A stretch of 64,000 nucleotides of DNA, from NCBI RefSeq assembly GCF_963921235.1, contig NC_086097.1, positions 118,670,001 through 118,734,000 on the forward strand. The letters are read 5' to 3'. This DNA comes from Mobula hypostoma. Taxonomy: Eukaryota. Both the position numbers and the translations under genes were made by a program. The notes beneath the pieces are model-generated. The model ran no database searches. It was not told the origin of the DNA and saw nothing but the letters and a program-made list of their open reading frames with translations. Shown piece after piece: positions 1 to 64,000 of this stretch. Each line of letters starts with the position of its first letter. Position 1 is the first letter of the stretch.

Positions 1-555
1 CATCGCCACTAAAAGTAAGGCAGATAAAAGTCATGGCACTCCGAATTTGTTCAGCAGATTGGAGCTGTGTGTGGCACCACTGTTGTAGGTGTAAACGGAG
101 TAGAGGAGGGGACTCAGGGCACAACCCTGAGAGGCACCTGTGCTGAGGATCAGAGGAAGAGGTGAGGGAGTCCATCTTTGCCATCTGACGACGATCCTTG
201 TCCAGCTGCACAAGGTAGGGTGCAGGCCGAGGTCTCTGAGCTTCCCGTCAGGTCTGGAGGGAATTCTGGTGTTGAATGCTGAACTGTAGGCTAGGAACTG
301 TGTTCTAATGTATGCAACCCTCTTCTCCAGCTGAATGAGGATGGTGTGTAGTGCTGTTGCTATGGCGTCTCAGTAGACTAGTTCCGTCGGTAGATGAATT
401 GTAGGGGGTCCAGGGTGGGTGGTAACGTACTGCAGACCTATTCTTTAACCGGTCTCTCAAAGCATTTGCTTATTATTGAGGTGCTTGCGATAGGGCGCCA
501 ATCTTTCAGGTATGCTACCTTGGTTTTCTTAGATACAGGGACAATGATGGACATT
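1..555 (-). mobile_element. Rex1/L2-group non-LTR retrotransposon RT fragment (decayed)
   Basis: ORF 31-213 has LILSTGASQGCALSPLLYSVYT...LNKF (RT motif TGxPQGxxLSPLL); upstream sequence continues as decayed RT. Confidence 0.75.
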
Positions 556-684
556 CCAAAGGTGTGAAGGTTGGCAGGTGAATTGGCAACTGTAAAATGC
601 TCCTCATTCATAGATTGTGGTAGAATCTGGAGGGATGGAGTTTATGCAAAATTAGGGAGGATTGGTTACAGAGAAAATTGAAGG

Positions 685-810
685 ATCTTGGCCCAAAATG
701 TCGACTGTTTATTCCCTTCCATAGATGCTGCCTGATCTGGTGAGTTCATCCAGCATTGTGAGTGCGTTGCTCTGGATTTTCAGCATCTGCAGAATCTCTT
801 ATGTTTGTGT
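685..810 (+). mobile_element. Penelope-like element terminal fragment
   Basis: tcgactgt...agatgctgcctga...cagcatctgcaga matches the PLE ends at 18121-18245 and 22960-23060. Confidence 0.65.
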
Positions 811-1184
811 TTGTGGGAAGTTGAAATTCCTTTGTGAGGAAACATAAACTTGATGGGCTAATATGGCTTCTCATTCTGTTGCAATGAATTTGAGAGAAAA
901 TATTCCAAAGGATGTACATGCATACACAGAGGCACTTAAGCTCCAACTATGGAAGATGAATTGAATTCAAACAGAGTGTAAACCCAGCCTTATCCTATTC
1001 CTGCTGCACCGACTCAGTTAAGACCAGAGATGTGATGTGAGCACTCCAGAATGCAATGGCCAAATTCTAGGTGCAGAGAGCAGGGGAATGGTTCAAATTA
1101 TACATAAAAATGCACCTTGCTGTTGTGACATCGGGAGAGATGCTGAGAAAGGGGGAGAAACAGAAAGAAAAATATAAAAATATC

Positions 1185-1997
1185 TGAGTCTAATGGCGCC
1201 TAACGGCAATTCCTTTACTTGCATCTTCGGAAACAGCTCTATTTCCATCTTTATTATCTCTATTTTTCCCTTTCAGGGTTCTTTTGAAGATCCTCACCTG
1301 GAGTTACACACTGACTGCGGTTCTTTGTGGGAATGGGAACCGCTCTTGGGGTTTCACAAACGGCCGTTGTTCAGCACACTGAGGGTTCGGCCTAAGAGCT
1401 CTGCTTGCCTTCGGAGGACTGGGATCTTGTGGTTCTAGAGACAGGGAGGTCAGAGGTCAGTGCCTCTGCAGGAGATCAGTGTGTCGTTAGAGATGGAAGA
1501 TCTCTGGCTGTGTGCCCAGAGACCTGAGATCTTTGGGCACAGAGCTTGGAAAAAGTGATGCAATGGATTTTTAACATCGTAAGCCAGCAAGTTGTTTGTT
1601 ATATCTCCCCTCTTGCTGTGAAACGGAGACATCTCTCTCTCCCTTATTAGAGAGAGAGAGAGAGAGAGAGCTTGTGGTATGTTGAATGTCAGGTGAACGA
1701 GTAGTACTTTGGAGTATTGCAAGTCTGTGTCTTTGCTGTTACCTTGCTCACGCTTGAGTGCTTGGTGGTGGGTGCCGATGTTTTTTTTTGCTGGTGGGGG
1801 TCGGGGGGATTGTTACTTGCTGCCGCTTTTGCGTAGGAGGGAGGGGAGCTGGGGGGACTTTGGGGTTCTACCATTTAACTGTCATTCATTCTTTGGGGCA
1901 CTCCTCTGTTTTCGTGGCTGGTTGTGAAGAAAAAGCATTTCAGGATGTATATTGTGTACATTTCTCTGACATTAAATGTACCTTTGAAACCTTTGAA
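1185..1997 (+). repeat. Interspersed repeat, probable non-LTR 3' UTR/non-autonomous element, with internal (AG)n
   Basis: Ends attaaa...cctttgaaacctttgaa (short tandem tail typical of LINE 3' ends); (AG)n at about 1648-1670; no coding motif. Confidence 0.45.
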
Positions 1998-2170
1998 CAA
2001 ACTGTGTCATGTGTCGTGCAGAGTTGCTATTATTACGTGTTATAAATAAACCAGTACTTCACTTGTCTAAATGGGTAAATACATTGCATCGTGTGAAATA
2101 CTGCTGTACAGAATGGCAGGGTAACTGGCACAGAGCAGCAGTCTGAAGATAAATGATGCAAAATTGGGAA

Positions 2171-2345
2171 TATTTATTTATTTATTTTCATTTAATGATA
2201 CAAAACGATAACGGGCCCTTCTCGCCCATGAGCCCACATTGACCAGTTGTGCCCATGTGACAAATTTATCTACTAACCTACACATATTTCGAACATGGGA
2301 GGAAACCAGAGCACCCATACAGTCATGGGTGAAGAATTCCTTTAA
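2171..2345 (-). mobile_element. V-SINE-like fragment
   Basis: (ttta)n tail and gggaggaaaccagagcacc, reverse complement of the V-SINE core; second copy at 25410-25630. Confidence 0.6.
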
Positions 2346-2394
2346 ATCTGTGGTGGGAATTGATCCCAGGATGCTAATCGCCATGGTACCATGT

Positions 2395-5300
2395 TATCCC
2401 GGGGGAAGCGACGGTGGCCCTGCCTCCAGCACAGAGTCCAGCCCTGTAGCTCAGAAGGGTAGGGCAAGGAAGAGGAGGGCAGTTGTGATAGGGGACTCAA
2501 TAGTAAGGGGGTCAGATAGGCGATTATGTGGACGCAGGCGAGAGACCCGGGTGGTAGTTTCCCTCCCTGGTGCCAGGGTCCGGGATATTTCTGATCGTGT
2601 TCAAGATATCCTGAAGTGGGAGGGTGAGGAGCCAGAGGTCGTGGTACATATAGGTACCAATGACATAGGTAGGAAAAGGGAAGAGGTCCTGAAAGGAGAA
2701 TATAGGGAGCTAGGAAGGGAGTTGAGAAAAAGGACTGCAAAGGTAGTAACCTCGGGATTACTGCCTGTGCCACGCGACAGTGAGAGTAGGAATGCGATGA
2801 GGTGGAGGATAAATGCGTGGCTGAGGGATTGGAGCAGGAGGCAGGGATTCAAGTTTTTGGATCATTGGGACCTCTTTTGGCGCAGGCGTGACCTGTACAA
2901 AAAGGACGGGTTACACTTGAATCCTACGAGGACCAATATCCTGGCAGGGAGATTAGCGAGGGCTACTGAGGTGACTTTAAACTAGAATGGTTGAGGGGTG
3001 TGAATCAAATTAAAGAGGCTAGGCGAGTGGAGGTTAGTTCACAACAGGGGGATGGGAACCAGTGCAGAGAGACAGAGAGGTGTAAGGTGAGGGTAGAAGC
3101 AAAAAGTAGTAAGGAGAAAAGTAAAAGTGGCAGGCCGACAAATCCAGGGCAAGCATCAAAAAGGGCCACTTTTCAACATAATTGTATAAGGGCTAAGAGA
3201 GTTGTAAAAGAGTGCCTGAAGGCTTTGTGTGTCAATGCAAGGAGCATTCGTAACAAGGTGGATGAATTGAAAGTGCAGATTGTTATTAATGATTATGATA
3301 TAGTTGGGATCACAGAGACATGGCTCCAGGGTGACCAAGGATGGGAGCTCAATGTTCAGGGATATTCAATATTCAGGAGGGATAGACATGAAAGAAAAGG
3401 AGGTGGGGTGGCGTTGCTGGTTAAAGATGAGATTAATGCAATAGAAAGGAAGGACATAAGCCGGGAAGATGTGGAATCGATATGAGTAGAGCTGCATAAC
3501 ACTAAGGGGCAGAAAACGCTGGTGCGAGTTGTGTACAGGCCACCTAACAGTCGTAGTGAGGTAGGAGATGGTATTAAACAGGAAATTAGAAATGTGTGCA
3601 ATAAAAGAACAGCAGTTATAATGGGTGACTTCAGTCTTCATATAGATTGGGTGAACCAAATTGGTAAAGGTGCTGAGGAAGAGGATTTCTTGGAATGTAT
3701 GCGGGATTTTTTTTGAACCAACATGTCGAGGAACCAACTAGAGAGCAGGCTATTCTAGACTGGGTTTTGAGCAATGAGGAAGAGTTAATTAGCAATCTTG
3801 TCGTGAGAGGCCCCTTGGATAAGAGTGACCATAATATGGTGGAATTCTTCATTAAGATGGAGAATGACATAGTTAATTCAGAATCAAAGGTTCTGAACTT
3901 AAAGAGGGGTAACTTTGAAGGTATGAGACGTGAATTTGCTAAGATAGACTGGCAAATGACACTTAAAGAATTGATGGTGGATATGCAATGGCAAGCATTT
4001 AAAGATTGCATGGATGAACTACAACAATTGTTCATCCCAGTTTGGCAAAAGAATAAATCAAGGAAGGTAGTGCACCCGTGGCTGACAAGAGAAATTAGGG
4101 ATAGTATCAATTCCAAAGAAGAAGCATACAAATTAGCCAGAAAAAGTGGCTCACCTGAGGACTGGGAGAAATTCAGAGTTCAGCAGAGGAGGACAAAGGG
4201 CTTAATTAGGAAGGGGAAAAAAAGATTATGAGAGAAAACTGGCAGGGAACATAAAAACTGACTGTAAAAGCTTTTATAGATATGTAAAAGGAAAAGACTG
4301 GTCAAGACAAATGTAGGCTCTCTACAGACAGAAACAGGTGAATTGATTATGGGGAGCAAGGACATGGCAGACCAACTGAATAATTACTTTGGTTCTGCCT
4401 TCACTAAGGAGGACATAAATAATCTTCCAGAAATAGTAGGGGACAGAGGGTCCAGTGAGATGGAGGAACTGAGCGAAATACTTGTTAGTAGGGAAGTGGT
4501 GTTAGGTAAATTGAAGGGATTAAAGGCAGATAAATCCCCAGGGCCAGATGGTCTGCATCCCAGAGTGCTTAAGGAAGTAGCCCAAGAAATAGTGGATGCA
4601 TTAGTGATAATTTTTCAAAACTCGTTAGATTCTGGACTAGTTCCTGAGGATTGGAGGGTGGCTAATGTAACCCCACTTTTTAAAAAAGGAGGGAGAGAGA
4701 AACCGGGGAATTATAGGCCAGTTAGCCTAACGTTGGTGGTGGGGAAACTGCTGGAGTCAGTTATCAAAGATGTTATAACAGCACATTTGGAAAGCGGTGA
4801 AATCATCGGACAAAGTCAGCATGGATTTGTGAAAGGAAAATCATGTCTGACGAATCTCATAGAATTTTTTGAGGATGTAACTAGTAGAGTGGATAGGGGA
4901 GAACCAGTGGATGTGGTATATTTGGATTTTCAAAAGGCTTTTGGCAAGGTCCCACACGGGAGATTAGTGTGCAAACTTAAAGCACATGGTATTGGGGGTA
5001 AGGTATTGATGTGGATAGAGAATTGGTTAGCAGACAGGAAGCAAAGAGTGGGAATAAACGGGACCTTTTCAGAATGGCAGGCAGTGACTAGTGGGGTACC
5101 GCAAGGTTCAGTGCTGGGACCCCAGTTGTTTACAATATATATTAATGACTTGGATGAGGGAATTAAATGCAGCATCTCCAAGTTTGCGGATGACACGAAG
5201 CTGGGCGGCAGTGTTAGCTGTGAGGAGGATGCTAAGAGGATGCAGGGTGACTTGGATAGGTTGGGTGAGTGGGCAAATTCATGGCAGATGCAATTTAATG

Positions 5301-6120
5301 TGGATAAATGTGAAGTTATCCACTTTGGTGGCAAAAACAGGGAAACAGATTATTTTCTGAATGGTGTCCGATTAGGAAAAGGGGAGGTGCAACGAGACCT
5401 GGGTGTCATTATACACCAGTCATTGAAAATGGGCATGCAGGTACAGCAGGCGGTGAAAAAGGCGAATGGTATGCTGGCATTTATAGGGAGAGGATTCGAG
5501 TACAGGAGCAGGGAGGTACTACTGCAGTTGTACAAGGCCTTGGTGAGACCACACCTGGAGTATTGTGTGCAGTGTTGGTCCCCTAATCTGAGGAAAGACA
5601 TCCTTGCCATAGAGGGAGTACAAAGAAGGTTCACCAGATTGATTCCTGGGATGGCAGGACTTTCATATGAAGAAAGACTGGATGAACAAGGCTTGTACTC
5701 ATTGGAATTTAGAAGATTGAGGGGGGATCTGATTGAAACGTATAAAATTTTAAAGGGATTGGACAGGCTAGATGCAGGAAGATTGTTTCCGATGTTGGGG
5801 AAATCCAGAACGAGGGGTCACAGTTTGAGGATAAGGGGGAAGCCTTTTAGGACTGAGATTAGGAAAAACTTCTTCACATAGAGAGTGGTGAATCTGTGGA
5901 ATTCTCTGCCACAGGAAACAGTTGAGGCCAGTTCATTGGCTATATTTAAGAGGGAGTTACATATGACCTTTGTGGTTACGGGGATCAGGGGGTATGGAGG
6001 GAAGGCTGGTGCAGGGTTCTGAGTTGGATGATCAGCCATGATAATAATAAATGTTGGTGCAGGCTCGAAGGGCCGAATGGCCTACTCCTGCACCTATTTT
6101 CTATGTTTCTATGTTTCTAT
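2395..6120 (+). mobile_element. CR1 LINE, near full length (ORF1 SGNH esterase, APE endonuclease, RT), with stops and frameshifts
   Basis: ORF1 VIGDSIVR...VVHIGTND...DGLHLN; APE NARS..ITETWL..YRPP..SDHN; RT ORF 4343-5881 [29 protein letters not shown]; tail (ttctatgt)n. Confidence 0.95.
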
Positions 6121-6248
6121 CCCAAAATCCTCAACTGATCTATTGATGGATAAGCAGTCAAAGTTCATTCGATCACTATCCCGACCACTATATAATGCCT
6201 TTCCTGATTGAATTGGCTTCCTGTATCAAGGTCCAGCAGGTGATAGTG

Positions 6249-9048
6249 TGTTATTATGTGTATACATAATAAAGAACTTCAGTTTCCAGCGGACAATGCG
6301 GGTAGTTCACCCAGAATCAGAAGTGACATGGGTGAGCTGGTAGGAAGCACTCGCTGTTGAGCTGAAGTTGTTCTGTAAATAAAAATATTCTTAGCGTAAA
6401 CCCATTCTAAGTTAGTCTTTATTAAGAATAAACATAACATGCTGTCAGAAGTCAGTGTGGATGATAAATGAACACCATGCGAGACTGAGAAAGAGACACT
6501 AGTTATGATGGAGAGTGACGGAGGGAAGCAGGCCAGTGAGGTGACCGAGAACATTGTGTTCTGAAGCTCACCAGATTCACCAAGAAATTCAGGTGAGAGG
6601 CTGAAAATTCATGTCATGGATCACCTAAATCCTCCCACACCTATGCAGTTTACTGGCAATCTAACAGATAAATGGAAAAGCTTTGAATAGCAATTCAATA
6701 TATATTGTGTGGGCACGTGGCCAAGTGGTTAAGGCACTCAACTAGCGACCGGAAGGTCATGAGTTTGAGCCCCAGCTGAGATAGCGTGTTGTGTCCTTCA
6801 GCAAGGCACCTAACCACACACTGCTCTGCGACGACCCTGGTGCCAAGCTATATCGGCCTTTGCCCTTCCCTTGGACAACATCGGTGTCATGGAGAGGGGA
6901 GACCTGCAGCATTGGCAACTGCCAATCTTCCATACAACCTTGCTCAGGTCTGCGCCCTGGAAAGTGAAGACTTTCCAGGCGCAGATCCATGGTCTCGCAA
7001 GAGTAGAGTAAATTGAGTACAGAGTAAATTGAAAGTGTCTATTTTTCTGTATGTTATGAGTGAAGATGCTTTGAATATCTTCCAAATTGATGAGGCAGCC
7101 TTTACATTGGAGACTATGGTGACAAAATTGAGAAGTATTTTATCCCAAGTAAAAATATCATATTTGTGAGATTTTTTTTTCCCCTGTGACTGGAAGTTTA
7201 GCTTTGTCTAATACTTAACTGAGCTTCACAAACTGAGTATGTCCTATCAGTCTGGACATTTGAGAGACTCACTTGTTAGAGACAAAATAGTTTGTCAAAT
7301 CACAGATAATGGGCTCAAAGTAAGATTGCTCCGTGACAAGAGATTTGATGCTGGAAAAGTCTGTGGATACGTGTAGGGCAGTACAGACCACACAAGCACA
7401 AGCTAAGGAGCTTCACAGGGCCAACACAACAGGGCATGCTGTGGAAACAGAGGGGCAAAGCACAAGACAAAAGGAAGGCTCAAACAGCAAATGCAGCAAA
7501 TGTGGAGGTAGGCACATTCCAAAAACGTGCCCTGCTTTCGGCATTTCCTGCAATAATTGTGAAAAGAAGAATCATTTTGCAAAGTGCTGTGAAAGTGGGG
7601 CTAACAAGAGAAAGGTGCACACAGTTGCTGAGGAAATGGAGGATGTCTTTGTGGATTCTCTATAGACTGCTGGTGCTAGTGAAACAACTGTGACTGTGAA
7701 TGAGACAGTAATTCCATTCCAACTTCACACTGGAACCCAGGTGAATCTGTTATCCATGGATGATTACAAGACTCTCAAAGTAAAGAGCAAGATATAACCA
7801 CTGAAGTTAAAAGTGATGGTCTAGACTGGGAGAACATTCCAGTAGAAAGGGGCTATATAGTAACCTTCAAGCTCAAGGGGCAGTATCTACAGGCACAGCT
7901 AGTGATTGTAGGAAACAGAGTCCAGCCAATATTAGGTCTGAGAGCATGTGAAAAATTCAACCTGGTGAAAAGAGTCTTCATGGTGTCTTCACAGACTGAA
8001 GATGACCATACAACACTCATGGAACAGTATGCAGATGTCTTTGAGGGACTCGGATGCTTATCTGATGCAGTGAGAACCTCCTAAAAGCCTCCATGAGAGC
8101 TCCAGAGGTTATGCAAGAGAAACACAGGAACTTCACCTTCCATAAACATTGGTACCAGCTACACCAGTATAACAGTCAGGATGCCTGTGATGAACAGAGT
8201 GATCATGATGAAGAAGTCGCCAGTCTTGTTTCCACATCATGCAGCTTTGGCTTGAAATAGGTTTCTCATCAACTTCTAGTTTAAGACTGGAAATCAAAAA
8301 CATCACCATGATTCTTTCTGAAGTTGAAGAGGAAAAGTTAAAAGGAGGATGGGGAGACCCCACAATCCCCATGGTCAGAGCAACAGCAACAGTTCAACAC
8401 AGATTAACAGGAGGAGTTGCTATCTATGATATGCAGCCAACAGAAGAAGCTCTGTGAATTGAGACAAAATCAACTGGAACTTGTCCAAAGACTCACTGAT
8501 CATATGGATGTAGTCCAGGACTCCATTATGAAGCACTTAGAGCAAGAACAAGAACAGAGACAAACAAATAAGCAGAAGGATGTGAAAGAAATGAACATGT
8601 TGATCAGGGTTCTCAGAAAGATATTAACATTAATACAGCAAGTGGAAGGAATACACATCTGCAGACAAATAGCAGACCAAAAAGGATCATCAAACCACCT
8701 CAGACAGTGATTGATAATTGCTGGGTGAATAAGGGACTGTATTTGCTCATTACAATTGAAGTTAATGTAAATATTTTGGTTGGAAAACGTTATTGTGTCT
8801 TGTAGGTTTATGAGGACATACTATTGTGTTGTTTTTTTTTCTTTGAAGGGGGAAGATCTGTTATTATGTGTGTACAGAATGAAGAACTTCAGTTCCCAGT
8901 GGGCAACGTGGGCAGTTTACCAGAACTGGAAATAATGTGAGTGAGCTGATTGCATGCATTCAGTATTGAGCTGGAGTCCCATTGTAAATAAAAATATTCT
9001 TATTGTAAACCCACGACAAGTTTGTTTTTATGAAGAGTCAACATAACA
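6249..9048 (+). mobile_element. Gypsy LTR retrotransposon, internally deleted (gag and protease remnants, no RT/IN)
   Basis: LTRs 6249-6439 and 8859-9048 (tgttat...ataaca); PBS-like tgctgtcagaagt at 6440; PPT gaagggggaaga at 8845-8856; Gag knuckle CPAFGISCNNCEKKNHFAKC; degenerate protease FQLHTGTQVNL. Confidence 0.88.
6709..7003 (+). mobile_element. tRNA-derived SINE inserted in Gypsy gag
   Basis: A box gtggccaagtggttaagg, degenerate B box gagtttgagccc, CORE-like gtgtccttcagcaaggcacctaacc; same family as 45594-45896. Confidence 0.85.
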
Positions 9049-11639
9049 GAGAGGTTCTTGATTAGTAAGGCTGTCTAAGATTATGAGGAGAAGGCAGGAG
9101 TACAGGGTTGAGAAGGATAACAAATCAAACATGATAGAAAGCCAGAGCAGATTCAATGGGCCAAATGGTTGAATTCTACTCCTATGCTTTATGTTCAAGG
9201 TCCTCTCTAGCTTATGACCACCTGACTTATGTACGACCCTTAGAAATGACCAAGCATTTGGGAGTTTAGTGGGATGGGTTTGCCAGCTGCTGTGGGGCTG
9301 CAAGCGTCTTCTGCTAAGTAGAAATTTAGAGAGTGGCTGTGTTTCCAACTTTCAAATTTTTTGGGCTATGAACAGTTACTCTTTTTAATTAGTTTTCCTC
9401 TGCCTGTATGATGTAAAGTGAATTAAGTTCTTTCACATTTCTTGAGGTTTCCATAAGACATAGGAGCAGAATTAGGTCATTCGGCCCATCACGTCTGTTC
9501 TGTTATTTAATCATGGCTGATCCTTTATCCCCTCCTCAGCCCCGCTCTCCAGCCTTCTCCTCGTAACCTTTGATGCTGCATCCAATCAAGAACCTATCAA
9601 GATCTGCCTTAAGTACACCGAAGGACCTGACCTCCACAGCTGCCTGTGGTAACGAAATCCACAAATTCACCATCCTCTGGCTAAAGAAATTTCTCTGGAT
9701 CTCTGTTTTAATTGGATGCACTTGTATCCTGAGACTGTGTCCTCTTTTCCTAGACTCCCCCACCATGGGAAACATCCTTTCTAAATCTACGCTTTCTAGG
9801 CCTTTCGACATTCGAAAAGTTTCAATGAGATCCCCCCTCATCCTTCTGAATTCCAGCGGGTACAGGCCCAGAGCTATCAAATGTTCCTCGGTTGGTAACC
9901 CTTTCATTCCCTGAATCATCTTTGTGAACCTCCTTTAAACTCTCTCCAATGCCAGCACAACTTTTCTTAGATGAGGAGCCTGAAACTGTTCACAAACCTC
10001 ACCAGTGCCTTATAAAGCCTCAGCATCACATCCCTGTTCTTGTATTCGAGTCCTCTTGAAATGAATGCTAACATAGCATTTGCCTTCCTCACCACCAACT
10101 CTTAACAGCAAGTTAACATTTAGGGTATTCTGCACAAGGACTTCCAAGTCCCTTTGCCTCTCAGATTTGTGGATTATCTTTCCATTTAGAAAATATTCCG
10201 CACATTTATTTCTACTACCAAAGTGCATGACCATGCATTTTCCAACATCGTATTTAATTTGCCACTTCCTTACTCATTCTTCTAATCTGTCGAACTCCTT
10301 CTGCAGTTCTTTCCTGAACACTACCTGCCCCTCCACCAATCTTCACATCATCTGCATACCTGGCAACAAAGCCTTCCATTTCATCATCTAAATCATTCAT
10401 ATACAGCATAAAAAGAAGCTGTCCCAACACCGAACCCTGCGGAACACCACTAGTAACGGGAAGCCAACTAGAAAATGATCCTTTTATTCCCACTTGCTGC
10501 CTCCTACCAATCAGCCAATGCTCTAACTATGAAAGTAACTTCCCTGCAATACCATGGACTCTTAACTTGGTAAGCAGCTTCGTGTGTGACACCTCGTCAA
10601 GGGCCTTCTGAATGTCCAAATGTAATGCCCTGGTTCACACCTTCACTGTTATGCTGTAGGTATTTCATTTAGCTGCTCTGTAAGAGCTGTTTGTTCTCCC
10701 TTCAGCCTGATTGGGTTATTGTTGAAGACGTAGCCCCCCTGGCCAGCCTCAGGGTCGCTCAGCTTGCTGTCATCTAGGGAAGTAGCCGTCGGCCCTACCA
10801 AACTGAATAATAGTTTGTGTGGATGCTGTGTGATGTACCCCACCCTGCCCAAATAACAGACAATACACCAGATACGATTAACTGGTTTACAGTTTATAGA
10901 TATTACTGGAACTATATAATTAATAGAGGATAAAATGTAAAAGGAAAGTAAAAGGCCCCACACTTGTAAAAGTTCAATCTCTTCGTGCACAAACAGTTGG
11001 AGCTCAGGACCCTCCTTCTTCACTCTGCGATCCCCTCGAACCACCTTGACCTGCCACCTGGGACTAACAACGGTGGTCGACCAGACGCTCCTCATGCGTC
11101 CGTCTCCATCTCCTCTCCTCGCCGAACACCCTGGACCTCAGACACCTGTTCGGAGTCCAACCCCGTTAGCGGACTCACAGCACCTGGTCCATCCTCTGTC
11201 TCTCTCTCTCCTGCCTTCTCCTAAAAGTCCGTGCATCACACTAACTTACAGACATACGGAAAAAATAACATCTATCCCAATTTGTTTGTTCACCATCTTA
11301 TCAGTAACATAATCCAAACAAAATGCTAGCAGGAGGACGTTCTCAGCAGTTAACATAACAAAGAAGCCATTTCAATGATAACATAACAAAGAAACCATTT
11401 TGATTAGACTACGCAGTAACATAAAAGAACCAATCTGGGAGCTTCCTAATCCTCCGAGACCTCCGTACACCCTCACCTAAACCCTAAAGGCTCGGACACT
11501 ACTAGGGATACCTCGGGTCTGCTTGCCAACTCCTCTCTCACTCAGGCCGCCACTACAACTTGGAGCCCCTGTCCCGTGTCCGGGGCCCCGCTTCTTCTCC
11601 TTCCTGATCCTGTCGTAACTCAGACTGCCCACAGCTAGC

Positions 11640-12953
11640 CTACCCCACTACACCTGACTCAGTGGGAGAAGGGCCAAAGGTCTCTTCCTCAGTCACGGGG
11701 AAGTTAGTGAAAGGCAGCAGGTACCACATGTGCAGCACATCATCCTTCGAATCCGTATTCTTCCTCATTCTCTCGATCGGTAGCTGCTGTTTAAGTTTCT
11801 CCACACTGAAACATTTAGCCGGGGCTACCCCTTCAGCCTCCTGCAGTCGAGACGTCAGCTTCTTCGGGGACTCCTCCAACTCTCGCCACAGCCTCAGTAG
11901 TTCTGACTCAGGGTTCCTGGCCATCTCAATCTGGGACGCAGTTACCCCACCAGCTTCTTCCACCCTGACCTGAAAAGCAGCAGTTAAAGAATATTCAGCC
12001 TCCGGTTGTTTCTTCCTGAGGGCGTCTTCCAGGTCAACTTTCAGTTTTTCAAATTCATTTAAACTCACGATAGTCATCTTCAGATTCCTTTCAAGTGTCC
12101 GCCTCCCTTTTCCGAGATCTGTCCTCCATTGCTTCACCTCCTCGAGAGTGTAGTCACACTCCCCTCCCTGGGCTCTCGGTTTTCTGCTGACTTTAGTCAG
12201 AACACTTCCTTGATCTTCCCCAACTTGTATGTCTTCCAATCTTTTCTGGATCGATGTCTTGAGTTTCTGCTGATCCCTTCGAAGGGGGGTCATTGTTTTG
12301 TCTCGCTGGATTAATTCATCAGTACATGACCGCAGAGTCGGCTCGGAATTCCGTTGCTCCTTCTCCACATTGACGAGCGGGAATTCCAAGTCTGCAATGG
12401 TCGTCCCACAAGTGCGGCACTCAGTCTCCAGCAGGCATTTCTGAGTGGTCTGCTCAGCGATGCCAATCCCCCCTCTCCCTTGTGTTGCATTCTGATTGAC
12501 GACCTGGGTTTCCATCCCCAGGTCCACCACCATCTGTTCCAACACCAGGAAGTTCAACTGGTATGTCGGGTCAATTTTCTCACATTGCACCAAAATCCTC
12601 CGGCCAAAAACTCCTCCACATTTGACACTTCGCTTCTGTCGCCCGAGCTCAGCCACTTGTCTCGCCTCATAGTCCCCCCAGGCGAATCCAAGCTCCAGGC
12701 GGTCATCCACATACGCCAAAACTCCACACACCTTCACTTCCCCCATGGTCTTCCTCATGCCCCACAGGAAGGTTGCAGGGGCTCCGGATATGCCCTTTGG
12801 CATCTTTTCGGATTGGAAGAATCCTAGGGAACTAATAACGGCCACCTTCTCCTCATCAGCCGCACTCCTCAGGATCTGGCAACATCCACTCCTCAGATCC
12901 TGCACATTAAACCACGTCGCATAATCCGCACACATGCTGCCTAGGTCTTCCAC
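11640..12953 (-). CDS. Chimeric ORF (437 aa): Gypsy RT N-half, myosin heavy-chain rod fragments, pol C-terminal tail
   Basis: DLRSGCCQI..MPKGISGAPATF..LAYVDD (Gypsy RT), then coiled coil resembling myosin II rod, then VLHMWYLLP (resembles the pol tail LHRNxLLP); expression unknown. Confidence 0.75.
   Translation of the reverse strand: MEDLGSMCADYATWFNVQDLRSGCCQILRSAADEEKVAVISSLGFFQSEKMPKGISGAPATFLWGMRKTMGEVKVCGVLAYVDDRLELGFAWGDYEARQVAELGRQKRSVKCGGVFGRRILVQCEKIDPTYQLNFLVLEQMVVDLGMETQVVNQNATQGRGGIGIAEQTTQKCLLETECRTCGTTIADLEFPLVNVEKEQRNSEPTLRSCTDELIQRDKTMTPLRRDQQKLKTSIQKRLEDIQVGEDQGSVLTKVSRKPRAQGGECDYTLEEVKQWRTDLGKGRRTLERNLKMTIVSLNEFEKLKVDLEDALRKKQPEAEYSLTAAFQVRVEEAGGVTASQIEMARNPESELLRLWRELEESPKKLTSRLQEAEGVAPAKCFSVEKLKQQLPIERMRKNTDSKDDVLHMWYLLPFTNFPVTEEETFGPSPTESGVVG
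11769..12540 (-). pseudogene. Intronless captured fragments of a sarcomeric myosin heavy chain rod (MYH16-like)
   Basis: IADLEFPLVNVEKEQ ~ IDDLELTLAKVEKEK; LEDIQVGEDQGSVLTK ~ LDDLQAEEDKVNTLTK; RVEEAGGVTASQIEM ~ RLEEAGGATSAQIEM; KKLTSRLQEAE..AKCFSVEKLKQQL ~ KKLAQRLQEAE..AKCSSLEKTKHRL (comparison with remembered sequences). Confidence 0.85.
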
Positions 12954-12999
12954 TGCGCCAGGGTCCAGTCACCGTGACCTCTCTCTCACTGAGGTGTCT

Positions 13000-13614
13000 T
13001 CAGTGGTCAAGTGCCCCTCCCTTGTGGTAGTTTGCAGCGTCTACTAAGAGGGTCTCACCCTCAGCTACTTCCCCCAGGCCATACCACAGCTGGGTCTCGT
13101 TTAAATTCAGTTCCGGCTCAAGGCTGCTACACACGTCCTCAGAAGTAACTCGACACGCAGGGTGCCCAGACAATGCCCCCATGAACTCCAGGGTCATTAA
13201 CCAGTCATTGTCTTCTGGGTAATTACTGGCACCGGTACCCCAAATCTCCGGTGCCCTTGCAGTTGTCAACGGTAAATGCTTCAGACACCGGTTGTAAAAC
13301 GAACTGTACAACAACTTGATCTGCACTCCGGGGTCGAGGATGGCTTTAGCATCGCTTCCCTCTATCCATAGCGACACCCTGGGGCGTGGCCCCTCTAAGC
13401 CTTCAGGAATAGGGTCTTTTCCTTTCGGAAGTTCATCGGTACATTGCTGGGAACATGCTTTCCCAGAGACCCCAAGTCGTTCCCCCACTGGGCCTCCGCT
13501 AAGTTTCCCGACACCTCTCTGATCAGCTGAACAACTGAGGGAGAGTCTGAACCCTTGAAATGATCCCCCTGGCACTGCAAGCAATTTAGCCGCCCTCCTA
13601 ACCAGAGAAGACAC
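13000..13614 (-). pseudogene. Gypsy aspartic protease remnant
   Basis: [24 protein letters not shown], a degenerate LLDTGSQV motif. Confidence 0.75.
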
Positions 13615-14099
13615 ACTGAAAACTTGCCCCCCTCTTTCAAGTAACTGACAGCTGTCACTACGGTGTAAATGAACCTGACAGCTCTAACACCGTCACCAGC
13701 CCGCCTATTCAAACTTTCAACCAATCCCTGTCGCTCTCCCTCAACCAAGCACTGCAACTCATCTAACAACTGAGAGATCCGCTCCACCCATGTCTCGCAC
13801 GCCTCCGCCCCTCTTGGGGTGGACACTATCCCAAACGCCAGGCAGAGCCTGCCAGAGCTAGAACAGTTATCCACAGACACTACCTCCAAATCAGAACACT
13901 CTTTCCTCTCTCTCCCAATAGCATGGACAACCCCGAATCCCACCCCCAACTCATCAACGCTAGTCTGAACTCGAGCAAAGACCTCACCCACCACGCACAC
14001 AGCAATAACCAGCAAATAACCCACAGAGACACGTATTACTGATTTAAACAGGGCAACCACACAGCATACCACTAGATCCAATCCCAGATGAGCCCCCAA
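13395..14099 (-). pseudogene. Gypsy Gag remnant (PNMA-like capsid region)
   Basis: PRGAEACETWVERISQLLDELQ..ERQGLVESLNRRA resembles PNMA/Gypsy gag GEExFExW..KRxRLxESLRGPA. Confidence 0.7.
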
Positions 14100-17000
14100 A
14101 TGTAGCCCCCCTGTCCAGCCTCAGTCGCTCAGCTCGCTGTCTTCTAGAGAAGCAGCTCTCGGCCCCGCCAAACTGGATAACAGTTTGTGTGGATGCTGTG
14201 TGATGTACCCCACCCCACCCAAATAACGGACAATACACCAGATACGATGAACTGATTTACGGTTTATAGATATTACTGGAACTATATAATTAATAGAGAA
14301 TAAAATATAAAAGGAAAATAAAAAGCACCACCCTTATCAAAGTTCAATCTCTTCGCGCACAAACTGTTGGAGCTCAGGACCCTCCTTCTTCACTCTGCAA
14401 TCCCCTTGGACCACCTCGACCTGCCACCTGGGACCAACAATGGTGATCAACCAAACACTCCACATGAGTCCGTCTCCGTCTCCTCTCCTCAAACTCTTGC
14501 TCGGGGTCCAACCCCATTAGTGGACTCACAGCACCTGGTCCATCCTCTGTCTCTCTCTCTCCCGCCTTCTCCCAAAAACCCGCACATCACACTAACTTAC
14601 AGACACACAGAAAATATAGCATCTATCCCAATTGGTTTGTTCACCATCTTATCAGTAACATAATCCAAACAAACTGATTGTGGGAGGACTTTCTCAGCAG
14701 TTAACATAACAAAGAAGCCATTTCAATGATAACATAACAAGGAAGCCATTTTAATTAGACTACACAGTAACATAAAAGAAGAAACCCCTTACAAAGATAA
14801 GGGATGATGTGGAATGTGTGCCATTCAATTAACAGGAGGTTTCCTTTGTGAGGGACAATAACGTTGGGCTTGAGGTTTTCTTTGTATCAGGAGATGAAGA
14901 GAGAAGACGCTGGGGATAACGGGTCATAGCATACAATCGGTGGGAGACCTGCTTGTTTGAGATGGATTGTGATCAACGTTTGGAAGGTGGTGTGTGCTTT
15001 CACATGGATCGAGAGTCCAGTGCATGAGTGACAGAGAAATTCAAGATGAGCTCCAACTTGTGCATGTTTCACTGTTTAATTAGAATAAGCCCTTTTCTCT
15101 TTGTTTTTCTTTACTAACCTTTCAGTTAAGATTCATAAATAGAATTCTTTCAATCGTATGCAGTGTACCGTCTGTTATTTGGTGGCACTAATTTGTAACA
15201 GGGTAGCAAATGACACAACATCCACACAAAACGAGGTTTGGGTTGGAATCAAGCACACCTCAATTTCACAAGTTTGGCAGGGTTTTCTTCCATAGATTTA
15301 TGCAGCCAAAAAAAACAGGGTGTTTCACAAATATACAACATCTACTGCATCTCCTTTATCTATCCAACTTGTAACCTCGTCAGAGAATTCCAGCAGGTTC
15401 CATCAGGCAAGATTTTCCCTTGATGAAACCTCAAGGACTTTGCCTTATCTTGTCCTGTGTCCTCTGTCACGTAGTACTCCATTGACTCCAACCTCTTTCC
15501 AACCACTGAGTTCAGGCGAATTCGTCTATTGTTTCATTTTTGCTGTCTTCCTCCTTTCTTAAAGCGTGGAGTGACATTTGCAATTTTCCAGTATTCTGGC
15601 ACCATGCCAGAGTCCAATGAGTTTTGAAGCTTCATTACTAATGTTGCCTCAATCTTTACAGCTACCTCTTTCAGAACCCTAGGATGCAGCTCCTCTGGTC
15701 CAGGTGACTTAAGAACCCTTAGGTCTTCCAGCTTTTTATGCACCTTCTCCCTTGCAATAGTAACTGCTCTCACTTCTCTTCCCTCACACCCTCAACATCT
15801 GGCACATTGCTAATGTCTTCCACGGTGAAGACTGTTGCAAAATACTGATTTAGTTCATCTGCCATCTCCATGTCCCCCATTATTATTTCTCCAGACTTTT
15901 CTTTTAGTGGTCCTATAATCACTCACCTCTCTCTTTTATTTTTTCATAGTTAAGAAGCTTTTACTATCCACCTTGATATTGTTTGCTCGCTTGGTTTCAT
16001 ATTTCATCTATTCCCCCAATCATTCTTTCAGTTGCTGTCTGTCAATTTTTAAAACCTTCCCAACCCTCTATCTTCCTATTAATTTTTGCTTTGTTGTATG
16101 CCCTTTCTTTTGCTTTTACATTAGCTTTGACTTCCTTTGAGTATTTCATTGTTTTTGGAATATATGTATCCTGTGTTCTCCTAATTTTTTCCCAGAAACT
16201 CACACCATTGCTATTCTGCTGTCATCCCTGCCAGCAGCTCCTTCCAATTTACTTTGGCCAACTCCTCTCTCATGCCACTGTAATTTCCTTTACTCTGCTG
16301 AAATACTGCTATGTTACTCTTTATCTTCTCCCTATCAAATTTCAAGTTAAAATCAATCATATTGTAATCACTGTCCCCTAAGAGTTCTTTTACCTTAAGC
16401 TCCCTAATCATCTCCAGTTCATTACATGACACCCAAATAGCTGATCCCCTAGTAGGCTCAACGACTAGGCTAAAAACTATCTCATAGGCATTTAACAAAC
16501 TCACCCTCTTGAGATCCATTTCTGACCTAATTTCCCCAATCTACCTGAATGTTGATACCTCTCATACTATCACAACATTGTCCTTTTGAATCACCTTTTC
16601 TGTTTCCCATTGTAATCTGTGGTCCACATCCCAGCTACTGCTGGGAGGTCTGTAAGCATCTGCCATCAGTGTCCTTTCATCCTTGTCGTTTCATAACTCA
16701 ACCCACAAGGATTCAACATCTTCTGATCCTATGATTTGATGCCATTCTTTACCAGCAGAGCCATGCCACCCTTTCTGTCTGCCTTCCTACCCCTCTGATG
16801 CAAAGCATAACCATGGACATTTAGCTCCATCTACAACCATCCTTCATCCATAATTCAGTGATGACCACAACATCACACCTGACAATCTGTAATAGTGCAA
16901 CAAGATTATCCACCTTATTTTTTTATACTCAGTGCATTGAAATATAATACTTTGAGTGCTGTATTTGCTACTCTTTTTGAATCTACATCTCTAATGCACT

Positions 17001-18079
17001 GATAGTCACCCTGCTGGCTGCAATTTTGTCATCTGCCTGCCCTTCCTAACAGTCTGACTGCATGCTATCTTTGCTTTTTTACCATCTGTCCTATCCTGAG
17101 TCTCTTCATTTCAGTTCCCAACTACCTACAAAATTAGTTTAAACTTAAACCATCTCTAACAGCTCTAACAAACCTATCCATGAAGATATTGGCCCCCCAC
17201 GGGTTCAGCTGCAATCTCTCACTTTTGTACAGGTCATACCCTCCCCAGAAGAGATCCCAATGATCCAAGAACCTGAAGCTCTGCCCTCTGTACCAGCTTC
17301 TCAACAATGCATTTATCTGGCAAATCATCCTGTTTCTACCCTCACTGGCGCATGGCACAGGCGCTAATCCAGAAATTGCTTCCCTGGAGGTCCTGCTTCT
17401 CAGCTTTCTGCCTAGCTCTCTAAATTCACTTTTCAGGACCTCTGGTTTTCCTTCTTATGTTGTTGATACCAATATGTACCAAGACATCTGGCTGCTCTCC
17501 CTCCCCCTCCAAAATGTCATGGATGTGATCTGAGACGTGCCTGACCCTGGGGCTTGGGAAGCAACATTCACATCCACAGAATTTCTTGTCTGTCTCCCTA
17601 ACTATTAAGTCACTTATCACTACCGTTTCCCCCTTCCCCCTCTTTTCCTTCTGCACCACGGACCCATGTTCAACTCCAGTAACCCGGTCTCTATGGCACT
17701 CCCATGGGAGGTCATTCCCCACAACAGTATCCAAAATGTTATACTTATTTTTGAGGGGAATTACCACAAGGTGCTGTGTTAATTGCCTATACACATTTCC
17801 GTTTTTCCTGACAGTCACCCAACTACTCGCCTCCTGCGACTTAGGGGTGACTACCTCCTTGTAACTCTGATCGATTATCTCCTCATTCTCCCGTGCAAGC
17901 CAAAGTTCATCCAGCTGCTGCTTCAGATCCCTAACACAGTCTACAAGGAGCTACTGCTGGATGCACTTCATCCAGATGTAGTTCCCTGGGAGACTCTGGT
18001 TCTGCCAGGACGTCAACATCCACATGAAGAACAACAGAGGAAACCCAAGAATTTGCCTGTAGAGTATCCGAGGAAATCC

Positions 18080-18245
18080 TCTACCAGCATTCTTCAAACC
18101 CTCCCCAAAGTTCCTCCTTCAGTCCTGACGAAGGGTTTCGGCCCGAAACGTCGACTAATCTTTTCAACTGATGCTGACTGACCTGCTGAGTTCCTCCAGC
18201 GCATTGTGAGTGTTCCTTTGACAACAGCATCTGCAGATTATTTTG
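18080..18245 (+). mobile_element. Penelope-like terminal fragment
   Basis: Same terminal sequence as the PLE copies with RT/GIY-YIG at 40870-42815. Confidence 0.75.
18121..18156 (+). ncRNA. Minimal type I hammerhead ribozyme motif
   Basis: Stem I agtc/gact; core CTGACGA; stem II GGGT-TTCG-GCCC; GAAA; palindromic ACGT mini stem III; GTC cleavage triplet ending at 18152. Confidence 0.75.
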
Positions 18246-18254
18246 TGTTTGTAT

Positions 18255-18434
18255 TGTGTAGTGTTGTGTTGCTGTTGTGATAAACATTGTTGGCATGCTA
18301 TGTTGGTATTGGAATGTGTGACGACACTTGTGGGTTCCCCACAGCACATCCTTGGGAGTGTTGTAATTGCAAACAACGCATTTCACAGTATGCTTCGATG
18401 TACATGTAAAAAATAAATCTGAATCTCAATCTGA
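18255..18434 (+). repeat. Short non-LTR 3' tail repeat ending (aatctg)n
   Basis: Related copies at 36460-36560, 61545-61725 and (minus strand) about 24530-24840. Confidence 0.6.
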
Positions 18435-18702
18435 CATGTCTTTAGGTACAATATAAAAGTAAAAAGGATTCAGCCAAGTATATCATTTGCCTATCACACA
18501 TTACAAAGAGGGAAGCGGTTCTAAAAACTACCAATATGATGACTACAGTCATTAGGCTCTCTACTACTGCAATCCACAGCTGGTGTTCCTTCTTCGTTCA
18601 GCAGTTCAGGATCAAGGCACAGTCTGCCAGAATGTCTTCATAAGCGAAGAATCTTAGCATTTCAGACAAGCTACCAGGTAGAATAAAACAGGTGGCTTTT
18701 TA

Positions 18703-19246
18703 TGTCGTGTTTCGTAACTTCAAAATAGGAAACCATTCAAAAGAAGACATCGGAGTCTGAAATGCAGGTCTAACTTTCATACCAGAGGGCATGTGTTGAA
18801 GGTGAGAGGGGATAGATTCAAAGGGGATGTAAGAAGTAAGTTTTTTACTCAAGGAATGATGGAGGCCTGGAATGTGCTGCCTGGTACGGTGGTATGGGTA
18901 AGTACGTTAGAGGCTTTTAAGAGATGTTTAGATAGGCACAGGAATGTGAGGAAGATGGAGGGATACGGACATTGTATAGGTGGTTGTGGGGATTAGCTTC
19001 TGGGGGCTTTTGATTTACTTTTTAGCTGGTTCAGCACAACATTGTGTGTTGAAGGGCCTGTTTCTGTGCTGTACTCTTCTGTGTTCTATGGACTTTAAGT
19101 GAGGCGAACACATATCATATGACGTATGCAATTAATATCTTTTTACATTTAACCTGCAATTAATTATTTAAACAAAATATAATGCTTAATCAATCAATAT
19201 ATATACAAGATGTCTCAAATGTTAACTAGATGTTAAATACACAACA
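18703..19246. mobile_element. Solo LTR (same family as LTRs at 37180 and 48724) with a CR1 3' fragment inserted at about 18780-19090
   Basis: tg...taacttcaaaa...aaatacacaaca termini shared with 37180-37453 and 48724-48977; insert encodes KVRGDRFKGDVRSKFFTQ. Confidence 0.75.
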
Positions 19247-20185
19247 GTTTTCTATTGTGCGCAGAATATCACAAGGGACTATAAATGAAGGACATTGAGC
19301 CTCACAATTGAAGAATATACCTCTTTTACAACGTGCCTTCAATGTTGCAATGGATATAAATGAAAGGACATGATAGAGAACCTAAGTATTCAAGCCTTTC
19401 ATCAGATTCTAAAACAACAGGCCTGTTTCCTCTGCAATTTAAATGTTTAAGTAGTAAGTTAATTGGCAATTTCAATATATTACTTGCAGCTAATAGTGTG
19501 GAGTTGAGGAAGTATTGGCTGGAATTAAAGGCCTCAGCAGAAGACTTAGAACTCAAGTCTTTAGATATCAAAATAGGAAGCAGTCCACATATGAAGAATG
19601 ATGGAAGCTTGAAACTCAATCTGTAACAGTCAGCAGTGGACTATTTGTGATTAGTCAATTATTAACTTTTAATTTTATGTGAATAAACTTAGGTAAACCA
19701 ACGATGTGATGATAAAGATGGAAAAACTTTAGATTACAGATCAGTTATAATCTCAGTGAATAATGGAACAGACTAAAAGGACTAAATCTATTACTCCTGT
19801 TTCTCATTTCCTATATTCCTGAATTAGCGCCCTGGATTATTTTCTTAAATAGGAATAAAGGGCAGAATGAACTAAAAAAATGCACTTTGTGCCCTAATTT
19901 AAAATAGGTCACCTTATTTATAAGTCTATTATTTTAGATCTGACATGTTCACTAATGCAATTTACTTATAAGATTTTACTGATTCTTGATTCAACTGGTA
20001 TTTCTACCGTGTAATCTTATGAATTATTTTCTTATACTGTATAGATGTCAAATATATTATTTTCCAATTAGACGTTTATCAAATATATCATTGAAATGAA
20101 CAATATATGGCTGAAACACTTCCAGACTAATCAAAGGGAAAATAAAGTAAAGACTAGTTAGTGAGCCAATTCACAATGATCTTAA

Positions 20186-21360
20186 AGAACATAGAATGTA
20201 GAATAGTACAGCACAGTACAGGCCCTTCGGCCCACATTGTTGTGCGGACCCTCAAATCCTGTCTGCCATATAACCCCCCACCTTAAATTCCTCCATATAC
20301 CTGTCTAGTTGTCTCTTAAATTTCACTAGTGTATCTGCCTCCACCACCGAATCAGGCAGTGTATTCCACGCACGAACCACTCTCTGAGTAAAAAATCTTA
20401 CTCTAATATCCCCCTTGAGCTTCCCACCCCTTACCTTAAAGCCATGTCCTCTTGTATTGAGCAGTGGTGCCCTGGGGAAGAGGCATTGGCTATCCACTCT
20501 ATCTATTCCTCTTAATATTTTGTATACCTCTAACATGTCTCCTCTCATCCTCCTTCTCTCCAAAGAGTAAAGCCCTAGCTCCCTTAATCTCTGATCATAA
20601 TCCATACTCTCTAAACCAGGCAGCATTCTGGTAAATCTCCTCTGTCCCCTTTCCAATGCTTCCACGTTCTTCCTATAGTGAGGCGACCAGAACTGGACAC
20701 AATACTCCAAGTGTGGCCTAACCAAAGTTTTATAGAGCTGCATCATTACATCGCGACTCTTAAACTCTATCCCCCGACTTATGAAAGCTAACATCCCATA
20801 AGCTTTCTTAACTACCCTATCCACCTGTAAGGCAACTTTCAGGGATCTGTGGACATGTACCCCCAGATCCCTCTGCTCCTCCACACTACCAAGTATCCTG
20901 CCATTTACTTTGTACTCTGCCTTGGAGTTTGTCCTTCCAAAGTGTACCACCTCACACTTCTCCGGGTTGAACTCCATCTGCCACTTCTCAGCGCACTTCT
21001 GTATCCTATCAATGTCTCTCTGCAATCTTTGACAATCCTCTACACTATCTACAACACCACCAACCTTTGTGTCATCTGCAAACTTGCCAACCCACCCTTC
21101 TACCCCTACATCCAGGTCGTTAATAAAAATCACGAAAAGTAGAGGTCCCAGAACAGATCCTTGTGGGACACCACTAGTCACAATCCTCCATTCTGAATGT
21201 ACTCCCTCCACCATGACCCTCTGCCTTCTACAGGCAAGCCAATTCTGAATCCACCTGGCCAAACTTCCCTGGATCCCATGCCTTCTGACTATCTGAATAT
21301 GCCTACCATGTGGAACCTTGTCAAATGCATTAGTAAAATCAATATAGATCACATCCACTT
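20186..21360 (-). mobile_element. 5'-truncated CR1 LINE with an uninterrupted 368-aa RT C-terminal ORF
   Basis: ORF 20252-21358: [40 protein letters not shown]; ttctat-type tail. Confidence 0.95.
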
Positions 21361-21415
21361 ATATTCAGGGGGAATATTATTTTAGCAGGCAAGAGTAATA
21401 AACAAGATGGAGACA

Positions 21416-22460
21416 TGCAACACACATAAAAGTTGCTGGTGAACGCAGCAGGCCAGGCAGCATCTATAGGAAGAGGTACAGTCGACGTTTCAGGCCGAGA
21501 CCCTTCATCAGGCCTAACTGAAAGAAGAGATAGTAAGAGATTTGAAAGTGGGAGGGGGAGGAGAAGATCCAAAATGATAGGAGAAGACAGGAGAGGGAAG
21601 GGATGGAGCTAAGAGCTGGAAAGTTGATTGGCAAAAGAGATATGAGAGGATCATGCGACGGACGGGAGGCCTAGGGAGAAAGAAAGGGAGAGGGGGAAGC
21701 CCAGAGAATGGGCAAGGAGTATAGTGAAATTGACAGAGGGAGAAAAAGGAGAGAGACAAAAAAATAATAATTAATTAATAACAGATGGGGTACGAAGGGG
21801 AGGTGGGGCATTAACAGAAGTTTGAGAAGTCAATGTTCATGCCATCAGGTTGAATACTACCCAGATGGAATATAAGGTGTTGTTCCTCCAACCTGAGTGT
21901 GGCTTCATCTTTACAGTAGAGGAGGCCGTGGATAGACATATCAGAATGGGAATGGGACGTGGAAATAAAATGTGTGGCCACTGGGAGATCCTACTTTCTC
22001 TGGCAGACCGAGCGTAGGTGTTCAGTGAAACGGTCTCCCAGTCTGCGCCGGGTCTCACCAATATATAGAAGGCCACATCGGGAGCACCGGACGCAGTATA
22101 TCACCCCAGCCGACTCACAGGTGAAGTGTCGCCTCACCTGGAAGGACTGTCTAGGGCCTTGAATGGTGGTGAGGGAGAAAGTGTAAGGGCATGTGTAGCA
22201 CTTGTTCCACTTACAAGGATAATTTCCGGGAGGAAGATCAGTGGGAAGGGATGGGGGGAGCGACTGGATAGGGGAGTCGCATAGGGAGCGATCCCTGCGG
22301 AAAGTAGAGGGGCGGGAAGGGAAAGATGTGCTTAGTGATCCCATTGGATCCTGTTGGAGGTGGCAGAAGTTACGGAGAATAATATGTTGGACCCGGAGGC
22401 TGGTGAGGTGGTAGGTGAGGACAAGGGGAACCCTATTCCTAGTGGGGTGGTGGGAGGATA
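21416..22460 (-). mobile_element. Penelope-like element 3' part (GIY-YIG region and terminus)
   Basis: ORF 21991-22503 has VIYCVRCSRCGLLYIGETRRRLGDRFTEH. Confidence 0.9.
21479..21518 (-). ncRNA. Hammerhead ribozyme motif (PLE terminus)
   Basis: Reverse complement reads ggc-CTGATGA-a-gggtctcggcct-GAAA-cgtc-gact; stem I has a mismatch. Confidence 0.6.
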
Positions 22461-23070
22461 CGCTCTGTCCACCAGAGAAAGCAGGATCTCCCAGTGGCCA
22501 CACATTTTAATTCCACATCCCATTCCCATTCTGATATGTCTATCCACGGCCTCCTCTGCTGTCAAGATGAAGCCACACTCAGGTTGGAGGAACAACACCT
22601 TACTTTCCGTCTGGGTAGCCTCCAACCTGATGGCATGAACATCGACTTCTCTAACTTCCGCTAAGGCCCACCTCCCCCTCGTACCCCATCTGTTACTTAT
22701 TTTTATGCACACATTCTATCTCTCACTCTCATTTTTCTCCCTCTGTCCCTCTGAATATACCCCTTGCCCATCCTCTGGGTCACCCCCCCCTTGTCTTTCT
22801 TCCCGGACCTACTGTCCCATGATCCTCTCGTATCCCCTTTTGCCTATCACCTGTCCAGCTCTTGGCTCCATCCCTCCCCCTCCTGTCTTCTCCTATCATT
22901 TTGGATCCCCCCCTTCCCCTCCCACTTTCAAATCTCTTACTAACTCTTCCTTCAGTTAGTCCTGACGAAAGGTCTCGGCCTGAAACGTCGACTGTACCTC
23001 TTCCTAGAGATGCTGCCTGGCCTGCTGCACTCACCAGCAATTTTCATGTGTGTTGCTTGAAATTCCAGCC
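22461..23070 (+). mobile_element. Penelope-like element terminal segment, inverted relative to 21416-22460
   Basis: Reverse-complement match of about 600 bp to 21416-22010. Confidence 0.88.
22958..22993 (+). ncRNA. Hammerhead ribozyme motif (PLE terminus)
   Basis: agtc-CTGACGA-a-AGGT-ctcg-GCCT-GAAA-cgtc-gact. Confidence 0.72.
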
Positions 23071-23086
23071 CCTGCACGTGCTGGGG

Positions 23087-23670
23087 TCAGAATCAGAATC
23101 GGAAATAGGTTGATCATCACTGACAAATGGCATTAAATGTGTTATTTTGTGTCGGCTGTACAGTGCAATACATGAACATCACTGTAAGTTACCATTACAA
23201 AACTGTGACATAAAAAGTGGTGCAATAAGAGAGCAAAACAATGAGTTAGTGTTCATGAGTTCATGGACCATTTAGAAACCTGATGGAAGTAGGGTGAAAG
23301 CTGCTTTCAAGGCTTTGAGTGTGTGTCTTCATGCTCCTGTACCTCCTCCCTCATGGCAGTAATGAGAAGATGTCATGCCCTGCATGGTGAGGATCCTTAC
23401 CGTGAGGATGCTGCCTTCTTGTGGCAGCACATTTTGAAGATGAGGGGAGGCTAGTGGCCATGATGGAGCTGGCTGAATTCGCAACCTATATAGACTTTTT
23501 AGATCTTATGCATTGGTACTTCCATACCAGACAAAATGCTCACCAAGGAACATTTATAAAAATTTGCCAAAGTATTTGGTGACATATCTAATATCCTTAA
23601 ACTCATTGTGAAATATAACTGCTGGCACGCCTTCTTTGTAGTTACATTAATATGTTGAGATCTGGACCAA
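23087..23670 (-). mobile_element. Rex1-like LINE 3' fragment
   Basis: KKACQQLYF..TLANFYKC..SIL (Rex1-type C-terminal motif); (tctgat)n tail. Confidence 0.7.
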
Positions 23671-23671
23671 A

Positions 23672-24175
23672 AAAACAAAATTACTGGAAGAATGTAATAG
23701 GTCAAACAACATTTGTGAAGGGAAAGAATCTGTTGGCCATTCTGCATAGACCCTGCATTAAGACTAAGAGTCAAGTGGAAATGCAGTTGGTACAAAGAAG
23801 AGTGGCGGACAGGTGAGGCAAGGACCATGAGCTGATAGGTGGATTGCTGAAAGGAAGGAATAATGGGCAGATGGAGGCATAATGTTGGATTGTAGACTAC
23901 CTACAGAAGGTGGATTGTGAGGTATTGTTCTTCAAATTTCTTTGGCCTCATCCTGACTGTCAAAAGGACGGGGGTTGAGAGGTTGGTGTGAGAAAGGAAA
24001 AGGGAGTGGAAAAGGCTTGCAATCAGGAGGTTAGGATGGCTGTTTCAAGCTGAGTGCATGCATCCTGAAACTTGGGTGTCTGGTTTCTACTTGCTCTCCC
24101 CAGTGTAAAGGAGGCCACATTAGGAGCACCAAATACAGTAGACGAGGTTGGAGAAGGGACATGATATTTGCTTTA
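23672..24175 (-). mobile_element. Highly decayed Penelope-like fragment
   Basis: Patchy similarity to 21420-22140 (aggaggccacat..gagcacc; terminal motif). Confidence 0.5.
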
Positions 24176-25409
24176 CTCATGCATGTAGGCATAACTAATA
24201 AGACTAGTATTTATTGCCCATCACCAATTGCCTTAAGATATTGATAGTGAGCTACCTACTTATACATCCAGAATGGTGCTGTGAAAGGAGTTCCAGGATT
24301 TAATGTGTGACATGGTAGGGGATCTACAGGTGGTGGTTTTCTATGTGACTATTATACTTGCCCTTCTTGGTGGTACTTAAGAACTTCAATAACTTGCAAG
24401 ACAAAGCAGCCTGCTTGATTGGCTCACCATCCTCCAGCATAAATATATACTTCTTTCCACCTTTGACCTACTCTTGCAACAATGTGGGCCATCAATTGTC
24501 AGCTATTCTCTTACTTGAAAAAAATGATTAAAGATTAGAGATGTTAAGGGTTAGCTAAATTTGTCACATATTCATCGAAACAAAGAATGAAATGCGCACT
24601 GTTACGTCAAATCAAATCAACAAGGTAAATCATGAACACAACAGATTCTGCGACACTGGAAATCCAGAGTCACACACACAAAATGATGGAGAAAGTCAGC
24701 AGGTGAGGCAGCATCTATACAGAAAAATCAACAGTCAACAAAGCCTTCTCCTTTCCTTGCCTCCAGCATTTTTCAAATCAGCAAGGATTGTGCTGGGCAG
24801 TCTACAAGTGTTGCCATGCTACCGGCTACAACTGAATAACCCTAACTGTATGTCTTTGGAATGTGGGAGGAAACCCAGGCTGCTTGATAAAGGGCAGTTG
24901 ACTTCAACCCTTTTCAGTTTATTGTTGATTGAAATATCCAAAGATGCTAAATGAATTAGTTATTTCCCATAAGAGGAATTAGCCTGTCTGGATTGGTACA
25001 TCAATTACAGTAGGTGCAATGGGCCAACACTTTGAACATCCTTCACAAAGGAGACCATTGACAAATGCAATGATTTAGAACAAAGAGACGATTCAGTGCA
25101 GTGGTGTTACTTTTTGATCTATCACTGGATGCTGAAAGTATAATTCCTCACACACAAACAAAGGCTCCACATTTAGCAAGATAAGACTAAAATCAGCTAA
25201 GGAACAGTTCTGGAATTTTAAGCGCCTTTTTCTAAACTTCAATGTGGTCGACTCAAATGAGAAAAAACAGAAATGAAAATCTATGGAGTTCTGAGTATAG
25301 CAAGGATTTTCCAAGATGATAACAAGTGGCATTTGTGATGTTTGGGCATTGGTCACCTAACATCGGCTGATTTCCGTGAAAGGGTGAATGCTGTTGCCTC
25401 GCGAGCAAT

Positions 25410-25630
25410 GTTATTTATTTATTTATTGAGCTACAGCTTGGCATAAACCCTTCCTGCCCTTCGAACCACACGGCCCAGTAATCCCCGATTTAACCCTAGC
25501 CTAATTATCCAATGACCAATTAACCCACCAACCGTATGTCTTTGAGCTGTGGGAGGAAACCAGAGCACCTGGAGGAAACCCACACAGTCATGGTGAGAAC
25601 ATGCAAACTCCTCACAGAGACCTGTGGGAT
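25410..25630 (-). mobile_element. V-SINE-like element
   Basis: tgtgggaggaaaccagagcacctggaggaaacccacacagtcatggtgagaacatgcaaactcc is the reverse complement of the V-SINE core; (ttta)n tail. Confidence 0.75.
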
Positions 25631-25809
25631 TTCTCATGTTTGGGCATCATTCAACCAACTTTGGCTGATGAACATGAAAGTGCTGGAAAGTGCTGCATTC
25701 TGAGCAATTTTAATTTCTGTAAGGTTGAAGTCCCTGTCAGGATAAACAGATTAGTATAATTTTGTGCTATCTACCTGAAGGAAAGAGGCAAATACTATTC
25801 CTCCTTGTT

Positions 25810-26335
25810 ACATGCAGTGGTCACTTTATGAAGTACCTCCTGTATCTAATAAAGCAGCCTCTGGGTGTTTGTTTGTGGTCTTCTGATACTGTAGACCATC
25901 CACCTCAAGTTTTGACGTGTTGTGTGCTCTTCTGCCTGCGTGGTTATTTGAGTTATTGTCACCTTCTTGTCAGCTTGAACCAGTCTGACCTTTCTTCTCT
26001 GACCAGCTGTCCTCATTGCCCAAAGGACTGCTGCTTACTTGATGTTTTCATTTTGTTTTTCACACCATTCTGTGTAAACTCTAGAGACTGCTGTACATGA
26101 AAATCCCAGTAGATCTGCAGTTCCTGAGATACTCAAACCACCCCGTCTGGCACCAACAACCATTCCACGATCAAAGTCACATTTCTTCCCCAGTCTGATG
26201 TTTTGTCTAAATCACAACTGAACCTATTGACAATGTCTGAATGTTTTTATGCATTGAGTTACTGCTACCTGATTGGCTGATTAGATATTTGTATGAACGA
26301 GCAGGTGTACCTAATAAAGTGGCCATTGAATGTTC
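25810..26335 (-). mobile_element. Non-autonomous Tc1-like DNA transposon
   Basis: TIRs cagtggtcactttatgaagtac / gtacctaataaagtggccattg; same family as 37028-37179 plus 48978-49590. Confidence 0.75.
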
Positions 26336-27454
26336 ATGGTGAAATAAATCGGAAGTCTGTAATTCAAAATGGTGTTGGCTTTGAAATAGAATTGTTTTGA
26401 GAAAGTAAAAGGAGTACAAATCTATAGCCTGGAGAGCAGCTAATAATGAATACATGTTTGTCTGGGGAAGGTGAGATCACTGTGCAGGTGCAGGTGTTAA
26501 ATGCCGCTTTATCATGAGGAAGTACTGGGGAAAATTATGTTAAAGTTTTGAAGGAATGTTGAAGAGTGTAAAAAGGAGCATTTTCTTTGTGCAAGAGGAA
26601 ATCCTCTCCCCGGCTGGGTCACAACGAGTGCCAGTCCTAAGAGCTGGAGTTAGAGACAAGGAGATAGAAAAGGTGAGGAAAGGGGAGAGCAGGTGCCGTG
26701 AAAGATTGCCAGATCTGCAGTTCCCTCCGGCATTCTGCAGATTCGCTTAGATAGTGGATGATAAGTATTTGTTTGTTTTCTGTGCTACAACTTCATTAAT
26801 CATTTGTTTTCCTTTCTGTTTTGCATGTGTTATATAACGGTGATAATGTAATTTCTTTTCGTTTAACATGTGTACAGTGACTCCTTTGTTTGCAGAACAG
26901 TTTGAGAATGCTCCTTCCTGAATCAGCAATGAACACAGAACAAATTGTTAAAATGTTTCTGTTACACTGCCATTCAAACCCCCCAGTGGGCCAGGTCACC
27001 ATGTGCTGTAGTTCCGCCTCTTCACCTAAGATTACCCTTCCTTAGGTTTTTCAGCTCCTTCTTTGTCTAGATTTTGTTAAAATAATAAAAGTTCCACTCT
27101 GCAACACTAATAAAGAGTGTTACACAATGAATGGTATGGTGCTGCATATAATTGCAAATACATTATTCACATGAGTGCAGATAATTTCTGGGACATGTCT
27201 TGTTGAGTTTCTACAATGTCATGAAGCAACTCAAATGAATTTCCTTGCTTTTCTCCAAGGTCGTTATTAGCATGCTTTAAGAAAATAGAAGTGTCGCTCA
27301 ATCATTTTCCTTGACTAACGTGTTCTCTCATCTGAAATTAGCCGTGGAACATCATTGCTAAATGCAAATGGTCAGTAACATATAATACCTATTAAAGCAT
27401 TGAGTCCCAAGTGGTAAACCAAACAGGGCTCAGCACAGTCTGCCTGTATTTGTC

Positions 27455-27720
27455 TTGCAACTACCATCAGGTAGGTGGTGCAGGAAATCCTTGGTACCAC
27501 ACCCCCAGGTTCAGGGGCAATTATTGGCTTGCAGCCATCAGGCTCCTGGCCCTGCCTCAGCATTGAACTTGACCCCACAGCCTGCAACCTCGCTTTCAGG
27601 GACTCCGCAGTTCATGATTTACGAATTATTTATTTACTTTTTTAACTATTTGCACAATTTGTCCTCATTTTCACACTGATTTGTTGTGTGTGGCTTTTCG
27701 TGGATTCTATTGTGTTTCTT
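27455..27720 (+). mobile_element. Rex1/L2-like 3' fragment
   Basis: LPSGRWCRKSL..ttcagg..ccatcaggctcctg motif shared with 35700-35820 and 60530-60910. Confidence 0.55.
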
Positions 27721-28626
27721 TTCCTTGTTCCATTTCTCTGCACATCTCTCACTTTGAGCAACACGGTTTCTCAAGAAGGTAAGAGGAAACTGAACTTGTG
27801 CTTATTTTTGCCATGTGGATTATTCCTCTCCGGTTGAAATCTGTGACCCGAGCAATGTGGCAATGTGGTCACAGGGAGATGCCCACCTGTGACCTGGGAC
27901 ACATCATTATCTAGAAATTCACCCTCTCTTGACAGTGGCAAATGTGTGATGCAGTGATAATTGCTACTATTGACCTTGCCGGAAGTGAGATTCAGACCTG
28001 TGATGTCATGTGCAGTGGGAGGGAGTTAGTCTGTTTAGTGCCAGTGAGCTTCTGTCTTCTTTTGAGTTAAATTTGGTGATTGAACACCCGAGCCATTTAA
28101 GGCACATCTTGCATATTTTCAAAAGTCTTAGGCACATACAGGTATATGCATATAGCTAGTGTGGCTGAAACTTTTGCACATTACTGGATTTACTCAGCGA
28201 AGCTGAGAGTGAGTTTGAAAACCTGGTTGGAGCAGAGGATATTGAGAAAGGCAAGGGTGGAGCTCTGCAGGTGGTGTGTGGGACAGGTGGCAGAAAAGGA
28301 GTGTCAGAAGCAGACACACCCAGCCCTTGCACACCAGGCAAAATAATATGATTCCAACAAATGGTTTATTGATCATTACAGAATGTCTCTCTGGTGCTTC
28401 CTGCTCCATCCCCTTTTCCCAAACATGATTCTCCTTTCCCTGCTCCCATCCCACTCTTAGTCCACAATAGAGACCCATATCAGAATCAGGTTTGTCATCA
28501 CTCAGATATGACATGAAATTTGTTGTTTATTTGCAGTAGCAGTATAGTGCAATACATAGAATATTACTATAGTACTGTGCACAATTCAGAGGTATCCTAG
28601 GTATGCACAAATCCAACATATGTGCG

Positions 28627-30050
28627 TGTCATAGTCTGGTCCGTGAAGTCCGTGTTCCGGTTCACGGTCCGGTCCATGGTTCCTTGTTCTGGGGTTTCTG
28701 GTTTTCCCCAGTTTCTGTTGTGGGCACATGTTTCTCATTCTGGGGCCGAGACATAAATACTTCTGCAAACGAGGGATTCCCTGCTGGACTGTCCCGTTCC
28801 CCTCCCTGTCTTTTCCCCCCTTGCCTGACCCTCTGCCTGGATGCCTCGCCTGGATACCCTGCCTGTATACCCTGCCTGTATCACTGAAGTTTTACTGCCG
28901 GAGCAAGACCAGAGCCTTGTTAGGTCAAGATAAGGAACTGTTTTTCATTGTGTGGAATTGTCTCTCTGTGTTAACGCCTTTGCTAGGTAGGTCTGGCCAT
29001 TTGCCGCTACCTAGTGTTAGGATCTGTCTCTGTGTCCATGCCTTTGCTAGGTGGGTCCGGCTGTTTGCCACTACCTAGTGTTGAGATCTGTCTCTTCATG
29101 TTCAGTGTTACGTGCGTGAATAGCGGCCCTACGTCCGGTTCCCAAGGAGGGGTCCCGGCTCTGTGTTATGTGTGCGAGTCCCAGCCCTACGTCCTGTTAC
29201 CAAGGAGAGGTCCTGGCTCTGTGTTCCCTGCTCCTGTCTCTTCTCATCGAAGACTCTGTGCTCCTGAAGGCCCTCGTCCAGTCCGTACCTCGTCCAGTCC
29301 TATCTGAGTCCTGTCCATGTGCCTTTACCTGTCCTTGTGTCTCGCCCTACCCAGGAGTTCCACACCCAAGCCATGTCCAGTCCTGTAGTCTCGTCTTGTT
29401 CTCGCCTAGTTCTGGAGTCCGAGCCCGAGTCAAGTCCTAGGTTCTGGGTCCTTGCCCAGTCTCTGGCTCGGAGTCCATACCCAAGCCTCGAAGTACCCTA
29501 GACCCAAGACCAAGACCCCAGCCTGCAGGCCTCAAGACCAAGACGCCCAGCCCGCCTCCAAGCGCTGGCCCCAAGACGCCCAGCCCGCCTCCAAGCGCTG
29601 GTCCCAAGACACCCAGCCCGCCTCCAAGCGCTGGCCCCAAGACGCCCAGCCCGCCTCCAAGCGCTGGTCCCAAGATGCCCAGCCCGCCTCCAAGCACTGG
29701 TCCCAAGTCGCCCAGCCCACCTCCAAGCGCTGGCCCCAAGACGCCCAGCCCGCCTCCAAGCGCTGGCCCCAAGACACCCAGCCCACCTCCAAACTCAAGC
29801 CTCAAGACCCCAGCCTCCAGTCCTGCAGTCATATCATGTCCTTGCCTAGTTCTGGGGCCCAGACCCGAGGCAAGACCTATGTTCTGGGTCCTTGTCCAGT
29901 CTCTGGCTTGGGGTCCAAGCCCTAGTCTGCGTTCTTGTCCCTGCTCCTTGTCTGTATCCTGTCATGTCCCTATTCTAGTCAAGTCCTGTTCCTTGTACTT
30001 CAGTGTCTGTGTCTTGCATTTGGGTCCGCCATCAGTGCCCCCGTGTGACA
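28627..30050. mobile_element. LTR-like element (tgtca...tgaca) with internal tandem arrays
   Basis: Inverted termini TGTCA/TGACA; GC-rich, non-coding; its end resembles the reverse complement of 63192-63225. Confidence 0.65.
29539..29795. repeat. 33-bp GC-rich minisatellite, about 7.5 copies
   Basis: Unit caagacgcccagcccgcctccaagcgctggccc. Confidence 0.95.
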
Positions 30051-30214
30051 ATGCCAAGTATGCCAAGTTTCTTCAGGAAAAAAAAGTGCTAATTTCTGTT
30101 CCCCATGTCAGGGGCCAGAGGTGTTAATATCTTTGTAAGTCAATTGGGATATGCATGATGTAAACTTTGTATGGCCTGGCAGTCTTGATCCTATATAATA
30201 TAATAAGCTGGCAA

Positions 30215-30510
30215 TATTAGAACATTGAACATTGCAGTGCAGTTCAGGCATTTTGGCCCACAATATTGGGCTGAATTTTTAACCGACTCTACAATAAATC
30301 TAACCCGTCCCTCGCACATAGCTTCCCATTCTTCCATCATCCATGTGCCCATCTAAAAGTTTCTTAAGTGTCCCTAATGTATCTGCCTCGAATATCATCC
30401 CTGCTGGGCATTCCCCACACTCACCACTGCCTGTGTAAACAACTTCCCTCCGACATCCTCCCTTACACTTTCTTACAATTACCTTAAAATTATGCCCCTT
30501 TATATTTGTT
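30215..30510 (-). mobile_element. CR1 3' fragment
   Basis: KGHNFKVIVRKCKG..EADTLGTLKKLLD; CR1-type tail. Confidence 0.75.
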
Positions 30511-30519
30511 ATTCCCCCC

Positions 30520-32695
30520 GGGGAATTACAGAAGCAAGAGTGAGGGGTTGGCCAGAATTGATTGGAAAAGAATACTGGCAGCAATGACAGCAGAGCAGTA
30601 ATGGCTGGAATTTCTGGAAGCAATTCCGAAGGCACAGTATATGTACTTCCCAAAGATGAATAAGTATTCTAAAGGAAAGATGATATAGCTGTGGCTAACA
30701 AGAGAAGTCAAAGCCAACATAAAAACCAAGGAGAGGGCATATAATAGAGTAAGAATTATTGGGAAGTTAGAAGATTTGGAAGTTTTTAAAAGCCAACAGA
30801 AGGCAACTAAAAAGTCATTAAGAAGATAAAGATGGAATACAAAGGTATGTTAGCCAATAATATGAAAGAGGATATCAAAAGTTTCTTCAGATGCATTAAG
30901 TGTAAAAGAGAGGTGAGAATGGATATTGGAACGTTGGAAAATGATGCAGGAGACGTAGTAATGGGGGACAACAAAATGTGGATGAATTGAATAAGTATTT
31001 TGCATCAGTCTTCATAGTGGGAGATACTTGCAGTATGGTGGAAGTTCCAGGTATCAGCGGGCATGAAGTGTGTGAAATTACTATAAATAGACAGAAGGTT
31101 CTTGGGAAACTGAAAGGTCTGAAAGTCGATAAGTTATCTGCACCTGGTGGTGTACACCCCAGAGTTCTGAAAGAGGTAGATGAAGAGATCATGGAGACAT
31201 TAATAATGATCTTTCAAGAATCACTAGATTCTGCAATGGTTCCGGAAAACTGCAGAATTGCAAATGTCACTCCACTCTTCAAGAAGAGAGAGAGGCAGAA
31301 GAAAGAACTGACCTCAGTTGTTGGGAAGATGTTGGATTTGATTATTAAGGATGAGGTCTGAGGTACTTGGAGGCACATGATAAAATAAGCCATAGTTGGC
31401 ATGGTTCCTTAAGGGAAAATCTTGCTTGACAAATCTGTTGGAATTCTTTAAAGAACTAACAAGCAGGATAGAAACAGTGGCATGCAAAAGTTTGGGCACC
31501 CCTGGTCAAAATTTCTGTTATTGTGAATAGCTAAGCGAGTAAAAGATGAACTGCTTTCCAAAAGGCATAAAGTTAAAGATGACACATTTCTTCAATATTT
31601 TAAGCAAGGAAACTTTTTTTTATTTCCATCTTTTACGGTTTCAAAATAACAAAAAAGGAAAAGGGCCCGAAGCAAAAGTTTGGGCACCCTGCATGGTCAG
31701 TACTTAGTAACACCCCCTTTGGCAAGTATCACAGCTTATAAACGCTTTTTGTAGCCAGCTAAGAGTAGTTCAATTCTTGTTTGGGGGATTTTCGCCCATT
31801 CTTTCTTGCAAAAGTCTTTTAGTTCTGTGAGATTCTTGGGCCGTCTTGCAGGCAGTGCTCTTTTGAGGTCTATCCACAGATTTTTAATAATGTTTAGGTC
31901 AGGGGACTATGAGGCCCATTGCAAAACCTTCAGCTTGCACCTCTTGAAGTAGTCCATTGTGGATTTTGAGGCGCGTTTAGGTTCGTTATCCTGTTGTAGA
32001 AGCCATCCGCTTTTCATCTTCGGCTTTTTTACAGATGGTGTGATGTTTGCTTCCAGAATTTGCTGGTATTTAATTGACTTCATTCTTCCCTCTACCAGTA
32101 AATGTTCCCTATTCCACTGGCTACAACACAAGCCCAAAGCATGATCAATCCAAACCCATGCTTAACAATTGGAGAGGGGTTCTTTTCATGAGATTCTGCA
32201 CCCTTTTTTCTCCAAACATACATTTGCTCCTTGCGGCCAAAAAGTCCTATTTTAACTTCATCAGGCCACAGGCTTGTTTAGATTTTCCTTTGAACCTTTT
32301 GAATAGAAGTGGATTCAAAGGAGGTTCATGAAAATAATTGCAGGATTGAGTGGCATGTCCTATGAAGAGCACTTGATGGCTCTAGGCCTCTATTCATTAG
32401 AATTCAAAAGAATGAGGGGTGACTTCATTGAAACTTATTGAGTGGTGAAAGGCATTTATAGAGTGGATATGGAGAGGATGCTTCCTGTGGTGGGAGAGTC
32501 TAAAACCAAAGGACACAGCCTCAGAATAGATGAGCGTCCTTTTAGAACAGAGGTGAAGAGGAATTTCTTTAGCCAAAGGGTGGTGAACCTGTGGAATTTG
32601 TTTCCACTGGCAGCTGTGGAGGCTGTCTTTATATATACTTAAGGCAGACGTGATGGGCCAAATGGCCTAATTCTGCTCCTATACCTTATGGTCTC
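30520..32695 (+). mobile_element. CR1 ORF2 remnants (30520-31473 and 32290-32695) interrupted by Tc1
   Basis: ELNKYFASVF..HPRVLKEV..ANVTPLFKK; GHSLRI..RNFFSQRVVNLWN. Confidence 0.85.
31475..32280 (-). mobile_element. Tc1/mariner transposon, one end plus transposase C-terminus
   Basis: TIR cagtggcatgcaaaagtttgggcaccc with inner direct repeat at about 31672-31690; LQQDNEPK..KVLQW..SPDLNII catalytic region. Confidence 0.9.
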
Positions 32696-32844
32696 ATTTC
32701 TTCTTCCCACTGAGGTTGAGGGAACAGACTTTGAAGCTGACATTTGGCCTTGTGGAAGAACTCCAAGCTTCAGTTTCCCTTTGAGTGTTGAAATGTTTCT
32801 GAAACTGAGGCCTGATTGGACTGGATCCAATTAGTTGGCTAGGT

Positions 32845-33415
32845 TAACATGCACAAAATGCTGGAGGAACTCAGCAGTTAGGCAGAATGTATGGAGACGA
32901 ATAAGCAGTCAACTTTTCTGGTTATGACCCTTCATCGGGACCTGAAAGGAAGGGGGATGAAGCTGGAATAAGAAGGTGGGGGCGGAGGGGAAGGAGTACA
33001 AGCTGGAAGATGACAGGTGAATTTAGGTGAGGGAGAAGTTAGGCAGGTGGGGGAGGGATGATGGTGGGAAGCTGAGAGGTGATAGATGGAAGGGATAATG
33101 AGCCAAAGAGAAAGGAATCTAATATGAAAGGAGAATGGCCATGGAAGAAAGGGAATGAGAGGGGGGATGGACAAGTGAGAAAGAGAGAAGGTATAAGAAG
33201 GGAGCTAGAATGGGGAACGAAAAAGGAGAGGGAGTTGTAGTGTGGAAGAAATTATTGAAATTTGGAGAAATTGATGTTCATGCTGTCAGGTTGGAGGCTA
33301 TTCAGAATACTACAACAACTTGAGAGTGACTTCATTTTGGCAGTAGAGGAGGCCATGGCCCAGTATGTCAGAATGGGAATGGGGAATGGAATTAAAATGG
33401 TTGGCACTTGGATGA
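32845..33415 (-). mobile_element. Decayed Penelope-like terminal fragment
   Basis: Colinear with 21420-21990; hammerhead core degenerate. Confidence 0.7.
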
Positions 33416-33689
33416 CCAGTAGATTACATTTCCTGGCTTAAGACTTCAAACCAACGTGAATACTTCCTTTCTGCTAATCAGTTCCCTTCAACACCTTGCA
33501 TACTTCAATCAAATTGAACCCAAAGTGTACGAAAAGGTGTTACCTAAAACAGACATGAAATACTCCAGTAGTTCAGTTATCAATGTCCAGGCCACTAGAC
33601 CATTGAGCTTTCCTTTCCATAAGGTCTCGCTCGTACTGGTTACAGTGAAAATGCATGGATGGGAATAGCACCTTCGTGATAATTATTAT

Positions 33690-35060
33690 TATTCATAATA
33701 GCAATAATCGTAACACAAACCCATAAAAGAAGTCACACCTTACTATAAATACAAGCCTGATCCAGTTTTAGAGTCAGAGTCCTACAAATTTTATTATGAC
33801 CAATCAATTATTACAGATAGGACAATCGATAATAACCATCTGAATGTAATAATACAGGTTAAACAAGCAAGAACAACTCACTTCATAGATATGGCTATTC
33901 CAAACACACCTGACTTACAGAAATTAACAAATGAAAAACACCACAAATATGCTGAATTGAAAGAGGAGATTGAAGGACTATGGAACAGGAACAAGGTATA
34001 CATTGTCCCAGTAGTAATATCTACAACTGATATCATTCCAAAGGCACTTGTTACATGCCTCAAGGAGATCTGTGTTTTTTTGTGAGAATGATGTAATGGT
34101 CTTTTGGAGGTCACCTGATGTAATTTTCCCGCCGATGTGAGGTCATGTGATGACATGTGCACCATGGGTATATAAGGGTAGACCCCAGATGACGCTGTTA
34201 GTTTTTACTTTTTAGATTTCCAGCTAGAACGAACTGTGTCTCCGTTTCTGTTGCGCATTTGCCTTTGTGACGCAGTTTCATTTTTTAAAACGGTTGTTAC
34301 GTTCTGTTGCAAGATACAATATTATTGGACTGGAATTTTTTGGCTAGATGTGCTGATTTACCTTATTCCAGCAGTAGAAGGGAGAGTGAAGATTTATCGA
34401 GGTAGAGGACCCAAGGGATCGAAAGGAGTCGGTATCATTCGGCAGTTTAACAAAGGATCGACCTTATTGAGTCTTCCTTGAAGGAGTAGCGACCTGCATT
34501 GAGATAACTCTTGCCAAAAGAGCAGGATTTCATGCAAAGGTTTGCTCTATCTAAAATAATTTAAGGTCGGTTGTTTTAAACTGTTTATTTACTGCATTGT
34601 GAATCCTTTGGACAGAACCAGCAGGAGCGTCGCGTCTATGAAGGAATCCTTCTCCAGAGAAGTCTCTCCGAATTGAACGTATAAATCTGTTGGATTTACG
34701 AATTTACCATTTCAAGAACTATATCTGACTTTATCGTTTAAGAATTATTTTCGCATTTAACGCTTTAAGAACCAGTGCCGAGTGACGATTTGTTGAACGG
34801 CTGCATGATGGTTAACTTCCGGTTAAGGTTTTCATTTTTTTTATCGTTTATCCGTGTTTAATAAATGTTTGGCTGTTTTTATATAACCTGTCTCGATTGA
34901 TATTCATTGTTGCCGGTTACGTAACACACTACACAATAGCATTAAACAACTAGGGCTACACACCAATATTTATGTATATTTTCAGAAAGCCACAATTACT
35001 AAACACCACTAGAATAGTCCAAAGGCCCCTAGCAATTGAGAAATGAACATGCTTGGCTGT
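33690..35060 (+). mobile_element. R4/Dong-clade non-LTR element C-terminus (restriction-like endonuclease), split by a solo LTR
   Basis: YYDQSIITDRTI..IDMAIPNT..EKHHKYAELKEEIEGLW..IVPVVIST..IPKAL, resuming HNSIKQLGL after 34930. Confidence 0.75.
34049..34926 (+). mobile_element. Solo LTR, 878 bp
   Basis: Termini tgttac...gtaaca; perfect 4-bp TSD cact (34045-34048, 34927-34930); tataag near 34170; aataaa at 34860. Confidence 0.9.
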
Positions 35061-35062
35061 GT

Positions 35063-36010
35063 GCTGAGCCCTCTTCTGTACTCCCTTTTCACCTATGACT
35101 GTGTTCCTGTACATGATTCTAACTCCATAATCAAGTTCGCAGACGATTGGTTGGCCTGATCAGAGGGGATGACGAGACGGCCTACAGGGACGAGGTCCAG
35201 CACCTGGCCATGTGGTGTGCCGACAACAACCTGGCCCTTAACACCCAGAAGACCAAGGAGGTCATTGTGGACTTCAGGCATGCTAGAAGCCACACTCACG
35301 TCCCCATTTACATCAACGGAACTGTAGTGGAGCGTGTATCAAGCTTCAAATTCCTTGGTGTCCACATTTCCGAGGATCTCACCTGGTCCCTGAACTCCTC
35401 CATCCTGATCAAAAAGGCGCAACAGCACCTTTATTTCCCGCGGAGCATGAAGAAAGCTCACCTCTGTCCCAGGATACTGACGGACTTTTACCGCTGTACC
35501 ATTGAGAGCATACTCACCAACTGCATCTCAGTGTGGTATGGTAATTGTCACGTATCAGACCACAAAGCACTCCAGCATGTGGTAAAACCTGCCCACCTGA
35601 TTATCGGCACCCAATTTCCCACCATTGAGAACATCTACCATAAATGCTGCCTGGGCAGGGCGAAAAGCATTATCAAGGATGCATCTCACCCTAACCATGG
35701 ACTTTTTACTCTCCTCCCGTCCGGTAGGTGCTACAGGAGCCTCCGCTCCCACACCAGCAGGCACAGGAAGATCTTCTTCCCTGAGGCTGTGACACTGCTG
35801 AACCTCTCATCACAGCGCTAAGCAGTATTGCATCCATATTGTACTGTCTCGGTGCTTTTATATTTGTGTGTTGTAGCACTTTTTTTTATTCTCAGTTATT
35901 TTGTAAGTAACACTATTCTTTACATTTCTGGTCAGATGCTAAATGCATTTCATTAGCTTTGTATCTGTACTCGGCACAATAACAATAAAGTTGAATCTAA
36001 TCAAATCTAA
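35063..36010 (+). mobile_element. Rex1/Babar-like LINE 3' fragment
   Basis: LSPLLYSLFT..IKFADD; ORF 35147-35821 WCADNNLALNTQKTKEVIVDFR..FKFLGVHI..FYRCTIESIL; (aatct)n tail. Confidence 0.9.
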
Positions 36011-36455
36011 TTTTAATTCCACTTCCCATTCCCATTCCGATATGTCAATCTATGGCCTCCTCTACTGTCGCGATGAGGCCACATTCAAGTTGGAGACCAT
36101 TCCCCATCCCCTTTTCCCTCTCCTACTTTATCTTCTTGCCTGCCTATCACATCCGTCTGGTGCTCCTCTCCTCTTCTCTTTCTTTCATGGCCTTCTGTTT
36201 TCTCCTATCAGACTCCTCCTTCTCCAGCCCTGTATTTCATTCACCAATCAACTTCCCAGCACTTCACTTCATCCCGCCACCTCCCAGTTTCACCTATCAC
36301 TTTGTGTTTCTCTCTCACCTTCCTCCACCTTGTAAATCCATTCCTCATCTCTTTTTTTCTCCAGTGCTGCTGAAGGGTCTTGTCCTAAAATGTCGACGGT
36401 ACTTTTTTCCATAGGTGTTGCCTGGCCTTCTGAGTACCTCCAGCATTTTGTTTGT
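36011..36455 (+). mobile_element. Penelope-like terminal fragment
   Basis: ttttaattccacttcccattcccattccgatatgtc as in other PLE copies; degenerate hammerhead at about 36362-36398. Confidence 0.75.
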
Positions 36456-37522
36456 GTGACAATGCACATCCTTGGGTGTGTTAGCTGTTAGCACAAATGA
36501 TGCATTTCATTCTATGTTTCAATGCAGATATGATAAATAAATCAGAATCAGAATCCAAATCTTCAGATGTGCTGGTTCCTTGTTCAGCTTTAACCAACAA
36601 CCATGAATAGTTCTGGGTTCTGTACAACCCAGAGAGTCTGCCTTGCTTGAGTTTCCGTAGTGCCAGATTGGCCGATTTTTCGGACTATTGGATGCTATTT
36701 ATGAGGGACTCAAAGAGCTGAAGGACACACCCTGCTTTGTGTCAATCACCATTGGCTTTGTAGCTCTATTAAAACATGAAACATTGCTCAAAAATCTAAG
36801 ATCATATTTCAGTACAATTTGCCCTCAAGGCTACAGGAAAGAAAATTAAAAAAAGTCTGTAGATGCTAGAAATCCAAAACAACACACACAAGATGCTAAA
36901 GGATCTCAGCAGGTCTGGCAGCATCTATGGAATTGAATAAACAGTCACTGTTTCGGGCCAAGAACTAAACGTGCCTAAGCCACATAGGTAGTCAATTAAA
37001 CTTAGTCCTTCAGATTGTTCTGCAAACTACACTTAGTGGTGGCCACCTTATTAGATACATTGGCACATTGATGTAAACTTTTAATCAGCTAAAAATGTGG
37101 CAGCAACTCAATGCATAAAAGCATGTAGACATAGTCAAGAGATACAGTTATTGTTCACACCGAATATCAGAATGGTGAATGTTATGTTTTCTAACTTCAA
37201 AACAACAAACTAATTCAAAGGAAGTCACAGGAGTCTGAACTGTGTGCTTGACTTCATGTTTACTTTAAGCAAGATGCACACGTATCACATGGTAGCATAT
37301 TTAATCATATAACGTAAATTCATGTATTTAACATATAATTCGTAGTGAATTATTTAAATGAATAAGAATACTTAATTACCCTATATATATATATAGATAT
37401 ATATCTATATATATATAGAACTCAAATATTACTTAAATATTAAATACACAACCCTGCTCACTGCTTAACTAAAAACTCTAACTCAATTGGGAATGCATCT
37501 TATCTATATACCCAGTACACTA

Positions 37523-37820
37523 TACAAGGGGTGATTGATAAGTTCACGGCATAAGGTAGAAGGAGTCAGTTTTAGAAAACCTAGCACATTTATTTTTCAA
37601 CATAGTCCCCTCCTACATTTACACACTTAGTCCAGCGGTCGTGGTGCATAAGGATCTTGGACCTCCAGAAAGTGTCCACAGCAGGGATGATTGATAGGTT
37701 TGTGGCCTAAGGTAGAAGGAGATGAGTTATTAACTTCAAGCTTTCTGCATAATCACTCAAAGAGTGGACCTGCATGTGCATGTAAAGAGAGCTGTATAAC
37801 TCATCTCCTTCTACCTTAGA
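37523..37820. mobile_element. Mariner-derived MITE fragment
   Basis: ta-caaggggtgattgataagtt terminus; internal repeat and hairpin taaggtagaaggagatgagttat / ataactcatctccttctacctta. Confidence 0.6.
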
Positions 37821-38682
37821 AAGTCTTGAAAGTCTACCTTTCAAGACTCTGCTTGACAGGTGAGACTTATGGCTGTGAAACAGTCTCAGGATATGCAGCC
37901 TTCTTGACAGTGGTTGGGGGAGTTGACTCTGAGAGTGCAGGAAGTGGTTCTGATCGTGGCAGCCGACTTTGACTCCGCACTCCTCAGCTGATCACTATGT
38001 CATCTCCAAGTGATGTCAGATAGAATCTCCACTGTGTAGGAGAAATGGTCCAGTTCTATCGCTAATCTTTCCAAATATCCGCTTTTGATCACCGCTGTAA
38101 TCTTTTGCCAAGACTGCTGTCCAGGAGTGAAACATCAGGCCTCCTTGTTTAAGGAGACTTTTATCAGCTGTTTATCTTGAAAACTCCTTCTGAGATTGGC
38201 TTTAAGGAGATCCAAGCATGAGTGCAGAGGATGATCCAGGAACAGCGTAGCTGGTGAGTTGTTGGTTGCAGAGATGCTACATTGCAGTGTGCAAAGTGGA
38301 AATGGATGAGCTTCTGATTCAGTGTCACTATAGTATGTTCTGCTGATATTGCTTGCAGTGTGTCCTTCAGACTCAGTACAGACTTTTCTGCCAAGCAGCT
38401 GGATGGTACAGTGCAGATGTAATATGCCTTATTTAATTCATTTTCAGGAATGAATGAAACTGTTCTGCTGCACTCTGTGGTCCATTGTCACTGACTAAGT
38501 GTTCTGGAACACCAATCCTTGAGAAGAGACTTCTCAACACATCAACAGTGTGCGAGGTTGTAATGGAGGCTATTAGGAACACTTCCAGCCACTTTGTAGC
38601 TGCATCCGCCGCTACCAAGAAATTTTTCCCCATGAATGGTCCAGCAAGATCCACATGAATCCTCTGCCAAGGCAATGCAGGT

Positions 38683-38978
38683 CATGAAAGGGTTATCATA
38701 CGGGGAACATTTGATGGTTCTGGGTCTGTGCTCGCTGGAATTCAGAAGGATAACGGGGGGATCTCATTGAAACCTTCCGAATGTTGAAAGGCCAAGAGAA
38801 AAGGTTGTTTCCCATGGTGCAGAGTCTAGGACAAGAGGGCACTGCCTCAGAATAGAAGAGAGCCCTTTCAAAAGGGGAGTGCAAAGAAATATCTTTAGCA
38901 AAAGGGTGATGAGTTTGTGGAATTTGTGGTGGTGCAGACTCAATGGGCCAGATGGCCTAATTCTGCTCCTATGTCTTA
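38683..38978 (+). mobile_element. CR1 3' fragment inserted in Gypsy integrase
   Basis: ggggatctcattgaaacc...ggcctaattctgctcctatgtctt CR1 tail. Confidence 0.8.
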
Positions 38979-40869
38979 TTCCCAGTGATGGAGAGGTGCT
39001 GCTCTTGGCATCTTTTGGACATGTTGGCATCTCATACAGTGCATGGCAAGTTGCTTGATCTGCTGATCTATCCCAGGCCACCAGACAAAGCTCTGAGCCA
39101 ACATTTTCAATAGGCAAACAAGACAATACAATAATATTTCCATGATTAGTCACCCTCCTGAATTCAATCTTGTAATTGAGTCATCCAAGAAACAGAGCCC
39201 ATCTCTGCGTTGATGCTGCTGCTGTTAGTGAAACACGCTTCTGTCGATTGAAAATGAACACTAGTGGTTGATGATCAATTATGTGGTGATAATCAGGCTA
39301 ACCTCACTTATTACTGGTCTATATTGGTTAAAACATTTTACACCCCAAACCAGACTCAAGGCCTCTCTGTGGATCTGTGTGTTATTTTTCTCTGCAGTGG
39401 TGAGGAAAGTTGATGCAAAGGCTATATAAGGTATTCACTTCCATCACTCATAACATGTGACATGACTTCACCTATACCATAAGGCAAGCTTCACTTGTCA
39501 CTGTGGATCATAATATGAGAGTGTAGCGTCTGACTTACTTTCCCATTTTCAAAGCCACCTCACACTGCTTTGTCCTTTGCCATTTCTTCCTGATCTATAG
39601 TAATGAGTTCAAGGGGTGGAGCACAGTAGCCAGGTTTGGCAGGAACCTTAATTAGTAATTGACAAATCCTAAAAAGAACTGCAGCTATGACACGTTCTTT
39701 GGTCTTGGGGCATCCACCACTGCTTGAATTTTATTAGCACACTTGTGTAATCCTTGTGTGTCAATAGAGTGTACACAGTAAGTGATGCATGGTTTAAAGG
39801 ATTCGCACTTGCCACATCATGCTTTGAGCCCATAATCTTCTAATCTTTTTAACATTGGCTTGAGGGTTCCTTGCCATCATCACTGGTAACAATGATGTCA
39901 TCCAGGTAACACTGAGTGCCTGGGCAGTCTTGAAGCACCTGGTCCATCGATTTCTGCCAGAGTGCAGGTGCAGATGCTACTCCAAAAATAAGCCTATTAC
40001 AGTGATAAAGATCTTTGTGAAAGTTTCTGGTGAGAAACAATTTTGACTTTTCATCCATCTCCATCTGCAAGTAGGCCTCAGTCCACTTTGCTGAAGTGTT
40101 CTCCTCCAGAAAGGTTTACAAAGAAGCCCTCAATCCTGGGCAAAGTGTATTGATCCACTTTCAGTACTGGGATTGTGGTGACCTTATATTCACCACAAAT
40201 TCTGACAGATCCATTCTTCTGGGACCATGTTGCTCATGAACTGTATCTTGGAAATAATTCCTTCAGTTTCCATGCGATCCAGCTCATTGCTAATTTATCA
40301 TGGATGATATAAGGAACCAGCTGAGCTTTGCAAAACTTGGGTGCGGAATTTTCACTAGACAATATTTTACACTTGATGTGTTTGAGTTTTCCAATGTCAT
40401 TGCTGTGGCACCATCCAATACCTTTCTTAATTCACTTCCAAATGTCTTCATTGCAGGGATGTGGCATGCAAATGATGGATGGACCTCCAAACAAGTTGTC
40501 ATTGTCACATCCCCACAATGCCAGTCCTTCTGTTTTTACCACATACAAGCTCAATGTAAATTGTTGGTTATGGTATTTCACAGTTGCAAATGTCATTTCC
40601 TCAGGTGTTATCTTTTCTCCAGTATAAGTTCTTAGATTGTTACCTGCAGGTTTCAGTTCTGTATGTTTGAAATGCCATTCAAACTTATTTTGTGGAATGA
40701 TTGAAACAGCTGAACCAGTGTCTAATTGCATTTTAATTAATTTGCCATTAACTCCAAATGTAAGCAATATTGCTTGTCTATTGTTAATTTTCATGTTGCA
40801 AATAATAAAGCTACACAGTTCTGCATCACTTTCATCATTATCAGATTTTCCATCAACAGTGTGCAGATT

Positions 40870-42815
40870 CACAAACCTGCTTGTCCTGGTAGACCTATTG
40901 TCTCAGCTTGCTCCTGCCCCACCAAACTCAGTTCTGCGTACCTCGACATGGTTTTATCACCCCTTGTTCAATCCCTTCCTGCCTATGTTCGTGACACTTC
41001 TCACACTCTGAAACTTTTCAATGATTTTAAGTTTCCTGGCCCTCACCAATTTATTTTCACCATGGATGTCCAGTCCCTATATACTTCGATCCCCCATCAG
41101 GAAGGTCTCAAAGCTCTCTGCTTCTTTTTGGATTCCAGACCTAATCAGTTCCCCTCTACCACCACTCTGCTCCGTCTAGAGGAATTGGTCCTTACTCTTA
41201 ACAATTTCTACTTTGGCTCCTCCCACTTCCTCCAAACTAAAGGTGTAGCCATGGGCACCCGTATGGGTCCTAGCTATGCCAGCCTTTTTGTTGGCTTTAT
41301 GGAACAATCTATGTTCCAAACCTATTCTGGTATCTGTCCCCCACTTTTCATTTGCTACATCGACGACTGCATTGGTGCTGCTTCCTGCACGCATGCTGAG
41401 CTCGTTGACTTTATTAACTTTGCCTCCAACTTTCACCCTGCCCTCAAGTTTACCTGGTCCATTTCTGACACCTCCCTCCCCTTTCTAGATCTTTCTGTCT
41501 CTATCTCTGGAGGCAGCTTATCTCCTGATGTCTACTATAAGCCTACTGACTCTCACAGCTATCTGGACTATTCCTCTTCTCACCCTGTCTCTTGCAAAAA
41601 TGCCATCTCCTTCTCGCAATTCCTCCGTCTCCGCCGCATCTGCTCTCAGGATAAGGCTTTTCATTCCAGGACGAGGGAGATGTCCTCCTTTTTTAAAGAA
41701 AGGGGCTTCCCTTCCTCCACCATCAACTCTGCTGTCAAACGCATCTCCCCCATTTCACACACATCTGCTCTCACTCCATCCTCCCGCCACCCCACTAGGA
41801 ATAGGGTTCCCCTTGTCCTCACCTACCACCCCACCAGCCTCCGGGTCCAACATATAATTCTCCATAACTTCCACCACCTCCAACGGGATCCCACCACTAA
41901 GCACATCCTTCCCTCCCCACCTCTCTCTACTTTCCACAGGGATCGCTCCCGACGCGACTCCCATGTCTATTCGTCCCTCCCATCGATCTCCCTCCTGGCA
42001 CTTATCCTTGTAAGCGGAATATGTGCTACATATGCCCTTACACTTCCTCCCTCACCACCATTCAGAGCCCCAGACTGTCCTCCCAGGTGAGGCGACACTT
42101 CACCTGTGAGTCGGCTGGGGTGATATACTGCGTCCGGTGCTCCCGATGTGGCCTTCTATATATTAGCGAGACCCGACGCAAACTGGGAGATCGTTTTGCT
42201 GAACACCTACGCTCTGTCCACCAGAGAAAGCAGGATCTCCCAGTGGCCACACATTTTAATTCCACGTCCCATTCCCATTCTGATATGTCTATCTACAGCC
42301 TCCTCTTCTGTAAAGATAAAGCCACACTCAGGTTGGAGGATCAACACCTTACACCTTATTGGAACAGCCTCCAATCTGATGGCATGAACATTGACTTCTC
42401 TAACTTCCGCTAATGCCCCAACTCCCCCTCATACCTCGTACCCCATCCATTATCTATTTATATACACACATTCTTTTTCTCTCTCTCCTTTTTCTCCCTC
42501 TGTATCTCTCACTATACTCCTTGCCCATCCTCTGGGTTTTCTCCCTCCTCCTCCTTTTCTTTCTTCCTGGGCCTCCTGTCCCATGGTCCTCTCTTATCCC
42601 TTTTGCCAATCAGCTGTCCAGCTCTTGGCTCCATCTCTCCCCCTCCTGTCTTCTCCTATCATTTCGGATCTCCTCCTCCCCCTCCCACTTTCAAATCTCT
42701 GACTAGCTCGTCTTTCAGTTCGTCCTGACGAAGCGTCTCGGACCGAAACGTCAACTGTACCTTTTCCTAGAAATGCTGCCTGGCCTGCTGCGTTCACCAG
42801 TAACTTTTATGTGTG
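40870..42815 (+). mobile_element. Penelope-like element (RT plus GIY-YIG), 5'-truncated
   Basis: IHKPACPGRPIVS..MDVQSLYTSIP..GVAMGTRMGPSYA..YIDD..PFLDL; VIYCVRCSRCGLLYISET; 9-bp TSD gtgcagatt (40861-40869, 42816-42824). Confidence 0.95.
42721..42756 (+). ncRNA. Degenerate hammerhead motif
   Basis: CTGACGA...GAAACGTC core intact but stem II mismatched (gcgt/gacc). Confidence 0.5.
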
Positions 42816-43314
42816 GTGCAGATTAGTGCTCCTTTTAAACTTCTATTTGACATTTTAGCTTTTTCTCTTCCCTGTGCAGACCATTTATTTTTATCCTCCT
42901 GGGATGCTTTTGTATGTGTCCTACTTCATTGCATTTTCTGCAAGTTTCATCTGGAAAGCTGCATATATCTGCAATATGTGAGCCCCTACCCCAAAAGTAA
43001 CACAATGTGTTTGGCTGGTCAGGTTTCTGTTTTGACATTACAATTTTGTTCACACTCACTTTCATTCCCGCTTGCAACTCAATGGTGTCTGTGGTTTCCA
43101 CTGAAACAACAGTTTCAACTGTTCTTTCAAATGTAATTTGTACTTCGGTTTGGAGCCATTTTTGAAAGCTTTGTTACAAGATTCCATACACTAAGTGATC
43201 TCTCAGTGCATCATTAATTCCATTACTGAACTGACAATACTCAGACAATAGCTTCAGTTCAGCCACGTATGCTGGAATGGACTCCCCTTTCTTTTGATTC
43301 TGCTATAAAACCTA

Positions 43315-46300
43315 AATCAAATTGGCACGGACAGACAAGAACAGTAGGGCTCACACAGCTAACGGTTTAAAAAGTTTGTCTGTTTGGCAAGGTAAGAGGG
43401 TGAGTAGACTTATTTTTCCTGTTTCATTCGTGTAGAATTAGATAGCATGCCTGCAGGGTTAGTGCTTTGTTCAGGGTGTCAGACGTGGGAATTCTGGGAG
43501 ACCTCCAGCCTCCCTGATGGCCACATCTGCACCAGGTGCACCGAGATGCAGCTCCTCAGAGACCGTGTTAGGGATCTGGAGCTGCAGCTTGATGACCTAC
43601 TGCTTATCAGAGAAAGTGAAGAGGTGATAGACAGGAGCTACAGGGAGGTAGTTATCCCTAGGCTACAGGGGTCAGAAAACTGGGTGACTGTCAGGAGAGG
43701 GAAGGAAAATGCCCGGATAGTGGAGAGCACACCTGTGGCTGTCCCCCTCAGAAACAAATATCTCGTTTCAGATGCTGTTGAGGGGGGTGCCCTGACAGGG
43801 GACGCCCACGGTGACAGGATCTCTGGCACTGAGCCTAGCGCTGTTGTGCAGGAGGGAAGGAGGAAGAAGAGGAATGCGGTAGTCTTAGGGGATTCCATAG
43901 TCAAGGGAACGGACAGGAGATTCTGTGACCCTGGTAGAGATACCCACATGATGTGTTGCCTCCCAGGTGCCAAGGTACGGGATGCCTCGGATCGGGTCCA
44001 GAATATTCTGAAGGGAGAGGGCGAGCAGCCAGTTGTCTTGGTACATGTTGGTACCAATGACATAGATAGGATAAGGGAGGAAGTCCTGAAGAGAGATTTC
44101 CAGGAGTTAGGAAGGAAGCTGAGAAGCAGGACCTCCAGGGTAGTAATCTTGGGATTGCTACCTGTGCCACGTGCTAGCGAGGGCAAGAATAGTAGGATCA
44201 GGCAGATGAATGTGTGGCTGAGAGACTGGTGCAGGGGCAGGGCTTCAGATTCTTGGATCATTGGGATCTCTTCTAGGGGAAGTATGACCTGTTCAAAATG
44301 GACAGGTTACACCTGAACCCGAAGGGAACCAATATCCTGGCGGGAAGGTTTAATAGAGCTGTTAGGGAGGGTTTAAACTAATTTGGCAGGGGGAGGGGAA
44401 CAGGAATGATAGAGCGGAGGAAGGGAAAGACAGAAATAAATCTAAGATAGTGAGCAGTAAAGATGTCAGGAAAGACAGGCAGGTGATGGGGAAAATTTGC
44501 AGCCATTGGGATGAGTTGCAGTGCAATGAAGTTGCAGTGAAATCAAAGTGAACAGTACCTAATACTGGTCTTAAGGTGTTATACTTAAATGCACGCAGCG
44601 TAAGGAATAAGGTGGATGATCTTGTCGTACAGTTACAGATTGGCAGGTATGATATTGTGGCCATCGCTGAGACGTGGCTAAAGGATGCATGTCTCTGGGA
44701 GCTGAACGTCCAAGGGTACACGGTGTATCAGAAGGATAGGAAGGTAGGCAGAGGGGGAGGCGTGGCTTTATTGGTAAGAAACTATATTAAATCATTAGAA
44801 AGAGGTGATATAGAATCAGAAGGTGTAGAATCTTTTGGGTTGAGCTAAGAAATCGCAGGGCGAAAAGGACCCTGATGGCAGTTATTTATAGGCCTCCAAA
44901 CAGCTGCAGTGATGTGGACTACAAATTACAACTGGAAATAGAAGAGGCTTGTCAGAAGGGCAGTGTTATGATAATTGTGGGGGATTTTAACATACGAGTG
45001 GATTGGGAAAATCAGGTCGGCACTGGATCTCAAGAGAGAGAATTTGTAGAATGTCTGCCAGATGGCTTTTTAGAACAGCTTGTTGTTGAGCCCACTAGGG
45101 GATCGGCTGTACTGGATTGGGTATTGTGTAATGAAACGGAGGTGATTAGAGAGATTGAGGTGAAGAAACCCTTAGGAGGCAGTGATCATAACATGATTGA
45201 GTTCACTGTGACATTTGAAAAAGAGAAGCCGAAATCTGATGTGTCGGTATTTCAGTGGAGTAAAGGAAATTACAGTGGCATGAGAGAGGAACTGGCCAAA
45301 ATTGACTAGAAAGGGAGACTGGCGGGAAGGACGGCAGAACAGCAGTGGCTGGAGTTTATGCGAGAAGTGAGGAAGGTGCAAGACAGGTATATTCCAAAGA
45401 AGAAGAAATTTTTGAATGGAAAAAGGATGCAACCGTGGCTGACAAGAGAAGTCAAAGCCAAAGTTAAAGCAAAGGAGAGGGCATACAAGGAAGCAAAAAT
45501 TAGTGGGAAGACAGAGGTTTGGGAAGTTTTTAAAAGTTTAATAAAAGAATCTAAGAACATCATTAAGAGGGAAAAGATTAACTATGAAAGGAATCTGTTA
45601 GTCTTGCGAGACCATGGATCTGCACCTGGAAAGTCTTCGCTCTCCAGGGTGCAGACCTGGGCAAGGTTGTATGGAAGACCAGCAGTTGCCCATGCTGCAA
45701 GTCTCTCCTCTCCACAACACCAATGTTGTCCAAGAGAAGGGCATTAGGACCCATACAGTTTGGCACCAGTGTCGTCGCAGAGCAATGTGTGATTAAGTGC
45801 CTAGCTCATGGACACAACACGTTGCCTCGGCTGGGGCTTGAACTCATGACCTTCAGGTCAATAGTCCAAAGCCTTAACCACTTGGCCCGTACCCACAACT
45901 ATGAAAGGAAGCTAGCAAATAATATCAAAGAAGATACTAAAAGCTTTTTCAAGTATACAAAGAGTAAAATACAGGTGAGAGTAGATATAGGACTGATACA
46001 AAATGATGCTGGAGAAATTGTAATGGGAGATAAGGAGATGGTGAAGGAACTGAATGAGAATTTTGCATCAGTCTTCGCTGAGGAAGACATCAGCAGTATA
46101 CCGGACACTCAAGGGTGGCAGGGAAGAGGAGTGTGCACAGTCACAATTACGATAGAGGAAGTACTCCGGAAGCTGAATAGTCCAAAGGTAGATAAATCTC
46201 CCAGACCAGATGGAATGCACCCTCGTGTTCTGAAGGAAGTAGCTTTGGAGATTGCGGAGGCATTAGCGATGATCTTTCAAAAGACGATAGATTCTAGCAT

Positions 46301-47680
46301 GGTTCCGGAGGACTGGAAGATTGCAAATGTCACTCTGCTATTTAAAAAAGGGGCAAGGAAGCAAAAAGGAAATTATAGACCTGTTAGCTTGACATCGGTG
46401 GTTGGGAAGTTGTTGGAGTCAATTGTCAAGGATGAGGTTACAGAGTACCTGGAGGCATATGACAAGATAGGCAGAACTCAGCATGGATTCCTTAAAGGAA
46501 AATCCTGCCTGACAAACCTATTACAATTTTTTGAGGAAATTACAAGTAAGCTAGACAAGGGAGATGCAGTGGATGTTGTATATTTGGAGTTTCAGAAGGC
46601 CTTTGACAAGGTGCCACACATGAGGCTACTTAACAAGCTAAGAGCCCATGGAATTATGGGAAAGTTACATACGTGGATAGAGCGTTGGCTGATTGGCAGG
46701 AAACAGAGAATGGGGATAAAGGGATCCTATTCTGGTTGGCTGCCGGTTACCAGTGGTGTTCCACAAGGGTCTGTGTTGGGGCTGCTTCTTTTTACATTGT
46801 ACATCAATGATTAGGTTTATGGAATAGATGGCTTCGTGGCTAAGTTTGCTGATGATACAAAGATAGGTGGAGGGGCTGGTAGTGCTGAGGAAACAGAGCC
46901 TGCAGAGAGCCTTGGGTAGATTGGAAGAATGGGCAAAGAAATGGCAAATGAAATACAATGTTGGAAAGTGTATGGTTATGCACTTTGGCAGAAGAAATAA
47001 ACAGGCAGACTATTATTTAAGTGGGGAAAGAATTCAAAGTTCTGATATGCAACGGGACTTGGGAGTCCTCGTACAGGATACTCTTAAGGTTAACCTCCGG
47101 GTTGAGTCGGTGGTGAAGAAGGCGAATGCAATGTTGGTATTCATTTCTAGAGGAATAGAGTATAGGAGCAGGAATGTGATGTTGAGGCTCTATAAGGTGC
47201 TGGTGAGACCTCACTTGGAGTACTGTGGGTAGTTTTGGTCTCCTTATTTAAGAAAGGATGTGCTGACGTTGGAGAGGGTACAGAGAAGATGGGGGGATCT
47301 CATAGAAACATTTCGAATGTTGAAAGGCATGGACAGAGTGGATGTGGCAAAGTTGTTTCCCATGATGGGGGAGTCTAGTACGAGAGGGCATGACTTAAGG
47401 ATTGAAGGGTGCCCATTCAGAACAGAGATGCGAAGAAATTTTTTTAGTCAGAGGGTGGTGAATCTATGGAATTTGTTGCCACGGGTGGCAGTGGAGGCCA
47501 AGTCATTGGGTGTATTTAAGGCAAAGATTGATAGGTATCTGAGTAGCCAGGGCATCAAAGGTTATGGTGAGAAGGCAGAGGAGTGGGACTAAATGGGAGA
47601 ATGGATCAGCTCATATAAAATGGCGGAGCAGACTCGATGGGCCAAATGGCCGACTTCTGCTCCTTTGTTTTATGGTCTAA
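43315..47680 (+). mobile_element. Full-length decayed CR1 LINE inserted in Gypsy gag
   Basis: ORF1 43447-44316 with CxxC..CxxC finger, leucine-rich heptads and GDSIV esterase; APE; RT; CR1 tail. Confidence 0.95.
45594..45896 (-). mobile_element. tRNA-derived SINE inserted in CR1 ORF2
   Basis: 14-bp TSD aactatgaaaggaa (45580-45593, 45897-45910); A/B boxes ggccaagtggttaagg / gagttcaagccc. Confidence 0.93.
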
Positions 47681-47891
47681 AGCATTCTGCAATCAAAAAT
47701 GGTTTTTGTTCCAATGTTTTTGCATTTCTTTGACAATATCAGTGAAGCTCTTTTCTGTTATTTAGCTTGGAGCAGTCAAGTTCAGAGCAAATTGTATGCC
47801 TTTAAATTCAATGCAGTAGGAAAAATTGGCACTCAATTCTCATTGCCTATTTCATTTGCTTCAAAATATTGTTCAGTATTAAGTTGTTATA

Positions 47892-48425
47892 GCTGGAGGT
47901 GGTAATGGGGATAAGCTCCCACTATCTATTAAATTTTCCCAATGGCATGCACCTCAAATAACCTCTGACAACCAAGTCCAGGTCGGGCCTTCACATTTTG
48001 CTTAGCTACTAAAACCTGGCAGAACCACTTCTACTGACAGGAGAAGGGGCAAATGTGGGTTACTGGTGTCTTAAAACCAGTCGCTTCAGGCAGATGGAGC
48101 TCATTAGCCATGATTAGCAGCTTATCTAGGAGAAGGAAATCTCTGATCTCAAGCCTCCACTGCCTTGCGGCTATACCCTGTCATGGGGAAGGCTTCAGGA
48201 GTAAACCCTAAGAGAAAACCTGGATCTGGAGTCGCTAAGGCAGTCCTATATTGAGTTCAATGTTGACTGGCAACTCCTGTGGCACTGCTGCTACCAAAAT
48301 GCTGTTCCTTCAGATTCATCAGTTGTGGGAAGAGGTGGAGCTTGCTATATGGACAACAGCTTGCTCTCCATATCATACTGCCCAGGCATGTATATCTAGA
48401 CAGCTGGGATACAATATCGCAGGTG
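47892..48425. repeat. Unclassified interspersed repeat inserted in Gypsy gag
   Basis: Interrupts the gag reading; its distal part resembles the 3' half of the tRNA-SINE. Confidence 0.5.
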
Positions 48426-51199
48426 TCCAGATACATATAAGGTCCAGTTATCTGTTGTGTAATCAAATGTATCTGTTTGTCCAATGTAGCCAGCCATTTC
48501 TGATTTTTTCACCTGTTAATCACTGCTTATGAACACTGAATTCTTTCATTTACTGTCTTTTTAAAAAAAAATACTCAGCTATCTTTCTGAAGAGCACATG
48601 CCAAACTGCTTTTTTTTCCTTGCTGTTGCTCTCTCTGAACTTCTTTTTAGTTCAAAACGTCTCGCTGCATTTCGACATGTCAATAGCCATCTCAGGTTTG
48701 TTTTAAAAATATCTCATGACCAATGTTAAGCTTTGTAGCTTCAAAGCACTAGACTAATTCAAAGGAAAATGCAGAAGTCCAAACTGTGCATTAAAGTTCA
48801 TTATTATTTTAAGTGAGGTGTACACGTATTACGTGGTAGTGTGATGACGTATGCAATTCACGTATTTACAGTATACATATAACTTATAATGAATTATTTA
48901 AATGAACACAGAAACTTAAATATATATATATATATGTATGATTACTCAAATTTTACTTAATTATGAAATAGACAACAGGGAAGAATTGACTTTGACCATG
49001 GAATGATAGTTGGTGCCAGATGGGGTGGTTTGAGTATCTCAGAAACTGCCAATCTCCTGGAATTTTCACACACAACAGTTTGTGGAGTTTGTAGAGAATG
49101 GTGCAAAAAACAACAAAAAATCCAGTGAGTGGCAGTCTTGTGGGTGAAAACTTGTCAATGAGAGAGATCAGAGGAGAATGGACAGACTGGTTCAAACTGA
49201 CAAGAAGGTGAAAGTAACTTAAGTAACCATGTATTACAACAGTTGTGTGCATAAGAGCATTTCTAAATGCATAACACATCAATCTTTGAAGTGGTTGGGA
49301 GACAGCAGCAGAAGAACAAAAGTGGCTGCTTTATTAGGTGCAATTGTTGTTTCTCTCAGTGCCTTGAGGTGCATCAGGTGGCAACATTGCCATACCTTTA
49401 GCATTTTTGGCTGTTCTTTTTGAGGTCAAGCTGTTAGCTTGATGCTCAACCTAGCCTGGATGGAAAGTGTGCAAGGAGCTGGCCTGATTCAAACCCGGGA
49501 CTACTCACCTGGAAGTTCAGTGAAGATGCCATTACCCCTCCAGCTGATTGTATCAGGTACAGGAAGTACCTAATAAATTGACCACTGTGGGTATATTAAC
49601 CAGGCAATCAGCATATGGTATTACTCATTTTGTGAATGAATGTCACACTTGGAACATAGTCATCACACTGAACAGTCATTAAGTAAATTAAAATAAAAGG
49701 TTTGCATCTCTGTAGATTCCTTCAGCATAGAACAAAATCATTTCTCCTATGTTCTCTTTTAAGAGTTAATGGAACACATTTTGAAATATGGAGTAATTAT
49801 TTGCTTGTGTAATGGTAGTACAAAGTTTCATTATTGACTACCATTTGGCAATAACAATTGGGAGATTTAAAAAGGAAGGTAAAAAGATTAAGGAGAAGCA
49901 AAATACAAATCAGTTGGCCTGACAAATGATTGATACCCACAATTTAGTTGTGTATTAACGTGCATGTCAAATTGATTATTTTTTCTTGTTAATACAAAGT
50001 ATAATAAATAAAGTAGATGTGCATCTAGCGATAGTTCATTACATCTGTTAGGAGACGGCTTAGTCTACAGAAACCATTACCATTTCTTTCAAACAGCATG
50101 CCCCTCTTTTGTGTATGCTAAAGACTTGGATAAATGACAAGGCATATTTGTACTGCAAACAGAAGTTATTTAAGCATGTGAGTAGACAGGGTTTTCACTG
50201 GCTTTTTGTAATAGAACACAGTGGCAGCAATTGACAGGCTAACTATGCAGATTGTGGGCTGTACTTCTCATCTGCACATGTTTAGATGCTGTCTTCAGCT
50301 GAAGGGGACAAACATCTGATTCTACATGTGACTAAATATCCAAAACCATAAATGTTTGCTGATTCAGCTGCAAGATAATCTACTGTCACACAATATCCTT
50401 CATAATTTAAAAAAGTTTGCATGGAAAACTCACTGTGTTATTATTTATTGTAATGTCACAGATTAAATAGGAGGAGCAGACTCAATGGATCGAATGGCCA
50501 ACTTCTTATGGACTAATGGCAATAAGAGGAAGAGTTATCAGAATGCTTCTGCCCAGCTTTTGGCTCTGGTCATATCCTGTGATCTACAGCTAATGGCATG
50601 TGTCGTATGCTCTTGACCTGCTTCTCCTGAAGCATCTACTCACTCTTTCTCAATGTCCTAAACACAAGAGATTCTGCAGATGCTGGAAATTCAGAGTAAC
50701 TCAGGAAGTCTGGCAGCAAATATGGAGCGAAATAATAAGTCAACGTGTTGGGCTGAGACTCTTCATTAATGTTATCCTGTTATGCAATTCCACTTCAACA
50801 TTTATTGATTGGACACTTTAACAAAAAAGGTATATTTCTTCCTTTTCAGTCACTGAGTTTTTGTTTGTAAGTAGTTTCTTAAAAATGATTTGATGAAAAA
50901 CAAAAACTGCTGATCTCCTAGAAATTTCACACACAACAGTCTTTAGAGCAGCCTTTCTCAATCTTTTTGCCCTGGAGGAACCATTGAAATCATTTTCAGG
51001 TCTCAAGAAACCACTGCCTAAAAATTATTATGTCTAGAGCTCACGCTACATTAGCATGATCAGTTAGTTGTAGATATCATAATCCAAAAATAATTGACAA
51101 TACTCTTTTGGGTAGAGAATGAATTTTTAGCTTACCTTTCTTGAAAAAAACATAGATTAATCTCTTCCTTTCTCTTTCACAAATTTTAAAAACTCATAA

Positions 51200-54100
51200 G
51201 GCAAACATCTGCACCAGGTGCATCAAACTGCAGCTCCTTAGGGACCGCATTACAGGACTGGAGATGCAGCTCGATGACCTTCATCTGGTCAGGGAGAGTG
51301 AGGAGGTGATTGATAGGAGCTATAGGCAGGAAGTCACACCGGCGCCTGGGGAGACAGATAAGTGAGTAACAGTCAGGAGAGGGAAGGGCAGGAGTTAGAG
51401 GCTAGAGAGTACCCCTGTGGCTGTACCCCTTGACAATAAGTACTCCTGCTTGAGTACTGTTGGGGGGGCGGTGGCCTACCTGGGGGAAGTAACAAAGTCT
51501 GGCCCTGTGGCTCAGAAAGGTAGAGAAAGGAAGAGGATGGCAGCAGTGATAGGGGACTCTATAGTTAGGGGTTCAGACAGGCGATTCTGTGGATGGAGGA
51601 AAGAAACATGGATGGTAGTTTGCCTCCCAGGTGCCAGGGTCCGGGATGTTTCTGATCGCATGCATGATATCCTGAAGTGGGAAGGAAAACAACCAGCGGT
51701 CATGGTACATATTGGTACCAACGACACAGGCAGGAAAAAGGAGAGCTTCTGAAAACAGACTACATGGAGTTAGGAAAGAAGTTGAGAAGCAGGATCACAA
51801 AGGTAGTAATCTCGTGATTACTGCCTGTGCCACATGGCAGTGAGTATAGAAATAGAGTGAGGTGGAGAATAAATGTATGGCTGAGGTATTGGAGTAGGGA
51901 GCAATGATTCAGATTTATGGATCATTGGGACCTTTTTTGGGGCAGGAGTGACCTGTCCAAAAAGGACGGGTTCCACTGAATCCCAGGGGGACCAATATCC
52001 TAGTGGAGAGGTTTGCTAAGGCTACTGGGGAGAGCTTAAACTTGGATTGCTGGGGGGGTGGGCGGGAACCAAACTGAAGAGACGGAGGAAGAGGCGATTG
52101 GCTCACAAATAGAGAAAGCTTGGAGACAATGCTAGAGGGAGGATAGGCAGGAGATAGAGAAGGGACGCGCTCAGACCGATGGTTTGAGATGTGTCTATTT
52201 TAATGCAAGGAGTGCTATGAACAAAGTGGAGGAGCTTAGAGTGTGGATCAGTACTTGGAGCTATAATGTTGTGGCCATTATAGAGTCTTGGATAGCTCAG
52301 GAGCAGGAATAGTTACCTCGAGTGCCAAGCTTTAGATCTTTCAGAAAGGACAGGGAGGGAGACAAAAGAGGTGGGGGCATGGCACTGTTGATCAGAGAGA
52401 GTATCATAGCTGCAGAAAAGGAGGAGGACATGGAGGGATTGTCTACCGAGTCTCTGTGGGTGGAGCTTAGGAACAGGATGGGCTTAATAACTCTGTTGGG
52501 TGTTTTTTATAGACCACCCAAGAGTAACAGGGACATCAAGGTGCAGATACGGAGTCAGATTCTGGAAAGGTGTAATAATAACAGGTTGTCGTGGTGGGAG
52601 ATTTTAATTTCCCAAATATTGACTGGCATCTCCCTAGAGCGAGGGGTATAGATGGGGTGGAGTTTGTTAGGTGTGTTCGAGAAGGTTTCCTGACACAATA
52701 TGTAGATAAGCCTACAAGAGGAGAGGGTGTACTTGATCTCATATTGGGTAGTGAACCTGGTCAGGTGTCAGATCTCTCAGTGGGAAAGCATTTTAGAGAG
52801 AGTGATTACAATTCTTTCTCCTTTACCATAGCACTGGAAAGGGATAGGAACAGTCAAGTTAATTGGTGTAAGGGGAAATCTGAGGCTATCAGACAACAAC
52901 TTTGAAGCATAAATTAGGAAAAGATGTTCTCAGGGAAATGTAGGAAGAAATGTGGCAGATGTTCAGGGGATGTTTACATGGAGTTCTGCATAGGTACGTT
53001 CCAATGAGACAGGGAAAGGATGGTAGGATACAGGAACTGTGGTGTACAATGGCTGTTGTAAATCTAGTCAAGAAGAAAAGAAGAGCTTTTGAAAGGTTCA
53101 AAAGAACTAGGTAATGCTAGAGATCTAGAAGATTATAAGGCCAGCTGGAAGGAGCTTAAGAAAGAAATTAGGAGAGCCAGAAAAGGCCCTGAGAAAGCCT
53201 TGGCGGACATGATTAAGGGAAACCCCCAAGGCATTCTACAGGTTTATGAAGAGCAAGAGGAAAAGACGTGAGAGAATAGAACCAATCAAGTGTGACAGTG
53301 GAAAAGTGTGTATGGAACGGGAAGAAATAGCAAAGGTACTTAATAAATACTTTGCTTCAGTATTCACTACGGAAGAGGATCTTGGCGATTGTAGGGATGA
53401 CATACAGTGGACTGAAAAGCTCGAACATGTAAATATTAAGAAAGAGGATGTGCTGGAGCTTTTGGAAAGCATCAAGCTGGATAAGTCCCCGGGACTGGAT
53501 GAGATATACCCTAGGTTACTGTGAGGGGTGAGGGAGGATATTGCTGAGCCTCTGGCAATCATCTTTGCATCACCAATGGGGATGGTAGAGGTTCCAGAGG
53601 ATTAGAGGGTTGTGGATGTTATTCCATTATTCAAAAACGGAGTAGAGATAGCCCAGGAAATTATGGACCAGTGAGTCTTACTTCAGTGGTTGGTAAGTTG
53701 ATGGAGAAGATCCTGAGAGGCAGGATTTATGAAAATTTGGAGAGGAATAATATGATTAGAAATAGTCTGCATGGCTTTGTCAAATGTCAGTCGTGCCTTA
53801 CGAGCCTGATTGGATTTTATGAGGATGTGACTAAACACATTGATGGAGGTAGAGCAGTAGATATAGTATATACGGATTTTAGCAAGGCATTTGATAAGGT
53901 ACCCCATGCAAGGGTTATTGATGAAAGTAAGGAAACATGGGATCCAAGGGGTCATTGCTTTGTGGATCCAGAACTGGCTTGCCCACAGAAGGCAAAGACT
54001 GGTTGTAGATGGCTGATTTTCCACATGGAGGTTGGTCACCAGAGCTGTGCCTCAGGGATCTGTTCTGGGACCCCTACTCTTTGTGATTTTTATAAATGAC

Positions 54101-55045
54101 CTGGATGATGAAGTGGAGGGATGAGTCAGTAAATTTGTTGATGACAGAAAAGGTCGGGGGTATTGTGGATAGTGTAGAGGGCCGTCAGAGATTACAGCGG
54201 GGACATCGATAGGATGCAAAACTGGGCTGAGAAGTGGCAGATGGAGTTCAACTCAGATAAGTGTGAGGTGGTTCATTTTGGTAGGTCAAATATTATGACA
54301 AAATATAGTATTAATGATAAGACTCTTGGCAGTGTGGAGGATCAGAAGGATCTTGGGGTCCAAGTCCATAGGACACTCAAAGCTGCTACACAGGTTGACT
54401 CTGTGGTTAAGAAAACATAGGGTGCATTGGCCTTCATCAATTGTGGGACTGAGTTTTGGAGCCAAAAGGTAATGTTGCAGCCATATAGGACCCTGGTCAG
54501 ACCCCACTTGGAGTACTGTGCTCAATTCTGGTTGCCTCACTATAGGAAGGATGTAGAAAATATAGAAAGGGTGCAGAGGAGATTTGCAAGGATGTTGCCT
54601 GGATTGGGGAGCATGCCTTATGAGAATAGGTTAAGTGAATTAAGCCTTTTCTCATTGGAGTGATGGAGGATGAGAGGTGACCTGACAGAGCTGTAGAAGA
54701 TGATGAGAAGCATTGATCGTGTGGATAGACAGAGACTTTTTCCCAGGGCTGAAATGGTTAGCACAAAAGGGCACCGTTTTAAGGTGCTTGGAAGAAGGTA
54801 CAGAGGAGATGTCAAGAGTAAGTTTTTTATGCAGAGAGTGGTGAGTGCGTGGAATGGGCTGCCGGTGATGGTGGTGGAGTCAGATACGATAGGGTCTTTT
54901 AAGAGACTCCTGGGCGGCTACATAGAGCTTAGAAAAATAGAGAGCTATGGGTGACCTTCAGTAATCTCTAAGGAAAAGACATGTTCAGCACAGCTTTGTG
55001 GGCTGAAGGGTCTGCATTATGCTGTATGTTTTCTATGTTTCTATC
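51200..55045 (+). mobile_element. CR1 LINE, near full length, decayed
   Basis: ORF1 VIGDSIVR..HIGTND; APE YRPP, GDFNFP; RT DFSKAFDKVPH, RPHLEYC; ttctatgtttctat tail. Confidence 0.92.
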
Positions 55046-55854
55046 TCTCTATAATGTTTCTGAATTCTGAGTCAAACTTGAGATAAGCACACAGCGATAT
55101 CACCTTCAACTAAAATGAGACAATTTCTATCCTTGCTCTTGATACTTGTTAAACAAGAAAAAGTTTGTTCACATATGTAAGAAGTTGAAAACTCCAGCAA
55201 AATATTCATTGCTTTCCCAAGAATGGCAGGATACTCCTCTTTCACAGAAATCCAGAACTTGTCCAGGAGCAGGTCAGTAAATCTCATCTTGAGTGCATGA
55301 TCAGACTGCAGCTCACAAAGTTCTTCCCGTTCTCTCAAAGCCAAGTTCTCAGGCTGAGCAGAAGATTCAGAGAAAAGGTCCCTCACCCAGTCATACACTT
55401 GTATTGGAAGGGAGTCAAAATACTGTTCACTTTTGTTCTGCAGTTCTTCCAGGTGGTCTTCAATAAGATTCGAGACTTCCTGATATCCTTCCTCACTCTC
55501 AAGAGTGGAAACATTTCAAGATTTCCTTTGCAGCATTATTTTTCCATATTCAGTTTCCGTTCAAATCTAAGAATCTTACATGAAGTCAAAACATTTTCTC
55601 CAGGGCCTTGCAGGGAGTTGCTCAACTGGTTCATATGATGAAAATTGTCTGTTAAGTAGGCTAGTTTCTGCAGCCATTCTTCATCATCAAAGCACTTAGC
55701 AAACTCTGGCCAACTATTTTCTTGAAAATACTCCTGCAGTTCACTTTTCGAATATCCTGTTGAGAACCTTTCCTCTGTTAAGCCACTGGATTTCTGTGTG
55801 TAACAGAACATTGGTGTGCTCTTTTTCCAGGTTTTCACGTAGTTTTTTTTTCAG

Positions 55855-58800
55855 ACATTCTCAAGTGAATTGGTCTTAAAGCTATTCAATTCACACCCAT
55901 ATGCTTCTATTATCACTATTCAGAATATTTCCTCCCCTTTTGCAATTCATCGTGGGACTCATCAAGTCTGCCCGCTTTCTCCGTTTTTGTTTGCAGTTAT
56001 CATTGAGCCACTGGCTGTTAGCATCAGACAGGACCCTTTGATATCTCCCATTGATATGCATGGACATAAACATCACCTTTCGTTATACACTGACGATGTC
56101 TTTTTATTTATCTCCAGCCCACAAACATCAATACCCACCCTTCTGACTCTAATTAATAGTTTTGGTAGTTTCTCGGGTTTCTCTATTAATTGGGATAAGA
56201 GTGAACTAATGCCAGTCACTGTGGTGGTTAATACAGCGTATTTACACTCCATTCCCTTTAAATTAACTTATGATAATTTTTCCTATCTTGCTGTGACTAT
56301 TACAAAAACCCCAGATGACCTTTTGCAAGTGAATTGGCGAAACAAAGTTGAGCAGGTTAAACGCAATATTGACTTTTGGAAAACCTTCCAATTTCTTTGG
56401 TGGGGAGGGTTAACGCAATCAAGATGATTGTACCACCACAATTTCTTCATCTTTTCCAGTCAATTCCATGTTTTATTCCTCTGTCATATTTTAAGCAATT
56501 GGATTCAATGATTATACCCTTCATTTGGAATTATAAAGCCATTAGAATTACTAAAAAGCACTTGTCAAATTCTAAGGAAGCAGGTGGTTTTGCCCTTCCG
56601 GACGTTAAAATGTATTACTGGGCTGCCCACCTATCCATTCTTGCATGGTGGAAAAAAGCCCCACCCTCTACCTCAGACTCATGCCCAGCATGGTTACTCA
56701 TAGAGCGAGTGCTTTGTAAAAAGACTTCCTTACCAGCTCTCCTTAATAGCCCCAATGCAGTTAATAAGTTACATTTTAGTAACAGCTTCATGGTTGGCAG
56801 GACTACAAGAATTTGGAAGCAGATTCAACTACACATTAAGGCCCCAAAAACTTATATTAACACTCCAATTTGTGACAATCATTCCTTTTTGCCTGACCTG
56901 AATGATACTGTTTTTACTACCTGGAAACAGAGAGGCATTTGTAGTGTAGGTGACCTATATATTAAAGGAAACTTTGCCTCATTTGCACAGTTAGAAGCAG
57001 TTTACAATATCCCTGCATCTATTTTTTTATATATATTTACAAATTCGAGATTATGTTAGGAAATAGAATGGCAGGCGGTGACTAGTGGGGTACCGCAAGG
57101 CTCAGTGCTGGGACCCCAGTTGTTTACAATATATATTAATGACTTAGATGAGGGAATTAAATGCAGCATCTCCAAGTTTGCGGATGACACGAAGCTGGGC
57201 GGCAGTGTTAGCAGTGAGGAGGATGCTAAGAGGATGCAGGGTGACTTGGATAGGTTGGGTGAGTGGGCAAACTCATGGCAGATGCAATTTAATGTGGATA
57301 AATGTGAAGTTATCCACTTTGGTGGCAAAAATAGGAATATAGAAAAATAGAAATAGGAAAACAGATTATTATCTGAATGGTGGCCGATTAGGAAAAGGGG
57401 AGGTGCAACGAGACCTGGGTGTCATTATACACCAGTCATTGAAAGTGGGCATGTAGGTACAGCAGGCGGTGAAAAAGGCGAATGGTATGCTGGCATTTAT
57501 AGCGAGAGGATTCGAGTACAGGAGCAGGGAGGTACTACTGCAGTTGTACAAGGCCTTGGTGAGACCACACCTGGAGTATTGTGTGCAGTTTTGGTCCCCT
57601 AATCTGAGGAAAGACATCTTTGCCATAGAGGGAGTACAAAGAAGGTTCACCAGATTGATTCCTGGGATGGCAGGACTTTCATATGAAGAAAGACTGGATG
57701 AACTGGGCTTGTACTTGTTGGAATTTAGAAGATTGAGGGGGGATCTGATTGAAACGTATAAGATCCTAAAGGGATTGGACAGGCTAGATGCAGGAAGATT
57801 GTTCCCAATGTTGGGGAAGTCCAGAACGAGGGGTCACAGTTTGAGGATAGAGGGGAAGCCTTTTAGGACCGAGATTAGGAAAACCTTCTTCACACAGGGA
57901 GTGGTGAATCTATGGAATTCTCTGCCACAGGAAACAGTTGAGGCCAGTTCATTGGCTATATTTAAGAGGGAGTTAGATATGGCCCTTGTGGCTACAGGGG
58001 TCAGGGGGTATGGAGGGAAGGCTGGGGCGGGGTTCTGAGTTGGATGATCAGCCATGATCATAATAAATGGCGGTGCAGGCTCGAAGGGCCGAATGGTCTA
58101 CTGCTGCACCTATTTTCTATGTTTCTAAATATATACCTAACTTCGAAGTGTTAGATAAACATGAGTCCCTGGAGGCAATAAATAAATTTGATCCTGTTAC
58201 TCATAGTGCGGTATCCTATTTTTATCAGATCCTATATAATGGAGCTCGGGTGAATACTGTAGGTCTTAAACAGGCATGGGTGGATGAATTGGGTATAGAA
58301 CTGACAGAGGAGGTCTGGGAGAGTGTTTAAAGAGTATGCATGATTGCTCGGTCAACGTCAGACACAAACTTATGCAATTTAAAGCAATACATAGACTTCA
58401 TTATTCCAAAGAAAAGTTGCACAATTTCTACCCTGATGTTTCACCAGTTTGTAATAGATGTAAATCTGTGAACAGTAATTTGTCACATTCATCCTGGTCA
58501 TGTTGTAAGCTTTATGCATATTGGAAAAGTACTTTTCACTGTTTCTCTGAGGCTTATGGGAAGCAGTGGGAACCAGACCCACTTATAGCCATCCTTGGGT
58601 CAACAAGCTCCCTATCTTCAGCCAATAAGTATGAAAAAAAGGCTGAATTGTTTGGCATGGTGATTGCTAAGTTAATCCTGCAAATGTGGAAAATGCACTC
58701 TGTGCCTACGTACGATCTGTGGCTGAGAGAACTGGCAAATACTTTACATTTGGAGAGACTGAGACTATGTAGTGAGAACAGAGGGGACATCTTTGAAAGG

Positions 58801-58985
58801 ATATGGGGCCCTGCATTGGACTTTCTTATGGGGTGAGGACTAAGGTTTTTGGTGCGGTGAACCTCTGCTGTGTACGTTTACTTTTGCCTTTATATTTTTC
58901 TCCCTTTTGCTGCTCAATATTTAATTAGATTTTGTTAAGGTTGTGGTTTTTGTAGATGTGCTTTTTTTTTGTTTTTTTTGTTTGT
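55855..58985 (+). mobile_element. L1-clade LINE ORF2 3' half, interrupted by CR1
   Basis: RGTHQVCPLSPFLFAVIIEPLA..LYTDDV..SGFSINWDKS; LPISLVGRVNAIKM; GGFALPD; C-terminal CNRC..H..WSC; T-rich 3' UTR. Confidence 0.9.
57066..58126 (+). mobile_element. 5'-truncated CR1 inserted in L1
   Basis: Nearly identical to 5071-6120; flanked by an aaata duplication; L1 reading resumes afterwards. Confidence 0.93.
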
Positions 58986-59629
58986 AATATAAAAAAGAGA
59001 ATATTAAAAAGAATAATTTGCTTTCTGAATCTTTATACTGATTGTGACTTTATTTGCAAAAGCTTTAATCTGTTTGTTTTGAGATCCCAATAATCATTTA
59101 AAATAATCTGCACTTTTACGTGTCATACGGCTGTGATTTGTAGTTAAGTGTCGTTTCAGTTTTGCTGGAGCCATTGCTACATTTGTAAGTTGTTTGCCAC
59201 AGACTAGGCACAATGGAATCAGACAACTTGGATCACCAATCCATGTAAAACCTACTGATAAGTAGCTTTCATTGTAAAGACTGACTTTTTTATGTCCATT
59301 GTTGCACTAGTGCAGTGAAACGACTCGGAAGAGTGTAATTCTTTATCATTAACCTTATTGGAATTGTCCGTAGGCCTAGGCCCAGAACCCTCATCTTCCA
59401 TTTCATACCTCCTCTCCTAAAATTGTTACAGTGGACTGTTTTTAGGATGAAAATTTCCCTTCAATTTTCTACTGCGCTGGTAGCCTGTTTGCTCCCATGA
59501 GTCAGTCAGCAGCGCATAAGAGGATGGATGTTGGGGGATATAACTTGGGAGGCAGAGTCTGATATCATAGCCCAGGTTGGGTGAGTCCATTCAATGCTTG
59601 GAAAACGCACTTCATGCTCTTCAACAGCC

Positions 59630-59945
59630 TATCGTCCTCCCCACAATACAATACAGCCTTCTCCAATTATCAACCTACCATTCACCCCACCGTGCAATAT
59701 AGCATCCACCAATTATCACTTACCATCCTTCCCACCATGGAATACAGTGTTCATCAATGATCACCTATCGTCCTTCCCAATGTGCAATACAGACTTCACC
59801 GATTATTAACCTATCATCCTCCCCACTGTACAATGCAGCGTTCACCAATTATCAATCTACCATCCTCCTCTCCGTGCAATACAGCGTTCACCAATTATCA
59901 GCCCACTGTCATCCTCACCGTGCAATATGGCATTCATCAATTATC
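59630..59945. repeat. Degenerate ~46-bp minisatellite, about 7 copies
   Basis: Unit approximately caatacagcgttcaccaattatcaacctaccatcctccccaccgtg. Confidence 0.85.
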
Positions 59946-60524
59946 TACTATCTCGCATCAAAAGCTGAGAATGAACTCAACCAAATAAATGCGGTCCTGC
60001 TGGGCACTGCCATACTGGGCAGAGAAACCTCGAACGAGATTGCTAACGGGTCTGCTCGATCACTGCCCACCACTGCGAGTGCTAGCATCATGTGTTATAT
60101 GAATGTCAAAAAATGATGTTTATTTTTTTCAATCATGATCTCTGGCAGAGCCCCTGCTGACCTCTCATGGAACCCCTGTTGGGAAACCCTGGTGTAGATG
60201 TTTCAGTGTCTTTTTGACTAATGAGGAGGTGTGTGGGTCCAGTTTAGATCTACATGACAGCAAGCAATCTCTGTCTCCTTGTGATACCTGGAGCAATACC
60301 TGTTTTAAAACTACTCAGGTACGCCCTCCCTCCACCCCTCTTTCAAATGTGTTGATGAATGAATAAGATCTGTTTCCGACTGCCATGCAGAACTCATCTA
60401 CATCATTATCTTTACTGTTAAACTGCACCCTGCTCTCATCACACATTGTCGATAACTGACTCTTCACATCATTGGTTTGATTTCTCTACTTCAATTTGAG
60501 AGGATAAGTGCATGACTAATATCC

Positions 60525-60915
60525 ATTACCAACCCATCGTAAAGGTGGTACAGGAATATTAGGTCCCACACCACCACATTCGGGAATAGTTATTACCCTT
60601 CAACCATTAGGCTGCTGAACCAGCGTAGATAACTTCACTCAGCTTAACACTAAACTGATTGCACAACCTATGGACTCACTATCAAACATTCTACAACTCA
60701 TATTCCCAATATTATTTATTTACTCATTTATTTATTACAATGTTTTGTATTTGCACAATTAGTCTTCTTTTGCACATTGCTTGTTTGGTAGTCCTTTTGT
60801 ATAGTTTTCCATTAATTCTATTGTATTTCTTTGTTCTTCTGTAAGAAAATGAATCTCCGTTTAGTATACGGTGATATATATGTAGTTTGATATAAATTTA
60901 CTTTGAATTTTGAAT
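60525..60915 (+). mobile_element. Rex1/L2-like 3' fragment
   Basis: ccatc..ggtacagga..ccattaggctgctgaacc motif; tail aaatttactttgaattttgaa. Confidence 0.6.
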
Positions 60916-63190
60916 TCCACAGTTACCTTGACTACTTCTCCTTCCACCCGCCATCTGGCAGAAATCCCAATCCTTCATGCTCATTCAGATGCCACATCCC
61001 ACATTAGAACATCCAAGATGTTTTCATTATTCCTCAGCCGGGGTTTCCCTTCCATCGAAATTGACAGGGGTCCATTTGCTCATCTCCCCGTATCTCTCAC
61101 TCTCTCACTGCCCACTCCAGTTCAATGATATGATTCTTCTTGTCTTCACCATCCCTCCTGTTCATTCACATGAGTCCAGCTGGGGCTGGAACTCAAAGTG
61201 CTATTCATTGACTAAGTATAATTTTGGAAGGGAGAAATTGGGATTCTCGAGTGTAGCCTCTCAGCAGTGGTGTCTCTGGCTACAGAGAGAGAAATGGTAC
61301 CTGAGCAGAATGAAAGTGGTTCAGTGACAGTGATGTGGGGGAATTAGTGATCAGATTGCTCTTTCGGGACAGGAATTTGGAGGAGATAGAGATTAGTTCA
61401 GAGTCCAAAGGCAGTACCAAAGATCGAAGCACAATAGTCGATCGGAAGTCAGGAAGTTGAAGCCCAGTGACTGAAGCATGAAGACCGAATGGGGGTGAGT
61501 GGGAAGCAGGGAGGAAAAGGACCTGTTTTGCTGTTGCCTTGTTGTTTTTTTGTGTTCTGTGTTGTTTTGCTGAACAGTGTACCATGCTATCTTGGTATTC
61601 GAATGTGTGGCGACACTTGCAGACTGCCCCCAACACATTCTTAGGTGTATTGGTGGTTAATGCAAATGACATATTCCACTGTATGTTGTGATGTGCATGT
61701 GATAAATTAGTAAATCTGAATCTGAAGGTGATCACTCTTGAAAGCTGGAACCTGACTAAAGAACAATTATATCACCACAAGACTGATGTTGGAAAGGAGT
61801 TTACTTTCCTCATCATGGTACTAAAGTTCAAAATTCAAAATGTTTATTATCAAAGGACATACGTGTCACTATATACTACCCTGAGATTCATTTCCTCATC
61901 TGTATTCACAGTTGAACAAAGAAATACAATGGAATCAATGAAAATGCACAGAAATAAAAAGGACTGACAACCAAAGTGCAAAAGAAGACAAAATGTGCAA
62001 ATGCAAAATAATAATAATTATATTCCATGAGGGGTTTTCTCTCCCCCATTGGACATAACCCCAGCAGGTGGATTGGGGAAACCCCAGCAGATATGCAGGG
62101 CAGGTGAGAAATATAATATACACAAGGACCAAAACAGAAGCAAAGCCAGGCACGTCTGTACCCAGATTGGGTGTTCCAGAATTTGGGGCAGCTGAAACCA
62201 AAACCTGGCAATAGGCATGAAAAGCAATACCCCTTCACTTTAGAAATGGAGAGGTGTCTGTGGAATAGAGTGATACAGCTGCTGCCTGGGGATCGGCAGG
62301 ACAGGCCTGGAGCAAGCACTGGGCATGACAGTAAGCAGACTGCTGGTGGTACATTGCTGAATAGGTGGGTAGGTACCAGGAAATCAAAAAAAAGATACAG
62401 CCAGCATTCAAAGTAGCCCATTAAGACCACAGGCTGTGACTGCTGCAGGTGTTTCTCAGGGGAGCAGTCCACCTGTGACCACTCAAGAAGTTAAGAGAAG
62501 AAAGACATGGTGAAAAAGGTCATTAGAGGTAAGCACATTCATAGTATGTGTATATTATTGAGTAACAGAGCTTGAAATTAACATAACAGTATACAGGGAC
62601 AAACTTCAACAGTTTATAGTACAATATCCCTTCATGCAAATCAATGCACAACAAATAGCAGATTGGTGTAAAGTGATAATAAAACAAAAATAACTTAATC
62701 CCTGTAGACTTGTTAAGCCAAATAACATATGAAGTTGCACAAGAGAAAGAAACCAACCGAAAGACCATAACAATATGATACAAGAAAATTATGAGGATAC
62801 AACCACTGAAGCACTGATGAAAATACAATTATTTCATTTGCTTCACAACTGAACATTAACAGCAACAACACAGATCCAGAGACTCTTCAGAATACTGATG
62901 ACGAAGCTGAGCATACAGACAAAATTATCCTGACATTTAATTTCACACTAACAGAATACACGCACACTGATTCAACAAAAGACCTTACAAATCAAAACAA
63001 AACATGTCATCAAAGTTTGCAGGTAATTTTATTGCTCTCAGCAATATTATGTTACCAAAATATTTAGGAAAACTTGAAATATTTGAAGAACTACATACAA
63101 TAACACACCGCATGGTATTAACAGCGGTGCAGTGTAATGGCTCCAAAATAGAGGAATTCACTAATAGAAATCCAAATCTCTTGCAACGGT

Positions 63191-64000
63191 GTTGAGGCCG
63201 GACCCAAGAGCAAGTTACAGACACGTAAGTAGCATTAACAGAAGTGTGTTTATTAATAGTTAACAGGAAAGCCGGGGAGCAAGGATAGAATGCTTACACG
63301 GATGAGGATGAGGGACAACAACAGGAGGAGCTCGGACACGGAGCCTGGACCTGGACTTGGATGCATACATGGAGCCTGGACTTGGACTCGGACTCGGACT
63401 TGGACACAGAGCCTGGACTTGGACTCGGAGCCAGAGACTGGACTTGGACTTGGACTTGGACCCAAAGCCTGGACTTGAACTTGGACTCTGACACTGAGAC
63501 ACAGAATACCCAACTCGGAGTAGCAACAAATGGCCGGAGCTACTCAGCCGGAAATGAGGTGACCAAACCAAACAACAACAGACAATCCATATCTTGACAC
63601 AGAGTAGCTCATGAAGTGGCAAATGGCTGGCAATCTCTTAGCTGGACATAAAGAGACAGAATTCCCACCTTGGAGTAGGGGCAAACAGCCGACCTACTCA
63701 GCTGGAAATGAGACTACTAACCCAACCAATGACAGACAATACGAATCTTGACATGGAGTAGCTCATGAAGCAGCAAACAGCCAGCAATCACTTAGCTGGA
63801 CACGAAGCAACAGAATTCCCAACTCTGAGTAGCAGCAAATGGCTGGATCTACTCAGTTGGAAATGAGATGACAAAAAACAAACAATGACAGTGCATTTGT
63901 ATCTTGGCTCAGAGTGGCGGCAATTGGCCAGCAAATCTCAGCCGGACATGAAAACAACAGAATTCGCATCTTGACTCGGAGTAGTGGCAAAATAGCTAGG
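63191..64000. mobile_element. LTR-like element (runs off the window) with hexamer and ~133-bp tandem repeats
   Basis: Start resembles the reverse complement of 30003-30030; (ggactt/ggactc)n at 63340-63490; longer units tactcagcNggaaatgag at about 63541, 63696, 63850. Confidence 0.55.

What the first reader, a model, noticed from the sequence alone, without database searches (positions are those of the whole stretch)
10729..14793. LTR retrotransposon that has captured a myosin heavy-chain mRNA segment in place of RNase H and integrase
Seen in sequence: a complete LTR-bounded unit (two ~700-bp LTRs, aaga TSD, tRNA-Pro-type PBS, gag, protease, RT up to YVDD). Right after RT, residues ~139-395 of ORF 11640-12953 match the sarcomeric myosin II rod (LVNVEKEQ, EDIQVGEDQGSVLTK, VEEAGGVTASQIEM, LQEAE..AKCFSVEK). 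The segment NLKMTIVSLNEFEKLKVDLEDALRKK is closest to remembered MYH16 (DLKMTIDNLNEMERSKLDLEEVVKKR). No introns are present over a stretch that spans several exons in MYH genes. Pol tail motifs resume afterwards (VLHMWYLLP; GVRRSRRIRKLPD near 11430-11470). Established: LTR elements can transduce host mRNA by template switching during reverse transcription. Inference: this is a non-autonomous, myosin-carrying family that transposed as a unit, since the TSD flanks the chimera. I know of no description of it.
Basis: partly seen in the sequence, partly recalled or inferred. Interest (0 to 1): 0.92.

Follow-up and report, generated by a model that had tools for sequence, protein, structure and literature searches.

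The report
Ray retrotransposon family carrying a myosin fragment
This is one decayed copy of an abundant, crippled jumping-gene family of stingrays and manta rays that long ago swapped its integrase gene for a spliced piece of a host muscle-myosin gene and then multiplied with that cargo, a known kind of accident seen here on an unusually large scale.

Summary
Window 10729-14793 (minus strand) is an LTR element with two ~690-nt LTRs, a 4-bp target duplication and a tRNA-Pro primer site. It keeps remnants of gag, protease, RT and RNase H. One ORF joins these to ~245 residues of sarcomeric myosin rod, then to the C-terminal tail of Pol.

The cargo is truly myosin (PDB MYH7, E 1.3e-13). I found its source, an intron-containing MYH16-like gene on contig C68 of the same genome. 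An older copy of the family is 96.6% identical in DNA to one exon. Homology starts at the exon's acceptor boundary, and the exon-exon joint is the spliced one.

The chimera is a family. The myosin part has 1469 first-look candidates and the remnant-myosin junction has 543. Every scored copy is 89-94% identical, and 7 of 8 full copies have their own perfect 4-bp duplication.

Older copies keep a whole RNase H, so myosin first replaced only integrase. ORFs of the same chimera are annotated in four myliobatiform rays, often mislabelled as myosin. No selection on the myosin frame was detected.

Mechanism: LTR-mediated retroposition, then mobilisation in trans. This is a new, very high-copy member of a known kind.

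The parts
14794..14797 (-). Target-site duplication, 5' side (tctt on the element strand)
   Evidence: Read. The same 4 bases follow the 3' LTR. 7 of 8 full copies have their own perfect 4-bp TSD.
14101..14793 (-). 5' LTR (693 nt, TGTAAGG...GGCTACA)
   Evidence: K2P to the 3' LTR is 0.111.
14081..14098 (-). Primer-binding site for tRNA-Pro, 2 nt after the LTR
   Evidence: 16 of 18 bases complementary to the 3' end (plus CCA) of the genome's tRNA-Pro(TGG) gene L071.
13629..13832 (-). gag remnant (PNMA-like capsid N-terminal part). The capsid C-terminus and both zinc knuckles are deleted.
   Evidence: P0003 residues 97-164 match autonomous gag 194-264 at 37%, E 5e-7. Pfam PNMA E 0.0042, below the cut-off.
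13183..13518 (-). Protease remnant (active-site motif decayed to DPG)
   Evidence: P0002 residues 56-167 match autonomous 457-568 at 57%, E 3e-33.
12633..12932 (-). Reverse-transcriptase remnant up to YVDD, with internal deletions
   Evidence: P0001 residues 13-112 match autonomous RT 903-1002 at 50%, E 6e-24. Pfam RVT_1 E 0.033. Ty3 RT 4ol8 E 0.0099.
12522..12620 (-). RNase H remnant (..PTYQLNFLVLEQMVVD)
   Evidence: P0001 residues 83-149 match autonomous RNase H 68-134, E 0.002. In copy L064 the match is E 4.8e-4.
11781..12521 (-). Captured myosin II rod, intronless, in frame and in sense. It is a patchwork of four blocks: rod from about MYH7 residue 905 through exon C of the source gene, an exon D remnant, the ..EEAGG..ELEE block (exons F-G), and a distal ..KKKL..AKC..LEK.KQQL block.
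   Evidence: PDB MYH7 E 1.3e-13. Block map. 79% DNA identity to source exon C, 82% to the exon D remnant and 85% to exon G.
11652..11762 (-). C-terminal tail of Pol (the stretch after integrase), still in frame. Stop codon at 11640-11642.
   Evidence: P0001 residues 393-439 match autonomous Pol 722-768 at 47%, E 2.6e-5. blastn of 11653-11766 against L067 gives E 2.9e-9.
11430..11639 (-). 3' untranslated remainder. This copy lacks about 160 nt, including the polypurine tract, and the first ~13 nt of the 3' LTR that other copies have.
   Evidence: One search shows a gap of ~160-175 nt in the other loci. One search shows the PPT ..ggtggggggagag directly before the LTR in the 7 other full copies.
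10729..11429 (-). 3' LTR (5' end truncated; last base mutated A>G)
10725..10728 (-). Target-site duplication, 3' side
   Evidence: In one search, contigs in 4 of 4 runs join 10724 to 14794 with 4 shared letters. This is weak because the shorter side is only 24-25 nt.

Best explanation
The window holds an old, dead copy of a high-copy, non-autonomous Ty3/gypsy LTR retrotransposon family.

An ancestor of the family, a gag-PR-RT-RH-IN element primed by tRNA-Pro, acquired about 1 kb of spliced mRNA from a host sarcomeric myosin heavy-chain gene. That gene is a second MYH16-like gene on contig C68. The piece sits in sense and in frame, exactly where integrase had been, between the end of RNase H and the C-terminal tail of Pol.

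The most likely route is two template switches of reverse transcriptase onto a co-packaged host mRNA (LTR-mediated retroposition). This step is inferred.

The chimera kept its LTRs, PBS and PPT, so proteins of autonomous relatives could copy it in trans. It went through further internal deletions: RNase H, most of RT, the gag C-terminus with its zinc knuckles, and parts of the myosin piece. One such derivative, the window's subfamily, multiplied to hundreds or more than a thousand copies. Those copies have since decayed neutrally.

The myosin piece behaves as a passenger. No constraint on its amino-acid sequence was detected.
For: Shown:
- Element anatomy and TSD.
- Myosin identity.
- Source gene: exon C at C68:14612355-14612504 has AG and GT splice sites and sits in a 55-aa open frame. 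A ~3-kb intron separates it from exon D, and exon G lies 54 kb further on.
- DNA identity to exon C: L065 96.6% (142/147), L066 93.3%, L064 81.3%, window 79.2%.
- In the best-preserved copy, L065, homology starts at the first exon base; blastn shows the match ending at the intron. L065 reads straight across the spliced C/D joint.
- Older copies carry a complete RNase H end (68% over 66 aa to the autonomous Pol, ending at ..LSR) followed at once by myosin. The Pol tail resumes after it. The replaced span of the autonomous Pol holds Integrase_H2C2 and rve.
- Family size: 1469 candidates for the myosin DNA, with 39 of 39 scored non-self hits at 92-94%; 543 candidates for the junction; 1844 candidates at protein level.
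- 19 of 19 other loci are colinear from the Pol tail to gag.
- 7 of 8 full copies have distinct perfect TSDs.
- Autonomous relatives with open frames up to 1714 aa exist in the genome.
- The same chimera, with the myosin-to-Pol-tail joint, is annotated as ORFs in Mobula birostris, M. hypostoma and Hypanus sabinus. ORFs of the family are also annotated in Hemitrygon akajei; the one read there (P0026) ends before the tail's WYMLPF motif.

Precedent for the mechanism: Tan et al. 2016, PMC5131818 (passages read).
Against: - The two capture junctions could not be compared with the source mRNA.
- No autonomous element with the same LTR was identified. The one examined (L067) matches the window only at 70-73% over short stretches.
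- The young subfamily's myosin part is ~20% diverged from the host exon, while older fossils are only 3-7% diverged. This needs a fast-evolving replicating lineage, or gene conversion of the fossils. It is not resolved.
- Candidate counts are first-look numbers, not a census.
Confidence: 0.9

Rival explanations
1. The spliced myosin piece entered the element at the DNA level, not by template switching inside a particle. For example, recombination or repair could have joined an element with a pre-existing processed myosin pseudogene. The product then transposed as above.
For: The switch points were not examined, so nothing here tells the two routes apart. Internal deletions at short repeats (the ELEE..ELEE joint) show the lineage rearranges readily.
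Against: - The cargo is in sense, in frame with Pol on both sides, and replaces an internal part. This is the pattern reported for LTR-mediated retrocopies (PMC5131818, passages).
- No poly(A) or inner TSD is visible between the myosin part and the Pol tail in L066 or the window.
Confidence: 0.08
2. The long fusion ORF (gag-PR-RT-RH remnants, myosin coiled coil, Pol tail) is functional. Either the element needs it for its own mobilisation, or the host has domesticated it.
For: - In copy L064 all nine homologous blocks lie in one 836-aa open frame, so at least eight junctions are in frame.
- ORFs of 442-568 aa spanning several blocks occur in 5 of 20 unselected copies.
- The myosin part is the only region predicted as long helices (low confidence).
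Against: - pN/pS in the true frame (0.53 within the young subfamily, 0.59 young versus old) equals that of the +1 frame (0.59 and 0.53), so no frame-specific constraint shows.
- ORF lengths in 20 unselected copies (median about 240 aa) match a simulation of neutral decay of an 836-codon frame at 4.5% substitutions (median 245).
- The protease motif has decayed and RT is full of deletions.
Confidence: 0.08
3. A processed myosin pseudogene landed in this one element after it had integrated.
For: None found.
Against: The same junction occurs in every other copy examined (19 of 19; 39 of 39 scored hits). Each copy has its own TSD outside the LTRs.
Confidence: 0.005
4. The match is generic coiled-coil similarity, not myosin.
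For: Pfam Myosin_tail_1 misses the window ORF. In an older copy (P0009) it reaches only 38.0 bits against a cut-off of 38.1.
Against: There is 79-97% DNA identity to exons of a host myosin gene, with the match in L065 starting at the acceptor boundary and reading across the spliced exon C/D joint. The protein alignment to MYH7 is colinear at E 1.3e-13.
Confidence: 0.005

Closest known systems
LTR-mediated chimeric retrocopies of animals (Tan et al. 2016, Genome Res 26:1663, PMC5131818; passages read)
   Same: A spliced, partial host mRNA replaces part of the internal ORFs of an LTR retrotransposon. Both LTRs are kept, and the chimera can be retroposed again as a non-autonomous element.
   Different: Those cases are young and have one or a few insertion sites. 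This one is old (LTR K2P 0.06-0.11), shared by several ray genera, and has hundreds to over a thousand candidate copies with its own subfamilies. Microsimilarity at the switch points, a hallmark there, was not testable here.
Maize Bs1 (as described in PMC13317346 and PMC5131818; passages read)
   Same: [quoted passage not shown]
   Different: Bs1 has 1-5 copies and three source genes. Here there is one source gene, a much larger copy number, and an animal host.
Non-autonomous/autonomous LTR pairs such as ETn/MusD and MaLR/MERVL (named in PMC5131818)
   Same: A defective element with intact ends out-multiplies its helper.
   Different: The helper for this family was not identified, and the internal cargo here has a traceable host gene.
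Acutely transforming retroviruses carrying a cellular gene in place of viral genes (recalled, no call)
   Same: A host mRNA is captured during reverse transcription, replication genes are lost, and the product depends on a helper.
   Different: This is a germline retrotransposon. The cargo is a structural rod fragment, with no sign of selection or of any effect on the host.

Membership tests
Ty3/gypsy (Metaviridae) LTR retrotransposon | Two LTRs ending TG..CA, a short TSD, a PBS after the 5' LTR and a PPT before the 3' LTR | tested here: met
   In the window copy the PPT and the LTR's final A are lost, but both are present in the 7 other full copies.
Ty3/gypsy (Metaviridae) LTR retrotransposon | Pol order PR-RT-RH-IN and RT of the Ty3 type | tested here: met
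   The remnants lie in that order. The autonomous relative L067 has PNMA-like gag, zf-CCHC, RVT_1, RT_RNaseH and then Integrase_H2C2/rve. The best non-myosin PDB hits are Ty3 RT. IN is absent from the chimera by construction.
Non-autonomous LTR retrotransposon | No functional pol, yet many copies with their own TSDs | tested here: met
Non-autonomous LTR retrotransposon | An autonomous partner sharing the LTR and PBS | tested here: inconclusive
   Autonomous relatives exist at about 70% aa identity in RT/RNase H. L067 shares only 73% over 85 nt of LTR. No element with the same LTR was found.
LTR-mediated chimeric retrocopy (Tan et al. 2016) | An intronless copy of host mRNA replaces internal element sequence between both LTRs | tested here: met
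LTR-mediated chimeric retrocopy (Tan et al. 2016) | Microsimilarity at the switch points | not tested
LTR-mediated chimeric retrocopy (Tan et al. 2016) | Secondary retroposition of the chimera | tested here: met
Myosin II heavy chain rod (Pfam Myosin_tail_1) as origin of the cargo | Significant, colinear similarity to the myosin II rod | tested here: met
   PDB E 1.3e-13 and DNA identity to host exons. By Pfam's own cut-off it is not met: no hit for the window ORF and 38.0 against 38.1 bits for P0009. This is a decayed fragment, not a myosin gene.

The most novel reading that the evidence does not exclude
The replicating lineage kept one uninterrupted reading frame, from gag through the myosin cargo to the Pol tail, across at least eight independent deletion and capture junctions, while the encoded residues drifted freely.

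That pattern would mean the frame had to stay open for mobilisation, whatever protein it spelled. Two possible reasons are escape from nonsense-mediated decay of the genomic RNA and translation-coupled packaging.

Earlier notes of this scan report RBM25-carrying and SUDS3-carrying Gypsy families in the same genome (not tested here). Together with them, ray Gypsy elements would form a recurrent 'pack-type' system that captures host mRNAs in frame and amplifies them.
Probability: 0.15. Interest if true: 0.75.

Novelty: new member of a known kind. Interest (0 to 1): 0.55.

Why it matters
It is a clean, datable example of host-mRNA capture by an LTR retrotransposon in a vertebrate. The source gene still sits in the genome, intermediate fossils survive, and the final product multiplied far beyond the few copies known for Bs1 or for fly retrocopies.

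It has a practical cost. Copies are annotated as 'putative uncharacterized protein MYH16' or 'myosin heavy chain, striated muscle-like'. They also appear inside models named TMEM192 and SDHAF3 in ray genomes.

Hundreds of sense copies 80-97% identical to a muscle gene are also a possible source of small RNAs against that gene. This is untested.

Tried and rejected
- Canonical MYH16 orthologue (C36, L063) as source: only 44-61% aa per exon to old copies. Rejected in favour of the C68 gene.
- Exon skipping, or a retained intron end, to explain 'AEYSLTAAFQVRV': alignment with Hypanus and other Mobula copies shows an exon D remnant plus a plain deletion.
- Selection on the myosin frame: pN/pS is the same in the true and +1 frames.
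- ORF lengths fit neutral decay.
- Upstream exons of the source gene: none in the 10 kb before L068 (L069).
- Autonomous partner with the same LTR: not found.
- Pfam on the window ORFs: only sub-threshold RVT_1 and PNMA.
- Expression: no RNA holder listed. The four runs laid are of unrecorded kind and are contigs only. They hold 450-1109 pieces at 85-100% likeness over the whole element, which shows many copies and says nothing on transcription.
- AlphaFold2 model of the ORF: mean pLDDT 43. Only helices at 168-379 reach 53-76. It was not used for fold searches.
- Wider taxa: a profile search of 1.84 billion representatives gave 317 proteins at E<=0.001. Of the ten further top hits looked up, the named family members were again Mobula hypostoma and Hemitrygon akajei. 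The other named hits were true myosins of lungfish, birds and a catfish, and four carried no name. No skate, sawfish or shark ORF appeared. This is weak evidence of absence, because repeats are usually masked before annotation.
- Earlier notes by place and by sequence: nothing.
- Literature: searches for a description of this family found none. Supplements were not read.
Full report
ANATOMY OF THE WINDOW COPY

The element lies on the minus strand at 10729-14793. Two direct repeats of 300 and 294 nt, each 90% identical, mark the LTRs. Reading the sequence and comparing seven other full copies sets the 5' LTR at 14101-14793 (TGTAAGG...GGCTACA) and the 3' LTR at 10729-11429. The same four bases (tctt on the element strand) lie outside both ends.

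Two bases after the 5' LTR comes an 18-nt primer-binding site. I located a tRNA-Pro(TGG) gene in the same genome. With CCA added (established knowledge), its last 18 nt pair with the window's site at 16 of 18 positions and with copy L053's site at 17 of 18.

Compared with other copies, the window copy lacks about 160 nt at the 3' end of the internal region. The lost stretch includes the polypurine tract and the first ~13 nt of the 3' LTR. LTR divergence (K2P) is 0.111 here and 0.060-0.096 in seven other copies.

WHAT THE INTERNAL REGION ENCODES

For comparison I fetched an autonomous Ty3/gypsy element from the same genome (L067). It encodes:
- a PNMA-like gag with two zinc knuckles
- protease and RT (P0012)
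- after a single stop in the same frame, RNase H, a zinc-binding and core integrase, and a C-terminal tail (P0013; Pfam)

Against it, the window's three ORFs are remnants:
- gag: 37% over 71 aa
- protease: 57% over 112 aa
- RT through YVDD: 50% over 100 aa
- a sliver of RNase H
- at the far end of the long ORF, the post-integrase tail of Pol: 47% over 47 aa

The capsid C-terminus with the zinc knuckles, most of RT and RNase H, and all of integrase are missing.

THE CARGO IS MYOSIN

Between the RNase H sliver and the Pol tail, ORF residues ~150-396 are myosin rod. Of 17 PDB sequences found at E<=1, 13 are myosin II heavy chains (best E 1.3e-13, colinear with MYH7 933-1122). Two are Ty3 RT and two are weak chance hits.

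The piece is a patchwork. A long colinear block is followed by two short blocks that lie further along the rod. Pfam's myosin-tail model misses the window ORF. In an older copy it reaches 38.0 bits against a cut-off of 38.1.

IT IS A FAMILY

The myosin part alone has 1469 first-look candidates in the 3.48-Gb genome. All 39 scored non-self hits are 92-94% identical. All 19 fetched loci are colinear with the window from the Pol tail through the myosin part into gag.

A 141-nt probe across the RNase H-remnant/myosin joint has 543 candidates. All 39 scored non-self hits are 89-92% identical over at least 139 nt.

Of eight full copies, window included, seven have perfect 4-bp duplications, all different. 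The eighth matches at 3 of 4 bases. So the chimera transposed as a unit many times.

OLDER RELATIVES SHOW THE ORIGINAL EVENT

A protein-level search turned up rarer copies with a longer and better-preserved myosin part. In two of them (L065, L066) RNase H is complete (68% over 66 aa to the autonomous Pol) up to its '..LSR' end. Myosin follows within about 15 residues, and the Pol tail resumes after it.

The span replaced in the autonomous Pol holds the integrase domains. So the first event swapped integrase for myosin, in sense and in frame. The window's subfamily arose later through further deletions.

Alignment with annotated ORFs from other rays showed that the odd 'AEYSLTAAFQVRV' stretch is an exon D remnant next to a deletion. 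It is not exon skipping or intron sequence.

THE SOURCE GENE

The best named full-length relative was a skate 'myosin-16-like' protein (36% identity). Its orthologue in this genome (C36) is only 44-61% identical per exon to the old copies.

A Narcine protein, P0032, was much closer (67% over 157 aa). One of its isoforms lacks exactly the stretch that corresponds to one exon, which suggests a real intron-containing gene.

Searching the genome with the part of P0032 that corresponds to one exon put a non-repeat hit on top: C68:14612361-14612504, 92% identity, inside a 55-aa open frame. The fetched DNA shows an exon with AG and GT splice sites. A ~3-kb intron separates it from the next exon, and another matching exon lies 54 kb downstream.

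DNA identity to the first exon:
- L065: 96.6% (142/147)
- L066: 93.3%
- L064: 81.3%
- window: 79.2%

In the best-preserved copy, L065, homology begins at the first exon base. L065 reads straight across the spliced joint into the next exon. This is the decisive evidence that the cargo is a copy of spliced mRNA from that gene.

NO SIGN OF SELECTION ON THE CARGO

Over 111 codons in 19 copies, pN/pS is 0.53 within the young subfamily and 0.59 between subfamilies. The same sequences read in the +1 frame give 0.59 and 0.53, and ts/tv is 2.1. The low ratio is therefore a mutation-bias effect.

Open frames around the cargo in 20 unselected copies have a median of about 240 aa. Random decay of an 836-codon frame at 4.5% substitutions gives a median of 245.

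ONE THING STANDS OUT

Copy L064 has a single 836-aa frame through all nine homologous blocks. Several other copies have frames of 442-568 aa. So the master copy probably had one continuous frame despite at least eight junctions. I treat selection for an open frame as a minority reading.

DISTRIBUTION

ORFs with the same myosin-to-Pol-tail joint are annotated in Mobula birostris, M. hypostoma and Hypanus sabinus. ORFs of the family are also annotated in Hemitrygon akajei, but the one I read there ends before the tail's WYMLPF motif.

Their names include:
- 'putative uncharacterized protein MYH16'
- 'myosin heavy chain, striated muscle-like'
- 'TMEM192 isoform X1' (wholly element-derived)
- 'SDHAF3 isoform X1'

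The Hypanus copies have a different RNase H-to-myosin deletion but share one deletion inside the cargo with Mobula copies. If inheritance was vertical, the capture therefore predates the split of the stingray and manta lineages (inference).

An exhaustive profile search added no further named taxa.

With an assumed neutral rate of 0.5-1 x 10^-9 per site per year (my assumption, no call), the LTR divergences correspond to roughly 30-110 million years.

An open point: the young subfamily's cargo is far more diverged from the host exon (~20%) than the old fossils are (3-7%). This implies fast change in the replicating lineage.

KNOWN PARALLELS

LTR-mediated retroposition with secondary retroposition is described in flies, mosquito, zebrafish, chicken and mammals, and for maize Bs1 at 1-5 copies (PMC5131818 and PMC13317346, passages). 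Six literature searches found no description of this ray family.

Earlier notes of this scan describe another copy of the same family, and two other Gypsy families with captured RBM25 and SUDS3 in this genome. I confirmed the first independently and did not test the others.

VERDICT

This is a new, very high-copy member of a known kind.

Noticed in passing
window ~11968-11990 (minus strand), and Hypanus protein P0031: The deletion joint between the exon D remnant and '..EEAGG' reads like a strong 3' splice site (pyrimidine run plus cag). The Hypanus gene model 'SDHAF3 isoform X1' switches from SDHAF3 sequence to element sequence exactly after that point. This suggests exonisation of a family copy through a cryptic acceptor. 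It rests on an annotation, not on reads.
   Followed up: partly
Hypanus protein P0022: A model named 'transmembrane protein 192 isoform X1' (729 aa) is element-derived from end to end: gag, PR, RT, myosin, Pol tail.
   Followed up: partly
window 2212-5881(+), 20252-21358(-), 40741-46814(+), 10254-10526(-): The window is dense in LINE remains with a GDSL-esterase-type first ORF and an RT (Pfam). The element's left flank is such an RT fragment, with a 78% copy at about 46579-46976.
   Followed up: partly
window 35123-35821(+): An ORF here has an ALKBH8_N-like Pfam hit (E 8e-15). Its context was not examined.
   Followed up: no
L067 7221-9000 (G000:C76): The autonomous element's Pol runs into about 1.8 kb of ~84-nt tandem repeats that stay open in several frames.
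   Followed up: no
G000:C68:15.31-15.89 Mb: There are at least eight hits to the same large myosin-rod exon spaced tens of kb apart, most likely a tandem cluster of sarcomeric MYH genes. It lies about 0.7 Mb from the source gene.
   Followed up: no
G000:C18:48745314-48746731: A long uninterrupted myosin-tail match (profile positions 514-993) with several stops looks like an ordinary processed myosin pseudogene, unrelated to this family.
   Followed up: no
window 12335-12457: A subfamily variant lacks a net 120 nt here, an in-frame loss. It is seen in copy L064 and in contigs of runs X2 and X4.
   Followed up: partly
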